64,000 bases of DNA from an uncultured Methanomicrobiales archaeon (GTDB lineage Archaea > Halobacteriota > Methanomicrobia > Methanomicrobiales > Methanospirillaceae), in NCBI GenBank assembly GCA_963758915.1, contig CAVWXH010000003.1, positions 128,001 to 192,000 on the forward strand, in the 5' to 3' direction. The notes under the pieces are model-generated. The model did no database searches and was not told the DNA's origin. It was given only the letters and a program-made list of their open reading frames with translations. Below, in pieces: positions 1-64,000 of this stretch. The position numbers were made by a program, and so were the translations under genes. Positions within the stretch are counted from its first letter, which is position 1; each line of letters starts with the position of its first letter.

Positions 1-108
1 TACAGTTTCGATACCAGCCCAATCCAGGAGGTCCGGTATGAGGATACAGAGTATTACCTGGTCTATCGCGATTTCCTGAATGACCGGGAGAAATATTTGG
101 GGGAATGA
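1..108 (+). CDS. 3' end of a CDS running in from the window edge; possibly a predicted AAA/ABC-type ATPase
   Basis: Frame 1 is open from base 1 (YSFDTSPIQEVRYEDTEYYLVYRDFLNDREKYLGE) to TGA at 106-108. It resembles the C-terminus of COG3910-type ATPases, from recall only. Confidence 0.4.
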   Translation, partial: YSFDTSPIQEVRYEDTEYYLVYRDFLNDREKYLGE

Positions 109-192
109 GGCAGGGGGACCGGCCTTAACGTTTCTTCATCATAATATCAGGAGAATGTTGTGCCTTTATCTTTATTTTCATTCATAACATGA

Positions 193-1032
193 CTACTGAT
201 TCATTCTTGGTAGACTTGATAACGCAGGTTTTTTTACCACAGTAACAGGCATTGTTGTTTTGAACTGCCTGGCTGAAGAGACTGTTGCACCACCGGAATG
301 TGTTGTTGGTGTTCTAACGGGTTTGACACCAATCTTGAATCCTGACGACGTAACCGCCAGAGTACCCAGGTTTACGGTAGCCTCCGGGAGGTCTCCGAAT
401 AGCATCTTGATTGGTCCGGATTTTGTCTGGACCGTATTCGAGAGCCTGAACATTAGCTTGTAGATCCCGTCCTTCATCGGGTATGGCACGTTGATTATCA
501 CCGTGAACCTGTAGGAGTTCCCGGGTTGTTCACACAAAGGCTTGTCAATAACGGGTAGAATTCACGGTATAACCCCAAACACCCGGAAAAAATCACCCTT
601 AAGACGATCGATAGTACCAAACCAACCATGGCATACAAAGCCATTAAAAATGCAGCCCAGAGAATATCCCTGGAATGTCCTACAAAAACTCAGGGGTTCC
701 GGATTAGGGGCCTCTATTATGTGCCCTATAAATGTTATCCGCAACCACCACTAGCTGATTCATCATAGGAAGCAAGCACGACCAAACGAACGGCCGGGTG
801 CTAAATAGGTTGGACCCCGAAGATAACGGGCATTGATAATTACATCCACAGATGGCCTGCCCGACGTTATTTGTTCCTGATATACGTCCTTAGTAACCGG
901 ATTCAAGGAGTATGACGGGTTCATGGTTGCTGCTGCAACCGGTGTTGCGAGAAGAGCCAGTGCTAGCACAAGCACTCCGATGACTACGGTCAAGAGGAGA
1001 TGACGATTCATTGTAAACATTAGTCTATTCAT
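193..1032 (-). pseudogene. Secreted/surface protein with signal peptide, split across three frames (763-1032, 562-744, 193-537)
   Basis: The N-terminus MNRHLLLTVVIGVLVLALALLATPVAAA is a classical signal peptide. The three ORF pieces are collinear and end in a Thr/Pro/Ser-rich tail. The breaks may be sequencing indels. Confidence 0.45.
825..1012. repeat. Direct repeat copy 1 (signal peptide/N-terminal coding block)
   Basis: Aligns without gaps to 1411-1598 (offset 586 bp). Shared blocks include ccacagatggcctgcccgac and gttgctgctgcaaccggtgt. Confidence 0.85.
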
Positions 1033-1212
1033 ACGTTTTTATACCTTCAGGTACCGCCATGAGTCCTTATGGAACCCGCCAGCGCTGAAAGATGAGCGCG
1101 AATAAAATGGCCACGTCATTCTCAACACTTATTCGTATTTTTTTTCACTTCATGGTATTTTCGTGGTTACCGTTTGGCAGGAATAACACAGTTCACGCAT
1201 AGACCGGTAGAA

Positions 1213-1597
1213 TTACACTACCGCAAGAGTTCCCGGTCCAGGGAATATCGTATGACTAACGTTGAAAAAGTCAGGAATAGACGTAGTAAGGATCCGGATA
1301 TTATCAAACCTAAAAAGGTTTGTCGAAGACCGGGTAACCACCAGGAGGAGTGATCAAGTGGTCAGAGTAAAATGCAGAACCAGGAGATACAGAGGTGGAA
1401 AGACCAAAAGAACGGGCATTGATTATGATACCCACAGATGGCCTGCCCGACATTATTGTTCCCGGATATACGTGCTTCGTGACTGGGTTCAGGTTGTATG
1501 ACGGGGTCACAGTTGCTGCTGCAACCGGTGTAGCGAGAAGGGCCAGTGCTAGCACCAGCACTACAATAACTGCGGTGAAGCCAAGCTAACGGTTCAT
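1213..1597 (-). pseudogene. Tandem paralogue of the secreted protein, with an in-frame TAG at codon 4 and a downstream frameshift
   Basis: ATG AAC CGT TAG CTT... reads MNR*LGFTAVIVVLVLALALLATPVAAATVTPSYNLNPVTK, against MNRHLLLTVVIGVLVLALALLATPVAAATMNPSYSLNPVTK in copy 1. The 3' end is approximate. Confidence 0.4.
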
Positions 1598-1598
1598 T
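1411..1598. repeat. Direct repeat copy 2
   Basis: See 825-1012. Confidence 0.85.
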
Positions 1599-2138
1599 AT
1601 GAATGCACCTTCATTCATTCCTAATTAATCTCTTCCCCGGTGGTACCAGGCTGATTCCCGATAGATCATATCCGTGCCGGGGGGGTGTTTGGGGTCATAC
1701 ACCATCAAATTATTCCCCTGTTTTTTGGTTGTACATCGGATAGGATCACGCCTGCTGTAACAGCGCACCCATACCACCCGATTATAAGGACATCGTCGCG
1801 AGATCCAGATTGGCATAACACGGGGTGGAATACCAAGATCTATAAACCAAATGACCAAGTTGGAATCTATGGGCTTACAACATATTCAATCATCCACCCA
1901 GGACTTAAATATCCGGCTTACCCTGATAACATATACGGCAATAATATCGCCAAATATCAAAATTAACACCCCAAATGCTTTGAAATAATAGCACTATTTT
2001 TTTAACAGTCAAATTCGCAGAGACCAAATCAAAATTCTTTTTAGTCATGTGAAGATATATGGAAATACTGGCCGGGTGATCAAGCCCGATGTTATAATGT
2101 GAACGGCCCTGATCGTTTGCGATTACTGGGGGGGGAAG

Positions 2139-2276
2139 ATGGAAAATTATAAGGAGACGCAGCTCCGGGAGACCCGGGATGATAATATTAGAGATGAGAC
2201 CTTTGATGAGTTTTTACTCCGTGCGTACAACCAGCTGACACCTGAAGAGCAGATAAAGATCAGGCAGAAACATTAG
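2139..2276 (+). CDS. Possible 45-aa small acidic/helical protein
   Basis: ATG..TAG ORF MENYKETQLRETRDDNIRDETFDEFLLRAYNQLTPEEQIKIRQKH, preceded by a G-rich RBS-like tract and by TTATAA at ~2092. Confidence 0.3.
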   Translation: MENYKETQLRETRDDNIRDETFDEFLLRAYNQLTPEEQIKIRQKH

Positions 2277-2700
2277 AGACCCCACTTTTTCACCCCTTTG
2301 GATAGTATGACTCTGTTGAAATATCTTTGGGCGGGACGTTCATGTGTGTTTCAACAAAGCGTGCTATGAGCCTTTGGCTCATAGATGACCATGAAAAAGT
2401 GGTTTTCCAGAATGGTCTGCCGGGAGTTTTTCATATCAGCTGATATTTTCAATTGTTCCAGCCAGATTGCAGGGTATCGTATTTGTTGCCACCAGGTGAT
2501 TTTGGCGTCTGCAACGCTCACCGGAGAATTGATCCTTGGCAGGACATGACATTTCAGAAAAATCACACCATATTTTTGAAATTATTCAGGAACATACAAC
2601 ATCATCGTGGTTTAACCATGTCAGGACACCGTCAGGGGTATATGGTGCAGGACTCATATGCAAAAAAGGAGTTATATAACGTGCAGGAGAAGGTTGTAGG

Positions 2701-3834
2701 ATGAAAAAGGATCTGCTCATGTGGGATGAGACTCTCTTCCGGGACCCTGAGGTCTTTGAGATTGATTATGTGCCAGAGCAGTTTAGTTACCGTGATGACC
2801 AGATTACTGAACTCGCATTCCAGATCAGGCCGGCACTCCGTGGGGGCCGGCCACTTAATACCGTCTGCCGCGGGCTCCCTGGGACGGGTAAAACGACCTG
2901 CGTAAAAAAACTCTTCGAAGAGATTACAACCACAACAAAAAAAGTCCTGCCGGTCTATATCAACTGCCAGATAGATAATACAAAATTTGCAATTTTTTCA
3001 CAGATCTACCGGAAACTTACCGGTCACCTGCCACCGCCTTCCGGGACATCCTTCAAGACAATTTTTGATGCAATTGCCCGGATGATAATGAAGGACGAAA
3101 TTGTCCTTCTAATCTGCCTTGACGATGCAAACTACCTCCTGTATGAAAACGAGATTAATAACGTCCTTTACCCGTTACTCCGTTCATACGAGTCCTTCGA
3201 GGGGACACGGATCGGGGTAATCCTGATCCTGTCCGATATGGCCGTCGACCTCTCACGGTCCATAGATGCCCGTGTGTCTTCCGTGCTCTGTCCGACTGAC
3301 ATCTATTTTCCACCATATTCCGAAGAAGAAGTCCGGACCATCATCGGCGAGAGGGTACTGCAGGGGTTCTACCCGGGCGCCATCAGTGCCGAGATGGTGG
3401 ACCTCGTTGTAACCCAGACACTGAAAGGCGGGGACCTGCGGGTCGGGATAGACCTCCTGAAGCGTGCCGCACTCAGCGCCGAGCGGAAAGCGAAGCGTAC
3501 AATAGAACGCGAGGATATATGCGGGGCCTACCTGATGTCCCAGTACCTCCACCTCTCATTTTCACTCAAATCCCTGAAGGCAGAGGAGCGGGAGATCATA
3601 AAGAAACTTGCAGAACTTGCAAAAGACAAAAAAGACATGGGCGCAGGGGAGGTTTATAAAACAATAAGGGAGTCAACCGAGATCAGCTATACCAGGTTCT
3701 ACGAAATGGTGAAAAAGTTTGACCTGATGAGGCTGATTGACTTAGAGTATCGCAGCGGCACCGGGGAGAAGGGGAGGACACGCGTGATCAGTCTCCGCTA
3801 TGACCCGGTAAAAGTCATCGAATACCTCGTCTGA
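2701..3834 (+). CDS. cdc6: ORC1/Cdc6-type DNA replication initiation protein
   Basis: DYVPEQFSYRD N-terminal motif, Walker A GLPGTGKT, Walker B-like CLDDA, GDLRVGIDLL sensor region, C-terminal winged helix ending GRTRVISL. Confidence 0.95.
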   Translation: MKKDLLMWDETLFRDPEVFEIDYVPEQFSYRDDQITELAFQIRPALRGGRPLNTVCRGLPGTGKTTCVKKLFEEITTTTKKVLPVYINCQIDNTKFAIFSQIYRKLTGHLPPPSGTSFKTIFDAIARMIMKDEIVLLICLDDANYLLYENEINNVLYPLLRSYESFEGTRIGVILILSDMAVDLSRSIDARVSSVLCPTDIYFPPYSEEEVRTIIGERVLQGFYPGAISAEMVDLVVTQTLKGGDLRVGIDLLKRAALSAERKAKRTIEREDICGAYLMSQYLHLSFSLKSLKAEEREIIKKLAELAKDKKDMGAGEVYKTIRESTEISYTRFYEMVKKFDLMRLIDLEYRSGTGEKGRTRVISLRYDPVKVIEYLV

Positions 3835-3899
3835 ACCAGATCATTTTAACAAATCTTATCTATTACGCAACCATTTTTTATGGTACAGGGGGACTTCAC

Positions 3900-4847
3900 G
3901 TGCTCAGTGTGAACGAATTTGCGCTCGAAATTTTTGATTATTTAGCGGATGAACCAGAACAATATAACGTTGCGTATCATGAACTCGATAATGGTGCGAG
4001 GATTGTAGACTGCGGGGTCAGCACCCGCGGCGGATACGCCGCAGGCCGTGCATTTACCGAGATCTGCATGGGTGGTCTTGGAGAGGTCAATTTCAGGATG
4101 GGAAAAGTCAATGAATTCCCGGTCCCGTTTATTGATGTTTTTACAGATTTCCCCTCGATTGCATGCCTCGGGTCTCAAAAGGCAGGGTGGACCATTAAGC
4201 ACAACAACTACTTCGCCATGGGAAGCGGTCCGGCACGGGCCCTTGCATTGAAACCCAAACACACATTTGAGGTCATTGATTACCAGGACGAATATGAATC
4301 TGCAGTTATTGCACTCGAAAGCGATCATCTTCCGAATGGGGCAGTAATGGAAAAGATAGCAGAGGAATGCGGTGTCGATGTGGCGAATGTAAGCGCGGTA
4401 GTCGCACCAACAGCATCACTCGTTGGATCAGTCCAGGTCGCGGGGCGTTGTGTTGAGACCGCAATATACAAACTGAACGAGCTTGGTTTTGACACAAGGA
4501 AGATTACAGCAGGAATGGGTTCGGCCCCCCTCCCACCAGTAAAAAAGGATGCCACACAGGCAATGGGAACCACCAACGATGCAACCATCTACCACGGACA
4601 GATCATGCTCACCATGAAGGCACCTGAAATCAAGGACTACCTGGAGAAGATCCCGTCCAACAAGTCGAAGGGTTATGGTAAGCCGTTCTATGAGACGTTC
4701 AAGGAAGCGAAGTTCGACTTCTACCAGATTGATACATCATTGTTCTCACCCGCAGAGGTTATCATTAACGAGCTTACCGACGGTATCATGTACCATGTCG
4801 GCAAGGTTAACCCTGAGGTAACCCTGAAATCCTTCGGGCTGCTCTGA
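3900..4847 (+). CDS. mch: Methenyltetrahydromethanopterin cyclohydrolase
   Basis: MLSVNE start, ACLGSQKAGW, AMGSGPARAL, APTASLVGSVQ and TNDA motifs, and FDFYQID..LFSP. Confidence 0.97.
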   Translation: MLSVNEFALEIFDYLADEPEQYNVAYHELDNGARIVDCGVSTRGGYAAGRAFTEICMGGLGEVNFRMGKVNEFPVPFIDVFTDFPSIACLGSQKAGWTIKHNNYFAMGSGPARALALKPKHTFEVIDYQDEYESAVIALESDHLPNGAVMEKIAEECGVDVANVSAVVAPTASLVGSVQVAGRCVETAIYKLNELGFDTRKITAGMGSAPLPPVKKDATQAMGTTNDATIYHGQIMLTMKAPEIKDYLEKIPSNKSKGYGKPFYETFKEAKFDFYQIDTSLFSPAEVIINELTDGIMYHVGKVNPEVTLKSFGLL

Positions 4848-4848
4848 T

Positions 4849-4866
4849 CTATTCTTTTCTTTTTTC
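4849..4866 (+). terminator. Oligo-T archaeal terminator after mch
   Basis: ctattcttttcttttttc lies directly after the stop codon. Confidence 0.5.
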
Positions 4867-4914
4867 ACTCCCGGTTCCGGTAGTATTTATGGTACCAGGT
4901 GCAAAATTCCTCCC

Positions 4915-5553
4915 ATGATATTCCCTGACAACCGGCTCCTGGAGGTATGGGACTCTGATTATCGGACGAGGGGGCTGTTGTGGGGTGGCAACCCTGCACC
5001 GCTGCCAGCGCTTCCCGAAGGTTCAGGAGTTCTGGAGCTCGGTTGTGGGAATGGAAAAAATCTCCCGGGGATGATTGAAAAGGGCTGGGATATCACGGCA
5101 ATGGACTGTTCCATAACGGCACTTCAACTCTGCCGGCCGGTTGTCCGTGATCCCGGGCGGGTCCATTTTGTTGTCGGTAATGCCATTTCTCTTCCATTAA
5201 GGGATGCGGTTGTCGATGCAGTATTTTCACTGCATGTGGCCGGTCACCTGACAGGACCCGGACGGTCTCAGTTGGCCAGGGAAGTGTTTCGCGTGCTGAA
5301 ACCGGGTGGACAGATTGTATTCAGGGATTTCGGGGTTGATGATTTCCGTTGTGGTAAGGGGCAGATGACAGAACCGGGTACATTCCACCGGGGTACAGGC
5401 TCATTTACCCATTATTTCACCGGAGATGAGGTTTCCCGGCTATTCATCGCCTTCAAATGTAAGTTCATTGACGAACACCGATGGGTAATGCGAATTAAAG
5501 GACAGGATTACCAGAGGTGTGAAATCACGGCAATATTTGAAAAATCAGCCTGA
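4915..5553 (+). CDS. Class I SAM-dependent methyltransferase
   Basis: VLELGCGNGK motif I and RVLKPGG motif. Confidence 0.9.
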   Translation: MIFPDNRLLEVWDSDYRTRGLLWGGNPAPLPALPEGSGVLELGCGNGKNLPGMIEKGWDITAMDCSITALQLCRPVVRDPGRVHFVVGNAISLPLRDAVVDAVFSLHVAGHLTGPGRSQLAREVFRVLKPGGQIVFRDFGVDDFRCGKGQMTEPGTFHRGTGSFTHYFTGDEVSRLFIAFKCKFIDEHRWVMRIKGQDYQRCEITAIFEKSA

Positions 5554-5694
5554 ATGTATGGGTCGCTGGTTGGATAGATTTGTTACATGGAAATATCCCT
5601 GGCAGACCCGGCAGAATCCGGCCGGTTTCACTTTTTTCCCAGAACTAATCAACAATCTTAATACCAGACGGGTCAAAACTAGTAAGTCAGTTCA

Positions 5695-5768
5695 GGGCCC
5701 GTGGTCTAGTCGGTTATGACGTCGCCCTTACACGGCGGAGGTCGCCGGTTCGAATCCGGCCGAGCCCA
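5695..5768 (+). tRNA. tRNA-Val (anticodon TAC)
   Basis: GGGCCCG acceptor arm, D-arm GGTCTAGTCGGTTATGAC, anticodon arm TCGCC-CTTACAC-GGCGG and T-arm GCCGG-TTCGAAT-CCGGC. There is one C-A mismatch in the acceptor stem, and CCA is not encoded. Confidence 0.95.
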
Positions 5769-6223
5769 TTCTGTTTTTCTATGAATTTTTTGATACCGAA
5801 GAGTTTTCCTTCGATATTATTCCATAACCATGTCAGACAATTATGTAATGTTATTCGAGGTATTTTTCTCCCGCTTCAACAACATCCATACCGTTACCTT
5901 CGAACAGGTTGATCTTTTAAGGCATAATTTAACCACCAAATCGACCAAATTCGGATCTATGAGAACATCATCATCAATTTTCATCATTTTTGATTGGGCA
6001 GGGAGGATCAATAGGAGAGGCGTACATGATTTCAGCGCGTTGTTCAAAAAACTCCTATAATGACTACGTTCACAGATCTACTATCAAAAACAGGGAGATT
6101 TTCAGGCCAATATCCCATGACAACCGGTGGTCGACGGTTCGTATCTGGCGTGGCAAAGATCCAGGCAAAGGCCAGTATTCATAAATATGTCAGGACCTAT
6201 CAAATTTAGGGTTGAGTTGCCAC

Positions 6224-6463
6224 TTACCGGTACCCCTTCGCAAGGCCAAGGGCTTCCTGAATGTCGATATCATTTTCCACGAGGTAGATGATATGACGTT
6301 TTGTCCGTTCGATTGCCCTGTTGGGGTTCATATGTTCCCTTATCGCATCCCTTACAAATGCACTGATATCCTCATACTCCCCGCTATCAACGAGAGCCTG
6401 GATCTTCTGCTTGAGTTCTTCACCCACCCTGACACGGATGGTATCATTCGGTGTCTCAACCAA
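6224..6463 (-). CDS. Ribbon-helix-helix (CopG/Arc/MetJ-type) DNA-binding protein
   Basis: TIRVRVGEELKQKIQALVDSGEYEDISAFVRDAIRE fits the RHH pattern. An AGGAGTG RBS precedes the TTG start, with a TATA-like ATATATA upstream. Confidence 0.8.
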   Translation of the reverse strand: MVETPNDTIRVRVGEELKQKIQALVDSGEYEDISAFVRDAIREHMNPNRAIERTKRHIIYLVENDIDIQEALGLAKGYR

Positions 6464-6512
6464 CGCCTACAGCACTCCTACATTGTGTTCCATCTCATCC
6501 TATATATTACTA

Positions 6513-6566
6513 TGTTGTAGCACAACTTACCACAAACGATTGAGGAGCCCCATTGTTGTAGCACAA
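6513..6566. promoter_or_regulatory. Two identical 13-bp operator-like sites TGTTGTAGCACAA upstream of the RHH gene promoter
   Basis: Copies at 6513-6525 and 6554-6566, 41 bp apart. Each is quasi-palindromic (GTTGT-agc-ACAAC; CATTGT-N6-ACAATG) and they adjoin the TATA box at ~6501-6508. Confidence 0.6.
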
Positions 6567-6650
6567 TGTCCGGTTCGGAACAACCTTTTGATCCGCGTGA
6601 AGGGAAAAAAGATGATCGGTTGTAAGGTCCAATAATTCGATTGACAATAG

Positions 6651-7439
6651 TTACGTTAGTTCGCCCACGGGACGGATGACAAATTTACAGTGGTCATCCC
6701 CCATGGCATAACAACGGAGCTCCGTTGCCATGTGGTCTGCCTTAAAATGGCCGGAAAAAATTGCTTCAAGAATTCCGGCGTCAAATGCACATGCCGGCCG
6801 TCCCAGGTAGGGCAGGTCATCGCACTCAAAACAATCATATACGATCAGTGTCACGGGAGAGCGGTTCTCTACTACGATCTGGCCAAGGTTATGCTCTTTC
6901 CAGAACTTCACCGTTTTGTCGAGCAGGACAGAAAGGTCAGGGCTTGCAATTGCTGCATACAGTCCCTGCCCCATGCGGAACCCGGCTTCCCTGAGGATCG
7001 GGTCAATATTGATCCCTTTTGACATCAGGGAAACCCTGATCGTCCGGAACATCATTTTGTAAAAGGTGGATGGATCACTACCCTCGAGGAATGCGGCCAC
7101 CATATGCCCGGGATCATCATCCTTGCATGTAGTATCGGGGGATATCTCCCCGAGGAACCGGGACCGGATGTAAAATATCTTCCTCCTCGAGTCCGCCAGG
7201 TCTGGTTTCTCACCAATAATCCCCTCTTTCAATAATGCCCTCAGGTGTGCAGAGACCGTAGACTTGGCTTTTTGTGTAGACAGGACTATCTCCTGGAACG
7301 ACAACTCCCGCCCACCAAGGACCGCGAGGATTTTGCTCCGGACTGGTGACTCAACAGTCCGGATACCATCTTCCGTAGCGAACAGCCCGATAGTCGGGGA
7401 AGATCCCGACCGTGCAGATGTACCCGGTTCAGCCTTCAT
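6651..7439 (-). CDS. ArsR-type HTH regulator fused to a V4R small-molecule-binding domain
   Basis: SPVRSKILAVL...KAKSTVSAHLRAL HTH; V4R motifs YDCFEC, CAFDAGILEAIF and ELRCYAMGDDHCKF. Confidence 0.9.
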   Translation of the reverse strand: MKAEPGTSARSGSSPTIGLFATEDGIRTVESPVRSKILAVLGGRELSFQEIVLSTQKAKSTVSAHLRALLKEGIIGEKPDLADSRRKIFYIRSRFLGEISPDTTCKDDDPGHMVAAFLEGSDPSTFYKMMFRTIRVSLMSKGINIDPILREAGFRMGQGLYAAIASPDLSVLLDKTVKFWKEHNLGQIVVENRSPVTLIVYDCFECDDLPYLGRPACAFDAGILEAIFSGHFKADHMATELRCYAMGDDHCKFVIRPVGELT

Positions 7440-7523
7440 TCAGAGCCTCTTATGTTAATTCTTCTTATTAAGATATCAGATGGATAGTACTAAAGCATTC
7501 GGCAGGTAACGGAACAACATATA

Positions 7524-7553
7524 TTATAGTGATAATAACAACTATCACTGTAA
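7524..7553. promoter_or_regulatory. Inverted repeat in the divergent promoter region (operator candidate)
   Basis: TTATAGTGATA-N8-TATCACTGTAA, 10 of 11 bp complementary. Confidence 0.5.
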
Positions 7554-7605
7554 GCCGATAAAGCATTATATCAGATGATTATGCAGGTGTCATGCATTGA
7601 TTCAG

Positions 7606-8907
7606 ATGGAAAATGAAGTAGCTCGTATACGGGACCTCCTGAAGGAGCACCCGAAAGGGATGACTATCGAAGAAATATCCCGCCTTTTACCGTTAAACAG
7701 GACATCCACAGCTAAATATTTAAATACGCTCCTGATCTCCGGCCAGGCCGATATGAGGACGTATGGGCGTGCAAAAGTATTTTCACTAACCCAGAGGGTC
7801 CCGTTATCCAACCTGATGAGCCTTTCATCAGAACTAATTCTGGTCCTGGACAGGGAACATACCATCAGCTATGTAAATAGCCAGTTTTTGCAAAATTTTC
7901 ACCTTAAACGGCAGGAATTGATCGGAAAGATTATCGAACAGACCCCACTCTCCTACTACCTTCCCCCCCAGTTCCTAAACACGATTAATGGCGCATATGA
8001 TGGAAAAGAGAGTGTCGGGGAGCAACATATCAGGATCCGGGACCTTGACTATTATTTCATCTCCAAACTGGTCCCCATGGTCTTTGATAATGGGAATGCG
8101 GGCCTTGCACTTATTCTTGAAGATATTACCCAGTTAAAAGAATATCAGCTGCACCTTGAAAACCTCGTGGAAGAACGTACACATGAAATTATAAAAACAA
8201 ATGAAAATCTCGAACAGGAAATCGCCGACCATGAGATGGCCAGAAAAGCCCTGGAGGTCGTAAACAACAAGCTCAACCTCCTGGCCAGTGTAACACGGCA
8301 TGACATCCTTAACCAGATCACCGCAATATCCGGATATCTTCAGCTCCTTGATAATGAGTGTTCCAGCAATCCAAAGGTGTCCCCTTATATCCAGAGGATC
8401 GAAAACGCCATCAGCACAATCCAGCGCCAGATCACGTTTACCCGCGATTACAAAGACCTCGGTTTAAAAACCCCGGAATGGCAGCGTGTGGAGGAGGTAA
8501 TCCGGCGGGCGGTTTCATTACGTCCCATACCCCGTGTCAACCTCCTTGTTGAAACGGGTGATCTCGATATTTTCAGCGATCCGTTCCTGGAAAAAGTTTT
8601 TAGCAATATCTTCGATTACTCATTACTCCGTGGAGAGAGTGTGACTGAGATATCGGTTACATTCCAGGAACAGGGGGAGTGGGGGGCCCTCATTATCACT
8701 GATAACGGGGCCGGGGTTCCGGCATCCGGAAAAGAACATATCTTCGAATACTCAGGTAAAGAAACAGGATCCAACCTCTTCCTTTCCCGTGAGATCCTCT
8801 CGATAACCGGCCTTTCAATCAGGGAAACTGGTGAGGAGGGAACTGGTGCGAGGTTTGAGATCCTTGTACCGGGTAACGCCTGGCGTATCGGAAACAATTC
8901 CGATTAA
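7606..8907 (+). CDS. HTH-PAS-histidine kinase protein with degenerate ATP-binding boxes
   Basis: N-terminal wHTH (PKGMTIEEISRLLPLNRTSTAKYL), PAS domain, H-box RHDILNQ and DNGAG G1 box. The N box and G2 box are degenerate. Confidence 0.85.
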   Translation: MENEVARIRDLLKEHPKGMTIEEISRLLPLNRTSTAKYLNTLLISGQADMRTYGRAKVFSLTQRVPLSNLMSLSSELILVLDREHTISYVNSQFLQNFHLKRQELIGKIIEQTPLSYYLPPQFLNTINGAYDGKESVGEQHIRIRDLDYYFISKLVPMVFDNGNAGLALILEDITQLKEYQLHLENLVEERTHEIIKTNENLEQEIADHEMARKALEVVNNKLNLLASVTRHDILNQITAISGYLQLLDNECSSNPKVSPYIQRIENAISTIQRQITFTRDYKDLGLKTPEWQRVEEVIRRAVSLRPIPRVNLLVETGDLDIFSDPFLEKVFSNIFDYSLLRGESVTEISVTFQEQGEWGALIITDNGAGVPASGKEHIFEYSGKETGSNLFLSREILSITGLSIRETGEEGTGARFEILVPGNAWRIGNNSD

Positions 8908-8960
8908 ATAAAAACCGGCCATTTTTCTGTAATAAAAAAAAGGTCCTGACTGATCCTACC

Positions 8961-9526
8961 TTACTTTTTCACAATATCCACCAGCTGGATATTGAATACC
9001 AGGTCCTGTCCTGCAAGAGGATGGTTCATATCAACCGTTACCGTGGTCTCATTCGAAGCAATAATCGGACACATCGCCCGACGCTTCCATCCGGCATGGG
9101 TACGGTGATATACGGTTTTGGATCAGTCTCCGGGTTTTGGCTGGTAGTCTGCAAGTGCCCCGGTTATCTCAGGTGGTGATAAGAAGGTCCTGATCTTTTA
9201 GGACCATAAGCCTGGTCCGCCGGCACCGTAACGGTCTTATTCTGTCCGACGCTCATCCCCAGTATAGCATTATCAAAGCCTTTAATGACCATTCCCGATC
9301 CTGCCACAAATTCTATAGGGGTCCCGTTAAGCGATGACTCGAACTGCTGCCCGTTTGAAGCAAGCGCTGCAGTATAATGGATCTTAACGGTATCATTTGG
9401 CACTACTACTGCCTTCTGCGAGGTACACCCTGCCGCAAGAAGGGCTGCAAGTAGAAAAATTATTGTCATTCCGAGAAAAACACGGCCAATTGGGCCTTTT
9501 CTCCCGTTCCTGCTGTTAACCGACAT
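8961..9526 (-). CDS. FKBP/SlyD-type peptidyl-prolyl isomerase, lipoprotein (frameshifted near 9070-9190)
   Basis: AAGC lipobox, then DTVKIHYT...[16 protein letters not shown]...PADQAYG. A downstream frame gives [24 protein letters not shown]. Confidence 0.85.
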
Positions 9527-9664
9527 AGTACTACATTGTATTGATCGGATAATAGAGCTGTGCTCCAGGGTTCACCGGGACCATTTCAGATACTACCTCT
9601 GAAACCGTGCCGTGTCATTTCTCGAATTTTATATAGCCGGAGGAAGAATATACTACTGTTTATC

Positions 9665-10561
9665 ATGGCCGAAGAAGGGTACCGGGAAACGGTAATAGAG
9701 GGAAAAAAGGTCCAGTGGGATCCTGAGCAACTCCGTAAGATTCAGGAACACCCCTGCTTTTCCGAGAAGGCATGCCACGGATTCGGGCGCTGCCATGTGG
9801 CGGTCGCTCCGAAATGTAATATCCAGTGCAACTACTGTATCAGGGACTTCGACTGTGTCAATGAAAGCCGCCCGGGAGTCACGGCAAAGGTCCTGGACTC
9901 AGGCGAAGCGATAGATCTTGTAAAACGGGTGGTTGAGAAATATAACTACATCAAGGTGGTCGGTATAGCCGGGCCTGGCGAACCGCTGGCAAACGAGGAG
10001 ACCTTTGAAACACTCCGCAAGCTCCATGAGGAATTTCCAAACGTTATCAAATGTATCTCGACAAACGGGCTCCTTCTTCCAGAAAAAATCGATCTCCTCC
10101 AGAAATATGATGTGGGAAATGTCACCGTTACCCTGAATGCAATTGACCCGGAGATTGGGGCGAAGATTTACCAGTTCATCGAATGGAAAGGCAAACGCTA
10201 CACCGGTGTAGAAGGTGCGAAAATTCTCCTCGAAAACCAGTTGAAAGGAATTGAAGAGGCCGTAAAGAGAAAAATGGTCGTAAAAATCAACACCGTCTAT
10301 ATCCCGGGTATTAATGATACCCATATTGTCGATATCGCAAAGAAAGTCGGCGAAATGGGCGTTTACACGTTCAATGTTATCCCGCTTATTGCCCAGTATA
10401 AATTTGCCGATATCGCTCCGCCGACCCCTGAAATGAAAAAGGCAATGCAGGACTCCTGCGCTCCGTATGTGCGCCAGATGAGGCATTGTCAGCGTTGCAG
10501 GGCGGATGCCATCGGAAAACTCGGGCACGATGTGAACAGCTGTCTCAGTGCAGAGAAGTAG
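9665..10561 (+). CDS. nifB: NifB-type radical SAM protein (short archaeal form, no NifX domain)
   Basis: HPCFS, RCHVAVAPKCNIQCNYC, NESRPGVT, GIAGPGEPLAN and RHCQRCRADAIG motifs. Confidence 0.9.
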   Translation: MAEEGYRETVIEGKKVQWDPEQLRKIQEHPCFSEKACHGFGRCHVAVAPKCNIQCNYCIRDFDCVNESRPGVTAKVLDSGEAIDLVKRVVEKYNYIKVVGIAGPGEPLANEETFETLRKLHEEFPNVIKCISTNGLLLPEKIDLLQKYDVGNVTVTLNAIDPEIGAKIYQFIEWKGKRYTGVEGAKILLENQLKGIEEAVKRKMVVKINTVYIPGINDTHIVDIAKKVGEMGVYTFNVIPLIAQYKFADIAPPTPEMKKAMQDSCAPYVRQMRHCQRCRADAIGKLGHDVNSCLSAEK

Positions 10562-10833
10562 AGAGAGTTCAATTTTCCCTGCTCTTTTTTTTCCTTCGGC
10601 TCTTTTTTCACCTCCCGGAATAATTCCTGGAAGTTAATCAGGACGCTCCCGAAAGAGCCTTCCCATTTAGGCAGAATACCGGGGGATCTGAAAATCATCA
10701 GCATACCCGGTGTCCCGGATACTGACAGATAACCGTTATCAATGAGAATAAGTGTGAAAAACACCATTCGGGCGGCCCGTTGCACATGCCACCCGCACCA
10801 TCCTGCCTTACCCGCCTTGCAACAGGGCAAAAA

Positions 10834-11304
10834 TTATGAGCGTATTGAGCTGTTTCCTTTCACGGAAATTATGTCGTTGAGATTATCTATCACCGGCTGG
10901 AGAACTAATGGCACTCCGGTGTCCTCTGCCCTGACCGTGTAATTATGGTAGGTAATCGTGTAGGTGAAATAATCAGCCCCGGGCATTGGGGCAGAATATG
11001 ACGCATTCATCCGGGTGAACCCTATGGAATAAAAAGATTCCCTGATAGTGCCCAGCGTGTTCGGGTTCACGATGAATGCACCACGCCCACGCTGCCCTGA
11101 ATACACCGCTGCTCCGTTCTCGAAGATCACAAGGTGGTCATCGAATCCCCCGATACCGCCCGTTCGGGAATAATCAACCAGGATTGCGGGGCCGGGTTCC
11201 GGGGTGGTATTTTTTACCGGCTGGTCCATGCATCCTGACATCCATACAAGAGCCACAACTAAAAGGAATGCAGCTGACGTACCCAGGTGGACTGCTCTTC
11301 CCAT
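10834..11304 (-). CDS. Lipoprotein resembling the emfourin (protealysin inhibitor) fold
   Basis: MSGC lipobox; YSRTGGIGG and ADYFTYTITY...VPLVLQPVI match the recalled emfourin pattern. Confidence 0.55.
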   Translation of the reverse strand: MGRAVHLGTSAAFLLVVALVWMSGCMDQPVKNTTPEPGPAILVDYSRTGGIGGFDDHLVIFENGAAVYSGQRGRGAFIVNPNTLGTIRESFYSIGFTRMNASYSAPMPGADYFTYTITYHNYTVRAEDTGVPLVLQPVIDNLNDIISVKGNSSIRS

Positions 11305-11406
11305 ACTAACAATTATTCTCCCTCAGATTAAGATGCTTTTGTTTACGCCACAGAATTAGAGGACTCCTTCCGGCATTGCTGCCGCAGGTGTCCCGGAATT
11401 TTCACC

Positions 11407-11757
11407 CTAGATCTCCAGGATATCGCCACTGCTTTTTTTCGCACCCTTTTTTTCGGGCAGGACTTCTTCAACTGCGTTGAGCAGCTGCTCAAGTTTTTCA
11501 TTCCCGAAAACCTGCCGGAACGCCAGTAGTTCAACCCTGCTCATAACCATAATCCCCTTTTTCTTCATCGGCCGTCCATTCTCATCAACCGGGTTTATAT
11601 CCATGGCAAGTGATGCCGGCCGGCTCCTTGTTGCGGGAAGCCGGATTATCGATACACCGGGTAATGAAGTGTTCTTTCGCTCCCAGTCCTCACCGGTATC
11701 GAGGAACACGCGCAGGTTTTCAGTTATTTCCATGACATTCACTCCGGTTCCCGCCAT
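11407..11757 (-). CDS. Conserved hypothetical protein
   Basis: Clean ORF with protein-like composition (DWERKNTS.PGV.IIRLP...INPVD..G.P.KKKGI). Confidence 0.7.
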   Translation of the reverse strand: MAGTGVNVMEITENLRVFLDTGEDWERKNTSLPGVSIIRLPATRSRPASLAMDINPVDENGRPMKKKGIMVMSRVELLAFRQVFGNEKLEQLLNAVEEVLPEKKGAKKSSGDILEI

Positions 11758-11826
11758 AAAAGTTTATGCCACGCGGGGTGAAAGAGACGGTTAATTCCAA
11801 AATGCGTTCTTCACCCAGACCTGGCC

Positions 11827-12495
11827 GTGAACCGGTGTTGCATTTATTACCCCAATCAGAAATCCTCCGGGATGTACAACCCGGCAGCTCACTTTCACCC
11901 CGCATGTTCCATGTCTTTATCCCCTTCGGGCCCTGAACAGATCCCGGAGAAGATGGACCTCGAATTGCAGCCGGATATCCTCGTCCCGGAACGCATGATC
12001 ACCGTGATTATCGGCCCGCCGCAGGTTATGGCAGACAGTATGGACCACTGCTCCGGAATGATGCGGCGTTTCCCGTTCCTTTACGCCTGCAGCAATTATT
12101 CAATGGTCCTCCCGCTCCTCCACAGGACTACCTTTGAGTTCTCAGTCCGCCGCGGTTTCACCTCCGACCAGGTCTCAACTATTATTGGCGAATGTGATGC
12201 CACGTACCTCATCATCGAACACGACCCCTCGCTCTACGAAGATGACAGGAGGCTGATACCGTTTGTGGTGAACAAAATCAGGGGGTTCGCCCGCGATGAC
12301 GGTACGGTAATCGTGTACTCCCAAAGGGCAGACCCCTTCATACGTCATCTTGTCCGGGCAGCCCACCGGGTATACCTTTATGCCAACTGGGGAACTGCCA
12401 TCCGCCTCAACCAGTTGAAACAACAGAACAATTTGCGTGGAGCAGGTGGAAAGGTCCTTTCCTGCCAGGTGCGGTTAGATGTGTCCGGGGTCTGA
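11827..12495 (+). CDS. Hypothetical protein, degenerate RadA/RecA-like fold with a C-terminal PIP-box-like tail
   Basis: VRRGFTSDQV...LIIEHDPSLYE resembles inactive RadA-like proteins of archaeal polB2 loci. It ends in QVRLDV. The start is uncertain. Confidence 0.55.
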   Translation: MNRCCIYYPNQKSSGMYNPAAHFHPACSMSLSPSGPEQIPEKMDLELQPDILVPERMITVIIGPPQVMADSMDHCSGMMRRFPFLYACSNYSMVLPLLHRTTFEFSVRRGFTSDQVSTIIGECDATYLIIEHDPSLYEDDRRLIPFVVNKIRGFARDDGTVIVYSQRADPFIRHLVRAAHRVYLYANWGTAIRLNQLKQQNNLRGAGGKVLSCQVRLDVSGV

Positions 12496-13018
12496 ACGGG
12501 GACCCGCATGCATGTGGAATACCTCCCCTCCCGCATCGACTGTAAAAATATTCCCGGGCATCCTTTTATCAGGCCGACTGATGACTGGATCAGGTATGAA
12601 AGGGTGTCATGACCCTCATTCCGGACCTGTGCGGCTACCATCACGCCTGGTATTTTACCTTGGAAACTACACAGGAGGTGCCTTTTCTGCCCGGTGGAAC
12701 GGTAACGCCATCATCGTCGAGGAGACCAGGGGGGGAAATTTTAACGGAACTCCACGAATCATTTCACCCGGGCCGGAACACTGGGCGCAATTCTGGAAGG
12801 AGATTGACGATACAGGGGTCTGGGCGTGGGACGAGGTCTATACAAATCCGCACGGGTGTTGCGGGGTTACCTACTGGCAGCTGGTACTTGAGACAGGAAC
12901 CAGATCTGTTTCCTGTTCTGGGGAAGACCGGTTCCCAGGCGGGGAATCGCCGGAGCTGACACCTGGTTTCAGGGCACTGGTATGCGCGATAAAAACATTG
13001 TGCGGGAATGCCACCTGA
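12479..13018 (+). CDS. Hypothetical protein (true start probably ~12580-12597)
   Basis: Long ORF with a globular Trp-rich core (WAQFWKEIDDTGVWAWDEVY...GVTYWQL). Confidence 0.6.
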   Translation: MCPGSERGPACMWNTSPPASTVKIFPGILLSGRLMTGSGMKGCHDPHSGPVRLPSRLVFYLGNYTGGAFSARWNGNAIIVEETRGGNFNGTPRIISPGPEHWAQFWKEIDDTGVWAWDEVYTNPHGCCGVTYWQLVLETGTRSVSCSGEDRFPGGESPELTPGFRALVCAIKTLCGNAT

Positions 13019-13129
13019 TCAGGGGATCACAGGAGGTTTCCTGGTTATCAGTCGATGTACCGGGGAGTCATCGGTATGCCCGTTTCCAAGCGGTTAATGC
13101 CATAACCAGCAGATAGTAAAGGTAGTAAT

Positions 13130-13972
13130 ATGCCCTCCCTCACCCTTTCAGCCGATCAACCCTTCAGCCTGGATAAAACACTCTCGTGCGGGCAGGTGTT
13201 CCGCTGGGCAGAGAGTGGTGAAGGGTGGACGGGGATAGTAGGGGACAGGGTAATCAGGATTCAGCAGGACAGGGACCGTCTCACCTGGGATGGCGCGGAC
13301 GAGTCCTTTATCCGCCATTATTTTTCGCTCGACCTTGACCTTCCCGGGATCCTGTCTGAAATTGATCGTGACCCGGTCATTCACCGGGCAATCGAAGAGT
13401 GCAGGGGGCTTAGGATTGTCAGGCAGCCACCATGGGAATGCCTGGTTTCCTATATCATCGCAACCTTCACGAACATTCCCTCGATCAAACGTCGTATCAG
13501 CTTGTTATGCAGGGAATTCGGTAATGAAATCAGTCCGGGTGGTGAAACTGGTTTCTCTTTTCCAACCCCGGAAGCCCTTGCCGGGGCAGAGGAGTGCCAG
13601 GTCAGGGCTTGCAGCCTCGGTTACCGTTCCCCGTTCCTCTGCCAGGTGGCACAGGCAATTGAAGGGAACCCCTGGTGGGCCGGTACCATCCGTAATCTGC
13701 CCTACGAGGAGGCACGGACAGAACTTATGCACTACCGCGGGGTTGGACGTAAAGTGGCAGACTGTGTCCTCCTTTTTGGCTTTGAACGGCTGGAAGCGGT
13801 GCCGGTTGATGTGTGGATAGAGAGGATCCTCAGGCAGCATTACCTGGAACCCGGTGAAAAAGCAGATTACGAATATATCAGGCGATATGCACAGGGTTAT
13901 TTCGGACCTTACGCGGGGTACGCGCAGGAATATCTCTTCTGTATGAGAGATGCTATTGCAAAAAAAGAATGA
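13130..13972 (+). CDS. ogg: 8-oxoguanine DNA glycosylase (OGG1/HhH-GPD family)
   Basis: TLSCGQVFRW, GLRIVRQPPWECLVSYI, HhH GVGRKVADCVLLF, VPVDVWI and YAGYAQEYLF motifs. Confidence 0.93.
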   Translation: MPSLTLSADQPFSLDKTLSCGQVFRWAESGEGWTGIVGDRVIRIQQDRDRLTWDGADESFIRHYFSLDLDLPGILSEIDRDPVIHRAIEECRGLRIVRQPPWECLVSYIIATFTNIPSIKRRISLLCREFGNEISPGGETGFSFPTPEALAGAEECQVRACSLGYRSPFLCQVAQAIEGNPWWAGTIRNLPYEEARTELMHYRGVGRKVADCVLLFGFERLEAVPVDVWIERILRQHYLEPGEKADYEYIRRYAQGYFGPYAGYAQEYLFCMRDAIAKKE

Positions 13973-14020
13973 TATTTCAGACCTTTGGTTTCCTACTGCC
14001 CCGGGTACCGGTACACCGGA

Positions 14021-15247
14021 TTATGTACCGATATCCCAGCTGGACATGTAGGTGCGCTGGTCAGGGGTGAGCGAATCGATCTGGAATCCCAGTGCATCGA
14101 GTTTCATCCTGGCTACCTGTTCGTCAATCTCCTGTGGGACATCAAACACCCCTGCACCCATCGTTTTGCCGTGTGTTACGACATGCTTTGCACAGAGCGC
14201 CTGGAGCGCGAATGACAGGTCCATCACTTCAACCGGGTGTCCCATCCCCTTTGGCGTCGCGAGGTTGACGAGCCGGCCTTCCGCGAGGACATGGATGTTC
14301 TTTCCGCCGACACGGTACGAATCAATGCCGTCACGGCGTACAACACCATCACTATGGTGTTCGAGCCAGTCCACATCAATTTCAACGTTGAAATGACCTG
14401 CATTCGCAAGAATTGCCCCGTTTTTCATTACATTGAAGTGCCGTTCGACAATGATATGAGTGTTCCCTGACGTCGTGATAAATATCTCCCCTGTCGCAGC
14501 TGCCTGGTCCATCGGCATAATGGTGAACCCGTCCATGTATGCTTCCAGTGCCCGTCTCGGGTCAATTTCAGTAACGATTACCCGTGCACCAAGCCCGTGA
14601 AGTTTCCGTGCAAGCCCCCGCCCGCAATAACCATATCCTGCGACCACCACGTGTTTGCCTGCAATCAGCACGTTTGTCGTCACCATTATCGCGGTAAGGG
14701 CACTTTCCCCGGTCCCGTGTACATTGTCAAAATAGTGTTTCATCGGGGTATCGTTCACCGCAATAACCGGGAATTGTAATGCGCCTTCACGTGCCATGGC
14801 CCGGAGGCGGTGTATCCCTGTTGTTGTCTCCTCGCACCCACCAATGGTTGTTTCGAGGAGTTCCTGGCGCTTGGTATGGATCTGGTAGATGAGGTCCATA
14901 CCGTCATCAATGGTAATCTGGGGCTTCGCGTCGAGCACCTTGTCAATCGCTTCGTAATATTCTGTATTATCAGCACCACGGCGGGCGTAACAGTGTACAT
15001 TCCTGACCCGGTTTAGCGCAGCGGCCACATCGTCCTGTGTCGAGAGAGGATTGCAGCCGGTAATGAACACTTCTGCGCCACCCGCGGCAAGTGCCGATAC
15101 CAGGTTTGCGGTCTTTGCTTCGACGTGAAGTGCCATGCCGATCCGGATGCCACGGAACGGCTGGGACTTCACAAATTCTTCCTTAATTATTGAAAGCACC
15201 GGCATGTACTGCCGTGCCCATTCAATTTTCAACTCTCCGGAATCCAT
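14021..15247 (-). CDS. ahcY: Adenosylhomocysteinase (S-adenosyl/S-inosyl-homocysteine hydrolase)
   Basis: CNPLSTQD, EETTTG, FDNVHGTGES, GYGYCGRG, NAGHFNVEID, EGRLVNL and GHPVEVMDLSF motifs. Confidence 0.97.
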   Translation of the reverse strand: MDSGELKIEWARQYMPVLSIIKEEFVKSQPFRGIRIGMALHVEAKTANLVSALAAGGAEVFITGCNPLSTQDDVAAALNRVRNVHCYARRGADNTEYYEAIDKVLDAKPQITIDDGMDLIYQIHTKRQELLETTIGGCEETTTGIHRLRAMAREGALQFPVIAVNDTPMKHYFDNVHGTGESALTAIMVTTNVLIAGKHVVVAGYGYCGRGLARKLHGLGARVIVTEIDPRRALEAYMDGFTIMPMDQAAATGEIFITTSGNTHIIVERHFNVMKNGAILANAGHFNVEIDVDWLEHHSDGVVRRDGIDSYRVGGKNIHVLAEGRLVNLATPKGMGHPVEVMDLSFALQALCAKHVVTHGKTMGAGVFDVPQEIDEQVARMKLDALGFQIDSLTPDQRTYMSSWDIGT

Positions 15248-15263
15248 TCTTCACCAACGTTTT

Positions 15264-15368
15264 CCTGCAGGGTACAGGAGGCCGTCTGCCCCGTGTAGTG
15301 TACCAGGGACAACACCCGTTATAAAACGGCGCGACCCGCCGTTTTTCGAAACGGCGACCACCTGCAGG
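15264..15368 (-). ncRNA. Candidate structured 5' leader of ahcY (multi-stem RNA)
   Basis: Self-complementary CCUGCAGG at both ends encloses hairpins CGCCGUUU-cgaa-AAACGGCG, CCGUU-uuau-AACGG and UGUCCCUG..CACGGGGCA. A TATA-like TATTAAGTA lies at 15405-15397. Confidence 0.4.
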
Positions 15369-15478
15369 CCATCCCTTACCAGATTGACCTGCAGATTACT
15401 TAATAGCACTACTAGCAGCACAGATACCGGTTCGGTGAGGCATAACCATGATATACTCTTCTCCGGGAATGGTACTCC

Positions 15479-16285
15479 ATGGTTCTGACCAGGCGGATCA
15501 TCCCTTGTCTCGATATAAAAGATGGCAGAGTGGTAAAAGGGACTAATTTTGTCGGGCTCCGGGACGCGGGTGACCCTGTGGAACTGGCCCAGCGATACAA
15601 TGACCAGGGTGCAGACGAGGTCGTTTTTCTTGATATCACGGCCTCAAAAGAGAACAGGGGGACCCTTATTGACGTGATACAGCGGGCATCAGACCGGTTA
15701 TTTCTGCCGCTCACCGTGGGCGGGGGTATCAGGAACCTTGACGATATCCATGCAATCCTCCGTGCCGGTGCAGACAAGGTGAGTATCAACACGAGTGCCG
15801 TCCATGATCCTGACCTCATCAGGCGTGGTGCAGAACGGTTTGGTACCCAGTGTATTGTGCTTGCAATGGATGTGCGGCGAAATGTTACCCCGAACCCGGA
15901 AGGGACACCGGTCCTGCTCCCTGACGGAAGTACCTGCTGGTATGAAGTGGTAATTTACGGCGGGAGCAGACCCACCGGGATCGATGCAATTACATGGGCA
16001 AACGCAGGGGAGGAAATGGGAGCAGGAGAGATCCTGCTCACCAGCATGGAAACAGACGGCACAAAAGGTGGTTTTGATATCCCCATCACGGCTGCCATCT
16101 CGGACGCTGCCGGTATCCCGGTCATCGCAAGTGGCGGTGTCGGTACCTACGAACATTTTTACGACGGCTTTACGCGGGGGAAAGCAGATGCCTGCCTTGC
16201 AGCCAGCGTGTTCCACTACGGCGAAATGACAGTACAATCGGTCAAGAACTACCTTGCATCCCGCCAGATCCCCATACGTATCTGA
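15479..16285 (+). CDS. hisF: Imidazole glycerol phosphate synthase cyclase subunit
   Basis: [37 protein letters not shown] and IASGG motifs. Confidence 0.97.
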
Positions 16286-17882
16286 GGTCAATCTCGAACG
16301 CGGCAACGGATTGTTCCAGATCAAACGCGTTCAGCACGTAGGGATGTATCTCGCCAAATACCCCTGCTTTTTTGCCGGCCACGATGATATCAGCCCGGCG
16401 CCCGTCAATAAATGCCTGGTCGGCTGACTCCTTCACGGTATAGTCTATAGAGAGCTCGTGGAGCACTGCATCGGCTGATGCATAGGCTTCCGAGAAATCA
16501 GCGTCCCTGTGAAGGCTGACGCCTGCGGCCTTCTGGTAGGTGAGGCATGAGTCCACCACGTCCCCAACCGTGAAAAGGCGCTGCGGGAGTTCGCGATGGC
16601 GGTTCAGGGTTAAAAATTCAAGGAGCAGGGGGAGGAGGTCGGTCCTTACCACCGTGTTCTCGATACTGATCGGGTGCATAACGCGCAGAACACCAGGGTG
16701 TCCCGGCCGCTGCATTTTCCCGTAGAGTACGTCCTCGTTCGTCAGCGTGAACGGCATAACCTCGAGGTAGCCCAGGCCACAGAAGGCCTCGCGGGCAAGG
16801 GCGGCGTTGACCTGTACCGGGTGTGGTTTTCCCACGGTGAAGGTCTTCGGAGGAAGGTCCTGGATCCTGTCGTACCCGTACGCGATTGCCACATCCTCAA
16901 AGAGGTCCCAGTCGTGCATGATATCCGCCCGGTAGCAGGGCACCTGCACCTTCACCTTGTCTGCTCCCACAGGTTCTGCACCGAACCGCATCTGCTGCAG
17001 GAGCGACGCCATCGACAACGCGGTCAGCTCAACCCCGAGAAGCCGGGAGCACTCAGTAACACTCACCGTCCGTTCCACGGGCGCGAGCGTAGGGGTCTGC
17101 ACCCCGCCGATTCCGACACTCTCGATTTTTGCACCTGCCTCAGCCATCGCCGTGCAGATGATGTTGACGGCAACGCCGACCGCCCGCCTGTCAGTGCCGG
17201 TCGTATCGAGGAGGATGTTTTTCGTATCGATAGTCACCCGTGTCCGTTCACCGTTGATGATAGGGGGGAACGAGAGGACATGGTCACCGTCGTCGACGAT
17301 CAGCGGGAAGAGCGGGAAGTCCTTCACGATCTTCGCATAGTCCCGGCCCTTCGGGTGCTTTTCGAGGATCTCGTCCATCGTCATCTCTTCGGTATAATCG
17401 AGCGGGACAAACTTCCTGCTCCTTGGTGAGGCGATGTAGCGGAACGGGGGTTTGACCGTGTCAAGGTCATGGATGCCGATCGCCACCTTGCTCCTGCCCC
17501 TGCCGACCGCCCAGTGGAGCGACTCCTGCAGGGACATTATGCTCTGGATCGACTCGTCATCGAAGTCAACACCGCGGATGACCGCTGCCCCGAGAACCGG
17601 GCGAATGCCGGCAAGCTCCGGGTCGACCGTAAACGAGATTCCCGAGGGCTTCACCGGGTACGAGGGCAGCCCTGTTTCAATCCCGAGGTAACCCCGCATG
17701 GCCCGGGCAACGCCTTCCGGCGAGAAGAGGTCGGGGCGGTCAGGGAAAAACTCCACGTCCGCATGGTCTTCTTCGATCCGCTCCACGTCAGAGCCGATGA
17801 GGGCGACCTTGTCGAGGATCGTCTTCCTGTCGGTGCGGGTGAGACGCTCGAGGTACTTGTAGGGGAGGGTTATGACCGCCAT
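16242..17882 (-). CDS. pheT: Phenylalanyl-tRNA synthetase beta subunit
   Basis: [36 protein letters not shown] and GEIHP motifs; downstream of pheS. Confidence 0.95.
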
Positions 17883-17883
17883 T

Positions 17884-19326
17884 TCAGACACCCCCCTTCG
17901 TGTGGCGCAGCACGGGCGTTTCACGGAGGAACGCGATATCGCTCTGGTGCAGGTAGCGGAGGTCTTTCAACCCCAGCCTGAGCATCGCGATCCGGCTCAC
18001 GCCGAGCCCCCATGCAAGAACCGGGTAATTAATACCGAGCGGAGCGGTTACCTCCTCGCGGAAGACACCCGCGCCACCCATCTCGATCCAGCCGAGGCCT
18101 TCGACATAGACTTCAGCATCGAGGCTGGGCTCGGTATAGGGGTAGTACGAGGGTTTGAACCGCACGCCAAGAAAGCCCATCCGGTGGTAGAACTCGCGGA
18201 GGATCCCGAGCAGGTTTCCAAACGTTACACCCTCGTCCATCACGATCCCCTCGAGCTGCTCGAACTCGGCAAGGTGGGTGGTATCGATGGTTTCACGCCG
18301 GTAGACCCTGCCTATGCAGAACGCCTTGACGGGAGGGGCGGGGTTCTTCGCAAGGTGCTGGATCGAGACGCTTGTGGTATGGGTCCGCAGCACGCACTGC
18401 TCAGCTTTCTCCTCCTTCCAGACCCCGCCCCAGCCGGTCGAGGAGGTCTCACCACCGGACTCGTGCATCGCCTTTACTTTCTCGTATCCTTCGGGGAGCG
18501 GGAGGTTTTCACGGAGGTAGAAGGTGTCCTGCATCTCGCGGGCCGGGTGGTCCTGCGGCTGAAAGAGGGCGTCGAAATTCCAGAAAGACTGCTGGACGAT
18601 ACCCCCGTACAGCTCCTCGAACCCCATCTCAAGAAGGATCTCCCTCATCTCGGCGATGATCCGCTGGTACGGGTGGACCTTGCCGGGATACGCCTTCTTC
18701 GGGAGCTTAGTCACGTCGTACCGGCGGAGTTGTAAACTTTTCCATTCACCTGATATGATCTGCTCGGTGGTGAGAGTTCCGGTCTCCTCGCGGAGATCGA
18801 GACCTTTTTGTGCAAATGCGAGCCCTTCAGTAGTGATGGAAATTATGTAACGGACTGTCTCGGTCTCCTGAAGGAGGCCACGCTTGATAATCTCTATTGT
18901 TGCCGTGTCAGTGGCAGAGGGGTTTTTTAAGGCAAGTTCATACGCTTCGGTGGAGGCACCAGTCGCCCTGACAATGGAGTTACCTTCAACCTTCACGAGG
19001 CCTTTCTTTCTCAACTGACCGAACCCGATCTTAAATGCCTCGTGTTTCTGGAGGTCAGCTAGCGTTGTGCCCGGCAGGATGTCCTGTAATAGTTGTGTCT
19101 CCGGGAGCCCTTTCTGTAAGTAGACCTTTCCCTCGTCCGTGTATACGAACTCCTTTGCAACAATCCGCTCGACCGTAACAAGCCCCCTGTCCTGTGCGAG
19201 GTGGGCCCACTGCACCACTGCTTCGGGGGTAGCTTCCAGCAGGCCGGCAAGATGCGGGGCGTCTGCCGTCTTCTCTTTTTCGAGAGCGGTAAGCAACCGT
19301 TTCTCGTTCTGTGTCAGTTCTGCCAT
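17884..19326 (-). CDS. pheS: Phenylalanyl-tRNA synthetase alpha subunit
   Basis: [36 protein letters not shown] and AWGLG motifs. Confidence 0.97.
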
Positions 19327-19327
19327 G

Positions 19328-20581
19328 TCACACCCTGATCCTGTCTGCGCATGCGTCCATCTTTTCCCTGAAATCTTTCAGAAACACTAAAACCCGCTCG
19401 GCGGTATCCTTCTTGCACTGCCCGCAGGTGACCTCGCCGGCGGTGCACTTCTGCCGTATCTCTGCAAGCTCTGCGTCGTCTGTTACCATGTGGAAGAGGT
19501 TGAGGAGGAAGATCGAACATTGTTCTGGCTCACCGCCAAGGCGTTTCTGCTCTTCCAGGGTCATCCTTCCGCCAGTGATCCCACTCATCACCTTCTTTCT
19601 CACCGTGACCTCGGGCTCGTAGAAGGAGATGATGCTCTCCGGGACGCTCGAGGACATCTTCCCACCAGTGAGGCCCGGCATGAAGATATGGTACGTGGAC
19701 GAGGGGGTGTAGAAGGCAAACCCGCCGTGTGCCCGCTCGATCTCCCGCACCCTTGCGGCAACATCGGTGCATTGCGCCCCCCTGATATCGACATGCCCTG
19801 TGTACTTCTTCGCGTGCGGGAATGCTTTCCTAACCGCCTCAAGCGCTTCTTCAGGAGCATTTTTAGAACGGACACTGATATAACCATCCCGTTCCTCAAC
19901 CGTGAACATCCGCATCTTGTGGGCGATTCCCCGGGTGAGCCGTATATGCGGGTCCTGGTCAATGCCTACTGGCACGAGGGTCGGTGCCGGCTCACGGTCG
20001 ATTTGCGGGTAGAGGATGTCGGCAACCTGCGTAATCACGCTGTCAGCGTGTGCGAGGTCGGTATCGGCTCCAAACCCATAAATTGCCGCGAGTTCCGAGA
20101 AGTTCACCTTGGTCGCCGCCTCGAAGGCAAGGTCCTTGAGCCGGTCGTTTTTGCTCTGGGAGTAGGTCTGTCCTTCAAACCCGAGTGCATAGAGGCAGGA
20201 GAGGTACTCCTTCCCGAACTCATTGCATTTCTCCCACGGGAGGCCGCGGACCGCATGGGCTTCGCGGTCAGCAATGGTGATGTAGCCGTTGCCTCCCTGC
20301 CGGACGTGCCATACGACCTCTTTCATCACCATCAGGTGACCGAGGTGCGGGTGGCCGGATGGCATGAACCCGGTCAGGATATGAAACTGGCGCCGGTTGT
20401 GTATTGCTTCAGCGATCACCTGGTAATCACGGTGACCGAGAACGATCCCCCGGCGAATAAAATACGGGACTTCGGGAAGGTTACTGATTGCATTCCCAAT
20501 CGGTGAAATGCCAAATTCAGAGAATGTTTTCTCGATCTCAAGCGACGGCTGACTCGACCATGGGTTGATCTCCGGGGACAT
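19328..20581 (-). CDS. trpS: Tryptophanyl-tRNA synthetase
   Basis: TGFMPSGHPHLGH (HIGH), VPVGIDQDPHIRLTR and KMSSS motifs. Confidence 0.97.
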   Translation of the reverse strand: MSPEINPWSSQPSLEIEKTFSEFGISPIGNAISNLPEVPYFIRRGIVLGHRDYQVIAEAIHNRRQFHILTGFMPSGHPHLGHLMVMKEVVWHVRQGGNGYITIADREAHAVRGLPWEKCNEFGKEYLSCLYALGFEGQTYSQSKNDRLKDLAFEAATKVNFSELAAIYGFGADTDLAHADSVITQVADILYPQIDREPAPTLVPVGIDQDPHIRLTRGIAHKMRMFTVEERDGYISVRSKNAPEEALEAVRKAFPHAKKYTGHVDIRGAQCTDVAARVREIERAHGGFAFYTPSSTYHIFMPGLTGGKMSSSVPESIISFYEPEVTVRKKVMSGITGGRMTLEEQKRLGGEPEQCSIFLLNLFHMVTDDAELAEIRQKCTAGEVTCGQCKKDTAERVLVFLKDFREKMDACADRIRV

Positions 20582-20636
20582 AAGGCGGGCACGTTTCCTT
20601 TCTGTTTTATGATGCGTATCGGATCATCTGCATATA

Positions 20637-21794
20637 TCAGAGTTTTATCCGGGCAAATTCGATATAATGAATGCCTGCAGTATGTACGCAGCCAAACAAC
20701 ATCTTCTTTTTCACACTGTGCGAGAGGCGGACTGAACGGGAAATGGTGCTCATCGGCATTGCCCCGGCGGTGGCAACAGCGTGCACGAGCATCTCAGAGT
20801 GGACCTTTGTCCCGGTATACACCCTGAAATGGTGCCCGAACTTGTAACCGGTCTTCGGGGTATAGCCGTGCGCACGCAGATCACTGTAGACCAGTACCTT
20901 TTCCCCCATTTCCAGGTCTGAAATTGTTGCAATCTCAAGGTATTCGTCCATGGTAACGGGTTTTCCCTCGCAGAGAAGCACGAGGAGCCCTGCCTGCATC
21001 AGGTAAAGGGTCTCGAGCGATGACAGGACTAACCGTGTACGGTCGAACCGCATGCCGAACGAGCCGGTCAGGGAACCGGAAGATCCCGGGATCGGGGTTT
21101 CGGAAGATACGCAGGGGAGGTCGGAGGTTGTCCTCTCCTGTATACCCTGCCGGGATACTGCTGATGAGGTCCCGGATCCTTGACCCGGTGGTAAATCATC
21201 CGCCGGCGGGACACCTCTCATGTCATCAGGGGCAGGAAGAACGGCGGATCTTCCAAATAACGTACCTTTCAAAGGGCCAGGGGTCACGGGAGGTCCGATC
21301 TCAGGGAGGGACTGAACTTTGATCTCGTAGTAGGTGAGTTCATTTTCGTCATCAACCACAGCGAGAACGTGTTGTTTTCTCATATGGGCAGATGCTGAAA
21401 ACTCCCGTACCAGTACACCGAAATCGATCATATCACGTTCTGAAAGGACACGGACCATGTACTTCGACTGCCCGGTACCGGGCCGTTCTCCCCGGCGAAA
21501 AACCCTGAAATCGTGGGGCCCGGTCTGTACCGCATACCCCCTCTCACGGAGGTCCCGGTACACGAGATAACTCCGCAGAAAGTTAGGTTCTGTTGTAAAC
21601 GCAGATAATAACCGTTCAAAATCATACCCGGGGATTTCAATACGGTTCCGGTGGATGAGATAGAGTGCCTCAACCGGGGCAAGGCGGAGCAGTGAGCCAT
21701 CCTTCTCCGGCCTTCCATACCCGCTCTGCTCGTAGAGAACCCTTGCATCTTTTCCAAGCCGGACTTCCTTACCGTCGAACTGCGCTTTCACGTC
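20637..21794 (-). CDS. endA: tRNA-intron endonuclease (alpha2 type) with an expanded linker
   Basis: Two repeats: VYRDLRERGY..TGPHDFRVF and the catalytic VYSDLRAHGYTPKTGYKFGHHFRVY...HSE...VRLSHSVKKK. Probable GTG start. Confidence 0.92.
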   Translation of the reverse strand, partial: DVKAQFDGKEVRLGKDARVLYEQSGYGRPEKDGSLLRLAPVEALYLIHRNRIEIPGYDFERLLSAFTTEPNFLRSYLVYRDLRERGYAVQTGPHDFRVFRRGERPGTGQSKYMVRVLSERDMIDFGVLVREFSASAHMRKQHVLAVVDDENELTYYEIKVQSLPEIGPPVTPGPLKGTLFGRSAVLPAPDDMRGVPPADDLPPGQGSGTSSAVSRQGIQERTTSDLPCVSSETPIPGSSGSLTGSFGMRFDRTRLVLSSLETLYLMQAGLLVLLCEGKPVTMDEYLEIATISDLEMGEKVLVYSDLRAHGYTPKTGYKFGHHFRVYTGTKVHSEMLVHAVATAGAMPMSTISRSVRLSHSVKKKMLFGCVHTAGIHYIEFARIKL

Positions 21795-22021
21795 CAGTAT
21801 GAATACGTTGTATTCCTTTATAAGTGACAACACCGCCGGACGAAGGGTTTGCCGCTGCCCGGAATGCAGGCGTCCCTGTTTTCAGGGGCTGATTACACAT
21901 TTTTTTCTTGGCTCTTTCCGGACCTCTAAATCAAAACCCTGCTGATTTACAGTCCTTCATCCATACAATATAAGTCTGGGCATCCATTCCGCGACCGGCG
22001 GGTATCCCCCTTGCGGGCGCA

Positions 22022-22642
22022 CTATGATTTCCGGGTTGCATGAAGATACCCGAGGAGCCCGAGCGGGGCCTGGCTCGGCATATAATCGATCTGGAAATGG
22101 TAATTATTGCTGATATAATCAAGGAACCGGGGATTGGGAGGGCCGCTGATGGGGGGAAGATGGAGTTCCATTTCTATCCGGCGGATACCCGCAAGCTCAT
22201 GAGGATCTATCAGCCACTCTGCCCCTTCACAATCACATTTAAGAAAATCGCACCCTCCGGTCATTCCGATAAGCGTTTTCAATGTAACGGTCTGCATGTT
22301 CCTGCTTACCCCGTCCCAGGTAATACCGGTAACATTCCCGCACCCTAATGCACAATCCAGGACTGTTACAGAAACCCCGTTCAGTCTGATGTTTTTCTTC
22401 AGGATTTCCTGGGTAAGGGGTTCGACCGCGTAGACAAAATCAGAATAATATGCCGCCCTGATACAGAAGGCACCGACATTTGCACCGATATCAACAACGA
22501 TATCATCCTTCCTGATATCGGAAAACCGGTATTCGGGAACTTCTAAAATCTGGCGGTACCCGGCGGGCACATTTATAAACTGGATATGGTCACGCGCAAC
22601 GGTAACGGGTGGTTCAGGACCTTGCTCACAAAAATCTTTCAT
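22022..22642 (-). CDS. FkbM family methyltransferase
   Basis: VVDIGANVGAF and FLKCDCEGAE motifs. Confidence 0.85.
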   Translation of the reverse strand: MKDFCEQGPEPPVTVARDHIQFINVPAGYRQILEVPEYRFSDIRKDDIVVDIGANVGAFCIRAAYYSDFVYAVEPLTQEILKKNIRLNGVSVTVLDCALGCGNVTGITWDGVSRNMQTVTLKTLIGMTGGCDFLKCDCEGAEWLIDPHELAGIRRIEMELHLPPISGPPNPRFLDYISNNYHFQIDYMPSQAPLGLLGYLHATRKS

Positions 22643-22724
22643 ATCCCCGGCATCCGGACGGGTCGGGGTATTGTCAGCCCCGATATTCCGAACAGCAGTG
22701 TTTTCCGATCCGGGACGCACAGTT

Positions 22725-23615
22725 TTAATCTCCTGCGGGTTTAATAGCCTGTTTTTCCTTAATAAAGGTCCCGTTGCGATATTCAAAAAATGCCTGCCGG
22801 AGCTCTTCCTGCGTATTCATTACAATCGGACCGCCCCAGGCAACAGGCTCCCGGAGGGGCTTCCCGGTGAAAAGCAGGAACCTGAATGGCCCTTTATGAG
22901 AAACGGCATTCACCAGGTTACCATCTCCGAAGAGAAGCAGATCACGGTTTTCGACGGGAGTCCCGGGAATATCCCCGAAAATACCTGCCCCGCCGATCAC
23001 GTAGGCAACCACGGTATCTCCATTTCGTACCGGGCAGGTGAACTCCGCCCCGTCTTCCATGCTGATATCAAAATAGGAAGGGGAGGTGATGATATCCTGC
23101 ACCGGTCCTTTCACCCCGCCTAGTTCACCGCAGAGGACCTTTACCAAAACCCCCGGTGAAGGCGTTGCGGTTGGTACCTTTCGGTCTTTGACCTCCTGGT
23201 AACGGGGCCCCATCATTTTATGGGACTTTGGCAGGTTCACCCAGAGTTGAAACCCACCCATCCGGCCATGTACGGCCTTTGGCATTTCCTGGTGAATAAT
23301 CCCCGACCCGGCAGTCATCCACTGGATATCCCCGGCACCTACAACCCCGGAATTCCCCATGCTATCCCCGTGTTCAACTTTTCCTTCAAGCATATAGGTA
23401 ACGGTCTCGATACCGCGGTGCGGATGCCAGGGGAACCCGGGAAGGTAATCATGGGGGTCATCACCGGCACGGAAATCGTCAAGCATAAGGAACGGGTCAA
23501 AACGTGGGGCTTCGCCATAACCGAATGCCCGGTGAAGGTGTACCCCAGCCCCTTCAATGGTTGCATATGCCCGCAATACCTGTCCGACATGCCTCACCTG
23601 TACCATACAGGACAA
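22725..23615 (-). CDS. Pirin family protein
   Basis: EGAGV, DPFLMLD, GFPWHPHRGIETVTY, QWMTAGSGIIHQE and GPIVMNT motifs. Confidence 0.95.
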   Translation of the reverse strand: MSCMVQVRHVGQVLRAYATIEGAGVHLHRAFGYGEAPRFDPFLMLDDFRAGDDPHDYLPGFPWHPHRGIETVTYMLEGKVEHGDSMGNSGVVGAGDIQWMTAGSGIIHQEMPKAVHGRMGGFQLWVNLPKSHKMMGPRYQEVKDRKVPTATPSPGVLVKVLCGELGGVKGPVQDIITSPSYFDISMEDGAEFTCPVRNGDTVVAYVIGGAGIFGDIPGTPVENRDLLLFGDGNLVNAVSHKGPFRFLLFTGKPLREPVAWGGPIVMNTQEELRQAFFEYRNGTFIKEKQAIKPAGD

Positions 23616-23699
23616 GGGGATTATTATCCCATGAATTTTTGTATTGAAATTATACCCTTTTTTTGCAGGCTGACCGTTGGGAATTGGAACGGGGCCGGT

Positions 23700-24768
23700 T
23701 CATTCCCCTCTCCCATAATGCATGGTAAAAAGCGCAAGGTACTCATCGGCATAACAGGTTGAATCACACCGGATAGTAAATTCAGGGCCGAGTTGTGAAG
23801 AGAAGAGCTCATTCCACTGGCTTCGCAGCATGTGGTAATCGGTGCGTACCCCTCTCTTTTGGGTCATGATGGAGACCAGTTCGGTCATCAGGAACGAGTC
23901 CACGCAGTCAGTGACCACGTCAACGGGAGCATCGTGGGCATAGACAAAGTCAATAATTCTCCCGTAGGACTGGTACACGGATACGGCAAGATCCGGTGAA
24001 TAGAGTTCGGGAAAATCGTTGTTTGCATCGAGCTCAAAAAGCAGGAAATGGTTAATCCATGGTTTTAACTGGGAAATATTGGCCCTTTTATCACAGGCAG
24101 GCATGTGGTGATAGGCCAGCGAGTCTGAGTGCAATATCATAGCGGTGGTCGATACGGCAGGAAAAATCCTGGATCCTGCAGTTTTCGGTCCTGATAAGGG
24201 TGTCGGGAAAGGCATCGGTAACAGTATTTTTTGCAAGGTTTATCATGGCTTCTGAAGGGTCTACCAGCAGTACTTCCCGGAGTTCGTCTATCCTCCCGAT
24301 ATCCAGCAGGTGGGAGAGGAGCCGGACGGTCAGTGCACCGTCCCCGCACCCGATATCCATGAAGGAGATGGGTTTCGTAAACCTTGGCAGCGTATGACCG
24401 GCCTGCCGGATGAAGTTCGTACGTGCCTTCATCATGACAGGGACACTGGCAAAGTGAATAAATGGCCGGGGGTCTTCAAATGCAAGGGCGGGCATAATAA
24501 GTTCACCGTTGTGTCGTTCCAGGAACCCAAGAAGAAACGTGGATGAAAACAACCCGTCCTCTTCATTCAGCGCCCCGGAACGGAGCCATTCAACAGCCAG
24601 GCGGTTGTTCCCCCTGGCTGCAAGGAGTGTCCCTGCATAAAAATGAAAGGCGGACTTGAGGTTTTCCCGGACATCCCCAATGAAAGAACCGGGGGGGATA
24701 TTCTCTTTTAAAATGTCACGGGAGAATCCAGCCCATTGTTTTTTTTCGTTTTCTGATAGAAACAGCAT
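23700..24768 (-). CDS. Class I SAM-dependent methyltransferase (frameshift near 24125)
   Basis: FMDIGCGDGAL motif I lies in 24091-24768, and SLAYHHMP continues in the 23700 frame. Confidence 0.75.
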
Positions 24769-24953
24769 AGTTCACCCTTGTCCCTGGAATGGGGAGTTAC
24801 TGCACCTGATGTTTTTAAACTGATTTTTCAGGACTCATAAGCATTTGGAAGTGTCACGCTATTGTTGCTGTACCAGACGGTCCGGAAAAAGAAACCAGCA
24901 CCATTTTAAAAAACACGGGCCAAGAATTTATATAAATAATTCGGGTAACCGGT

Positions 24954-25880
24954 GTGAATGTACTAATTCTCGGGGCAGGGGCAGTGGGTCTTGGAATCGC
25001 TGCAAAACTATCAGAAGTAGTCGGGGTAACAGCATTAACCAGGGAGGGGCCTGCAGGGACCATTGCAGAACATGGCCTTACACTTGAAGGGGCATGGGGT
25101 AACGGAACATACAGGTTCCCCTGCAGCAGCAAGCCGCCGGCTGGCGTGCATTTTGATTATATCCTGATCACCACGAAGGCCTATAGTACACAGGAGTTGT
25201 GCAGGTGTTATGCGGGATTGCTCCGGAATTCCGAAGTGGTCAGTCTGCAGAACGGCCTCGGGTCCGAGGAAATAATCTCGGGTTTCACGGAAAGCGTGAT
25301 TGGGAGCGTCGTTATGACGGGTTTCATACGCCGGGATGAGCACTGTGTGCATGTTACTGCAAACGCCGGAGAGACCATTTTTGGAAGATTCCCCGTTGGA
25401 ATGGACAAATCAGTTCAACAACTGGTAGAAATTTTTTCAGAGGCGGGTATCCCTGCGAGGGGAGTCGTTGATATTAAAAGCAATTTGTGGTCTAAAAACC
25501 TTATCAGTTGCACGTTAAACCCGATTAGTGCGGTCCTGGGAGTCAGGTATGGTATGCTTACCCGGGATCCGGGCTGGCAGATCATCGAAGGCATTACACG
25601 CGAGGTTTTCCTGGTTGCTGGTGCAGAAGGAGTGCCCCTCCTGTGGGAAAACCCGGAGGACTACCTGGCGTACCTGAAAAATGAACTCATCCCGGTTATG
25701 TCCACCCATACCTCTTCGATGCTGCAGGATATCACATTCAGGAGAAGGACAGAGGTCGGTTTCATGAACGGGGCCATCAGCAGGTTTGGAGAAAAACACG
25801 GGATAGCAACCCCTTACAACGAATGCCTGACGAACCTTGTGCATTTCAGGGAGCAGGAACACATGGAACCCGGGGTTTGA
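24954..25880 (+). CDS. panE: Ketopantoate reductase (PanE/ApbA family)
   Basis: ILGAGAVG, TTKAY, SLQNGLG, LWSKN and SSMLQDI...RTEV..MNGA motifs. Confidence 0.9.
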   Translation: MNVLILGAGAVGLGIAAKLSEVVGVTALTREGPAGTIAEHGLTLEGAWGNGTYRFPCSSKPPAGVHFDYILITTKAYSTQELCRCYAGLLRNSEVVSLQNGLGSEEIISGFTESVIGSVVMTGFIRRDEHCVHVTANAGETIFGRFPVGMDKSVQQLVEIFSEAGIPARGVVDIKSNLWSKNLISCTLNPISAVLGVRYGMLTRDPGWQIIEGITREVFLVAGAEGVPLLWENPEDYLAYLKNELIPVMSTHTSSMLQDITFRRRTEVGFMNGAISRFGEKHGIATPYNECLTNLVHFREQEHMEPGV

Positions 25881-25889
25881 AGCGGCCTG

Positions 25890-26927
25890 CTATTTTAAAA
25901 ATTTTAATACCGTCGCAGCCCACGTGAATCCGATAGCACTTCCCGCGAGCACCACGAGATTCCCCGGCAGCACCCGCCTTTCTTCACGTGCCATGGCGAG
26001 AGCAAACAGGGTATCCACAGAACCCATATGTCCGTACTCTTTCATCGTTATCATAGTCCGGACCGGGTCAAGGCTGAGACCTGCCATGATATTTGCTGTC
26101 AGGCTCCGTTTGACCTGGTTCATGAACAGGTGATCAATATCACGGGAAGAATACCCGCTTTTTCTCAGTGCTTCGTTGATGATATACAGGTAATTTTTCA
26201 GGTAGATACGGGAAAAGATCTGGTCGAGACCTGCCGGGTCATCCACACATAAAAAATAGTCATTTTCATGAAGTGGAGGTTCTGACGGGGGGTTCTTCGT
26301 CCCTCCGTGGGGGATTTTTACATGATCAACGAGCGTTCCATCTGTAATACCGGCATACGCGAGGAACCGGTTACTTTCATTGTTTTTACGAAGGACCGCT
26401 GCCGCTGCCCCGTCTGCAAATGAGAAACCGGATAGAGAACCTGGGTCCCGGTAATTGATTGTCATGGAGAGCTTCTCGCTACATACCACAAGGGCATACT
26501 CTTTCTCAGGATCGCCAAGCAGGAGCTCTTTTGCGGTATGCAACCCAAGGTTTCCGCCATTGCAACCGTTCCTGATCTCAAACGCGTATGCATTTTTTGC
26601 ACCTGTTTTGTCCTGTATTTTTGCAGCAGGCGACCAGAACCGGTAATCATAGTAGCCGAGACCGCAATATGCCACAAGGTCAAGCTCCCGTGGATCTATC
26701 CCTGCATCTTCAATCGCATTATTTGCTGCATGAACCCCCATTTCTGCAGGATGAAGGCCAGGGCCGGCGATATGTTTCCTCTCGATCCCTATCTTCTCCA
26801 GAAACACGGATTCGGGGATCCCGGAACGCCTGGACATCTCCTTGCTCGTAAGGATGCCGTCGGGAATGAAATATCCCATTCCTGAAATACCGACAGTATC
26901 CCGGTAGGAAGGCCCTTGTACAGACAT
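25890..26927 (-). CDS. 3-oxoacyl-ACP synthase III (FabH-like/thiolase-fold) protein
   Basis: KIGIERKH, catalytic NGCNGG, FADGAAA, YGHMGS and GFTWAA motifs. Confidence 0.88.
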   Translation of the reverse strand: MSVQGPSYRDTVGISGMGYFIPDGILTSKEMSRRSGIPESVFLEKIGIERKHIAGPGLHPAEMGVHAANNAIEDAGIDPRELDLVAYCGLGYYDYRFWSPAAKIQDKTGAKNAYAFEIRNGCNGGNLGLHTAKELLLGDPEKEYALVVCSEKLSMTINYRDPGSLSGFSFADGAAAAVLRKNNESNRFLAYAGITDGTLVDHVKIPHGGTKNPPSEPPLHENDYFLCVDDPAGLDQIFSRIYLKNYLYIINEALRKSGYSSRDIDHLFMNQVKRSLTANIMAGLSLDPVRTMITMKEYGHMGSVDTLFALAMAREERRVLPGNLVVLAGSAIGFTWAATVLKFLK

Positions 26928-27114
26928 GTATCACCAGTTCCGGTACAACCCATGTTGTTTTCCGGTGTTAGTATGAATATTCCCGGGATGCGTCATAAAA
27001 ACAGCGGGTTCACTCCATTTCCGGCCTTTAAATTGTCCGATCCATGTTTTTCCCCGACAACTTTATGACCTGCGGGTTTTTCTACCGGTCTCTTCAGATC
27101 GGGGAATTTTTATC

Positions 27115-28515
27115 ATGAACAATAGATCTGTGTTCATGGAAATCAACATCCTCCAAAGTCTGATCACGCTCTTCCAGATGATATGCGTGATCATCGTTTT
27201 TGCATACCTTTTCACCAGGAGCAGGTATTTTCTTGAAGTCCTCGAACACCATCCCCGGCTCTCAACCCAGCTCCTCCTTATTGTTGTATTCGGGGCCCTG
27301 TCAGTGTACGGGACCATTAGCGGGGTTGTATTATACGGTGCAGTGCTCAATGTCCGTGACCTCGGACCTATTATTGCAGGGCTTACCTGTGGGCCCGTTG
27401 TAGGGGTTGGAGCAGGGCTTATCGGGGGTATATACCGGATGGCGCAGGGCGGGCCCTACATGTACACGGGATTCGTTGCCCCGGTCCTTGCAGGGCTTCT
27501 CAGCGGGATAGTCTATGTCGTGAATAAAAAGGAGCTGATTTCCAGTAAATATGCCGTTATTTTTACCATCCTCGTTGAATCGTTAATATCCCTCATAGCG
27601 ATCGTTGTCGCTACCCCGGCATCACAGGTCGTAATGATCATCACCGTCGTGGCAATACCGATGATTGCCATTAATGCGCTTGGAGTGTTCATTTTCACGA
27701 CCATCATCCACAACCTGCTGAACGAGCGGAAGACCCGCCGGGAGAAGGAAAAGCTTGAACACGAGATCGCAAGAAAGAACGCAGAACTTGAAATTGCCGC
27801 GGACATACAGCGCAGTTTTCTCCCTGAAACAATTCCCCAGATCAAAGGGTTTGATATTGCTGCGACCAGTCTTCCTGCAAAAGAGGTGGGGGGTGACTTT
27901 TTTGATGTCGTCCCCCTTGAAGTGATCCCGCTTTCCGAAAGTCGTATGGGCATACTGATTGCGGATGTTTCCGGGAAAGGGGTCCCTGCAGCCCTGTTCA
28001 TGGCTCTTTCCCGGGTTATTGTGCGGGTATCGTCCACCTGGTTTAAAATTCCATCAGAAATAATTGCCCATGCCAATGTAATTATTTCAGCTGATGCCAA
28101 GACAGGGATGTTTGTCACCCTTTTTTACGGGGTCCTCGATGAAAAAGAGAGGAAACTGACCTATGTCAATGCCGGTCATAACCCACCGATAATTTTTCGT
28201 GGGAACAGCGGAAAGACAGAGGAGCTTGAATCAACGGGTGTCGCTATAGGTATCATGGATGATGCGGCGTATTCACAGGCTGAAGTCGGACTCTCACCGG
28301 GGGATATCGTCCTTCTTTACACGGACGGTGTAACAGAGGCAATCAACGAGAATGAGGAGATGTTTGAAGTTGAACGCCTCATGGACACAATTACAGGTGC
28401 ACCTTCTGGTCAGGCAAGTGAGATTATGGAGAATGTTATCAGGGCAGTCTTTGCATTCAGCGGAAAGACACCCCAGTATGATGATATCACCCTGATGGTT
28501 GTCAAGGTGCTCTGA
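27115..28515 (+). CDS. Membrane sensor (5TM LytS-type) fused to a SpoIIE/PP2C phosphatase
   Basis: NVRDLGPIIAGL..GP..G.GAGLIGG.YR membrane domain; EVGGDFFD, IADVSGKG, NAGH, YTDGVTEA and DDIT phosphatase motifs. Confidence 0.93.
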   Translation: MNNRSVFMEINILQSLITLFQMICVIIVFAYLFTRSRYFLEVLEHHPRLSTQLLLIVVFGALSVYGTISGVVLYGAVLNVRDLGPIIAGLTCGPVVGVGAGLIGGIYRMAQGGPYMYTGFVAPVLAGLLSGIVYVVNKKELISSKYAVIFTILVESLISLIAIVVATPASQVVMIITVVAIPMIAINALGVFIFTTIIHNLLNERKTRREKEKLEHEIARKNAELEIAADIQRSFLPETIPQIKGFDIAATSLPAKEVGGDFFDVVPLEVIPLSESRMGILIADVSGKGVPAALFMALSRVIVRVSSTWFKIPSEIIAHANVIISADAKTGMFVTLFYGVLDEKERKLTYVNAGHNPPIIFRGNSGKTEELESTGVAIGIMDDAAYSQAEVGLSPGDIVLLYTDGVTEAINENEEMFEVERLMDTITGAPSGQASEIMENVIRAVFAFSGKTPQYDDITLMVVKVL

Positions 28516-28598
28516 TTAGCCTGTAAAAAGACTATTTTTTTGCTCTGTTGAAAAGCTATAATAGGCACCCAGAATCCTGATTTTTCTGAAATTTATCT

Positions 28599-28752
28599 AC
28601 GCTCTCGGGGCTCACGCCCCGCCGCTCTGGAGACCCCGGTTGAGATAGAGACTATCCCCCAATACTCTGAAATTAATGAGCCTTCGGGAAACCCTGCCCG
28701 AAGAATATCTTAATGGGGGTGGGGCAGGGAGGGGGTGAAACCCCCTCCTGTC
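28599..28752. repeat. ~150-bp structured dispersed repeat, copy A (MITE/REP-like or ncRNA)
   Basis: Highly similar to 30454-30603. Terminal hairpins GGGGC-tcac-GCCCC and GAGGGGG-tgaaa-CCCCCTC; internal hairpin CTTCGGG-N8-CCCGAAG. Confidence 0.85.
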
Positions 28753-28944
28753 AAGGTAGCACCACTTGCTATAACACAATGCAGGATAACAGCAGAGCCA
28801 TTTTTCCGGCAAATAGGGGCAGGGAGGGGCCCTTATAGTGTATTCCCCGATCCGCAGTCCTTTGTTCAGGCGGCATTTTTAATGGTAGCACCGGTGAGAC
28901 TGGCAGCTTTCACAGGCCCGTTCATTATCATTGAACTCCGGAAT

Positions 28945-29787
28945 TTACCCGGCGAGTTCCCTGACTTTTGCGATATTTCCCGCATCATCCCGCCGGGCAT
29001 CAACAGGGGTCTCGCAGACAAGGGGGAGACGGGAAAATGGTTCGTGCCTGAGTATTCTCCTGAACCCTGCTTCGCCGATGCTTCCCATCCCGATATGCTC
29101 GTGCCGGTCAAGACCGCTGCCAAGCTCTCCCTTCGAATCGTTACAGTGGATCACCCGGATTTCTCCAAGCCCGATTACCTCGTCAAATCTTCCGGTTGTC
29201 CCTTCAATCGCATCATCGGTGCGGAGGTCATAACCAGCCCCGAAAGCATGGCATGTGTCAAAGCAGACCCCGGTACGGCGGCGGTCCACAACACCATCCA
29301 GCACAGCTCTGATGTCTTCGAAGGTATTACCCACCCCGTTCTTTTCACCTGCCGTATTCTCAAGGAGCAGCATCACGTCATTGGGAACTTCACCAAGAGC
29401 CTGGTTAATTGCGCTGATGACATTCTTCCTGCCTTCTTCTATGGTCATTCCAGGGTGATGGCCAAGGTGGGTGACCAGGTATGGGATCCCCAGCTGCCCA
29501 CAACGCCTGAGTTCAGCGGTAAGCGTAGCAATGGATTTTTCGTAGTGTTCCGGGTTTGGCCCGGCAAGGTTGGGGAGATAGGGCATATGGTCGACAGGTG
29601 GAAATATTGAAGTTTTCTTCAGAGCGTCCCGAAAGGCCTTTATATCTTCTTCTGCGAGGTCTTTCCACGCCCATCCCCTCGGGTTCCTCGAAAAGATCTG
29701 GAATGTGTCAGAGGAGACCACCTCCGCCCGCTCTACGGCTTTTGCAATCGACCCTGCGATTGATACATGTACACCAACCTTCACCAT
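28945..29787 (-). CDS. nfo: Endonuclease IV (deoxyribonuclease IV)
   Basis: GVHVSIAG, QIFSRNPRGW, HMPYLPNL, LLENTAG, CFDTCH.F, HCNDSK and DRHEHIG motifs. Confidence 0.96.
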   Translation of the reverse strand: MVKVGVHVSIAGSIAKAVERAEVVSSDTFQIFSRNPRGWAWKDLAEEDIKAFRDALKKTSIFPPVDHMPYLPNLAGPNPEHYEKSIATLTAELRRCGQLGIPYLVTHLGHHPGMTIEEGRKNVISAINQALGEVPNDVMLLLENTAGEKNGVGNTFEDIRAVLDGVVDRRRTGVCFDTCHAFGAGYDLRTDDAIEGTTGRFDEVIGLGEIRVIHCNDSKGELGSGLDRHEHIGMGSIGEAGFRRILRHEPFSRLPLVCETPVDARRDDAGNIAKVRELAG

Positions 29788-29821
29788 GTTGCGACTCTCC
29801 TCAATGTGCCGGTATATTTTG

Positions 29822-30355
29822 TTACCGGTTTTCTGTTACCTTTGCTGCATTCTTTTTTTCAAATAATACTGGCAGGCTCTTTGCCCACTCCTTGATCATG
29901 TCCCAGTCCCGGAAATCCCCTGCGGGTGCTTTCATGAGGGATATCATGGTTTTCGTCATAAACGAATGTTGTGCGGGGTCCAGTTTCCCGGCAAACACCT
30001 TCGCCGCCACCAGGTTTGCGGGTCCGACCATGCCGCGGAGTTGTTCTTCAAGGGCTGCAGACGACCCGATTTTCGGGTTTACCGGCGCCAGTCCCACCGC
30101 AAATGCTGCAACGGGAATTGTTTTCAACCCGTTTTTATTCCTTTCGACAAATTTCCGGAGATGATCATCGATATGCCCCGTATATACCGGAGCCCCCATA
30201 ACCACCGCATTATAACCTTCAGGCGCGGATACGTCCTTGAAATGGGAGACCCTGACCTGGTGCCCCCCTGCTTCCAGTTCTTTCCCGATGGCCGATGCAA
30301 TTTCCTCTGTTGATCCCTTCCTTGATGCATAGGCAACCAGTATCTGCATAGACAA
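29822..30355 (-). CDS. Flavodoxin-domain protein (HemG-like)
   Basis: LVAYASRKGSTEEIA, GAPVY and GDFRDW motifs. Confidence 0.88.
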   Translation of the reverse strand: MSMQILVAYASRKGSTEEIASAIGKELEAGGHQVRVSHFKDVSAPEGYNAVVMGAPVYTGHIDDHLRKFVERNKNGLKTIPVAAFAVGLAPVNPKIGSSAALEEQLRGMVGPANLVAAKVFAGKLDPAQHSFMTKTMISLMKAPAGDFRDWDMIKEWAKSLPVLFEKKNAAKVTENR

Positions 30356-30453
30356 TGTTGTACTCCCGCGGAAAATTAAAAGGTGTCCATATTTGCGCTC
30401 TGTAGAAATTCTCTCAAATCTATCTTGTAGATTGGTAATTCCAAAATTTCGTC

Positions 30454-30603
30454 ACGCTTCCGGGGCTCATGCCCCGCCGCTCTGGCGACCCTCGGTTGGG
30501 ATAGAGACTACCCCCCATTACTCTGAATTTAATGAGCCTTCTGGAAACCCTGCCCGAAGAATATCTTAATCGGGGGCAGGGAGGGAATGAACCCCCTCCT
30601 GTC
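30454..30603. repeat. ~150-bp structured dispersed repeat, copy B
   Basis: Same orientation as copy A. Shared blocks include gccccgccgctctgg, gatagagacta and ggaaaccctgcccgaagaatatcttaat. Confidence 0.85.
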
Positions 30604-30779
30604 TTCGTATTTCCCTCTTATTTTTTACACACCGAAGGGTTTCAACAAAGCGTGCCATGAGCCTCTGGCTCATAGATGGGCATGAAAAAATTGGCATTTC
30701 AGATTGTTTTGCCGGAGTTTTTCATACAAGCCCTTATTTGAAAAAAAGGCGAATGAAGGGAACTGGTTCACACGGGGAT

Positions 30780-31784
30780 TTAATATTTCCCGCCCCCCAT
30801 CCCAAGCGTCTTCAGGACCGTTGCTGTGCCGGAGGGATCTGATGGAGTGACCTGGGAACTGGTATCGCTAAAACCACCAATAATGTTCACCACGCTCTGG
30901 CCTGACGGGACGATAATCTTCGTATTCCTTTCAAGGGAGGCCTGGGTCACTTCCAGTTGCTTTAATTTTTGTGCATTTTCTATGAAATATTTATTCGCGG
31001 CCTCGTTTACAAGCCGGATTGACTCTGCTTTACCTTCCGCTTCAAGGATTGTCGCCTGCCTGATACCTTCAGCCTGCTTGATCGCGGCACGCCGCTGACC
31101 ATCGGCATTGGTCTCAGTAGCGGTGGCGAAATCGATTGCGGCAACTTTCTCATTGAGTGCTTTTACCACCTTGTTCATGGTTTCCTGCACGTCAGGTGGT
31201 GGCTGAATCTCCTTTAATTCTGCACGGACAATGTCGATACCCCATAATGACGTCTCTTTTTTAAGCGCTTCTGCAAGGTTGTTATTGATGGTATTCCGTT
31301 CACTGTTGGCTGTTTTTAAGGTCATTCCACCGATGATGTTACGGAGCGTGGTGCGTGCGAGCGATACGATCTGGTACTCGTAATTGAACACGTAGTACTG
31401 GGATGCCTTTACATGCACTTCGTCTTCCTTCACTTTGAAATAAATCTGGGCATCGACGAAGGCGTTCAGGTTATCGCTGGTGATGATCTCCTGCCGGTCT
31501 ACATTGACAAGCTTTTCAGTGATGTTCACCGAATACAGTTTCTGGATACCGGGGATAATCCAGTACAGGCCCGGCCCGCCATAACGCTGGTACTTACCGA
31601 GGAACTCGATAAGGATCCTGTGGGTCGGCCTTACGATCCTGATACCGATCAGGATATAACCTGTGATCAGGCCCGCAACTGCCGCCCACAAGAATGACGA
31701 TGTTGAGATATATACAAGGATTGCCACCGCAATTGCACCGGTGATGGCCATTACGCTGTTGCCGGTCAGAGTTTCATTTGCCAT
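30780..31784 (-). CDS. SPFH/band 7 (stomatin-like) membrane protein
   Basis: N-terminal TM segments, QEIITSDN, RTTLRNIIG, WGIDIVRAELKEIQPP and AEG repeats. Confidence 0.92.
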   Translation of the reverse strand: MANETLTGNSVMAITGAIAVAILVYISTSSFLWAAVAGLITGYILIGIRIVRPTHRILIEFLGKYQRYGGPGLYWIIPGIQKLYSVNITEKLVNVDRQEIITSDNLNAFVDAQIYFKVKEDEVHVKASQYYVFNYEYQIVSLARTTLRNIIGGMTLKTANSERNTINNNLAEALKKETSLWGIDIVRAELKEIQPPPDVQETMNKVVKALNEKVAAIDFATATETNADGQRRAAIKQAEGIRQATILEAEGKAESIRLVNEAANKYFIENAQKLKQLEVTQASLERNTKIIVPSGQSVVNIIGGFSDTSSQVTPSDPSGTATVLKTLGMGGGKY

Positions 31785-31994
31785 GATGTATCGTTCCAGT
31801 TATCTGGCATCATACTATACTAACTTCCCTGCCACCAGGTCTCTGGTCTGGCGGGTAATAACTAAAAAATACCCCTCTTTTACAAGGACGAAATTCCATT
31901 ACAGGTTACACATGGTCCCGTGCAGAAACCCACTGCAAACCGTTTCCTCAAAGAAGATATTATACATTGCGTAACAGACAAAAAAGGAGATAAT

Positions 31995-32605
31995 ATGAGA
32001 CCAACGAACCTTAAAAAGACAGGGTCTGCAGTATGCGTCCTGTTTGCCATACTCCTGATAGCAGCGATTCCGGTATCCGCTGCAGGGAATGATACACCCA
32101 TAATGATGTCAAGTCAGAATATGGAGGCCATCAAGGCCTACAACAATGGTGCCGATCTGGCATCATCCGGGAAATTACAGGAAGCCCTTGTTGAAACTGA
32201 AAAAGCGCTGGCAATCCAGCCGAATTTTACCCTCGCACTGACACAGAAAGCGGGAATACTTAATGTCATGGGAAAATACCAGGACGCTCTGGCTGCCACC
32301 GATGCGGCAATCTGCAGGGAACCCGAATGTAAGTGAGGCGTGGGCTAATCGGGCCGATGCACTGGTCCACCTTGGCAGGTACCAGGAGGCGGTAGATTCT
32401 GCAAGTCGTGCTCTCACGATCGATCCCACTATCGAAGGGGCGAAGACCACCAGGCTGGTGGCGACGAAAATGCTGGAGAATGGCGCGTACCTCCACGCCA
32501 ACACCCACGAGAAAAGCCCCGGTATCCCTGGTACCGGTAACTGGTGCACTTATTGTGGCCGGATACTGGTATACCTCCGGAAATGGCAGAAATAAAACCA
32601 AATAA
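31995..32605 (+). CDS. Secreted TPR protein with a C-terminal Thr/Pro linker and TM anchor (two frameshifts)
   Basis: Signal peptide, TPRs (AYNNGADLA..; AWANRADALVHLGRYQEA), and STPTPTRKAPVSLVPVTGALIVAG in the third frame. Confidence 0.75.
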
Positions 32606-32657
32606 AACCTTTATTTTAAAAAAGAAGATCACCCAACCCCGACACAGTCCAAGCTCC

Positions 32658-33608
32658 TTAAGCACCGCCTCTCCAAATTCCTTTGTCCCAGACAGATCCT
32701 CCAAGGTCCCGGGTCTTTATCCCCTTTGAAAATACCGTCTGAATCGCACATTCGATCGCATCCGACCCTGGATTATCCCCTGCATGCCGGAGCAGGAGCG
32801 CTGCACTCCGCAATGCTGCAACAGGGTTTGCCAGATTCCGGCCCGCAATATCAGGAGCACTGCCGTGGACCGGTTCAAAAAATGCATGGCGTTCCCCGAT
32901 GTTGGCACTGGGCAGCATACCAAGGCCACCGACGAGATACGCAGCAACATCCGACAGGATGTCCCCGAACATGTTCGTCGTCACGATAACATGGTACGAT
33001 GCCGGGTGGAGGAGCACATCCAGGCACAACGCATCAATGAGCCGGTCATTGCAATTCACCCCGGCAACCGACGCTTCGTGGAGGCATATGTCCCTGAAGA
33101 ATACGTCCGATTTCATCACGTTGGCTTTGTGGCCGATGGTCAGGGTCCTGCTCCCTGCAAGGTTGCAGGCAAACCGGGCGATACGCTCACATTCGTGGCG
33201 GGTAATGACCCGGAGCGTCGTCGCCCTGTCCACCCCCACCTCTTCGATCCCCGAGTAAAGACCTTCGATGTTCTCCCGCACAATGGTGATGTCAAACCCG
33301 TTGCCCTTCACCGGCCGTACATTGGCAAAGAGGTCGAGATCTTTTCGTATCCGAAGCAGCACGCTGCGGTAATCGGGAGCAGAAGGTGTTGTTATCGCAC
33401 CAAACAGGATGGCATCTGCCGATTTGAGCAATTCAAAGTCATCATCTCCCATCGCCTCGCCCGTCCGCTCCCACCGCTCGTACCCGACTTCCACCGGGAA
33501 TAATTCATACTCAGGGTGGAGCAGGGATAGCACATCCCTTGCAACGGGTATTACTTCCTTCCCGATACCGTCCCCGCATACGATTGCAACACTTCTGACG
33601 TTCGCCAT
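32658..33608 (-). CDS. aksF: Homoisocitrate/isopropylmalate dehydrogenase family protein (AksF)
   Basis: GDGIGKEV, LDLFANVRP, VRENIEGLY, HKANVMK, NMFGDILSD and FEPVHGSAPDIAG motifs; located in the aks operon. The 3' end is probably frameshifted. Confidence 0.85.
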   Translation of the reverse strand: MANVRSVAIVCGDGIGKEVIPVARDVLSLLHPEYELFPVEVGYERWERTGEAMGDDDFELLKSADAILFGAITTPSAPDYRSVLLRIRKDLDLFANVRPVKGNGFDITIVRENIEGLYSGIEEVGVDRATTLRVITRHECERIARFACNLAGSRTLTIGHKANVMKSDVFFRDICLHEASVAGVNCNDRLIDALCLDVLLHPASYHVIVTTNMFGDILSDVAAYLVGGLGMLPSANIGERHAFFEPVHGSAPDIAGRNLANPVAALRSAALLLRHAGDNPGSDAIECAIQTVFSKGIKTRDLGGSVWDKGIWRGGA

Positions 33609-34409
33609 TATTTCGATCTCCAGCCGTGTTACGAGGCCGTCGATGGCCTTGAGAATATCACGCGGCGTTGCACCCCAGTGGACAACCGCCCCGAATTTTC
33701 CATTATACCTGCCAATCCCGCCCCGTTCCTTCTGGCAGCACCGGGTGATGAACGGTTCTTCTGTGACAGTTCCGATGGGACAGATGTCGATCAGGGTAAA
33801 ATCATCCCCGTAACATTCCTGGTATATCCCGGAACTGGCCCTGCAGCCTGCTACCGTTTCACCACCAACCATCGGGTCTGCATCAAGAGTCCTCGGGAAA
33901 CCTGCCGCCCTGCAGGGGTGGACATCGGCACCGGTCTGCGAAATATCGGTGATATGGTGCACGAACCTGATATCAAGTTCCCCGAACAGCCCGATCGCCT
34001 CCAGCTCCTTTACCCGGTCTGACAGGACCGGGAGCGGGGGCTTCACGTCGTAGACATGAACGGTCAGCAGTGTTGCAGGGTCAGGGTCGAGCACGAATGT
34101 CACGTGTTCGTCGTGCCCGGAAAAGATAGTGCAGCGTCGCCCTGATTCCGTTGCAAGCCGGATGAGCCCGGCCCGGTTGGCGATATTGACCTGTTCCGGG
34201 TACCAGGTGACCTCATCCGCGGACGCTATCACTTCCTCGGCGATCACCTTCCTCATCAGCCCTTTTTCGGCGGGATCGGTTGTCACCCGGACGATCTCAT
34301 GGCCGGTACCAGTCTTGTGGATGAGGTACTGCGAGAGAAAATACACGCGTCTCCCGCACGGTTCCGTATCCGCATAGCCGATGTCTTTGTATTCACGGGG
34401 GAAGATCAT
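33608..34409 (-). CDS. Conserved Cys-rich hypothetical protein (possible metal/Fe-S binding)
   Basis: VYFLSQYL, HPC, AGC, DICP, RCC and VHWGA motifs. Removing one base at ~33625 gives ...TRWRSK* with a TAATG overlap onto aksF. Confidence 0.75.
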
Positions 34410-34879
34410 GGCTTCTTTGACCTCCAGAGGGGAACAAGCCCGCCTGCAAGAAGGATCTCCTTCATCCTTGCAGACAGGGGCCGGATTGGAGCACTGGAGC
34501 CTCCGCAGGAAACAACCCCTTTGTCAAGGTCAATGATCACCTCGTCGCCATCGGCACAGTGGCATTCCCCTTCAACAACCGGGAGTCCCACGTTTATGGC
34601 GTTACGGAAGAATATCCGGGAGAAGGAGGGGGCGACAACAGCCTGCAGCCCTGCTTCTTTAAGGGCAACGGCGGCCTGTTCGCGTGAAGACCCGCACCCG
34701 AAATTCCTGCCTGCAACAATGACCGATCCTTTGAGCCTGGCCCCGAGCGACGGGTCGAGGTCTTCGAATACATGTTCGACCCAGACCGTCCGGTCCTTTG
34801 TCCGGAGATACCTCCCGGCGATGATGACGTCGGTGTCGATATCGGGCCCAAGGCAGATCGCCTTCCCTTCAATGTGCAT
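34406..34879 (-). CDS. aksE: Homoaconitase small subunit (LeuD/HacB)
   Basis: DIDTDVII.GRYLRT (the YLRT loop is typical of homoaconitases), NFGCGSSREQA and RIFFRNAIN motifs. Confidence 0.88.
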   Translation of the reverse strand: MHIEGKAICLGPDIDTDVIIAGRYLRTKDRTVWVEHVFEDLDPSLGARLKGSVIVAGRNFGCGSSREQAAVALKEAGLQAVVAPSFSRIFFRNAINVGLPVVEGECHCADGDEVIIDLDKGVVSCGGSSAPIRPLSARMKEILLAGGLVPLWRSKKP

Positions 34880-34882
34880 GAT

Positions 34883-36091
34883 TCACGCCTCCGGGACGGT
34901 CAGGACGCCGGTCAGGGCGCTTGCTGCCGCCGTTGCAACCGAGGCGAGATACACGCTGCCACCAATACCCATCCGGTTCGTAAAATTACGGTTTGCCGTC
35001 GAGAGGCAGACTTCACCTTCCCCGATTACCCCCATATGTGCCCCGAGACAGGGGCCGCAGCCGGGTGTGCCGATCGTGCAGCCTGACGAGATAATGGTCG
35101 AGAGGACACCCGTATCGGCTGCTTTGCGGAGGACTTCCGCCGAGGACGGGATTACGATGGTCCTCACGTTCACCTTCTTACCCCGGACGATTGAAGCAAA
35201 ACGTTGTAAATCTTCAAAACGCCCGTTTGTGCAGGTACCGACAAACACCTGGTCAAGGGGCAGCCCTTCAAGCGATTCAACGGGTCTTGCCGAATCGACC
35301 CGTGGCGGCACGGCAACCACGGGGACAAGGTCCGACAAGTCAATCGTTATCTCTTTTCCATACGAGCAGTGCTCAGGTACCTGGTTTTCCACCCGGTGGC
35401 CGAACTGCAGGAGGTACTGGCGGGTCACGTCATCGGCATAAAAGAGGCCGGTTTTTGCACCGGCTTCAGTTGAAAGATTTGAAATGGTGAGCCGGCCTTC
35501 CATGGAGAGCGATTTCGTCCCGTCCCCGACATACTCTAATGCCTGGTAGGACGCTCCCTCCATGCCGAGCTGGGAAATAACCGTAAGGGCCAGGTCTTTC
35601 GCCTCAACCGGATAGTTCAATGTCCCTGACAGGTGGATGCCGATTGTTTCGGGAACACGGAACCACGTAGAACCCGATGCCCAGATGGCAGCCATATCGG
35701 TCGCCCCTACACCTGTTGCAAACGCACCGAATGCACCAAGGGTACAGGTGTGGGAATCGGCCCCGACCACGACCTCCCCGGGGAGCACCTCCCCTTCACC
35801 CATGAGCTGGTGACAGACACCGCCCCCGATATCGGAGAAATGGATCCCGTGTGACCTTGCAAACTCCCTGAGCTCCTTCTGGAGCGTCGCGGTAGTGCTG
35901 TTGTTTGCCGGGACGATGTGGTCGAAGAGGATATACAGTCGTTCCGGGTGCGCCGGGCCCGGGCAACCCATCTCCTTCCAGGCTTCGAGGGTGAGTACAC
36001 CGGTACCGTCATGCACGTATGCCCGGTCAACCTGTACATCGACATAGTCCCCGGCCCCTGCACCGAGGATCCGTTCGGAAAGCGTCCTCAT
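34883..36091 (-). CDS. aksD: Homoaconitase large subunit (LeuC/HacA)
   Basis: HDGT, DHIVP, GVCHQ, GADSHTCT, GTCTNGR, PGCGPCLG and STANRNF motifs. Confidence 0.9.
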   Translation of the reverse strand: MRTLSERILGAGAGDYVDVQVDRAYVHDGTGVLTLEAWKEMGCPGPAHPERLYILFDHIVPANNSTTATLQKELREFARSHGIHFSDIGGGVCHQLMGEGEVLPGEVVVGADSHTCTLGAFGAFATGVGATDMAAIWASGSTWFRVPETIGIHLSGTLNYPVEAKDLALTVISQLGMEGASYQALEYVGDGTKSLSMEGRLTISNLSTEAGAKTGLFYADDVTRQYLLQFGHRVENQVPEHCSYGKEITIDLSDLVPVVAVPPRVDSARPVESLEGLPLDQVFVGTCTNGRFEDLQRFASIVRGKKVNVRTIVIPSSAEVLRKAADTGVLSTIISSGCTIGTPGCGPCLGAHMGVIGEGEVCLSTANRNFTNRMGIGGSVYLASVATAAASALTGVLTVPEA

Positions 36092-37221
36092 GCCAGTGAC
36101 CCCTCTCCCTGGACTCTCTTAATCAGTTCAAGAAGGCGTTCGGGAGTAACCACCGTTTTGTGCTCCCCTTCAGTTTTCACCAGTTCAAGCACACGGCATA
36201 CCTGGCCTTTCGAAAGCTGGAACCCGAGTGCAGATACCACGTATTCGAGCGCCTTCGACCCGGTATGTTTCCCGAGAATGAATTTACGCTCGCCACCGAC
36301 CATTTCCGGGGAGAAATATTCGTACGTTTCCGGGTCCTGGAGAATTGCAGCGATATGGATGCCACTCTCGTGGGAAAACGCATGGGCACCCACGACCGGC
36401 TGGGTCCTTGCCACCGGAATATTGGATGCTTTTTCAACCAGTTTTGAGAGGTTCTGCAGGTGGGTGAGGTCATACCGTTCTACCCCTGCTTTCATGCGGA
36501 GGGCTACGAGAACAGACTCAAGGGGAGCGTTCCCCGCCCGTTCGCCAATGCCATTGACCGTTGTATGGAGCTGGAACGCCCCGGCCTCTGCAGCAGTAAT
36601 CGTGTTCGCCGCAGCGAAACCCATGTCGTTATGGCAGTGTGCACAGACCGGGACACGGACGGTTGATACGAGGTCCCCCATTACCTCGTACATCTCAAGC
36701 GGGGTGAGGCACCCGACCGTATCCGCAAAAGACAGGAGGTGGGCACCGTGGTCTTCACCCTGGCGAAATACTTCCTTTAAGAAACCACGGTCTGTCCGGG
36801 AGGCATCTTCAGCGGCAAACCGGACTGCAATCCCATGGTCGTGGACGAATTCAACGATACCAAGTGCCGCCGAAAGGACCTCCTCCCTTGGTTTTTTGTA
36901 TTTATGCCTGATATGGAGGTCAGAAGTTGCGATGAAAATACTGACCAGGTCTACATCGCAGTCTATCGCACACTCGGCGTCCTCTTTCCGGGCCCTTGCA
37001 AGGCAACAGACCCGTGCATCAAGGCCCATCGCTGCGATCTCGGTCACGCACTTTTTTTCTTCTGCTGATACGATGGGAAACCCGGCCTCGATTACTTCGA
37101 CCCCGACATCGTCGAGGACGCGGGCAATCGACTTCTTTTCATCGCAGGTGAATGATACACCCGGCGTCTGTTCTCCATCCCGGAGCGTCACATCGCAGAT
37201 TTCAACATTCCACGGTTTCAT
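36088..37221 (-). CDS. aksA: Homocitrate synthase (AksA; no LeuA regulatory domain)
   Basis: DVTLRDGEQTPG, HCHNDMG, GIGERAGN, HESGIH and LGKHTG motifs; ~377 aa. Confidence 0.88.
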   Translation of the reverse strand: MKPWNVEICDVTLRDGEQTPGVSFTCDEKKSIARVLDDVGVEVIEAGFPIVSAEEKKCVTEIAAMGLDARVCCLARARKEDAECAIDCDVDLVSIFIATSDLHIRHKYKKPREEVLSAALGIVEFVHDHGIAVRFAAEDASRTDRGFLKEVFRQGEDHGAHLLSFADTVGCLTPLEMYEVMGDLVSTVRVPVCAHCHNDMGFAAANTITAAEAGAFQLHTTVNGIGERAGNAPLESVLVALRMKAGVERYDLTHLQNLSKLVEKASNIPVARTQPVVGAHAFSHESGIHIAAILQDPETYEYFSPEMVGGERKFILGKHTGSKALEYVVSALGFQLSKGQVCRVLELVKTEGEHKTVVTPERLLELIKRVQGEGSLA

Positions 37222-38499
37222 GGTGTCTCCCTTCCGGACAGTTCCCTTCAATAATCACAACTACCGGCGATTCCCGGCGGACGAGAGTTTCCCGGAGGCG
37301 GGCTTCATCATCAGCCCGGCAGATTACGGGGTTGGCCCAGGCAATATAGGGGAGGATATCGTAGGCCTGCTGCCCACCGGTCATCCCCATGCAGTTGTTT
37401 TTCATTATTATGCACAGCAACGGGGTTTTTTTCTCAAACACGTCGATCAACGCAGGGAGCCCGGAATGAAGCAGTGCATAATCGCCGGTAAGTGCAACGC
37501 CCGTGCTTTTCGCAGCCACCCCGATTGAAGACCCCATGCCATAACTGACAAGGCTGGTTTTAAACGGCGGGTTCATGCAGAGGACGCAGCACCCTGCATC
37601 ACAGGTGACCAGAAATCCCCCGTTCGTCCAGGATCTTTATTGCCAGGATAAAGGGGCAGTCCTTGCAGAATGACCGGTAAAAACCACGGTCTTCCCTTCG
37701 CTCCGGTTCCGTGTATGCCGGGGGGTACCATCCTCCGGTGTTCCCTGACAAACGGTCTCCCAAGTTCTTTTACCTCTTTTAACCTGCCGAGCCCGCCGTA
37801 GGAGGATACACGGTAATTATTCTGGATATCTCCCCGGGAAGGGACTGGTTTATCCCCGGCCCCTGCAGCACCAACGAGGGCGGTTGTCCCGTTCATCCGG
37901 TTCAGTGGCGATTTTTCAGACCACTCACACATCGGTCCGAGCAGGTTTCTCGCCCGTTCAACCCTCCCTTTCATGGTGAGGTGTAACGGGGCAATCGTCC
38001 CGGTTTTTCCCTTTCTTTCGGCGTTCCCGGGGGTTACTTCTGCTTCGAGAAGGTCCGGGGTAAGGCGGAGGATCACGATCCTTGAAAATGATTCCGACGC
38101 CCTGAATGCCTCTTCTACGGCTTCGTGGATGTTATCCGGGCCGGGTTCTATTACCGGTACCTCGGCGAGTTCCCCGTAATATCTCGAGTCCTGGGCATTC
38201 TGGGACCCCTCGGCCACCGGGTCATCCCCGGCTACAATGACCACACCGGCGATAAGTCCCTGGGTAGTCGCCTCGACAAACGGGTCTGCACAGGCATTCA
38301 ACCCGACATTTTTGAGGATTACTGCGGCTCTCCTGCCGGAAAGCGAATCGCCAAGGGCATATTCTACTGCCACCTTCTCGTTTATGACCGATTCAGCACC
38401 TGTTTTTTCCAGCACCCCGCTGACAGGAAAACCGGGTACCCCGTAAAACCGGTCTGCGGCAGCAAGGAGTGCCTTCGTTATTGCATCTTCACCTTTCAT
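37202..38499 (-). CDS. ThDP-dependent enzyme, IorA-like but truncated (frameshifts at ~37600-37720)
   Basis: GVPGFP, INEKVAVEYALG and GDDP..GSQNAQDSR; the repaired junction reads FCKDCP...CDAGC; ThDP motif GDYALLHSG...KNN. No C-terminal ferredoxin domain. Confidence 0.8.
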
Positions 38500-39464
38500 A
38501 GCGGCTCTCCCGGGACGAGGTCACAACCCCTGCACCGGACACACATGGTCAGGGCGTTCCGGGGGTCCAGTCCTTCATCCTGTAATGCTTTTTCATGATA
38601 TCCGGCAATCAGGAGCATCCGTTCAGCACCCGGCCTGCTGGAGCCGGAAAATCCTGCAATCGGGTTCAATGGCCTGATAACAGGAATTACCCCCATTGTT
38701 GTGAGTTCCCTGATACATGCATCCATCTCTTCATCCGTCTCTCCAAGGCCGAGAATTACGTTTGAAAACACGTGGCCGCGTCCGAATAACTCTACTGACT
38801 TCTGAAGGACCCGGATAATGAGATCACGGTCATGGCCCGGGCATAATGAGGCAAACAATTCCGGAGTGGCGCATTCAAGGTTGAACTTTACTTCCTTTAC
38901 CCCGAGTCCGTGCAGGCGGCCGGGTGTTTGTTCTGTCGGGTAAATTGAGACCCCGATCGGGAGACCGAACACTGCCAGGTCACGGACAACCTCGCAGACA
39001 TACTCTTCTTCCTCGTAAATGTCGGAATATACACCGCTTGTTATGGAGATTGCATCAATCCGGTCTTTTATTCCATCGACCATGGCATGGATTTCCTCGA
39101 TTGATTTTCTCCGCTTTGGCAGGCGCGGGACATTGCAGTAACGGCAATTGAAGATACAGCCGCTGCTGACGGTAATATAGGCCTGTTCCGGGCAGTGCAG
39201 GCCAACCGGGTCAAGCCGGCCGGGCAGCACAATTTCACCATAACGGAGTGTTGCAGCCCCTTCACCTGCATGGATAATTTCAACGGGGCTTGTCTCTGAA
39301 CGTGCAAACCGCACCCTCATACCATCGGATGAAAAGAAGACAGACCCTTCTCCCCCTGCGCCCGGACCTGCGGATGAACTCGAAAGGTAAGGAGTCGCAT
39401 CTTTTCCGGTGAGCCGTGCTTTTCCAACGGCAAGGAGGGCTGCTTTTAATTCCTGTCCGTGCAT
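38496..39464 (-). CDS. Radical SAM protein (biotin-synthase-related) with extra Cys ligands
   Basis: GCIFNCRYC radical SAM motif, N-terminal HCP and C-terminal CVRCRGCD. Starts MHGQELK. Confidence 0.85.
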   Translation of the reverse strand: MHGQELKAALLAVGKARLTGKDATPYLSSSSAGPGAGGEGSVFFSSDGMRVRFARSETSPVEIIHAGEGAATLRYGEIVLPGRLDPVGLHCPEQAYITVSSGCIFNCRYCNVPRLPKRRKSIEEIHAMVDGIKDRIDAISITSGVYSDIYEEEEYVCEVVRDLAVFGLPIGVSIYPTEQTPGRLHGLGVKEVKFNLECATPELFASLCPGHDRDLIIRVLQKSVELFGRGHVFSNVILGLGETDEEMDACIRELTTMGVIPVIRPLNPIAGFSGSSRPGAERMLLIAGYHEKALQDEGLDPRNALTMCVRCRGCDLVPGEPL

Positions 39465-40340
39465 AAGGTCAGGGCCTCCTCGTATCTTCGTGTAAAACGG
39501 AATTGCCGCTACTGCACCAATGATCCCACGACCATTCCTCACGATCCGCAGGTTGATATCATCGATATCCAGGATCAATCCCTGCGTCACTTCGCCACGT
39601 TTCACCTTCCACGCGAATTCCAGGAGGTTTGAGGGGTCAAACCCCGTGTATACCGCCATGCCGGTATCTTCAGAAAGGGTATAGCGGTCCAGCAGTCCTG
39701 CAAAATGATCGACCAGGCGGGCAGGGTCCGATGATGCAAATTCGGCAACAATGCTGACACAGTTTTTTGTCCGGTACGGGACAGGGTACAACTGCACAAT
39801 CGTATGCGACAGGTAGCGGGACTGCTGGTCCTCAACAGCCCTCGCAATATTATGGACGAGTGTCCAGGTTGCCCCCTGTTCAGGTGTATCGGTATCGTCC
39901 ACGCCAATCAGGACACGCTGTCGCCTTGGCAGCCAGACTGTTGAACCGGCACGTTTTCCACCCCCGGAAGGGTCATTTGTACTTCGCGTAACACCCTGTG
40001 CATAGGAACGGCATATGGACGCACCGACACCACCGCCGCCAAGCCCTACGTAAGATACCCGGATTTCATCCTCATCAACGGAAACAGCACTTATTCCGGC
40101 CGGGAAATGTGAGCCCTCAAGTGCAAGGTCCGACTCCCCCGGGCGCAGCATGTACCGCATGGTCGGTCCGATATTCCTGGCAGAACGGACAAGCGGGCTC
40201 TGTGCATAATGGTGTTGTGCCCACATCGCACCCCCGGTACAATCGAAAAATTCGATCAGTTCGACACGTTCGCCGGCGGAATCCGCTACCGCGACAATCT
40301 GCGGGTACCGTATGATATACGGTTCAGGAAGGTTCACCAT
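39446..40340 (-). CDS. mmp11: Methanogenesis marker protein 11 (TiaS kinase-domain-like), paralogue 2
   Basis: IGVDDTDTPEQGATW, QLYPVPYRTKNC and GRGIIGAVAA motifs. Removing one A at ~39488 gives ...FYTRYEEALTLCTDRN*. Confidence 0.82.
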
Positions 40341-41283
40341 AGAGACCTGCCGCTTCGATGCCCCTGTTGGCCCATAATACAGACCCTAATGCACCAATTC
40401 TGCCCTTTCTTCCTGCAGTGTCGATAAACCTGATCCCGGCAGATGCCGCAATATCCTCGGCATCCTTCAGGCTTACGATCTCGGTCTTTATCCTCCGGCA
40501 GGCACCGTTCATTATTTTCGGGAATTCAATACCCCGGTAGTAGGCAATACCCGTGTCGTCACTGAAAGAAAACTCCTCGATATAATCGCGGACATAGGCA
40601 AGAAGTGCATCAACCGACCCGGGTCTGACGGCAAAATTCAACGCAGACCCCACGCAGTTGGTTGTTTTTTCCGGGACCCGCGGGTTGAGCTGGATCAGCC
40701 TCATATTAAGAAATTCCACGCCTGGTACCGGGCACTGTTCACCGCATTTCAGGGCAAGGACCCAGGTGGCTCCTTTTTCAGATGTGTCAGTGTCATCGAT
40801 CCCGATGGTGACCTTCTCGTATAGCGGTGAAAAAATACGTACCCGGTTCACCCTCGCACCGCCGACTACCAGGTCCTCTTCAGTCGGGTATTCAGCCCGG
40901 GTCACACCCGGTGCCTGCGGAAGGCAGGCAGCAATACCAAGACCGGCACCGGCAATACCTGCCCAGGATGTGACGACCTCGTCACCCTGCACCTCGACAC
41001 CTTCGAGGGCCTGGCCCCCGATATTCTCCCCGGCAGCCCCGAAATTCGCCTGAAATGAGCCGATTCGTGCCAGCATCCTCATTTCAGTGCCTTCAACACG
41101 GGCAGAGACTGTGGCCCCTTTTGCACGGATGCGGTTCATCGCGTCCCACTCGATAGGTCCCCTCGCATGGCACTGCTCGATGATCTCTGCAAGGCCGGCA
41201 CCCTTGTCCACCATCACGAGAAACCGCCGGGAAAAGAGTGATCCATACTTCGTTTTTATTTCTTCGGGCTTTTTGACAATCAT
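40324..41283 (-). CDS. mmp11: Methanogenesis marker protein 11 (TiaS kinase-domain-like), paralogue 1
   Basis: IGIDDTDTSEKGATW, QLNPRVPEKTTNC and GRIGALG motifs. Confidence 0.82.
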   Translation of the reverse strand: MIVKKPEEIKTKYGSLFSRRFLVMVDKGAGLAEIIEQCHARGPIEWDAMNRIRAKGATVSARVEGTEMRMLARIGSFQANFGAAGENIGGQALEGVEVQGDEVVTSWAGIAGAGLGIAACLPQAPGVTRAEYPTEEDLVVGGARVNRVRIFSPLYEKVTIGIDDTDTSEKGATWVLALKCGEQCPVPGVEFLNMRLIQLNPRVPEKTTNCVGSALNFAVRPGSVDALLAYVRDYIEEFSFSDDTGIAYYRGIEFPKIMNGACRRIKTEIVSLKDAEDIAASAGIRFIDTAGRKGRIGALGSVLWANRGIEAAGLYGEPS

Positions 41284-41380
41284 TTTGTCACCGGAAATAT
41301 CGTTAACAGAATAATCGGCGATATATTATATAAGAAGATCGATCGGGTTACCCCGGCCCGGACCAGGAAGGAAAAAAAGA

Positions 41381-42274
41381 TTAAAGGATTTTGTGGAGTT
41401 CGAACTTGAACGGCCCGAGCGTGCCACCATAGTTACCGGCGCTGATGAATTTTACGCCTTTTACCATGCAGGCGGCACGGATACCTGCTGCCATTGCCTC
41501 TGCAACTGCTGCTTCGGATACACCGTCAATGACGATTTCGAACACGCCATTAATGCCGTCCGGGATCTTGCTGTCCGGGACCTTGCTCTTCAGGGATGGA
41601 CAGTACAGTTCGTTTGTGCTGGCATTCATGAATTTATACTTCTTGCTGCCTACTTTCGAGCCGCTTCCGACAATCCCACCCGGGAATGACGTGATAACGC
41701 CACAGACTTCATTGACCGCAGCCACGGCGGCCTGTGCACCGACCAGTGCTGACATGGTGCTGTCACCCATGATAAAGAAATTGCCACCTGCAACACCCTT
41801 CACGACGCCAATCTCTTCTTCTGTCAGGAAATCTCCACCCATCAGGGGAATTGCCCATACACTCCGGTCTCCGACCTTGGTCTGGTATTCGTAGCCGTCA
41901 CCAAAGAAATGGAGTTTCATCGGGAGTTTTTCTTCGCAGTCAGTGATACCGTTAAACGCTGCGGTGGTTGGTGCAGTAAGCACACACTCTGCGATACGCT
42001 CAATCAGCTGCTCTTTTAATTTTTTCTTGCTCGGGTGGACAATAAGAATACCATATCCAGGCCTGCCGTCAGGGGTCTGCTGCGGGGGGACATACTGGTC
42101 AATACCTGCTTCTGCCGGACATGCGATAACCGATGTCCCGAACCCGGTCGCTTCGACTGCTGAACTGTATGCGAGTTCCTTCGTTGCAGCGGTAATGATT
42201 ACAGAGCTGACCCATGCGGGAAACGCTTCTGCAAACGTGTTGTCAATCTTTACACCGTTAATTTCCATATTCAA
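41381..42274 (-). CDS. ftr: Formylmethanofuran:H4MPT N-formyltransferase
   Basis: DNTFAEAF, ATGFGTSVI.CPAEAG, TPDGRPG, GVAGGNF, GSKVGS and SAGNYGG.LG motifs. Confidence 0.97.
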   Translation of the reverse strand: MNMEINGVKIDNTFAEAFPAWVSSVIITAATKELAYSSAVEATGFGTSVIACPAEAGIDQYVPPQQTPDGRPGYGILIVHPSKKKLKEQLIERIAECVLTAPTTAAFNGITDCEEKLPMKLHFFGDGYEYQTKVGDRSVWAIPLMGGDFLTEEEIGVVKGVAGGNFFIMGDSTMSALVGAQAAVAAVNEVCGVITSFPGGIVGSGSKVGSKKYKFMNASTNELYCPSLKSKVPDSKIPDGINGVFEIVIDGVSEAAVAEAMAAGIRAACMVKGVKFISAGNYGGTLGPFKFELHKIL

Positions 42275-42780
42275 ATACCTCGGACAAAGAATGTACCATG
42301 GCCGTGATAGAATAAATTTTCTAAGTGGTTTTCAAATTGTTGACAGGAGGACGGTAGTACATACGTGGCGGAAGTTACTCACGGATGGACGGGATAAGAT
42401 AACGGGTAATCCTTCGAACATGCAGATTACCACTATTTCTCCCGATAAATCAGCCCAGGATAACCCCGAAATAATCACAAATTATGCTGTAATTTTTGTT
42501 TTTACGCGATATTTCATCTGTAAATACCTCATCACAAAAAATCGAGTCGCATCCAATCATAAACCATATAATGCTATACACTAAAGGGCATAGTTTGCCA
42601 CCTGCCCGGGTTACAGGAAACGAAAGAAGTGAGAGAAACGCCGGGATGCCCCGGTTCGTCGAAGTATCACCGGGGTCTGGCTAAAGCCAGGGATTCCACA
42701 GAACCTGGAGTACCAGCCAACTATTATTACGGGCGACGGTGACCAGTGTCCTGTCACAATTATTTCCGTGGATTGTGAAG

Positions 42781-43692
42781 ATGGCAGGAGATCAGAAGTT
42801 ACCGGGAGACCCTTATGAAGCAGGCGACAGTAATGGACTGGCACATCACCTGATTGCCATCTTTGCCGTGGCAATTGTTATCCTGATAATTGCAGGAGGA
42901 ATTCTTCTCAGCGAGGCAGGGAAAAATCCGCCGCCGGTTCCGGAAAAAACTACCGGGGAACGTGATGTCCTTTACCAGGTATCAACCATTGATGCACTGG
43001 TACTGGGTGCATATGAGGGGGTGCAACCTGCGGGCGAAGTGGAAAAACATGGGAATTTCGGCATCGGAACATTCGATGCACTTGACGGGGAGATGATTGC
43101 CGTTGATGGCCGGTACTACCAGGTAACATCAGATGGTGCAGTCCGTGAGGTTGACCCCTCGGTGATGGTGCCGTTTGCAACCGTTACATTTTTTGACAAC
43201 GATTCGACTATTACCGTAAGCGGGAGCAGGAATTTGTCCACCTTCACAAACGGGATTGATAAAGGACTCCCTTCGAAAAACCTGATCTATGCGGTCAGGG
43301 CTGACGCTACGTTCCCTGAAATGGTCGTCCGGGCCATTCCAAGGCAGGAAAAACCATATCCTCCGCTTACCGAGGCAGCCACCCACCAGGTGGTTACCAG
43401 GCTGGAGAATACATCAGGGACCATTGTGGGGTTCTACCTTCCTGCATTTATGAAAGGGGTCAATATGCCCGGGTACCACCTCCACTATATTTCATCAGAC
43501 AGGAAAAGCGGAGGACATATCCTTGATTTTACCCCGCCTGATACCCCGGTCATGGTGATAATTGATCAGACCCCGGATTTTTCCATGTCTGCCCCCACAA
43601 CAGGTGATTTCGCAGAGATGAACTTTTCCGGGGATGTTTCAGCAGGATCTCATCCAGGTCGAACGTTAAGCGGAAATGAAGTCCCGGGATAG
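42781..43692 (+). CDS. Acetolactate decarboxylase family protein with an N-terminal TM anchor
   Basis: YQVSTIDAL..G.YEG, GNFGIGTF..LDGEMI, PFATVTFF and Zn ligands GYHLHY...GGHIL. Confidence 0.9.
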   Translation: MAGDQKLPGDPYEAGDSNGLAHHLIAIFAVAIVILIIAGGILLSEAGKNPPPVPEKTTGERDVLYQVSTIDALVLGAYEGVQPAGEVEKHGNFGIGTFDALDGEMIAVDGRYYQVTSDGAVREVDPSVMVPFATVTFFDNDSTITVSGSRNLSTFTNGIDKGLPSKNLIYAVRADATFPEMVVRAIPRQEKPYPPLTEAATHQVVTRLENTSGTIVGFYLPAFMKGVNMPGYHLHYISSDRKSGGHILDFTPPDTPVMVIIDQTPDFSMSAPTTGDFAEMNFSGDVSAGSHPGRTLSGNEVPG

Positions 43693-44360
43693 TTCACCCG
43701 TGGCACCGAAAGACATCCCACCCTAAACCGGAACTAACACCATTCCGGCCTTAATATTCAGAAAAAACAGAATATTGAGAGGGATTTTTTTCCCACCCTT
43801 CGATCGGTAAACGGGGCGATTATCAGGGAGTATATTTTATTAAAAGAGCCCTGATTTCATTCTCTTCGGATTAAACCCGGAAAGATGCGATCGGCCCCGT
43901 TTTCAGGTCAACAAAAGCCCCGGATTTCGCCCCGATTTTTCGCATGGTTGGATAACTAGCGAGTAATGTATGGATATTAATTGTAACCTGGATCTTCAGA
44001 TATCTTCCATCCGTGATATTTATATTACTCCAATTCAATCCCGGGTGAATAAAAAAATTGACCTGATAATTCCGCTCGAATTTGCGATCCGGGGTGGGCG
44101 TCACAGCGGAACAATTTAATACACCCGATTTGCCTTCTTTTTCGGGGAAAATTGAAAAATCCTGCTAAAAAGCGCACAAATTGTTTCCTCCTGATGTAAG
44201 GATGTACACTTTATTTCATTAACAGTTAATAGTTATACATTAATTACCGGATTAAACATGCAATAAATGCCCGTTGCAATTCAGAAGAGTTTATCTATCT
44301 TATTTTACAACTTTTTTTATATCGATTTTAATGATCGATCGAGCTGGTGCGTGATTAAGA

Positions 44361-44624
44361 ATGGCATTTGCAGTGCATATTAACATGGAGCATTGTACCG
44401 GCTGTAACAATTGTGTGGTGGCATGCCCGGTTGACGCATTGGAGCTGCATACCGTAGATCCAGTTACCAAAGATAAGATCTACAGGGTCAAGGATGGAAA
44501 ATCCGTCGTCCTTGACTTCAAGGCAGAACTTTGCGCCGGTTGTGGCGTATGTGTCGAAGCATGTCCACATGATGTTATCAGACTGGCCGGACCCTGGAAC
44601 ACAGGGATGGCTAAAGTACAGTGA
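44361..44624 (+). CDS. fwdG: 2[4Fe-4S] ferredoxin-like subunit G of formylmethanofuran dehydrogenase
   Basis: CTGCNNCVVACP and CAGCGVCVEACP motifs; first gene of the fwd-hdr cluster. Confidence 0.8.
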   Translation: MAFAVHINMEHCTGCNNCVVACPVDALELHTVDPVTKDKIYRVKDGKSVVLDFKAELCAGCGVCVEACPHDVIRLAGPWNTGMAKVQ

Positions 44625-44646
44625 GTGAACGGAGTGAGTAAAATAC

Positions 44647-45807
44647 ATGACATTGTTTCCTAAATACTCCAAGGTACGGGATGGAGTCAATTTCGTGAAC
44701 TCGCAGAAACTTCTGCAGAACACGAGTACCCTGATCCTGAATTCGGAGGTCTGTACAGGGTGTGGCGTTTGTGTTGATGCCTGTCCTGAAGAGGCGATCG
44801 TCCTCGGACTTGTAGGGGCTGTAAGACGGGGTGCAGTTGATTATGCTGCACCGGTGGATATTGACGAGCAGAAATGCGTTTATTGTGGCGTCTGCGTCAT
44901 AATGTGCCCATTCAATGCACTTACCCTGAAAGTCGACGGCGAAGAGAGACTCCCGATTATCGAAAAGGAAGGGTTCCCACAGTATGACATAACAGCAAAG
45001 ATCGACCAGGAAAAGTGTGTAAAATGCACTATCTGCGATGAGGTCTGCCCAAGGGACGCAATTCTTCGTGATGTCCCGGTATATGAGGGCGTCGATGCAG
45101 CCGCAAATGAACGGCAGGTTGCATTGAAGAGCAAGACCACGTTCAAGGTCGATGACGAGAAATGCACACTTTGTGGAATCTGCGGGGCAGTCTGCCCGGC
45201 AATCGTTGTGAAGCACAAGCCGTTCACAGCCGAAAGCGGCAAAGTCGAAGGGGAAGTTGTGTGGGACGAGACAAAGTGCGATGCATGTAAAGTCTGTGTT
45301 GAACTCTGTCCGGAAGAGTGCATCACGGTAGAACGCGAGGTTGTCAGCGACAAGATGGCCGGTGAAGTCAACATCGATCAGAAGCAGTGCTGCACCTGTA
45401 CATGGTGTTCAACGAACTGCCCGACAGAAGCCATCACGATTGAAAAGATCTTTTCCGGCGATATCGAGTTTAATGCAACAAAATGTCCCGGCGGTTGCTC
45501 AACCTGCGTGGATATCTGCCCTGCAAATGCCATCTACCTGCCAACCCCGAAGGCAGCAGCTGACATGAAAGGCGAGATCGAGTCCACAATCGCGGTCAAC
45601 AAGGATTTCTGTATCCTTTGTGGTGCATGTGTCAATGCATGCCCGGGTGAGGATATTATTGTTCTCAAGAGAGACGGGATCCGGATAAAAGGCGAAGAAA
45701 CTGACCTGTTCAAGAAGATCAAGGCAAAACTCTTCGAGAAGCGGACATCAAAAGTCAAGGAAGATATCCCGGCCCAGGTTAACCTGAAAATGATGGAGAA
45801 GGCGTGA
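44647..45807 (+). CDS. fwdF: Polyferredoxin subunit F of formylmethanofuran dehydrogenase
   Basis: Eight CxxCxxCxxxCP-type motifs, including the CPGGCSTC variant. Confidence 0.9.
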   Translation: MTLFPKYSKVRDGVNFVNSQKLLQNTSTLILNSEVCTGCGVCVDACPEEAIVLGLVGAVRRGAVDYAAPVDIDEQKCVYCGVCVIMCPFNALTLKVDGEERLPIIEKEGFPQYDITAKIDQEKCVKCTICDEVCPRDAILRDVPVYEGVDAAANERQVALKSKTTFKVDDEKCTLCGICGAVCPAIVVKHKPFTAESGKVEGEVVWDETKCDACKVCVELCPEECITVEREVVSDKMAGEVNIDQKQCCTCTWCSTNCPTEAITIEKIFSGDIEFNATKCPGGCSTCVDICPANAIYLPTPKAAADMKGEIESTIAVNKDFCILCGACVNACPGEDIIVLKRDGIRIKGEETDLFKKIKAKLFEKRTSKVKEDIPAQVNLKMMEKA

Positions 45808-45817
45808 GGTAACAGGT

Positions 45818-46399
45818 ATGGCAAGAATAAAAGGATACCCTGAAGCATTGGAGGCAAAACTCCGTGACCGGTATATGTATGGGGATGATGCTCATCCTGA
45901 ATTCACGGATTCGGTAGAGAAAATCTCGATGTCAATTCCCCATATGTGCTACCAGTGTGGTACCTGTACCGCCTCCTGTCCGTCAGCTCCCCGCAGCTCA
46001 TACCGGATCAGGAAATTTGTAAGGCGTGTTGTGCTTGGTCTCGAGACCGAAGCACTGACCGACCCGGACCTCTGGCTCTGCACCACCTGCTACAGCTGCA
46101 CTGACCGGTGCCCGCGTGATATTGCACCAACCGATGTCATCATGGCGATGAGAAATCTCGCCTTTAAACGTGATATCATCCCGGTCAATTTCTTAAAGAC
46201 CGTGCAGGCAATTTATACAACCGGCCATGGTGTCCCGAATAATGATGTAAACCGTGCAGCCCGTGTGAAACTGGGAATGAATGCCGATCCACCAACAACC
46301 CACACCTATAAGGAATTCATACCCGGCATCCAGAAGATCCTGGACTATTACAAACTCAAGGCAAATGCCGACAGGATCGTCAAGGAAAGGGAGGGGTAA
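45818..46399 (+). CDS. hdrC: Heterodisulfide reductase subunit C
   Basis: CYQCGTCTASCPS and LWLCTTCYSCTDRCPR motifs. Confidence 0.95.
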   Translation: MARIKGYPEALEAKLRDRYMYGDDAHPEFTDSVEKISMSIPHMCYQCGTCTASCPSAPRSSYRIRKFVRRVVLGLETEALTDPDLWLCTTCYSCTDRCPRDIAPTDVIMAMRNLAFKRDIIPVNFLKTVQAIYTTGHGVPNNDVNRAARVKLGMNADPPTTHTYKEFIPGIQKILDYYKLKANADRIVKEREG

Positions 46400-46405
46400 G
46401 CAATC

Positions 46406-47320
46406 ATGGAAGCAAAACATAAATACGCATTTTATCTCGGCTGCATTGCCCCCAACCGGTACCCCGGTTCCGAAGCGGCTGCAATCAAGACAAGTAAGAA
46501 ACTCGGTATCGAACTTGTGCCCCTTAAGGGTGCAAGCTGCTGTCCTGCACCGGGTGCATTCGGTTCCATTGACTTAAATGTCTGGTATGCAATGGCAGCA
46601 CGTAACCTCGTGCTCGCCGAGCAGATGAAAATGGACATTGCCCTGCTTTGCAATGGGTGTTACAAGTCAATCTGGGAAGTAAACCACAAGCTGAAACACC
46701 ACGATGAACTCCGTGACGGGGTAAACGAGGTGCTGAAAACGATCGACATGGAATACAAAGGCTCGATCAATGTCTACCACCTTGCAGAACTCCTCTATGA
46801 CAAGAATATCGTCGGTGTTGACAAGATCAGGGACAGCGTGACCAACCCCCTGACGGGTGCACGGATTGCAGTCCACTATGGATGTCACCTCGTAAAGCCA
46901 AGGAAAGACCGTGAATTTGAAGCGACGGAGTTACTGAATACCGAAGCACCGACCTGGATGGAAGAACTGGTTGCAGCCCTTGGTGCAACTCCGGTAGAAT
47001 ACCGCCAGAAGATGCAGTGCTGCGGTGCCGGTGGCGGTGTACGGGGCTACGATATTGTCCATGCTCTCGATATCGCCAACGAGAAACTGATCAACCTGCA
47101 GGAAGTAAAGGTTGATGCCCTTACCGATATCTGCCCGTTCTGTCAGCTCCAGTTTGACCGTGGCCAGATTGAAATCGAAGAGAAGTTCGGGGTTAAATAC
47201 AACCTTCCTGTACTTCACTTCTGTGAACTGCTTGGACTGGCACAGGGAATGAGCCCGCAGGACCTTGCACTTGATCTCCATGCGATCAGCTGCGAACCGT
47301 TCCTGCAGAAGGTGCTGTGA
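46406..47320 (+). CDS. hdrB: Heterodisulfide reductase subunit B
   Basis: LGCIAPNRYPG, SCCPAPG, CNGC, HYGCH, CCGAGGG and CPFCQLQFD motifs. Confidence 0.96.
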   Translation: MEAKHKYAFYLGCIAPNRYPGSEAAAIKTSKKLGIELVPLKGASCCPAPGAFGSIDLNVWYAMAARNLVLAEQMKMDIALLCNGCYKSIWEVNHKLKHHDELRDGVNEVLKTIDMEYKGSINVYHLAELLYDKNIVGVDKIRDSVTNPLTGARIAVHYGCHLVKPRKDREFEATELLNTEAPTWMEELVAALGATPVEYRQKMQCCGAGGGVRGYDIVHALDIANEKLINLQEVKVDALTDICPFCQLQFDRGQIEIEEKFGVKYNLPVLHFCELLGLAQGMSPQDLALDLHAISCEPFLQKVL

Positions 47321-47334
47321 AGGAGGTACTGAAC

Positions 47335-49449
47335 ATGGCTGAAAGAAAAACCAAGAAAGAAACAGCGTCCAAGAAAGAGACCACCGCTGCAGTAAAGAAG
47401 CAGGCACCAGCGAAAGCCGCAATCGGAGAACAACCCGAAGGCAAGAAAGAGGCACGGATTGGGGTTTTCATCTGCCACTGTGGTACAAACATTGCCGGTT
47501 CAATGGATATCAACGCAGTACAGGAATATGCAAAAACCATTCCGAATGTCGCCTATGTTGACAACTACAAGTACATGTGTTCGATGCCCGGGCAGGCTGT
47601 GATTGATAAGGCAATCCATGATAACAAGCTCACCGGTGTCGTCGTCGCTGCATGTTCACCACGTCTCCACGAACCAACGTTCAGGACGGCAACCAAGGAA
47701 GGTGGCCTCAACCCGTTCAAGTTCGAGATGGCAAACATCCGCGAGCAGAACTCGTGGGTGCACATGCATGACCAGGAAGGGGCAACAGACAAAGCAAAGG
47801 ACGCAATCCGCATTGCCGTTGCAAAGGCATCGCTCCTTGAAGACCTCTTCCCGAAGAGTGTTCCCGTTGAGAGGGCCGCAATGGTCGTCGGTGCAGGTGT
47901 TGCAGGAATGCAGGCCGCTCTCGACCTGGCAAACGCCGGTATCAAGACCTACCTGATCGAGAAGACCCCGACCATTGGTGGTCGCATGTCCCAGCTCGAC
48001 AAGACGTTCCCGACCCTCGACTGTTCACAGTGTATCCTTACACCGAAAATGGTGGATGTCGGAAGGAGCGAGAATATCGAGCTGATGACGTATTGCGATG
48101 TTGAATCCGTAGAAGGGTACATCGGTAACTTCGATGTCACCATCAGGAAGAAAGCCCGTGGTGTCCTTACTCCCAAAGAAGCAGAGGCAAAGGGTATTGT
48201 CGGTGGTGGCTGCAACGGTTGTGGTGACTGTGAGACTGCATGCCCGGTCGTCCAGCCAAACACCTTTGAAGAAGGAATGAAGCCACGAAAGGCAATCTAT
48301 ATCCAGCACCCGCAGGTCGTCCCCCTGATTTACACCATTGACAAAGAGTCCTGTATCAAGTGTGGAATCTGTGTCACGGTATGCGGTAATGAAAAGAAGG
48401 CTATCGACCTCGACCAGGAAGATGAATTCGTCAAGGTAAAGGTAGGTACAGCAATTCTTGCAACAGGGTATGATATCTTCCCAATCGAGAACAAGACCGA
48501 GTGGGGCTACAAGAGGTTCGAAAACGTCATTACCAGCCTCGAGTTCGAACGCCTGATCTGTGCATCCGGTCCGACCGGCGGCCACATGGTCCGCCCGAGT
48601 GACGGGGTCGCACCAAAGAAGGTCGCATTCCTCCTCTGTGCAGGTTCAAGAGATAATACCGGGATCGGCAAGCCCTATTGTTCAAGGTTCTGCTGCATGT
48701 ATTCACTGAAACATGCCCACCAGCTCATTGAAAAGATGCCCGGTTGCCAGCCCTATATCTTCTACATGGATATCCGGTCCTTCGGTAAGATGTACGAAGA
48801 GTTCTATTACCGTATCCAGGACGAGGGTGCAAAGTTCATCCGTGGCCGTGTCTCGAACATTCTCGAAGACCCGGTATCAAAGAACCTCATGGTGTTTGCA
48901 GATGACACCCTGCTTGACCGGCCGATGAAACTCGAAGTAGACCTTGTCGTGCTTGCTGCAGCAGTACAGCCCGCAGCCGACACGAACCGGACCAGGAAAC
49001 TCTTCGGTGTATCCTGTTCCATGGACGGATGGCTCCTTGAAGCACACCCGAAACTGAACCCATGCGGTACCACCACAGCCGGTGTTTTCCTTGCAGGGGC
49101 CTGCCAGGGACCAAAGGATATCCCTGACACGGTTGCTTCAGCAGAAGGCGCTGCATCAGCAGCAAGTATCCCGATCCATACCGGACACGTTGAACTTGAA
49201 CCGTACTTCGCCCAGTGTATCGATGAGAAATGCGCAGGATGCGGTATGTGTGTCAATTTATGCCCGTACACCGCACTTGCACTCGTAGAAAAAGATGGAA
49301 GAAAAGTCATGCAGGTTACAGAAGCGAAATGTAAAGGCTGCGGTACCTGCGGTGGATTCTGCCCTGGTGGCGCAATCTGGATGAACCACTTTGCAACACC
49401 ACAGATTATTGCTCAGATTGATGCATTCCTCCTCGGAGGCGAGCAGTAA
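47335..49449 (+). CDS. hdrA: Heterodisulfide reductase subunit A
   Basis: IGVFICHCG.NIA, ACSPRLHE, ANIREQ, QLDKTFPTLDC, YCSRFCCMY and inserted plus C-terminal ferredoxin motifs. Lys-rich N-terminal extension. Confidence 0.97.
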   Translation: MAERKTKKETASKKETTAAVKKQAPAKAAIGEQPEGKKEARIGVFICHCGTNIAGSMDINAVQEYAKTIPNVAYVDNYKYMCSMPGQAVIDKAIHDNKLTGVVVAACSPRLHEPTFRTATKEGGLNPFKFEMANIREQNSWVHMHDQEGATDKAKDAIRIAVAKASLLEDLFPKSVPVERAAMVVGAGVAGMQAALDLANAGIKTYLIEKTPTIGGRMSQLDKTFPTLDCSQCILTPKMVDVGRSENIELMTYCDVESVEGYIGNFDVTIRKKARGVLTPKEAEAKGIVGGGCNGCGDCETACPVVQPNTFEEGMKPRKAIYIQHPQVVPLIYTIDKESCIKCGICVTVCGNEKKAIDLDQEDEFVKVKVGTAILATGYDIFPIENKTEWGYKRFENVITSLEFERLICASGPTGGHMVRPSDGVAPKKVAFLLCAGSRDNTGIGKPYCSRFCCMYSLKHAHQLIEKMPGCQPYIFYMDIRSFGKMYEEFYYRIQDEGAKFIRGRVSNILEDPVSKNLMVFADDTLLDRPMKLEVDLVVLAAAVQPAADTNRTRKLFGVSCSMDGWLLEAHPKLNPCGTTTAGVFLAGACQGPKDIPDTVASAEGAASAASIPIHTGHVELEPYFAQCIDEKCAGCGMCVNLCPYTALALVEKDGRKVMQVTEAKCKGCGTCGGFCPGGAIWMNHFATPQIIAQIDAFLLGGEQ

Positions 49450-49901
49450 TGGCAGGACATGAAGCTCCCCCGAAACGCGAGGAAGGCGCATTTAAGCCCA
49501 AGATCATCGGGATCCTCTGCAACTGGTGTTCGTATGCCGGTGCAGATCTCGCCGGTGGTGGCCGTATCCAGTACCCGCCTGATGTCCGGATTGTCCGTGT
49601 CATGTGCACGGGACGTGTGGACCCGCTCTTCATCATGAAGGCATTCACAGACGGTGCAGACGGGGTATTGATTTCAGGCTGCCACTTCGGTGACTGCCAC
49701 TACCTCGAAGGGAACTATAAGGCTGCGAAGAGGTTGTTCCTTGTCAAGAACCTGTTGAAAAACATCGGTCTTGAGGACAAGAGGTTAAGAATGACCTTTG
49801 TTTCTGCATCAGAAGGAGCAAAATGGGGTAAGGTTATCACTGACGTCGTAAAGACAGTGGAAGAACTTGGCCCAAGCCCACTGGCAGAACTGACGAAATA
49901 A
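49449..49901 (+). CDS. mvhD: [2Fe-2S] subunit MvhD
   Basis: CNWCSYAGADLAG, RVMCTGR, GCHFGDCHY and SASEG motifs. Confidence 0.95.
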   Translation: MAGHEAPPKREEGAFKPKIIGILCNWCSYAGADLAGGGRIQYPPDVRIVRVMCTGRVDPLFIMKAFTDGADGVLISGCHFGDCHYLEGNYKAAKRLFLVKNLLKNIGLEDKRLRMTFVSASEGAKWGKVITDVVKTVEELGPSPLAELTK

Positions 49902-50018
49902 TAGCATAACAATTCCGGCTCAAGGGTCCGGCAGGAACTGGTGACAGAGGGGGGAAAGACCTCTGCCGCAAAAGTCTGCCTTATAATTGAGCTGGATAAT
50001 AAAATAAGAGGAAAAAAT

Positions 50019-50420
50019 ATGGCAAAGATTACCCTGAACCTTATTTCCGGCCGGACTATATCCCAGGGTGTGGCGATGGAGGGAGGAAAAGAGAAAGACC
50101 TCTATCGCAAAGCCTGCGGGATTATTGAGATGGACGATTCTGACTTCAAGAAGCTCGGGTGCTGGAAAAATACCAATGTCCGCGTGACCAGCCCGTATGG
50201 CACCGTCATTGTAAAAGCACAGGAGACCTCCCAGGGACCACACCCTGGTGTTGGTTTTATCCCCATGGGACCCTGGGCCAACCTGATCGTTAACCCGAAC
50301 ACGTACTCGACCGGTATGCCCACATTCAAGGGAATACCCGTTGAGGTTGAAGTCGCAATGGACCAGCCTATCCTTCTCGGCGTTGAACTTGTACAGAAAG
50401 CATGCAGGGGTGAATCCTGA
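50019..50420 (+). CDS. fwdD: Formylmethanofuran dehydrogenase subunit D
   Basis: SGRTISQG, FIPMGPWAN and TGMPTFKG motifs. Confidence 0.93.
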   Translation: MAKITLNLISGRTISQGVAMEGGKEKDLYRKACGIIEMDDSDFKKLGCWKNTNVRVTSPYGTVIVKAQETSQGPHPGVGFIPMGPWANLIVNPNTYSTGMPTFKGIPVEVEVAMDQPILLGVELVQKACRGES

Positions 50421-51736
50421 TGACAAAGACAGTTACTGATGTTGTGTGCCCATTCTGCGGTACCCTCTGTGACGATCTCGAGGTCGCAGTTACCGATGAC
50501 GGTAAACAGATCCTCGACGTGTACAATGCCTGTGCAATTGGTGCAGAAAAATTCCTGCATTCACAGGCAAAAGACCGGATCACCAGGCCGAGACTCCAGC
50601 AGCCGGACGGGACCTGGAAAGAGATCAGCTACGACGAGGCGGCAGATTACACGGCAAAAATGCTTGCCGGTGCAAAGAAACCGCTGATGTACGGGTGGAG
50701 CTCGGTCAATTGTGAAGCCCAGAGCGTTGGAAACGAGATCGCAGAGATGTGCCGTGCATGTGTTGATAATACGGCAGCAGTCTGCCACGGCACCACCCTG
50801 ATTGCAGTGCAGGACATAGGCCTGCCTACCTGCACCCTTGGTGAAGTAAAGAACCGGGCTGACACCATTATCTTCTGGGGATGCAACCCCTGTCACGCCC
50901 ACCCACGCCACATGTCCCGGTACTCGATATTCCCACGTGGATTCTTCACCGGAAAAGGACATAAAAGCCGTAAACTGGTGGTAGTTGACCCCCGTGTCAC
51001 CGACACCGCCAAGATGGCAGATATTCACCTCCAGGTCACCCAGGGACAGGACTACGAACTCCTCAACGCCTTCCGTGTTGCATTCAAAAACGAATGGCTG
51101 CCGGATGTCGTAGCAGGTATACCAAAAGAGAAGATCATCGAGGCTGCAAATATCATGAAGGCAGGCCGGTTCGGGATCATCTTCTTCGGTATGGGTGTTA
51201 CCCAGTCGCTTGGAAAGAACCACAATATCGATGAGGCAATCGCGGTCACAAAAGACCTCAACGAATACACGAAATTCTCCATCATGCCAATGCGTGGTCA
51301 CTACAATGTGACAGGCTCCGGAGAGGTCCTCGCATGGCAGTTCGGGTACCCGTATTCCGTTGACCTTACCCGCGGGTTCCCGCGGTATAACCCGGGCGAC
51401 ACGAGCTCTATCGACCTCCTTACCCGTGGTGAAATTGATGCAGCATTTGTTATCGGAAGCGATCCGGGAGCACATTTCCCAATCAGTGCCGTCAAGAAGA
51501 TTTCACAGGTCAATTCAGTATGCATCGATCCCCACATCACACCGACCAGCGGTGTCTCAAAACTTCATGTGCCGGTTGCATTCAATGGTGTTGAGACCGG
51601 TGGAAACGCATACCGCATGGATAACGTCCCAATCGACTGCCGTAAGGTCGTGGATCCTCCGGAGGGCATGCTCACCGATGAAGAGTTCCTGACAATGGTC
51701 CGCGATCGTGTGAAGAAACTCAAGGGGGTCGCATAA
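50420..51736 (+). CDS. fwdB: Formylmethanofuran dehydrogenase subunit B (Cys-type)
   Basis: CPFCGTLCDD, VCHG (Cys, not Sec), HPRHMSRY, MRGHYNV and YRMDNV motifs. Confidence 0.96.
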   Translation: MTKTVTDVVCPFCGTLCDDLEVAVTDDGKQILDVYNACAIGAEKFLHSQAKDRITRPRLQQPDGTWKEISYDEAADYTAKMLAGAKKPLMYGWSSVNCEAQSVGNEIAEMCRACVDNTAAVCHGTTLIAVQDIGLPTCTLGEVKNRADTIIFWGCNPCHAHPRHMSRYSIFPRGFFTGKGHKSRKLVVVDPRVTDTAKMADIHLQVTQGQDYELLNAFRVAFKNEWLPDVVAGIPKEKIIEAANIMKAGRFGIIFFGMGVTQSLGKNHNIDEAIAVTKDLNEYTKFSIMPMRGHYNVTGSGEVLAWQFGYPYSVDLTRGFPRYNPGDTSSIDLLTRGEIDAAFVIGSDPGAHFPISAVKKISQVNSVCIDPHITPTSGVSKLHVPVAFNGVETGGNAYRMDNVPIDCRKVVDPPEGMLTDEEFLTMVRDRVKKLKGVA

Positions 51737-51738
51737 TT

Positions 51739-53450
51739 ATGGCAGAATATATCATTAAAAACGGATTTGTATTTGACCCCGTCCAGGGTATCAAGGGCGA
51801 TAAGTCCGATGTTGCCATCAAGGATGGTAAAATCGTCAAGGACGTCTCAAAATCTGCAAAGGTCATCGATGCCGCAGGAAAGACGGTAATGGCCGGTGCA
51901 GTGGAGATCCACGCCCATATCGCAGGCCCGAAGGTGAACCTCGGCCGGATCTACCGTCCGGAAGACAAACTCTTCACCTGTACTGCAACCAAGGGAATTG
52001 AACGGACAGGCTCCGGGAACTCGATCCCGAGCACCTTCAAGACAGGCTACGAATATGCCAAGATGGGTTACACGACGGCATGGAGGCAGCAATGCCACCC
52101 ATGTTCTCACGCCACGTGCATGAGGAGATCCGGGACACCCCGATCATTGACGAGGGTGCATTCCCTGTCTTCGGCAACAACTGGTTCGTGATGGAGTACC
52201 TGAAAAACAACGAGGTAGAGAACACCGCTGCGTATATCGCCTGGCTGCTCCGTGCAACCAAGGGATACGCCGTCAAGGTCGTCAACCCCGGTGGCACCGA
52301 AGCATGGGGATGGGGACTGAACTGTCTCTCGATCCATGACCCGGTACCCGTACTTCGATATCACCCCGGCAGAAATTGTGAAGGGGCTTATCGAGGCAAA
52401 CGAGTACCTCGGTCTCCCGCACTCGATGCACATCCACCCGAATAACCTCGGGAACCCCGGATGTTACCAGACAACCCTGGACACCCTGAACCTCGCAGAC
52501 GGCTACAAGGCAAAGAACAAGTTCGGTCGTGAGCAGGTCATGCACATTACCCACATGCAGTTCCATTCCTACGGTGGAGAGAACTGGGGTAATTTCGAGT
52601 CCAAGGCCACAGAGATCATGAACCACGTGAACAGTCACAAGAACCTCACGATTGACACGGGTAATGTTACTCTCGACGAGACCACCACCATGACAGCCGA
52701 CGGTCCGTTCGAGCACCACCTGACAGGTCTCAACCACCTGAAGTGGGCAAACTGTGACGTGGAACTCGAGACTGCAGCCGGTGTCGTGCCGTATATCTAC
52801 AGCCCTGATATCAAGGTCTGCGCAATCCAGTGGTCAATCGGTCTTGAACTTGCACTCCTCGCAAAAGACCCGATGCGTTGTTTCATTACGACTGATCACC
52901 CGAATGCAGGACCATTCACCCGGTACCCCCGTGTCTTCAAGTGGCTGATGTCAGAGAAGGCCCGTAACGAGCGGCTCAACACCTTCAAGAATGCTGACAA
53001 GGTAATCGCTGCATCAACACTGTCAGCCTTGACCGTGAGATCACGCTCTACGAGCTTGCCCAGATGACCCGTGCAGGGCCGGCAAAGTCCCTCGGACTTG
53101 CCAGTATCTGTGGTGGCTTAAAACCAGGCATGGACGCAGACGTTGCAGTGTATGATTTCAACCCGGACAAGCCACTAGCTGACCCCGAAATGATTGAGAC
53201 TGCATTCTCACGTGCGGCATATGTCTTCAAGAGTGGTGTGCAGGTTGTCACTCATGGTGACATCGTGAGCACCGGTAACAAGCGTACCCTCTGGGTCGAT
53301 GCCAAGGTAAAGGACAACCCGCAGGTAATGCGTGATATCAGGGAGAAATTCCTGAAGTATTATAGCATGACCCAGGCAAACTACGAATCACTCGGGCACC
53401 ACTTCGTCCCGAATCCATTTGCATTAGAGGTTGATGCAACCCAGGTGTAG
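51739..53450 (+). CDS. fwdA: Formylmethanofuran dehydrogenase subunit A (frameshifts at ~52075, ~52345 and ~53030)
   Basis: Collinear pieces: HAHIAG, YAKMGYT/EAAMPP, KVVNPGG, HIHPNNLG.PG, TDHPN.GPF and MTRAGPAK. Confidence 0.93.
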
Positions 53451-53459
53451 GTGTAGAAC

Positions 53460-54261
53460 ATGGAAACCGTAACAATCACCATGAAAAACCCTCCGGCGTT
53501 GTACCTCGAAGCAGAACACATCTGCCCGGATGAATTTGCGGGAAAAACAGCCGCACAGATCGCAGAACTCCATGTATACGAAGGGAATACGAAATATACA
53601 CTGGGCAAGTATTTCGAAGTCTCCGGGAATGCAGGGGCAACAGCCGCAGAGACGAAGATCGTTGTCAGGGGCGATGTGAAGAAAGTCAAGTACATCGGCA
53701 TGAAGATGAGTGCCGGTGAGGTCGTCGTCGAAGGCAGCACCGACCTGTATGCCGGCGCATGGATGTCCGGCGGCAGGATGCTTGTCAAAGGCGATATCCA
53801 GGCCTTTGCAGCAACAGGCAATGAAAGGCGGGGAACTCATTATTGAGGGGAACGCCGGCAATTACCTTGGTGCTGCATACCGCGGCGACTGGCGTGGCAT
53901 GTCCGGCGGGAAGATCCTCGTAAAGGGGAACGCCGGCAGTGATGTTGGCATGTACATGACGGGTGGTGAGATGGTCATCAACGGGAACGTGGATGTCCAC
54001 CTTGCGACCCATGCGGAAGGCGGGAAAATCATCGTCAAAGGAAACACACCAGGCAAAGTTGCAGGACAGATGGTGGAGGGAGATGTCATCATCTTCGGTA
54101 CCATCGATGTGATGATGCCGGGTTTCAAGTATGTCGATGATGTAGACCTTGAAGTCGAGGGAACCACCGCAAAATTTGCCCACTATATTGGCGACACCGG
54201 CGAACGCCACAAGAAAAGAAAAGGACAGATGGTATACGGTAACTTATACCAGAAAATCTGA
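53460..54261 (+). CDS. fwdC: Formylmethanofuran dehydrogenase subunit C (frameshift at ~53815)
   Basis: GxxMxxG beta-helix repeats and AYRGDWRGMSGG. Confidence 0.93.
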
Positions 54262-54301
54262 TCTTTTTCACCAAAAGAGCGCACTGCAAATTCATACAAT
54301 T

Positions 54302-54470
54302 GAAGTATTAACATAATACTTCGTAATACTATTTTTACTTTTATTCATACCAACTTTATTGATGATTCCGAATATGGGGGTAATATTTGAATATTCCCCC
54401 ATTATAAGTAATTATTTTAATAGTATTATATTAAAATTTAAAAATAAAAAACACAACACTTATATTAAGA
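54302..54470 (+). promoter_or_regulatory. AT-rich mcr promoter region with two inverted repeats and a TATA box
   Basis: GAAGTATTA-aca-TAATACTTC (54302-54322), ATGGGGG-t-AATATT-tg-AATATT-CCCCCAT (54374-54402), and TTATATTAA at ~54460. Confidence 0.6.
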
Positions 54471-54606
54471 GTATATGAATATACAACTGTCCCATGAGGG
54501 GACGTGCAATAGTGACCGTCAACCTGCATCCGTGAGCCGTGGCGCTCATACACTCTCAGTGAACGTATTGTACAATTTGGTAAACGTAAATTAACGGAGG
54601 AAAATT

Positions 54607-55922
54607 ATGGCAAAATACAAGGAAACAATTGACCTTTATGACGATGAGGGGAAGCTGCTCAAGAGTGGCGTCACCCTTGAAAAAATCAGCCCACTGGTCA
54701 ACCCGGGGATGAAGAAGATCATCGACCTGACCAAGAGAACGGTCGCAGTCAACTTCGCCGGTATCGATGAGGCATTGAAGACCGGAAAGGTCGGCGGCAA
54801 GAGCAACCAGATCCTTGGGCGCACCATGAAAGTGGACTGTGTCAAGGACAGCGATGCACTCTCAGCCAAGATCAAGGAAATGGTCGAAGTCACCGCCGGT
54901 GACAACACCAAGATCACCAAGGTCGGCGGCGGCAAGATGATCCTCGTCGAGTGCCCGTCAGCCCGTCTTGACTCAGCAGCAACCTATGATGCAGCCTCAA
55001 CGGCAGTTGCAGCAGCAACCACCTATGCACTGATGGAACAGTACAAGGTCGACATGTTCGACATGTCGATGGTCAAGGCAGCAGTCTGGGGTACCTACCC
55101 GCAGACAATGGACATGCAGGGCGGCAATGTCGTCTCAATCCTGTCCATCCCACAGAACAACGAAGGTCTCGGGTACGCACTCCGTAACATCCCTGCGAAC
55201 CACGCAGCAATGATGACCCACCGGAATGCAATCCAGGGTGCAGCACTTTCGTCCATATTCGAGCAGGCCGGAGAGTTCGAGATGGGTGCCGCAATCGGCC
55301 CCTTCGAGCGTGCACAGCTCCTGCTTCTCGCATACCAGGGACTTAATGCAAACAACCTCGTCTACGACCTCGTCAAGAAGAACGGCAAGACAGGAACTAT
55401 CGGTACCGTCGTCCAGAGCCTTGTAGAGAGGGCACTTGAGGACAAGGTCATCAAGGCAGGAAAGAAGGCCAAGAGCGGTTACACATTCATGGACACCAAG
55501 GACCCAATGATGTGGAATGCCTACGCCTCAGCAGGAACCCTTGCAGCAACCATGGTAAACTGTGGTGCAGGACGTTTCGCACAGGCAGTATCTGCAACCC
55601 TGTCTGTACTTCAACGACCTGCTCGAGCATGAGACCGGCCTCCCAGGCTCTGACTTCGGTCGTGCAATGGGTGTCGCAGTCGGGTTCTCATTCTTCAGCC
55701 ACTCGATCTATGGTGGCGGTGGCCCAGGGGTCTTCAACGGTAACCACGTCGTGACCCGTCACGCCGCCGGTGTTGGTATGCCCTGTATCGTCGCAGCATG
55801 TTGTCTCGACGCAGGTACCCAGATGTTCGGCCCAGAAGCCACATCGAAGATCTACGCAGGACACCTTCGGCCAGATTGAAGAGTTCAAGAAGCCGATGCA
55901 GTCAGTTGCGAAAGTTGTATAA
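54607..55922 (+). CDS. mcrB: Methyl-coenzyme M reductase beta subunit (frameshifts at ~55600 and ~55857)
   Basis: [27 protein letters not shown] and [25 protein letters not shown] motifs. Confidence 0.96.
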
Positions 55923-55939
55923 CTTCATTAAGGATTCGA

Positions 55940-56410
55940 ATGACAGATGCCAAATATCCTCAGGTAAGGATCGTCACCGAGCGTTTACTCAACCCGGAAA
56001 CCGTGGAACGTCTCCTCAACCAGATTGTTACCGTGGAAGGAATCCGGAGGATCATCCTGAATGGTCCCCGGCTGCCTTCCACGGTCCCTTACGGGCCTGC
56101 CCGTAATGTAACAAATCCTCATTCCATGAGAGGAATGATCAAGGTTGGCGAACAGGAGATGGAACTCGCCGTTCATGTTGGAACATTACTGCTCGAACTT
56201 GAAAGCCGCGATGTGATTCCATCACTCAAGGCTGCATGTGACCCGGTCTTTACCGAGTTTACGTACCGGATCCAGGAAGGACGGTATATGAAGACGGAAC
56301 CATCACTGTCTGACTATGCAAAATACGGACCGGATGCGGATAAGAGTATTATCGGAATGGCGGATCCGAAAAGCAAAACGGGCCCCGTAATTCTACAGGG
56401 AATAAAATAA
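55940..56410 (+). CDS. mcrD: MCR operon protein D
   Basis: RLLNPET.E.LLN, GPRLP..VPYGPAR and SDYAKYG motifs. Confidence 0.94.
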   Translation: MTDAKYPQVRIVTERLLNPETVERLLNQIVTVEGIRRIILNGPRLPSTVPYGPARNVTNPHSMRGMIKVGEQEMELAVHVGTLLLELESRDVIPSLKAACDPVFTEFTYRIQEGRYMKTEPSLSDYAKYGPDADKSIIGMADPKSKTGPVILQGIK

Positions 56411-56412
56411 CT

Positions 56413-57051
56413 ATGCCGATGGGAAGAGTTACCCAGGTTGTCGATTGCCGCGAGGCGATGGGCATGGGAAAAGGTGGTGGAATAGCCCAGCGTGGGACTA
56501 TATCAGAATGCCGTTACCCGGATGTTATCGTGGTCGGCATGTCCCCGGGACGGCGCCATGTCACCAAGCCCGTGTGCGATATCACCTCAGCACTCAGACA
56601 ACAGGGGATCGAGTACAGTATCAGTACCCTGGTGCTGAACGCCGGAAGCGGCGTACCACCCGATGCACAGCATATTGGCGGTGGCGTACTCGGAGCATAT
56701 TTCGGCATAACCGATAAAGAGATCCGGCAGATCGAGAAGCATAAACTAGCCATTCTGCACCATGGAAATGTACGCTCCCATGTAGTCCACAAGGTGAGAT
56801 ATATTCTCCAGGCATGCGATATCAGGGCAGTCGTGGTCTCCCAGGCCCCGATTGACTTTGAAGATCTCGCAAAGGAAGGCGTAAAGACTGCGGTGGTAAT
56901 GCCCCCCGCGGATAAGGTGAAGACCAGGGGCACCGTCATGGCAATTGTCAGCGGTGTTACACGAGGTCAGACACCAACACGTGAAAAAATGGCAGAAGTC
57001 ATTCATGCAGTAATGAAATTAATGAAATCTGAAAAAAATCAGGAGAGATAA
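56413..57051 (+). CDS. mcrC: MCR operon protein C
   Basis: VVDCRE.MGMGKGGGIAQRGT, RRHVTKPVCDIT and LNAGSGVP motifs. Confidence 0.95.
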   Translation: MPMGRVTQVVDCREAMGMGKGGGIAQRGTISECRYPDVIVVGMSPGRRHVTKPVCDITSALRQQGIEYSISTLVLNAGSGVPPDAQHIGGGVLGAYFGITDKEIRQIEKHKLAILHHGNVRSHVVHKVRYILQACDIRAVVVSQAPIDFEDLAKEGVKTAVVMPPADKVKTRGTVMAIVSGVTRGQTPTREKMAEVIHAVMKLMKSEKNQER

Positions 57052-57054
57052 AAC

Positions 57055-57819
57055 ATGGCTTACAAACCACAGTATGGACCTGGTTCATCCACTGTCGCCG
57101 CAAACAGGCGCAAGTACATGGACCCGGATCAGAAGCTGGAAAAGGTCCGCGATGTGACCGATGAAGATATCGTACTGATCCTCGGGCACCGTGCACCAGG
57201 GTCTGCATACAAGACTGCCCACCCCCCGCTTGCAGAACAAACGGAACCAGCATGTCCAATCAGGAAACTCGTGACCCCGACAGACGGCGCAAAGGCCGGG
57301 GACCGCATCCGTTACATCCAGTTCGCTGACTCGATGTACAATGCACCCTGCCAGCCATACCTCAGGTCCTACCTCGAGGCATACAAGTTCCGTGGCATTG
57401 ACCCAGGTACCCTTTCAGGACGTCAGATCCTCGAATGCCGTGAGAGAGACCTTGAAAAATACTCCAAGGAACTCGTCAACACCGTACTCTTTGACCCGGC
57501 ACTGACCGGTGTCCGTGGTGCAACCGTGCACGGTCACTCACTCCGTCTCGCAGAAGACGGGATGATGTTCGACATGCTCCAGCGCTGCGTCCTCGACAAG
57601 AAGAGCGGCATTGTAAAATACGTCAAGAACCAGATTGGTGAGCCCCTCGACAAGGAAGTCAAGGTCGGAAAGCCAATGGATGCAAAGTGGCTCAAGGCAC
57701 ATTCAGGTATCTTCCACTCACTCGTCGGTGTAGCCTTCCGTGATGATGCAGAATATATCGAATATGTCCAGCGTGTCCACTCGCTGAGGACCAAATACGG
57801 CTTCATGCCAAAGGAGTGA
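57055..57819 (+). CDS. mcrG: Methyl-coenzyme M reductase gamma subunit
   Basis: [19 protein letters not shown] and [18 protein letters not shown] motifs. Confidence 0.97.
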
Positions 57820-57824
57820 TTGAA

Positions 57825-59510
57825 ATGGCAACAAAGAAAATCGAAAGAACCCAGAAGCTCTTCCTGAAGGCGCTCAAGACAAAATTCGCAGAGGACCCAC
57901 AGGCAACCCAGACCGTGTTCGCACGTGAAGGCCTGAAACAGTCCAAGAACAAGATGGATTTCGTCAAGGAAGGCCAGAAGGTAGCAATGGAACGTGGAAT
58001 CAGCCAGTACGACCCAATCCGCTGCCACCTTGGTGGTATCCCGCTCGGTCAGCGCCAGCTGATGACCTACGAAGTCTCCAACACCGGTGTCTTCGTTGAG
58101 GGTGATGACCTCCACTTCGTCAACAACGCTGCCATGCAGCAGATGTGGGACGACATCAGGAGGACCATCATCGTAGGACTCGACCTCGCTCACCAGACCC
58201 TCCAGAAGCGTCTCGGTAAGGAAGTCACCCCTGAGACCATCAACGAGTACCTCCACGTACTGAACCACGCAATGCCCGGTGCAGCCGTCGTTCAGGAACA
58301 CATGGTCGAGACTCACCCATCCCTCGTTGACGACTGTTACGTCAAGGTATTTACCGGCGACGACGAGATGGCAGACGACATCGAGCCACAGTTCCTGATC
58401 AACGTTGAGAAGCTCTTCCCAGGCAAGAGTGCAGAGGCACTCAAGGCCGCAGTCGGCAAGTCAATGTACCAGGCAGTTCACATCCCAACAACCGTATCAA
58501 GGACCTGCGATGGTGGGACCACCTCAAGATGGTCAGCCATGCAGATCGGTATGTCATTCATCGGAGCCTACCACATGTGCGCCGGTGAAGCAGCAACCGC
58601 AGACCTTGCATACGCCGCAAAGCACGCCGGTGTCATCCAGATGGCCGACATCCTGCCAGCCCGCCGTGCCCGTGGTCCAAACGAGCCCGGTGGTATCAAG
58701 TTCGGTCACTTCGCCGATATGATCCAGGGCGACCGCAAGTACCCGAACGACCCGGTCCGTGCAGCCCTTGAGGTTGTCGGTGCAGGAGCAATGCTCTTCG
58801 ACCAGATCTGGCTCGGGTCCTACATGTCCGGTGGTGTCGGGTTCACACAGTATGCAACCGCAGCATACACCGACAACATCCTCGACGACTACACCTACTA
58901 CGGTATGGACTATGTAAAGTCCAAGTACGGTGGAGCCGGCAAGGTACCATGCAAGCAGGACGCAGTCAACGATGTTGCAACTGAAGTCACGCTCTATGGT
59001 ATGGAACAGTACGAACAGTACCCGACTGCACTCGAGACCCACTTCGGTGGCTCACAGCGTGCATCCGTACTCGCAGCAGCAGCAGGTCTGTCAGCTTCAA
59101 TCGGTACCGGAAACTCCAATGCCGGTCTGAACGCCTGGTACATGTCGATGCTCCTGCACAAGGAAGGATGGTCACGTCTCGGCTTCTTCGGCTACGACCT
59201 GCAGGACCAGTGCGGTTCAGCAAACTCGATGGCTATCAGAGGCGACGAGGGTTGTATCGGAGAACTCCGTGGACCAAACTACCCGAACTACGCAATGAAC
59301 GTCGGTCACCAGGGAGAGTACGCAGCAATTGCAGCCGCAGCTCACTACGGACGCAAGGACGCATGGACCCTCAGCCCCCTGATCAAGATCTGTTTCGCAG
59401 ACCCCTCGCTCAAGTTCGACTTCTCCGAACCACGCAGAGAGTTCGCAAAGGGTGCAATCCGCGAGTTCATGCCCGCCGGAGAGCGCTCACTGATCATACC
59501 AGCAAGGTAA
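57825..59510 (+). CDS. mcrA: Methyl-coenzyme M reductase alpha subunit
   Basis: [54 protein letters not shown] and NYAMNVGHQ motifs. Confidence 0.98.
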
Positions 59511-59521
59511 GATCAATTCAT

Positions 59522-59542
59522 CCATTTTTTTTCCTTTTTTTG
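59522..59542 (+). terminator. Oligo-T terminator after mcrA
   Basis: ccattttttttcctttttttg lies just after the stop codon. Confidence 0.6.
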
Positions 59543-59882
59543 CGTAATCACTTTCCCACAAACACCGCCCCCTCCCTGTTCCTGCCATCCAGCACCACTA
59601 ATACCGATCGTAACAGGCCATGTGAAAAAAGCGGGATTCTGACACTTGTTAATTATTCCGGGAATTTTGTGATGTGCCAACGGAACTAAATTATTGTTGA
59701 AATTATTGGTTTGGTACTTCACCCGGTTGATTACCATCTTTACCCAGATGATTACCGAACGCGTTAGTATCAGAGTGGAATTAGCTGGAATTATCCTCAT
59801 TATCCTGATAACCAGGATGTGTGGGGGGATTGTAAATTGAATGCATGAAAAAAACAGAGAATATCGGATTAATTCCCCCTAA

Positions 59883-60062
59883 CTATTTACATGGATATAT
59901 ATCATCGGTATCTGAGACGACAGTTTCGCCCCAATACAACCAGTTCCGATAGATGATTGGGGTGATAATTGTCGTGACAAGACTCATCATGACAAGGGCA
60001 ACGTAAATATTCTGGTCGATGATCCCCTGCTGGAGCCCGATCAATGCGACGATCATGGCCTC
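59883..60062 (-). pseudogene. C-terminal fragment of a CPA2-type cation:proton antiporter
   Basis: Reads EAMIVALIGLQQGIIDQNIYVALVMMSLVTTIITPIIYRNW...*, with no upstream body. Confidence 0.6.
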
Positions 60063-60099
60063 AAATGGCTACCCTCATCCCATGTCGTGCAAGTCAAGC

Positions 60100-60350
60100 T
60101 TACACCAAACGAAGTCACATTCCTTTCGCAACTTGTCCAGCTTTTAAAGACCTTTTTCTTCATTTACCTCGGCATGTCGATTATCCTCAGCAATACAGAG
60201 GCGTTGAAGATCGGGCTCGTTATTACCCTGATCCTGTTTGTTACGAGAATCCTGATCGTACGGTTTTTCATCCCGAAATCCATTCCATTCTGGGATGCGA
60301 GCATTATGGCAGTTATGATCCCGGAAAGGGCTTGCCGGTGCGGTCCTCGC
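60100..60350 (+). pseudogene. Internal fragment of a CPA1/NhaP-type antiporter
   Basis: LLKTFFFIYLGM...LFVTR...VMIP(K)GLAGAVLA after a 1-bp repair. Confidence 0.55.
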
Positions 60351-60495
60351 CGCAAACGACGAACTTCTGGATGATACCGCCCTTGCCTTGCGGACGGATA
60401 AAGGACTGGTCATCATCACCGGTTGTTCGCCCTCGGGGATTTGCAATATCACAGAACACGCAAAAATGGTATGTGAAGAGGACCGTGTTATAGTT
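60351..60495 (+). pseudogene. Internal fragment of an MBL-fold metallo-hydrolase
   Basis: DELLDDTALALRTDKGLVIITGCSPSGICNI, where the family motif is GCSH.GI.N. Confidence 0.55.
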
Positions 60496-60658
60496 TGGAT
60501 TATCCTGCCCCGGACGTATTTCCGAAATATCAAAAATTGCGTACGGGTAACAAAAAAGCAACTTGTGACATGCCGGGTCAGTAATCTTTTTTGCCGGGCC
60601 TGAACTATCAACAAAATGGGCAGCAATATTCTGCACCATTAGATCATGTTTTTACTCA

Positions 60659-60677
60659 TTATGCGCATATGTGTAAT
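60659..60677. promoter_or_regulatory. Palindromic operator candidate (site 1)
   Basis: TTATGCGCATATGTGTAAT; 18 of 19 bases identical to 63059-63077. Confidence 0.65.
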
Positions 60678-60713
60678 TATAGTGCGGGCAACCGTACACC
60701 AAGGGTAGACACA

Positions 60714-60953
60714 ATGCCAGAACAAACAACAAACAAAACCAGCAACGAAGAATCAGTTACCCCCGTTCGAAGGGGTTGTATCGATGAAAACACCTGTGCT
60801 TGCGGAGAAACGCACGAGCACCATGAAGGTGATGGCAGCCACCGGGAAGCCTGCACGTCCCCGATGAAATTTGGAAACACCTGCTGCTGCGAACCTGGTG
60901 AAAACGCCGATAATGCGCCCCACCGCTGCGGGCACGGGCCCCGCTGCCGATAA
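60714..60953 (+). CDS. 79-aa Cys/His-rich metallothionein-like protein
   Basis: 9 Cys and 6 His (CAC, HEHH, CCC, HRCGH..RC) and almost no hydrophobic core; operator and TATA-like sequence lie directly upstream. Confidence 0.65.
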   Translation: MPEQTTNKTSNEESVTPVRRGCIDENTCACGETHEHHEGDGSHREACTSPMKFGNTCCCEPGENADNAPHRCGHGPRCR

Positions 60954-61259
60954 AAGGTACCCTTCACGAAATAGTGAGCGTGATATCAGATTATCGTGTA
61001 TTCCTGAATGAATGGAAATACTATACGCGGGTATTGATAGTAACAAGGGTTTTTCCGGTACCTGTTGTCCTTTTACAGAGCAACAAGTGATCGATGCAGG
61101 ACCCAAATCACCATACAGATTTTGAAGCAGAATGAATTTTCTGCTCCCACCGTTTTTTGAATTTCTACGCAGGAATTGTCAGGAAGGGCCCTTATCCTGC
61201 CATAACAGGTAGGAATGAATCGATAATAAGAGGGAAAAAATGTATGGCTCCAACTGCGT

Positions 61260-62340
61260 TCACCGTTCGGCACATCCTATACAGGGATCTATCGATAGCA
61301 CAATTACCGGCACATCCGCGAGGTCGCATCCTTTCAGCGCTTTTACGAGGAACGGAACATTTGCAAATGTAGGTGTCCTGACCCTGTGCCGGAGCAGATG
61401 ACGGGTCCCGTTTCCCTTTACATAATGCATCACTTCACCACGGGGCTGTTCTGCCCGTGCCCAGCACTCACCATTGGGCGTTCCGGTAACTTTAACTTCA
61501 ACCGGTCCATCGGGAATGTTATCTACCGCCTTTGTGATAATATCAATCGATGTCAGCAGACTCCTTTCCCCGGACAACACAGCGGGCATAACAATCTCCA
61601 CTTGTTTCCACCACGGGCTCAAAATCGATCTTGTCATAGGCTGCATACCCAAGCATTCGGGCGTCCTCTGCAATGCCACTTCCACGCCCTGTCGGACCGA
61701 CTGCACCAAGTTCATAGGCCTCCTTTTCCGGAATTATCCCAATCCCTTTCGTACGGTGCCGGACCGAACTGTCATTGAAAAAAACATTGTTCAATTCCCT
61801 TATTTCAGTCCCCAAATCTTTTAGACCTGTGACCATCTCGTCGAGTTTCTTACTCTCAATATCCCTGCGGACACCTCCAATCTTGCACGCCCCCTGGATA
61901 ACACGTCCTCCTGTGGTTGCCTCAAGGTCGTCAAGGATATGTTCCGCAACCGCCACGACTGCATAAAGAGGTTTTCAAATCCGAGGGAATCGGCAAACAA
62001 ACCAAGCCAGAGGAGATGAGAATGCATCCTTGAATATTCAGACCATATCGTTCGAAGATACAGGGCCCGCTCAGGGACATCGATACCCATAACCGTCTCA
62101 ATTGCTGTCACGTACGGTACTGCCATGAATAAAGCTACAAATACCGCATATCCGTTCCGCAACGTACACATATTCAGGGAATTCACGTTTTTCGACCAGT
62201 TTTTCCAGCCCACGGTGGACATATCCTATAGAGGGAATTGCCTCAACCACTATTTCATCCTCAAGGACGAGGTCGAGGTGGATAGGTTCCGGTAGCACCG
62301 GGTGCTGTGGCCCGAATGGGATGATTATTCGCCGGGACAC
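61260..62340 (-). CDS. echE: Group 4 [NiFe]-hydrogenase large subunit (EchE), several frameshifts
   Basis: PFGPQHPVLPEP, GYVHRGLEK, L1 ERICGICS, EQPRGE, RVRTPT and L2 DPCIGC.ER*. Confidence 0.88.
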
Positions 62341-62714
62341 GAGTCATCCTCCTTGCGGTCGGTATTTACACTGAACGGGTATTTGACAGCGGTCCGGAAG
62401 AAATTTCCATTGAAATCGACAGCATTCCCATCAACGGTAATACCAAAGAGATCATGGATCTCGTTCTGGTACGGGAACGCAGCCCAATAAATCCCGGTGA
62501 TACTGGGAAGCGGGGTTTCCCGCGAGATAAGCAGGCGTATCGTCCGGAATGAAAAATTAAGGTCAAACGAATAGTCCACCTGGAACAGCTCACCGAGTTT
62601 GGTTATGCTTATCGCAACGAGCCTGTACCCTTCATTCCTGAGCGCGGAAACACCGGGTAAAAGATCTGGAGTTTCAGTTGGAATAACAGGTTGTTCTTCT
62701 GCCTTCATACTCAT
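62325..62714 (-). CDS. echD: Ech hydrogenase subunit D (NuoC-like)
   Basis: GYRLVAIS, DYSFD and PSITGIY..AF.YQNEIHDLFGI motifs; overlaps the echE start. Confidence 0.85.
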   Translation of the reverse strand: MSMKAEEQPVIPTETPDLLPGVSALRNEGYRLVAISITKLGELFQVDYSFDLNFSFRTIRLLISRETPLPSITGIYWAAFPYQNEIHDLFGITVDGNAVDFNGNFFRTAVKYPFSVNTDRKEDDSCPGE

Positions 62715-62782
62715 CGATCACCCTGCTTTTGCAGCTCCTATAATTTCCATATCCTTTTGATGATGATGAATTGATTATCGAC

Positions 62783-62887
62783 GTAATGAGCACGTGCACA
62801 TCATTACTGAGGAGATGTGTCGGGGAATGACACGGATATTGATTAAGAATTTTCATAGGCACGATCTATTAGCGCTCGTATGAGTAA
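62783..62887. promoter_or_regulatory. Two operator-like palindromes upstream of echD (sites 2 and 3)
   Basis: GTAATGAGCACGTGCACATCATTAC (62783-62807) and GCGCTCGTATGAGTAA (62872-62887). Confidence 0.45.
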
Positions 62888-63058
62888 AAATTAACCTTGG
62901 TGCCATTTTATTAAAGACAGGCAATATTGGATCAACATAAGGCTGAACTGTCGAAAAGATGTTGCATGCCGGACAAAGACCAGCATACCGCAAGATACGA
63001 TCCATAATTTTTCCTAAAAATCCCCAGGACATCTGCTGCGATCCATACATTTATACTA

Positions 63059-63079
63059 TTATGCGCATATGAGTAATAA
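63059..63079. promoter_or_regulatory. Palindromic operator candidate (site 4), between the TATA box and the NifX-like gene
   Basis: TTATGCGCATATGAGTAATAA follows TTTATA at ~63050. Confidence 0.65.
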
Positions 63080-63094
63080 TCAAAGGTTGAGATC

Positions 63095-63429
63095 ATGAAG
63101 ATTATGTTTTACCGCAAAAGGGGCAACCCTCGACTCCCTGACAGAGGACAGGTTCGGACGTGCACCGTATTTTATCATTGTTGAGAGCGAGAACGGATCC
63201 TTTGAAGCAATCCAGAACCCGTACGCCGATGGTGCGGGAGGCGTTGGCCCAAAAGCAGCGCAGGTACTCATCGCGACACAATGTCAAGGCATTGATCAGC
63301 GGGCAGGTGGGCGGGAATGCACAGGAAGTGCTCGCTGCCGCAGGAATTGCGATGTACACGTACAATGCCGGCGGATCGGTGAAGGACGCATTCGACCAGT
63401 TCACGAACAATACCCTTGTACGCTCATAA
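63095..63429 (+). CDS. NifB/NifX family (dinitrogenase FeMo-cofactor biosynthesis domain) protein, frameshifted
   Basis: The repaired reading gives MKIMFTAKG...DRFGRAPYFIIV...NPYADGAGGVGPKAAQ...ALISGQVGGNA. Confidence 0.82.
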
Positions 63430-63494
63430 CAGGGAGACGCAGGGAAGTATCGCGGCAGGAGACACGCCAATGAGATCACAAGGTGGATGAAGCC

Positions 63495-64000
63495 ATGAAA
63501 CTCGCAATTGCAAGCGGTAAGGGCGGTACCGGTAAGACCATGGTGGCCGCAAATCTTGCCTTCACGCTCTCCCGGACGGAACAGGTCACGCTTGTTGACT
63601 GCGATGTTGAGGAACCCAACCTCCACCTTTTCTTTCCGACAACTGCCACGACTAACGGAAATTACCGTACCGGTGCCGGTTATCGACGAAAACACCTGCC
63701 AGCATTGTGGACTATGCGGGGAGTTCTGCCAGTATCGGCGCGATGACGGTACTTTCTGACCGGGTCCTTTTCTTTCCCGAGCTCTGCCACTCCTGCGGGG
63801 GGTGCATGCTGGTCTGCCCGAATGACGCCATCCATGAAGAGCCAAAACGGATAGGGACCGTGGCAATTTCCACGCCTTTGCCCCACCTGAAACTTATTTC
63901 CGGGATGCTGGACACAGGGAATCCCTCATGCAGTGCCGGTTATCAGGGCTGCAAAAAAGCTGGCAGCAGGACGACCCCCTTGTGATCTGCGATTCGGCAC
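63495..64000 (+). CDS. MinD/ParA-family P-loop ATPase with inserted 4Fe-4S ferredoxin domains (frameshifted; runs off the window)
   Basis: IASGKGGTGKT, DCDVEEPNLHLF, CQHCGLCGEFC and CHSCGGCMLVCP motifs. Confidence 0.88.

What the first reader, a model, noticed from the sequence alone, without database searches (positions are those of the whole stretch)
32658..41283. Nine-gene aks operon carrying the chemistries missing from late coenzyme B biosynthesis
Seen: mmp11-mmp11-radical SAM-ThDP enzyme-aksA-aksD-aksE-Cys-rich protein-aksF are co-oriented and translationally coupled (ATGA/TAATG or 17-20 bp overlaps, one 3-bp gap), next to ftr and the hdr/fwd/mcr block. Established: AksA/DE/F elongate 2-oxoglutarate to 2-oxosuberate. 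To my knowledge the later coenzyme B steps lack firmly assigned genes: decarboxylation to a C7 unit, thiol introduction, ATP-dependent coupling to threonine, and phosphorylation. Inference: the extra genes map onto those steps. The ThDP enzyme could decarboxylate 2-oxosuberate, and the radical SAM and/or Cys-rich protein could introduce sulfur. The two TiaS-like Mmp11 proteins could do carboxyl activation, amide formation and Thr phosphorylation. This would make it a near-complete CoB biosynthetic gene cluster. An alternative reading is a pimelate/biotin or lipoate-like branch.
Basis: partly seen in the sequence, partly recalled or inferred. Interest (0 to 1): 0.85.

Follow-up and report, generated by a model that had tools for sequence, protein, structure and literature searches.

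The report
Candidate coenzyme B biosynthesis gene cluster
A methanogen operon joins the known genes for the first half of coenzyme B synthesis to four kinds of uncharacterised enzyme genes that fit the chemistry of the unassigned second half, which makes an old open question testable.

Summary
The cluster is real and conserved, but the window's copy is damaged. Relatives carry nine separate, overlapping genes: mmp11-like, mmp11, radical SAM, IorA-like ThDP enzyme, aksA, aksD, aksE, DUF7714, aksF. The window shows eight ORFs (two fusions, one split) because of eight 1-nt indels. These are absent from two congeners and from related metagenome contigs, so they are most likely assembly errors.

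New here:
- DUF7714 (the "Cys-rich protein") is a full-length homologue of bacterial XcbA, the Fe-S thioaldehyde reductase that makes the thiol of coenzyme M. All five invariant Cys are shared.
- DUF7714 sits beside aksE/aksF in every lineage examined.
- The ThDP enzyme keeps an OFOR-type four-Cys set. It has the same phyletic pattern as DUF7714 and lies next to aksA or mmp11.
- Both Mmp11 proteins keep the TiaS kinase motif.

Against a universal role:
- ThDP and DUF7714 were not found in several other MCR lineages. DUF7714 was also not found in M. jannaschii.
- Mmp11 plus radical SAM occur in six MCR-less genomes.

Verdict: probably a lineage-specific coenzyme B supercluster. The case is good for the ThDP enzyme and DUF7714, weaker for Mmp11, and open for the radical SAM.

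The parts
41322..41333 (-). TATA-box-like element 39 nt upstream of the first start codon; putative operon promoter
   Evidence: Read from the sequence. Inference only, no expression data.
40324..41283 (-). Mmp11-like paralogue (319 aa), TiaS-type kinase domain
   Evidence: TIGR03280 200 bits, under the cut-off of 255.8. PF22641 TiaS_TCKD. Invariant DDTD...GATW motif. Present in 23 of 31 relatives.
39440..40340 (-). Canonical Mmp11 (about 297 aa in relatives). Its last residues are shifted by a 1-nt insertion near 39488, which fuses it to the next gene.
   Evidence: TIGR03280 330.6 bits, over the cut-off. Indel. The model matches the TiaS TCKD: 3amt, E 9e-8, rmsd 2.4 over 150 columns.
38496..39464 (-). 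Radical SAM protein (322 aa in relatives) with CX3CX2C and a C-terminal CX2CX2C
   Evidence: PF04055. Weak NF045502, LipS2 and BioB hits, all under their cut-offs. Invariant Cys. Met located.
37202..38499 (-). IorA-like ThDP enzyme gene, broken into three reading frames by 3 insertions and 1 deletion. A single ORF of 393-439 aa in relatives.
   Evidence: Invariant Glu, GDY...N ThDP motif and four invariant Cys. These Cys align weakly with Cys of the oxalate oxidoreductase beta subunit.
36088..37221 (-). AksA-type homocitrate/2-oxoacid synthase
   Evidence: PF00682 and PF22617. Two further LeuA/CimA-type genes lie elsewhere in the genome.
34883..36091 (-). AksD/HacA-type homoaconitase large subunit
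   Evidence: TIGR01343 474.5 bits, over the cut-off. A separate leuC-like gene lies on contig C16.
34406..34879 (-). AksE/HacB-type homoaconitase small subunit with a YLRT loop
   Evidence: Best solved relative is 2pkp, homoaconitase small subunit: 128.5 bits, against 107 for the isopropylmalate-type subunits. The meaning of the YLRT motif is recalled.
33609..34409 (-). DUF7714, an XcbA homologue (266 aa in relatives). Its stop codon is lost through a 1-nt insertion near 33627.
   Evidence: PF24830 294 bits; NF052538 XcbA family 79.9 bits, under the cut-off of 150. hhalign against Xanthobacter XcbA: probability 98.6%, E 6e-16, 228 columns. Five Cys shared.
32658..33608 (-). AksF-type homoisocitrate dehydrogenase (325 aa in relatives). 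The C-terminus is altered by 1-nt insertions near 32692 and 32645.
   Evidence: PF00180; TIGR02088 350.6 bits. A separate leuB-like gene lies on C16.
32618..32623 (-). T-run after the last stop codon; possible terminator
   Evidence: Read from the sequence. Inference only.

Best explanation

1. AksA, AksD/E and AksF lengthen 2-oxoglutarate to 2-oxosuberate. This is established for the family; here it is shown only by homology.
2. The IorA-derived ThDP enzyme, which keeps an OFOR-type four-Cys set and has neither a ferredoxin domain nor an IorB partner, decarboxylates 2-oxosuberate to the C7 aldehyde level (inferred).
3. The XcbA-like DUF7714 Fe-S protein reduces the sulfide adduct (thioaldehyde) of that aldehyde to 7-mercaptoheptanoate. 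This is inferred by analogy with XcbA, which reduces sulfoethanethioaldehyde to coenzyme M.
4. The Mmp11 proteins, whose TiaS-type kinase domain phosphorylates a carbonyl oxygen and a Thr hydroxyl in TiaS, would use ATP to activate the carboxylate for amide formation with threonine and/or to phosphorylate the threonine hydroxyl (inferred, weaker).
5. The radical SAM partner has no assigned step.

The ThDP/DUF7714 module is specific to the Methanomicrobiales/Methanosarcinaceae/Methanocella-type lineages. Other MCR-bearing lineages must use other enzymes. The gene fusions and the split in this window are indel artefacts.
For: Conservation within the order:
- 20 of 20 relatives' loci have mmp11, ThDP, aksA, aksD and aksE in the same order, and 19 of 20 have DUF7714.
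- 18 of 20 have the radical SAM.

Linkage outside the order:
- mmp11 is adjacent to ThDP in L031, L032 and L034.
- aksE-DUF7714 (L046) and aksE-DUF7714-aksF (L047, L049).
- ThDP-aksA-aksD-aksE-aksF-DUF7714 in L048 and L050.
- mmp11-(radical SAM)-ThDP-aks-DUF7714 in L036 and L037.
- The M. mahii genome paper lists aksE as Mmah_0127 and aksF as Mmah_0129, which leaves one gene between them (passage).

Phyletic pattern in one sample of 201 genomes:
- DUF7714 is in 89 genomes. 84 of those have a McrA match, and the other 5 belong to families whose other members have one.
- High-scoring ThDP orthologues (54 genomes, at least 517 bits, ORFs of 446-588 aa) fall only in DUF7714-positive families.

XcbA link:
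- tblastn of DUF7714 against 72,556 plasmids hits only 3 records. All are coenzyme M gene clusters of alkene-oxidising bacteria. One is Xaut_5051, just upstream of phosphosulfolactate synthase.
- hhalign probability 98.6%, with all five invariant Cys shared.
- XcbA is a [2Fe-2S] protein that converts sulfoethanethioaldehyde to coenzyme M (PMC9457059, passages).

The Aks set is a third paralogue set, apart from the leuCDB-like genes. AksE is closest to the solved homoaconitase subunit.

Mmp11:
- D148, D149, D151 and T158 align with D8, D9, D11 and T18 of a TiaS-family structure.
- The fold matches.
- A third Mmp11-family paralogue is translationally coupled to homoserine dehydrogenase in G000 and in 8 of 8 other Methanomicrobiales loci. 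Canonical ThrB is over the cut-off in 0 of 31 genomes of the order. This hints that the family phosphorylates hydroxy-amino acids.

No BioF match and no BioB match over the cut-off in the genome.
Against: - ThDP-type and DUF7714 genes were not found in McrA-bearing genomes of families f8 (4 genomes), f12 (4), f15 (15), f16 (3) and f20 (2). DUF7714 did not ring in the control M. jannaschii. They therefore cannot be the universal enzymes.
- Canonical Mmp11 is present, next to a radical SAM of the same family, in 6 genomes with no McrA match: G073, G081, G088, G095, G210 and G083, at 94-99% completeness.
- Canonical Mmp11 was not found in f12 (0 of 4), and almost never in f15 (1 of 26, and that one is the paralogue type), although these carry McrA.
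- The Mmp11-like paralogue is missing in 8 of 31 relatives. Methanosarcinaceae-type genomes have a single Mmp11.
- The radical SAM is missing from the locus in 2 of 20 relatives.
- XcbA's known product is coenzyme M, not coenzyme B.
- The four-Cys set of the ThDP enzyme suggests redox chemistry. Labelling work that I recall (White, not seen here) indicated non-oxidative decarboxylation.
- There is no expression, genetic or biochemical datum for any of the four extra families. DUF7714 has no solved structural relative.
Confidence: 0.55

Rival explanations
1. DUF7714 is the archaeal counterpart of XcbA in its known role. It makes the thiol of coenzyme M from sulfoacetaldehyde plus sulfide, either instead of or as well as the thiol of coenzyme B. 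Its place among the aks genes would then reflect co-regulation of the two thiol cofactors.
For: XcbA's demonstrated product is coenzyme M. DUF7714 is confined to the lineages that the J Bacteriol 2025 paper says use the cysteate-synthase route to coenzyme M (passage). The last coenzyme M step in Methanosarcina is still described there as non-enzymatic or possibly due to a marker protein. Canonical Mmp16 is over the cut-off in only 14 of 31 genomes of this order and not in this genome, so another thiol-forming enzyme is needed there.
Against: In every lineage examined DUF7714 is adjacent to aksE and/or aksF, or closes the aks cluster. I did not test for comDE or cysteate synthase beside it. It shares its phyletic pattern with the ThDP enzyme, which lies beside aksA or mmp11.
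Confidence: 0.2
2. Mmp11 and its radical SAM neighbour form a separate module unrelated to coenzyme B. It might modify a protein, an RNA or another cofactor, or belong to thiol/sulfur metabolism. In Methanomicrobiales it merely shares an operon with the aks genes.
For: - The Mmp11-radical SAM pair is adjacent in f16, f17 and f8, including genomes with no McrA match and no ThDP/DUF7714.
- There it sits beside thioredoxin reductase, with a cysteate-synthase-like gene nearby in one genome.
- The radical SAM family is in 133 of 201 genomes and tracks MCR lineages more widely than Mmp11 does.
- Mmp11 was not found in 25 of 26 f15 genomes and 4 of 4 f12 genomes.
- TiaS relatives act on tRNA.
Against: Mmp11 lacks the RNA-binding parts of TiaS: it is 297 aa and scores 20-40 bits on NF040849 against a cut-off of 600. 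In three families outside the order, mmp11 is directly adjacent to the ThDP gene with no radical SAM between (L031, L032, L034).
Confidence: 0.3
3. The ThDP enzyme is a 2-oxoacid:ferredoxin oxidoreductase that oxidatively decarboxylates 2-oxosuberate to a pimeloyl product for biotin or another pimelate-derived compound.
For: IorA/OFOR homology with the four Cys retained. The radical SAM shows weak likeness to BioB and LipS2.
Against: - No BioF match and no BioB match over the cut-off in this 94% complete genome.
- No ferredoxin domain and no IorB/gamma partner at the locus. The true iorAB pair lies elsewhere.
- The orthologues are found only in families that carry McrA.
- LipS2 scores 53.5 bits against a cut-off of 270.
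Confidence: 0.07
4. The Mmp11-radical SAM and DUF7714-AksF fusions and the split ThDP gene are real features of this organism: bifunctional enzymes and a two-subunit or dead decarboxylase.
For: The ORFs are open as given. No read set of the same strain was available to check them.
Against: - Every difference is a single-base indel unique to the window, against two congeners and against contigs from two runs.
- The ThDP gene needs three frames.
- The window and its congener both carry many frame breaks in otherwise conserved genes, including mcrB.
Confidence: 0.05

Closest known systems
XcbA of Xanthobacter autotrophicus Py2 (bacterial coenzyme M pathway)
   Same: Full-length homology: hhalign 98.6%, 228 columns. 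The same five Cys (PC, GC, CP, CC). Both are encoded inside a thiol-cofactor biosynthesis cluster. XcbA is a [2Fe-2S] thioaldehyde reductase.
   Different: About 25% identity, and below the NCBIfam XcbA cut-off (80 against 150 bits). It is archaeal, lacks XcbA's roughly 40-residue N-terminal extension, and lies next to aksE/aksF rather than a ComA homologue. The proposed substrate is the C7 thioaldehyde.
TiaS (tRNA-Ile2 agmatidine synthetase) and its TCKD kinase domain
   Same: The C-terminal 150 residues of Mmp11 have the TCKD fold and the DDTD...T motif in register.
   Different: No match to the rest of TiaS: NF040849 aligns only over profile positions 2-151 of 422. Mmp11 has a distinct N-terminal domain of about 140 residues with no fold match. 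There are three paralogues per genome besides TiaS itself.
Indolepyruvate:ferredoxin oxidoreductase alpha subunit (IorA) / 2-oxoacid:ferredoxin oxidoreductases
   Same: PYR and PP ThDP domains, the GDY...N motif, and the four-Cys pattern C-x2-C...GC...C.
   Different: 393-513 aa instead of about 590-650. No C-terminal ferredoxin domain and no IorB beside it. Scores 154-315 bits against a cut-off of 651. The genuine iorAB pair lies elsewhere in the genome.
AksA / AksD-AksE / AksF 2-oxoacid elongation enzymes of Methanocaldococcus jannaschii
   Same: The same four families. The small subunit is closest to solved MJ homoaconitase 2pkp, with YLRT aligned.
   Different: Scores are below the NCBIfam equivalog cut-offs built on other methanogens. 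Here the four genes are clustered with four further families.
ComDE sulfopyruvate decarboxylase and Mmp16 (proposed ComF) of the coenzyme M pathway
   Same: The same two chemistries: ThDP decarboxylation of a 2-oxoacid to an aldehyde, then aldehyde to thiol (passage; White 2019 seen only as a reference listing).
   Different: Unrelated protein families. Canonical Mmp16 is patchy in this order (14 of 31).

Membership tests
Aks 2-oxoacid elongation set (AksA, AksD/E, AksF) | Homology to the LeuA, LeuC/D and LeuB families | tested here: met
Aks 2-oxoacid elongation set (AksA, AksD/E, AksF) | A paralogue set distinct from the leucine/isoleucine set in the same genome | tested here: met
   leuC, leuD and leuB-like genes on C16, plus two further LeuA/CimA-like genes.
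Aks 2-oxoacid elongation set (AksA, AksD/E, AksF) | Homoaconitase-type specificity loop (YLRT) in the small subunit | tested here: met
   YLRT aligns with YLRT of 2pkp. That this loop sets specificity is recalled, not seen in a paper here.
Aks 2-oxoacid elongation set (AksA, AksD/E, AksF) | Activity on 2-oxoglutarate, 2-oxoadipate and 2-oxopimelate | not testable with these tools
   Needs enzyme assays.
XcbA family (NF052538) | Full-length sequence homology to XcbA | tested here: met
   hhalign 98.6%, E 6e-16, 228 columns. NF052538 E 1.9e-22 over profile positions 36-290 of 293.
XcbA family (NF052538) | Score over NCBIfam's curated cut-off (150 bits) | tested here: not met
   79.9-80 bits. It is therefore a sister family (Pfam DUF7714), not a member as curated.
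XcbA family (NF052538) | Conserved Cys set | tested here: met
   C166, C189, C210, C224 and C225 are invariant in 6 archaeal and 2 bacterial sequences.
XcbA family (NF052538) | [2Fe-2S] cluster and thioaldehyde reductase activity | not testable with these tools
   Known for XcbA only.
Methanogenesis marker protein 11 (TIGR03280) | Score over the cut-off of 255.8 bits | tested here: met
   The second gene scores 330.6 bits. The first gene scores 200.1 bits and does not meet it.
Methanogenesis marker protein 11 (TIGR03280) | Found only in MCR-bearing archaea (the marker property; the definition is recalled) | tested here: not met
   6 genomes are over the cut-off without a McrA match.
TiaS (NF040849) | TCKD fold with the acidic motif and Thr | tested here: met
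TiaS (NF040849) | Full architecture with RNA-binding domains; score over 600 bits | tested here: not met
   19.7-39.9 bits, with only profile positions 2-151 of 422 matched.
Indolepyruvate ferredoxin oxidoreductase alpha (TIGR03336) | ThDP PYR and PP domains | tested here: met
Indolepyruvate ferredoxin oxidoreductase alpha (TIGR03336) | Score over 650.9 bits, a C-terminal ferredoxin domain and an adjacent IorB | tested here: not met
   154.5 bits (short form) and 314.6 bits (long form, ending at profile position 534 of 595). The genuine IorA (838.7 bits) and IorB lie at G000:C3:257748-260098.
Radical SAM superfamily (PF04055) | CX3CX2C motif and a Pfam score over the cut-off | tested here: met
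   56 bits against 29.5. C103, C107 and C110 are invariant.
Sulfur-inserting radical SAM enzymes (LipS2, LipA, BioB) | Score over the family cut-offs | tested here: not met
   LipS2 53.5 against 270. BioB 22.3 against 225. Lipoyl synthase 22 against 203.

The most novel reading that the evidence does not exclude
The late half of coenzyme B synthesis in Methanomicrobiales/Methanosarcinales/Methanocellales-type methanogens is carried out by three enzyme types new to cofactor biosynthesis:
- an IorA-derived Fe-S ThDP decarboxylase acting on 2-oxosuberate;
- an XcbA-like Fe-S thioaldehyde reductase, possibly serving both coenzyme B and coenzyme M;
- TiaS-type kinases (Mmp11) that form the amide bond and/or the threonine phosphate.

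More broadly, the Mmp11/TCKD family would be a family of small-molecule hydroxy-amino-acid kinases. It would include a non-orthologous homoserine kinase coupled to hom in an order that lacks ThrB.
Probability: 0.3. Interest if true: 0.9.

Novelty: new variant of a known kind. Interest (0 to 1): 0.78.

Why it matters
Coenzyme B is needed by every methyl- or alkyl-coenzyme M reductase. As far as I know, the genes for its last four steps have stayed unassigned since the pathway was traced by labelling. The 2011 Methanothermobacter genome review lists genes only for the elongation enzymes, and the 2010 M. mahii genome paper lists only aksA, aksD, aksE and aksF.

This cluster, together with the XcbA homology found here, gives named candidates for each step. 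These can be tested in genetically tractable Methanosarcina, which carry the mmp11-ThDP and aksE-DUF7714-aksF pairs. Assigned genes would complete methanogen metabolic models. They would give new targets for methane inhibitors and help heterologous MCR expression.

The lineage-restricted pattern also predicts a second, still unknown solution in ANME-1-type, Methanococcales-type and other MCR lineages.

Tried and rejected
- The single genome-contig scan, run with the Mmp11 alignment, returned only close relatives: 80 loci, almost all titled Methanoregula, Methanoregulaceae, Methanolinea, Methanoculleus or Methanomicrobiales. It gave no view of other phyla. As a result I could not test Methanococcales, Methanobacteriales, Methanomassiliicoccales or Thermoproteota lineages beyond the two named control genomes.
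- Literature searches found no paper that assigns late coenzyme B genes, and none that mentions Mmp11, TIGR03280 or DUF7714. One search was swamped by the human MMP11 gene. Subscription journals and supplements (for example Tn-seq gene tables) were not visible, and they may hold essentiality data or even an assignment.
- Foldseek and VIA-align searches with the DUF7714 model gave no match above the noise. The best was Z 8.2 to a generic alpha/beta domain, with HypD at Z 5.8.
- A phmmer search of the ThDP C-terminal part against solved structures found nothing. Only the profile search gave weak OFOR-beta alignments.
- The protein atlas search for the ThDP enzyme gave only 'IorA family' clusters.
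- Complex prediction with Mmp11 and the radical SAM gave 'no answer'. It counts neither for nor against binding.
- No sequencing run held more than 0.13 of the sampled words. The two raw-read runs laid 0 reads. The indels therefore could not be checked against the strain's own reads.
- The HdrED-depletion transcriptome paper names only MA4615 as a coenzyme B gene.

Full report
WHAT IS IN THE WINDOW

On the minus strand between 41283 and 32658 there are eight tightly packed ORFs.
- 40324-41283: Mmp11-like protein (TIGR03280 200 bits, cut-off 255.8; TiaS_TCKD).
- 38496-40340: a 614-aa ORF with a canonical Mmp11 half (330.6 bits) and a radical SAM half.
- 37573-38499 and 37202-37576: two ORFs that match the N- and C-terminal ThDP domains of IorA.
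- Then an AksA-type synthase, AksD- and AksE-type homoaconitase subunits, and a 583-aa ORF with DUF7714 followed by an AksF-type dehydrogenase.

Junctions are 17- and 20-nt overlaps, three ATGA overlaps and one 3-nt gap. A TATA-like element lies 39 nt upstream of the first ATG, and a T-run follows the last stop. ftr lies just upstream. A FwdF-like polyferredoxin, HdrC, HdrB, HdrA, FwdB, McrB and McrA follow on the other strand.

THE WINDOW'S COPY IS DAMAGED

The window is G000:C3:128001-192000. G000 is an 18-contig genome, 94% complete. Named close relatives in the genome-contig collection are almost all titled Methanoregulaceae or Methanomicrobiales MAGs.

In relatives the layout is nine genes. 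In congener locus L022 these are 319, 297, 322, 431, 377, 402, 157, 266 and 325 aa. Eight of the nine loci whose ORFs I listed have one ThDP ORF of 393-439 aa. The ninth, L021, has the ThDP gene and aksA split.

A three-way alignment with two congeners (89% and 92.6% identity) shows that the window alone has 1-nt insertions near 39488, 37844, 37725, 37612, 33627, 32692 and 32645, and a 1-nt deletion near 37795.
- The insertion near 39488 shifts the end of mmp11 into the overlapping radical SAM frame.
- The insertion near 33627 removes the DUF7714 stop.
- The four indels in the ThDP gene explain why its middle reads in a third frame.

Contigs of related strains (mostly 90-99% alike) from two public runs differ from the window by exactly these indels at all five sites between 37400 and 39700. 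No other indel was listed. These are relatives, not the same strain: the best run held 0.13 of the words, and two raw-read runs laid nothing.

Over 54 kb aligned with congener G006 there are 123 frame-changing indels.
- 7 of 71 G006 ORFs are frame-broken in the window. Examples are 51739-53447 and 53460-54258.
- mcrB, at 341 aa, matches only 328 of the family's 433 positions.
- 11 of 69 window ORFs are broken in G006. This count includes the two fused ORFs and one opposite-strand ORF inside the cluster.

Both assemblies are therefore rich in indels. I read the fusions and the split as assembly artefacts (about 0.9), not as biology.

CONSERVATION AND LINKAGE

TIGR03280 matched in 31 of 31 genomes of the order (29 over the cut-off). 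The Mmp11-like paralogue sits directly upstream in 23 of 31.

Of 20 loci fetched:
- all 20 have mmp11, ThDP, aksA, aksD and aksE in the same order;
- 19 have DUF7714 and 16 have the Mmp11-like gene;
- 18 have the radical SAM, which is missing in L021 and L027.

A dehydrogenase-like ORF follows DUF7714 in the nine loci. Outside the genus I judged this from the tblastn hits and the N-terminal GDGIG motif only.

Outside the order. The family names attached to the handles are my inference.
- f7 (Methanosarcinaceae-type): mmp11 is next to ThDP (L031, L032), with aksE-DUF7714(-aksF) elsewhere (L046, L047).
- f23: ThDP-mmp11 (L034) and aksE-DUF7714-aksF (L049).
- f10: ThDP, aksA, aksD, aksE, aksF, DUF7714 (L048), with mmp11 alone (L033).
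- f14 (Methanocella-type): mmp11-(radical SAM)-ThDP-aksA-aksD-aksE-aksF-DUF7714 (L036, L037), or two sub-clusters (L035, L050).

The M. mahii genome paper gives aksE as Mmah_0127 and aksF as Mmah_0129, which leaves one gene between them (passage). The four extra families thus form a neighbourhood network around the aks genes: DUF7714 with aksE/F, ThDP with aksA or mmp11, and mmp11 with the radical SAM.

PHYLETIC PATTERN

One sample of 201 genomes of the phylum was used for five searches.
- DUF7714: 89 of 201. It is all-or-none by family: every sampled genome of f1-f7, f10, f14, f23 and f27, and none of the other 16 families.
- McrA: 113 of 201. 84 of the 89 DUF7714 genomes have it. The 5 without belong to families whose other members do. 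29 McrA genomes lack DUF7714: f8 4, f12 4, f15 15, f16 3, f20 2, and f21 1 (below the cut-off).
- ThDP profile: 54 genomes at 517 bits or more, with ORFs of 446-588 aa. All are in f7 (23 of 25), f10 (13 of 13), f14 (12 of 12), f23 (5 of 6) and f6 (1). Genuine IorA (ORFs about 596-651 aa) scores about 298-323 bits. The short Methanomicrobiales form fell under my E-value limit, apart from that one f6 genome (G028), and is documented by synteny instead.
- Canonical Mmp11: 100 of 201. This includes six genomes without a McrA match (G073, G081, G088, G095, G210, G083). It was not found in f12 (0 of 4), and in only 1 of 26 f15 genomes, where it is the paralogue type.
- Radical SAM profile: 133 of 201. 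This includes f15 (24 of 26), f12 (4 of 4) and f20 (2 of 2).

A tree of 42 radical SAM sequences splits the family into two clades (100/100 support).
- One clade has the canonical CX3CX2C. It contains the Methanomicrobiales cluster copies, f7, f10, f14, f23 and one f15 copy.
- The other has a CX8CX2C variant close to TIGR04043 (253.7 bits). It contains f8, f9, f12, f15, f16, f17 and f20.

Controls: DUF7714 rings in M. acetivorans but not in M. jannaschii. Mmp11 and McrA ring in both.

THE FOUR EXTRA FAMILIES

DUF7714
- It has five invariant Cys in 12 sequences.
- The model is confident (pLDDT 87) but has no solved relative.
- The 120 best of 952 homologues are named only 'hypothetical' or 'DUF7714'.
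- NCBIfam gave a sub-threshold, full-length hit to the XcbA family.
- tblastn against 72,556 plasmids hit only three records: Xanthobacter autotrophicus Py2, Nocardioides sp. JS614 and Mycolicibacterium chubuense NBB4.
- In the two I opened (Xanthobacter, Nocardioides), the hit lies in a gene cluster with phosphosulfolactate synthase, fumarate/adenylosuccinate-lyase-type genes and a PLP enzyme. In Xanthobacter the hit is Xaut_5051, directly upstream of the synthase, that is xcbA.
- hhalign gives 98.6% probability, and all five Cys are shared.
- XcbA is a [2Fe-2S] protein (-372 mV) that converts sulfoethanethioaldehyde to coenzyme M. It was reported as having no known homologue (PMC9457059, passages).
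- The aldehyde-to-thiol step is the chemistry needed after decarboxylation of 2-oxosuberate. The pathway with an aldehyde intermediate is stated in PMC3087415 section 14.5. White's labelling papers are recalled.

ThDP enzyme
- It has the PYR-domain Glu, the GDY...N motif and four invariant Cys, C-x2-C...D-x-G-C...C.
- In a weak profile alignment these Cys fall on Cys of the oxalate oxidoreductase beta subunit.
- That these Cys bind the proximal [4Fe-4S] cluster in OFORs is recalled.
- The enzyme lacks the ferredoxin domain and IorB. The genuine iorAB pair lies elsewhere in the genome.

Mmp11
- Both paralogues keep IG(V/I)DDTD...GATW.
- D148, D149, D151 and T158 align with D8, D9, D11 and T18 of 3u02. 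The catalytic role of those TiaS residues is recalled.
- The model's C-terminal half superposes on TiaS. The N-terminal half has no match.

Radical SAM
- Besides CX3CX2C it has an invariant C-terminal CX2CX2C.
- It has only weak, sub-threshold likeness to LipS2, BioB and lipoyl synthase.

SUPPORTING CHECKS

- The genome has a separate leuC/leuD/leuB-like set and two more LeuA/CimA-type genes, so the cluster's genes are the Aks set.
- AksE is closest to the solved homoaconitase small subunit.
- BioF gave no match, and BioB gave none over the cut-off. This weakens a pimelate/biotin reading.
- Canonical Mmp16, the proposed coenzyme M thiol-forming enzyme (passage), is over the cut-off in only 14 of 31 genomes of the order and not in this one. 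DUF7714 may therefore serve coenzyme M too.

JUDGEMENT

- The case that the ThDP enzyme and DUF7714 act on the product of the Aks enzymes is good. It rests on linkage in five lineages, an identical phyletic pattern, the right chemistry and a characterised homologue.
- The case for Mmp11 as ligase and/or kinase is plausible but weaker, because Mmp11 also occurs without MCR and is missing from some MCR lineages.
- The radical SAM has no assigned role.
- None of this is experimental.
- I found no paper that states these assignments. Subscription journals and supplements were not searchable.

Noticed in passing
G000:C3:265104-267198 (outside the window; locus L152:10105-12199): A third Mmp11-family paralogue (374 aa, TIGR03280 118 bits) overlaps the end of a homoserine dehydrogenase gene. 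The same pair is adjacent in 8 of 8 other Methanomicrobiales loci and in G060 and G033, but not in L161-L163. Canonical homoserine kinase ThrB is over the cut-off in 0 of 31 genomes of the order. This makes it a candidate non-orthologous homoserine kinase.
   Followed up: partly
window 51739-53447, 53460-54258, 23703-24768, 54607-55632 and others: Several conserved genes outside the cluster are frame-broken relative to congener G006 (7 of 71 ORFs). mcrB matches only 328 of 433 family positions. G006 in turn has breaks where the window is intact (for example hdrA, 47317-49449). Both assemblies look rich in indels.
   Followed up: partly
L040 (G073), L041 (G088), L042 (G095), L043 (G118): In family f8, Mmp11 and a variant (CX8CX2C, TIGR04043-like) radical SAM are translationally coupled. 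This holds in genomes with no McrA match as well. In two of them the pair lies next to a thioredoxin reductase gene. In L041 a cysteate-synthase-like gene (273 bits, cut-off 325) lies 0.7 kb downstream.
   Followed up: partly
31 genomes of the order: Canonical Mmp16 (TIGR03287) is over the cut-off in only 14 of 31 genomes. In 29 of 31, including G000 at C9:136218-137102, there is a paralogue of about 510 aa that matches only profile positions 1-290.
   Followed up: no
L021 (G001) and L027 (G007): Two congeners have no radical SAM gene between mmp11 and the ThDP gene, only a gap of about 120-170 nt. I did not check whether a copy lies elsewhere in those genomes.
   Followed up: no
L044 (G083) and L045 (G140): Mmp11 (L044) or the Mmp11-like paralogue (L045) lies next to methanogenesis marker 4 (MtxX). 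In L044 homoserine dehydrogenase sits directly upstream of the radical SAM-Mmp11 pair.
   Followed up: no
window 42739-43692 (+): An ORF matches acetolactate decarboxylase over the cut-off (231 bits against 180.65), between ftr and the fwdF-like/hdr genes. Its role in a methanogen is unclear.
   Followed up: no
protein P0031: One DUF7714 protein (285 aa, 379 bits) is labelled by its source as coming from an Alphaproteobacteria MAG, on an 11-kb contig. It is probably a binning error, since it groups with the Methanosarcina-type proteins.
   Followed up: no

Follow-up and report, generated by a model that had tools for sequence, protein, structure and literature searches.

TiaS, a described relative of the two proteins considered here, has a kinase domain that acts on two types of acceptor, a carbonyl oxygen and a threonine hydroxyl, the autophosphorylated residue being Thr18. 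The kinase-domain fold seen in its structures (PDB 3amt, 3amu, 3au7, 4rvz and 5xob), the IGxDDTD motif and the Thr18 equivalent are common to TiaS and the two proteins, whereas the tRNA-binding OB and zinc-ribbon domains are found in TiaS only. Unlike TiaS, the two proteins carry an extra N-terminal domain of ~140 residues, are encoded among metabolic genes and score far under the TiaS family cut-off. A stand-alone domain of the kinase type, also without tRNA-binding domains, has been solved from Pyrococcus furiosus by structural genomics (PDB 3u02, 252 residues), but it does not possess the N-domain of Mmp11 (methanogenesis marker protein 11).

The second system for comparison is the biosynthesis of coenzyme B (N-7-mercaptoheptanoyl-O-phospho-L-threonine), which to our knowledge is needed by all biological methane formation and accounts for the only use that these organisms are known to make of 2-oxosuberate. 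We know of no genes that have been assigned, since the labelling studies, to 2-oxosuberate decarboxylation, thiolation, threonine coupling and phosphorylation. The Aks pathway (AksA, HacAB/AksDE and AksF) leads to 2-oxosuberate, the coenzyme B precursor, and in the outline given in PMC3087415 (section 14.5) only the chain-building steps are assigned. A literature search with most subscription journals outside its reach returned no paper on the function of Mmp11, TIGR03280, DUF1743 or DUF7714, and for the late coenzyme B enzymes returned mentions of the pathway only.

Two neighbouring Mmp11 genes are present on the minus strand of the window, meaning the whole 64,000-nucleotide stretch of DNA that was analysed (Table 1). 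The upstream copy is termed B and the downstream copy A, and in this genome the start of A overlaps the end of B by 17 nt. The products are full-length paralogues with 28% identity across 281 residues (E 5e-26), in keeping with the tandem, diverged pair described in the sequence-only reading, and a profile-to-profile comparison (hhalign) joins them over 315 columns at 100% probability, a likeness far beyond chance. A passes the NCBIfam model TIGR03280 with 330.6 bits against a cut-off of 255.8 (333 bits in the genome-wide search) and B falls under it with 200.1 bits, both matches spanning nearly the whole 292-position model, which is labelled "hypothetical equivalog" by NCBIfam and "methanogenesis imperfect marker protein 11" by JGI. 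Both also match Pfam TiaS_TCKD (A 48.5 bits, B 43.3 bits, cut-off 27). Owing to its sub-cut-off score and separate clade, B is filed here, despite the full-length homology, as a sister subfamily of Mmp11 and not as an equivalog.

Table 1. Features of the locus, in the direction of transcription; residue numbers in parentheses refer to the protein.
Feature	Coordinates	Strand	Remarks
Ftr, formylmethanofuran:H4MPT formyltransferase	41381..42274	-	97 nt upstream of B; neighbour conserved across the order
Mmp11-B	40324..41283	-	319 aa; diverged paralogue; N-domain + TiaS-type kinase domain
Mmp11-B motifs			IGIDDTDT (160), GATW (171), QLNPRVPEKTTNC (198), GRKGRIGA (291)
Mmp11-A	39465..40340	-	canonical Mmp11; first ~292 codons of the 614-aa ORF 38496-40340
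Extra base	~39488	-	shifts the last codons of A into the radical-SAM frame
Radical-SAM gene	38496..39464	-	canonical CxxxCxxC; weak LipS2, BioB and variant_rSAM similarity; 322-aa gene in relatives
IOR-alpha-like TPP enzyme	37202..38499	-	two frameshifts here; single ~430-aa gene in relatives
AksA-like homocitrate/isopropylmalate synthase homologue	36088..37251	-	
HacA-like homoaconitase large subunit	34883..36091	-	second copy in the genome; the other lies with the Leu-type set, contig C16
HacB-like homoaconitase small subunit	34406..34879	-	
DUF7714 (residues 1-262) + AksF-like dehydrogenase (274-572)	32658..34409	-	one ORF here; two genes in relatives

Both proteins share a two-domain architecture of ~300 aa, in which the N-domain precedes a TiaS-type kinase domain, and both were modelled with high pLDDT (A 94.3, B 92.4). 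Residues 140–291 of A superpose on TiaS (3amt_A) with a Z score of 20.7 and an rmsd of 2.1 Å over 151 residues, with a Foldseek E value of 4.2e-8 between A and TiaS, so that the kinase-domain homology claimed earlier is upheld by sequence and fold alike; the match to 3u02 has a Z score of 15.0, with an E value of 1.9e-6 to B. In ungapped alignments, D8, D9, D11 and T18 of TiaS correspond to D148, D149, D151 and T158 of A and to D163, D164, D166 and T173 of B, and the DDxD motif and Thr18 equivalent are invariant or nearly so across 79 A-type and 37 B-type sequences. Three motifs had previously been attributed to both proteins, and IG[IV]DDTD does occur in both, but QLxP..P.[KR]TxNC as written is found in B only, A having one residue fewer than the pattern, and G.G.IGA in A only, B having one residue more. 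The proteins stop after the kinase/FLD-like part and score 19.7 and 39.9 bits against the TiaS model NF040849 (cut-off 600), which agrees with the earlier statement that they lack the OB and zinc-ribbon domains.

The conserved N-terminal domain common to A and B had not been remarked upon in that earlier account. No known fold was recognised in it: comparison with 48,161 chains by VIA-align gave only small alpha/beta matches, with Z scores of at most 6.7, for residues 9–67.

Modelling of the pair had been proposed as a check, and the A+B complex reached a median ipSAE of 0.75 (runs 0.69, 0.75 and 0.81) against 0.00 for the best control, with contact agreement of at least 81% and partner pLDDT of at least 83 across the runs. 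Among solved complexes, 116 of 157 attain this ipSAE mark, as do 2 of 215 mismatched pairs, figures that are rough here as the alignments were self-made. As A and B are homologous, however, paralogues can pass such a test through likeness, and the interface in the model may be no more than a relic of a homodimer formed by their ancestor.

The pair is situated near the head of an operon running Ftr, B, A, radical-SAM gene, TPP enzyme, AksA, HacA, HacB, DUF7714 and AksF, an arrangement found in all six loci compared from the same taxonomic order, one of which is without B. The IOR-alpha-like TPP enzyme is a candidate 2-oxosuberate decarboxylase, and the Aks genes of the operon constitute a second set in the genome. 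Chain building is the task of the Aks enzymes; A and B, whose folds are unrelated to theirs, would come into play once decarboxylation and thiolation have taken place. Outside the order, the TPP enzyme (7 loci) or the radical-SAM gene (6 loci) adjoins A in 13 of 14 A-type loci, and the linkage to the Aks genes recurs across phyla. Eighty loci from named archaeal lineages were surveyed, 77 of them with an Mmp11 ORF, and in 67 of these 77 an Aks, TPP, radical-SAM, Mmp4 or DUF7714 gene is located no more than four genes away (Aks 33, TPP 26, radical SAM 24, Mmp4 11, DUF7714 1); in Methanomethylicia and Methanofastidiosa a different, classical TPP enzyme occupies the same place. This linkage favours a late coenzyme B step, and the connection with coenzyme B, previously suggested without use of gene context, thereby gains strong support from the neighbourhood, in all six loci of the order and in 67 of the 77 named ones.

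The end of A had been placed at position 39446, where the assembly has no stop codon; the frame instead continues into the radical-SAM domain to give an ORF of 614 aa. The window has one surplus base relative to all five same-genus genomes compared, in which A (297 aa) is encoded apart from the radical-SAM protein (322 aa) by an overlapping gene; by this comparison, the apparent fusion is due to a +1 indel, in an assembly rich in indels. Fusion as a common natural form was also considered and rejected, because only one protein (P0121, 492 aa) combines radical-SAM and TCKD domains among 51 relatives of the 614-aa ORF (337–1075 aa). The best match among sequencing runs covered 0.10 of the sampled words, with no RNA runs among the matches listed.

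A survey of 41 genomes of the order found B in 29, in every case as the gene immediately preceding A and in the same orientation; B was not found in the remaining 12, two of which are also without A. On the Methanobacterium side, a single Mmp11 is present in all 121 genomes sampled and B is absent from all of them, and in family f7 a single Mmp11 occurs in 27 of 28 genomes and B is absent from 27 of 28. In family f14, B is unlinked to A in all ten genomes. This patchy distribution and the unlinking in f14 suggest that A works without B and that B need not sit with A. Within the phylum sample, A is present in every genome with a clear B (180–215 bits), the genome G124 having only a long-branch B-like gene. 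The B clade (nine rows, SH-aLRT 98) has members from the order, from f14 and f8, and from a Korarchaeon record, and judged from this tree it is old and separate, and B a lineage-restricted paralogue. A third paralogue, C, comes after a homoserine dehydrogenase gene at 12 of 16 loci, showing that the Mmp11 family has diversified onto other contexts. Clade C was considered as a homoserine kinase and rejected in that role, since a match to TIGR02535 ("proposed homoserine kinase") at 494.8 bits already fills that gap in the genome; no classical ThrB was found there above the cut-off, the best score being 30.8 bits.

A and B are good candidate enzymes for the final steps in coenzyme B biosynthesis. 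The explanation tentatively preferred here is that both are ATP-dependent enzymes with small-molecule substrates, acting late in this pathway, with A as the core enzyme, single-copy in most MCR-bearing archaea, and B as its partner in a dimer. By analogy with TiaS, A would transfer phosphate from ATP to an oxygen atom, that of the 7-mercaptoheptanoate carboxylate, opening the way for attack by the threonine amine, and/or that of the threonine hydroxyl. B, which keeps the catalytic residues and differs in its N-domain signature, is probably co-translated with A here, and the two would form a pseudo-symmetric dimer in which a loop from each N-domain reaches the kinase site of the partner. A bolder version, which we consider unlikely, is that of an obligate heterodimer with two non-equivalent composite sites (the N-domain of A with the kinase site of B, and the N-domain of B with the kinase site of A) that would perform both final ATP-dependent steps, activating the 7-mercaptoheptanoate carboxylate for the threonine amide and phosphorylating the threonine hydroxyl. 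The two steps would parallel the carbonyl oxygen and threonine hydroxyl acceptors of TiaS, and in single-copy organisms a homodimer would do both. As a general solution, the division of ligase and kinase tasks between the paralogues put forward in the sequence-only reading does not fit, for most methanogens have a single copy, B is lineage-restricted and the invariant residues of A are identical in genomes with and without B.

The constancy of these residues is also consistent with A acting alone on coenzyme B, probably as a homodimer, with B an independent enzyme for another small molecule and their adjacency a lineage-specific matter. The separate B clade, with its spread of lineages, points the same way, as do the varying neighbours of B (Mmp4/MtxX in f14, at L030 and L036, and at L075; Ftr, Mmp8 and an ABC ATPase in G193), the differing N-domain signatures, each conserved within its clade (CxGGAxWxxxHY in A, CxxRGxxEWDAMNRxR in B), and the context of paralogue C. 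Against this stand the unbroken adjacency of B and A within the order, with overlapping reading frames here, the complex model that passes its controls, and the constant presence of A wherever a clear B occurs, and independent action of the two is, in our judgement, somewhat doubtful. A role in modifying a macromolecule, tRNA or protein, in the manner of TiaS would be in line with the common fold and catalytic motif and with the name "tRNA(Ile2) 2-agmatinylcytidine synthetase" given by NCBI to many B homologues. It is, however, highly improbable in view of the missing OB and zinc-ribbon domains, the very low scores against the TiaS model, the metabolic nature of the neighbouring genes and a separate full-length TiaS-like gene elsewhere in the genome (contig C10; 404 aa, 394 bits, model positions 5–413 of 422).

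Co-occurrence with MCR bears on a further alternative, that a module of Mmp11, the radical-SAM enzyme and Mmp4 serves another product, such as a different cofactor that contains sulfur or derives from a 2-oxoacid, with the linkage to Aks genes then due to a common precursor. Mmp11 and McrA co-occur in most families, but imperfectly in both directions. Of the 23 genomes of family f15, 21 have McrA and one has Mmp11, with no Mmp11 match at E ≤ 1e-15 in any of the 21 McrA-positive genomes; at two of its HacA loci (L122, L123), a profile search recognised no Mmp11, TPP or radical-SAM neighbours and identified no substitute enzyme. The number of HacA-family copies was rejected as a marker of the Aks pathway: it does not discriminate, since two copies occur both in f15 and in f8 genomes that lack MCR. 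Canonical Mmp11 without a McrA match occurs in at least eight genomes (G079, G087, G093, G098, G197 and G216 of f8, plus G212 and G088), and with an adjacent radical-SAM gene in genomes of f8, f30 and f17 that give no McrA match, where Mmp4 is kept in all five genomes with the pair that were tested. Named records of Geoglobus, Ferroglobus and Archaeoglobaceae carry the same pair, and some marker genes are known to persist in Archaeoglobales without MCR (PMC12978539). MMP16 and L-ASST are elsewhere described as likely to take part in coenzyme B biosynthesis, with a hint at the thiolation step, which may suggest that other enzymes cover part of the late pathway (PMC12068725). Despite these points, Aks linkage of Mmp11 turns up in no fewer than five widely separated lineages (Methanomicrobiales-type, Methanocella, Methanobacteriaceae, Methanomethylicia, and Methanofastidiosa/Thermoplasmata records), and at locus L042 Mmp11 lies directly upstream of McrB. 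With no use of 2-oxosuberate other than coenzyme B known to us in these organisms, a different product seems rather improbable.

The clade structure of A, B and C shows that the Mmp11 family has diversified, and annotation of its members as tRNA agmatidine synthetase is to be avoided. If the preferred explanation of A and B as late coenzyme B enzymes is true, action of a TiaS-type kinase domain on a small molecule would represent a new use of this fold, and the two genes would supply defined proteins for enzyme assays and perhaps a target, specific to methanogens, for reducing methane emission.

The tandem genes singled out by the sequence-only reading are confirmed as two diverged paralogues of methanogenesis marker protein 11 (Mmp11), with corrected boundaries. 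The downstream canonical copy, A, corresponds to residues 12–285 of a 614-aa ORF and matches TIGR03280 with 330.6 bits, above the NCBIfam cut-off of 255.8 bits, and the upstream copy, B, matches over residues 20–311 with 200.1 bits, below that cut-off. Both contain the TiaS kinase domain (TiaS_TCKD, Pfam), they share 28% identity, and their profiles align over 315 columns with 100% probability, which together identify the pair as paralogues. The end of B and the start of the long ORF overlap by 17 nt. Of the proposed motifs, IG[IV]DDTD needs no change to fit either protein, but each of the two others fits one protein unaltered and the second only after a one-residue change in length. The boundary of A placed at 39446 is indeed where A ends in relatives, but the frame in the window runs on, with a Radical_SAM domain (Pfam) at residues 390–544.

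Coordinates of the Mmp11 pair and of joined or broken genes in the window
Feature	Position	Strand	Basis
B, Mmp11-type ORF, 319 aa	40324-41283	-	ORF and TIGR03280 match
Long ORF, 614 aa, A at N-terminal part	38496-40340	-	ORF and TIGR03280 match
DUF7714, N-terminal part of ORF 32658-34409	33624-34409	-	294 bits
HdrA, split	47317-49901	+	ORF/profile survey of window
FwdA, three ORFs	51739-53450	+	ORF/profile survey of window
FwdC, two ORFs	53460-54261	+	ORF/profile survey of window
McrB, 341/433 model positions only	54607-55632	+	ORF/profile survey of window

Judged from comparison with relatives, the apparent fusion of A to a radical-SAM (rSAM) gene is taken to be an indel effect. Alignment with same-genus loci (5/5) shows a single additional base in the window at ~39488, 25 nt ahead of the rSAM ATG. 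A congeneric genome keeps A (297 aa) and the rSAM gene (322 aa) as distinct genes that overlap, encodes the TPP enzyme in a single 431-aa gene, and carries DUF7714 and AksF separately. Of 51 long relatives of the 614-aa ORF, only P0121 (492 aa, ENA; 53% identity, 74% coverage of the ORF) joins Radical_SAM and TiaS_TCKD in a single chain. The TPP gene of the window (37202–38499, minus strand) has two frameshifts, and broken or mis-joined genes span 47317–55632 (+) and 32658–40340 (−), the A::rSAM and DUF7714::AksF joins included. As the broken FwdA, FwdC, McrB and HdrA genes are indispensable, an assembly rich in indel errors is most likely, and is the simplest account.

Kinship with the kinase domain of TiaS, which phosphorylates the C2 oxygen of C34, was also borne out. 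In the AlphaFold model of A (pLDDT 94.3; B, 92.4), residues 140–291 superpose on TiaS (3amt_A; Z 20.7, rmsd 2.1 Å, 151 residues) and on a stand-alone TiaS-like protein (3u02; Z 15.0); Foldseek concurs with the TiaS match (E 4.2e-8). The first ~140 residues of A gave only weak structural matches (Z ≤6.7). HMMER aligned B 157–244 without gaps to residues 2–88 of a TiaS chain (4rvz_Z), placing D163, D164, D166 and T173 on TiaS D8, D9, D11 and T18, the last being the residue that TiaS autophosphorylates; the counterparts in A are D148, D149, D151 and T158. Across 79 A-type and 37 B-type sequences, each of these residues is either invariant or conserved in ≥90%, and homology of the pair to the TiaS domain is solid. 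The N-domains carry different conserved signatures, C-x-G-G-A-x-W-x3-H-Y in A and C-x2-R-G-x2-E-W-D-A-M-N-R-x-R in B. Unlike TiaS, neither protein has the tRNA-binding OB and zinc-ribbon parts, as had been noted (TiaS model 19.7 and 39.9 bits; cut-off 600), and a separate TiaS-like gene is present in the genome (404 aa, 394 bits, model positions 5–413 of 422).

Within the order (the window's genome and 40 relatives), canonical Mmp11 was matched in 39/41 genomes (287–347 bits) and B in 29/41 (174–212 bits), always as the gene immediately 5′ of A in the same orientation (29/29). A third type, C, was found elsewhere in the genome in 39/41 (87–131 bits). In a phylum sample of 201 genomes, B-type genes occurred in two genomes of family f8 and in 10/10 of family f14, in the latter at a distance from A or on a different contig; 27 of 28 genomes of family f7 had one Mmp11 copy, as did each of 121 genomes sampled around a Methanobacterium record. 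A quick IQ-TREE analysis (92 rows, from 113 sequences reduced at 88% identity) separated a canonical clade of 80 rows from a B clade of nine, both with SH-aLRT 98. Besides the window's B, the B clade comprises three relatives from the order, two genes each from f14 and f8, and one Methanodesulfokora record. Two stable clades thus co-occur, as the proposed phylogeny was to establish, but in some lineages only. C fell outside both clades, with long-branch warnings on C and the short outgroup. In this genome, the homoserine dehydrogenase gene overlaps at its end with C (G000:C3:265167–265988, outside the window; L003 1438–2562; 374 aa, 118 bits). This order (Hom, then C) was seen in 12 of the 16 C loci inspected, some of them from families that lack canonical Mmp11. 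A search of the window's genome for classical ThrB found none, but a TIGR02535 'proposed homoserine kinase' is present (C3:125913–127055). Some Mmp11 matches were on contigs labelled in their records as bacterial MAGs (Acidimicrobiales, Anoxymicrobiaceae, Actinomycetota; L090, L097, L098), and two of these have an rSAM neighbour.

Modelling of A with B, using our own 79-row and 37-row alignments, gave scores of 0.69, 0.75 and 0.81 (median 0.75) vs 0.00 for the best of three controls, with at least 81% contact agreement between runs and partner pLDDT of at least 83; the mark for this score is reached by 116/157 solved complexes and 2/215 mismatches, counts that are rough here as our own alignments were used. 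The interface places the A N-domain loop 33–44 (CxGGAxW) against kinase-site segments 166–179, 193–198 and 206–211 of B, and includes B 39–46 and A 159–163, 178–183 and 193–195, an arrangement that points to head-to-tail dimerization with composite sites. As A and B are paralogues, the modelled interface may simply be the homodimer mode of the family. Pairing of A with B is favoured by their invariable adjacency in the order and overlapping frames, but an obligatory pair or a division of labour is disfavoured because A stands alone in most methanogens, the B genes of f14 lie apart from A and have Mmp4 after them, and the invariant residues of A are identical whether or not a genome has B. Within this lineage the suggested splitting of tasks between the paralogues is possible; as a general solution it cannot hold.

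The genes 3′ of A encode, in order, the rSAM protein (weakly similar to LipS2, BioB and variant_rSAM), an IOR-alpha-like TPP enzyme, AksA-, HacA- and HacB-like proteins, DUF7714 and an AksF-like dehydrogenase; on the upstream side, 97 nt separate Ftr from B. These Aks-type genes form a second set in the genome, a Leu-type HacA/HacB/AksF cluster being on contig C16. The order Ftr-[B]-A-rSAM-TPP-AksA-HacA-HacB-DUF7714-AksF recurs in 6/6 fetched loci (from a congener and from five further families of the order), of which one (L021) lacks B. DUF7714 shows weak, sub-cut-off similarity (79.9 bits) to the XcbA/ComA-type family involved in making coenzyme M, and was seen again with the operon in f14 and a Hydrothermarchaeum record. 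Within 20 kb, the opposite strand carries the mcr, fwd and hdr operons. An alpha-acetolactate decarboxylase homologue (42739–43692, +; 264 bits), whose N terminus is extended by ~75 residues that include a hydrophobic stretch, was observed between the ftr and fwd/hdr clusters.

Exceptions in both directions count against a simple coenzyme B role. Across the same 201 genomes, McrA was found in 21/23 members of family f15, none of which (0/21) had an Mmp11 match at E ≤1e-15, and smaller families (f12, f20, f27) show the same tendency. Canonical Mmp11 without an McrA match occurred in six f8 genomes, G212 (f30) and G088 (f17); Mmp4 was kept in 5/5 such genomes tested. Mmp11-rSAM pairs were present in named Geoglobus, Ferroglobus and Archaeoglobaceae records, and a passage of the MtxX paper describes marker genes in MCR-less Archaeoglobales, and their functions as still unresolved (PMC12978539).

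Outside the order, A adjoins an IOR-like TPP enzyme (7) or an rSAM gene (6) in 13/14 A-type loci, one f14 locus reading A-TPP-AksA-HacA-HacB-AksF-DUF7714. Among 80 named loci, 77 had a recognisable Mmp11 ORF, and 67 of these had Aks (33), TPP (26), rSAM (24), Mmp4 (11) or DUF7714 (1) within four genes, as in Methanobacterium and Methanosphaera records (HacA-HacB-AksF-(class V aminotransferase)-RibH-Mmp11), Methanomethylicia (Mmp4-HacA-HacB-TPP-Mmp11) and Methanofastidiosa (Mmp11-AksA-TPP). At one locus (L042 7998–10582, uncultured archaeon) Mmp11 is directly upstream of McrB. Canonical Mmp11 was also seen adjoining Mmp4 in several phyla (L043–L046, L063, Methanomethylicia). B-type genes outside the order (L030 8530–9348, L036 10636–11436, L037 8741–9565) are followed by Mmp4/MtxX in f14, and in G193 by Mmp8 and an A2-like ABC ATPase, with Ftr adjoining.

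In the Methanomethylicia and Methanofastidiosa records, a classical three-domain TPP enzyme takes the place of the IOR-like one (L055 6386–7960; L102 10076–11668), and this analogous replacement argues for TPP-dependent decarboxylation as part of the Mmp11-linked pathway. Both enzyme types are candidate 2-oxosuberate decarboxylases. Section 14.5 of one account limits coenzyme B step assignments to chain-building (PMC3087415), and in part of another MMP16 and L-ASST are considered likely to act in CoB biosynthesis (PMC12068725). Through strong guilt by association, the recurring Aks/TPP/rSAM neighbourhood makes Mmp11 a candidate for a late step in coenzyme B synthesis, a link that is well supported by gene context.
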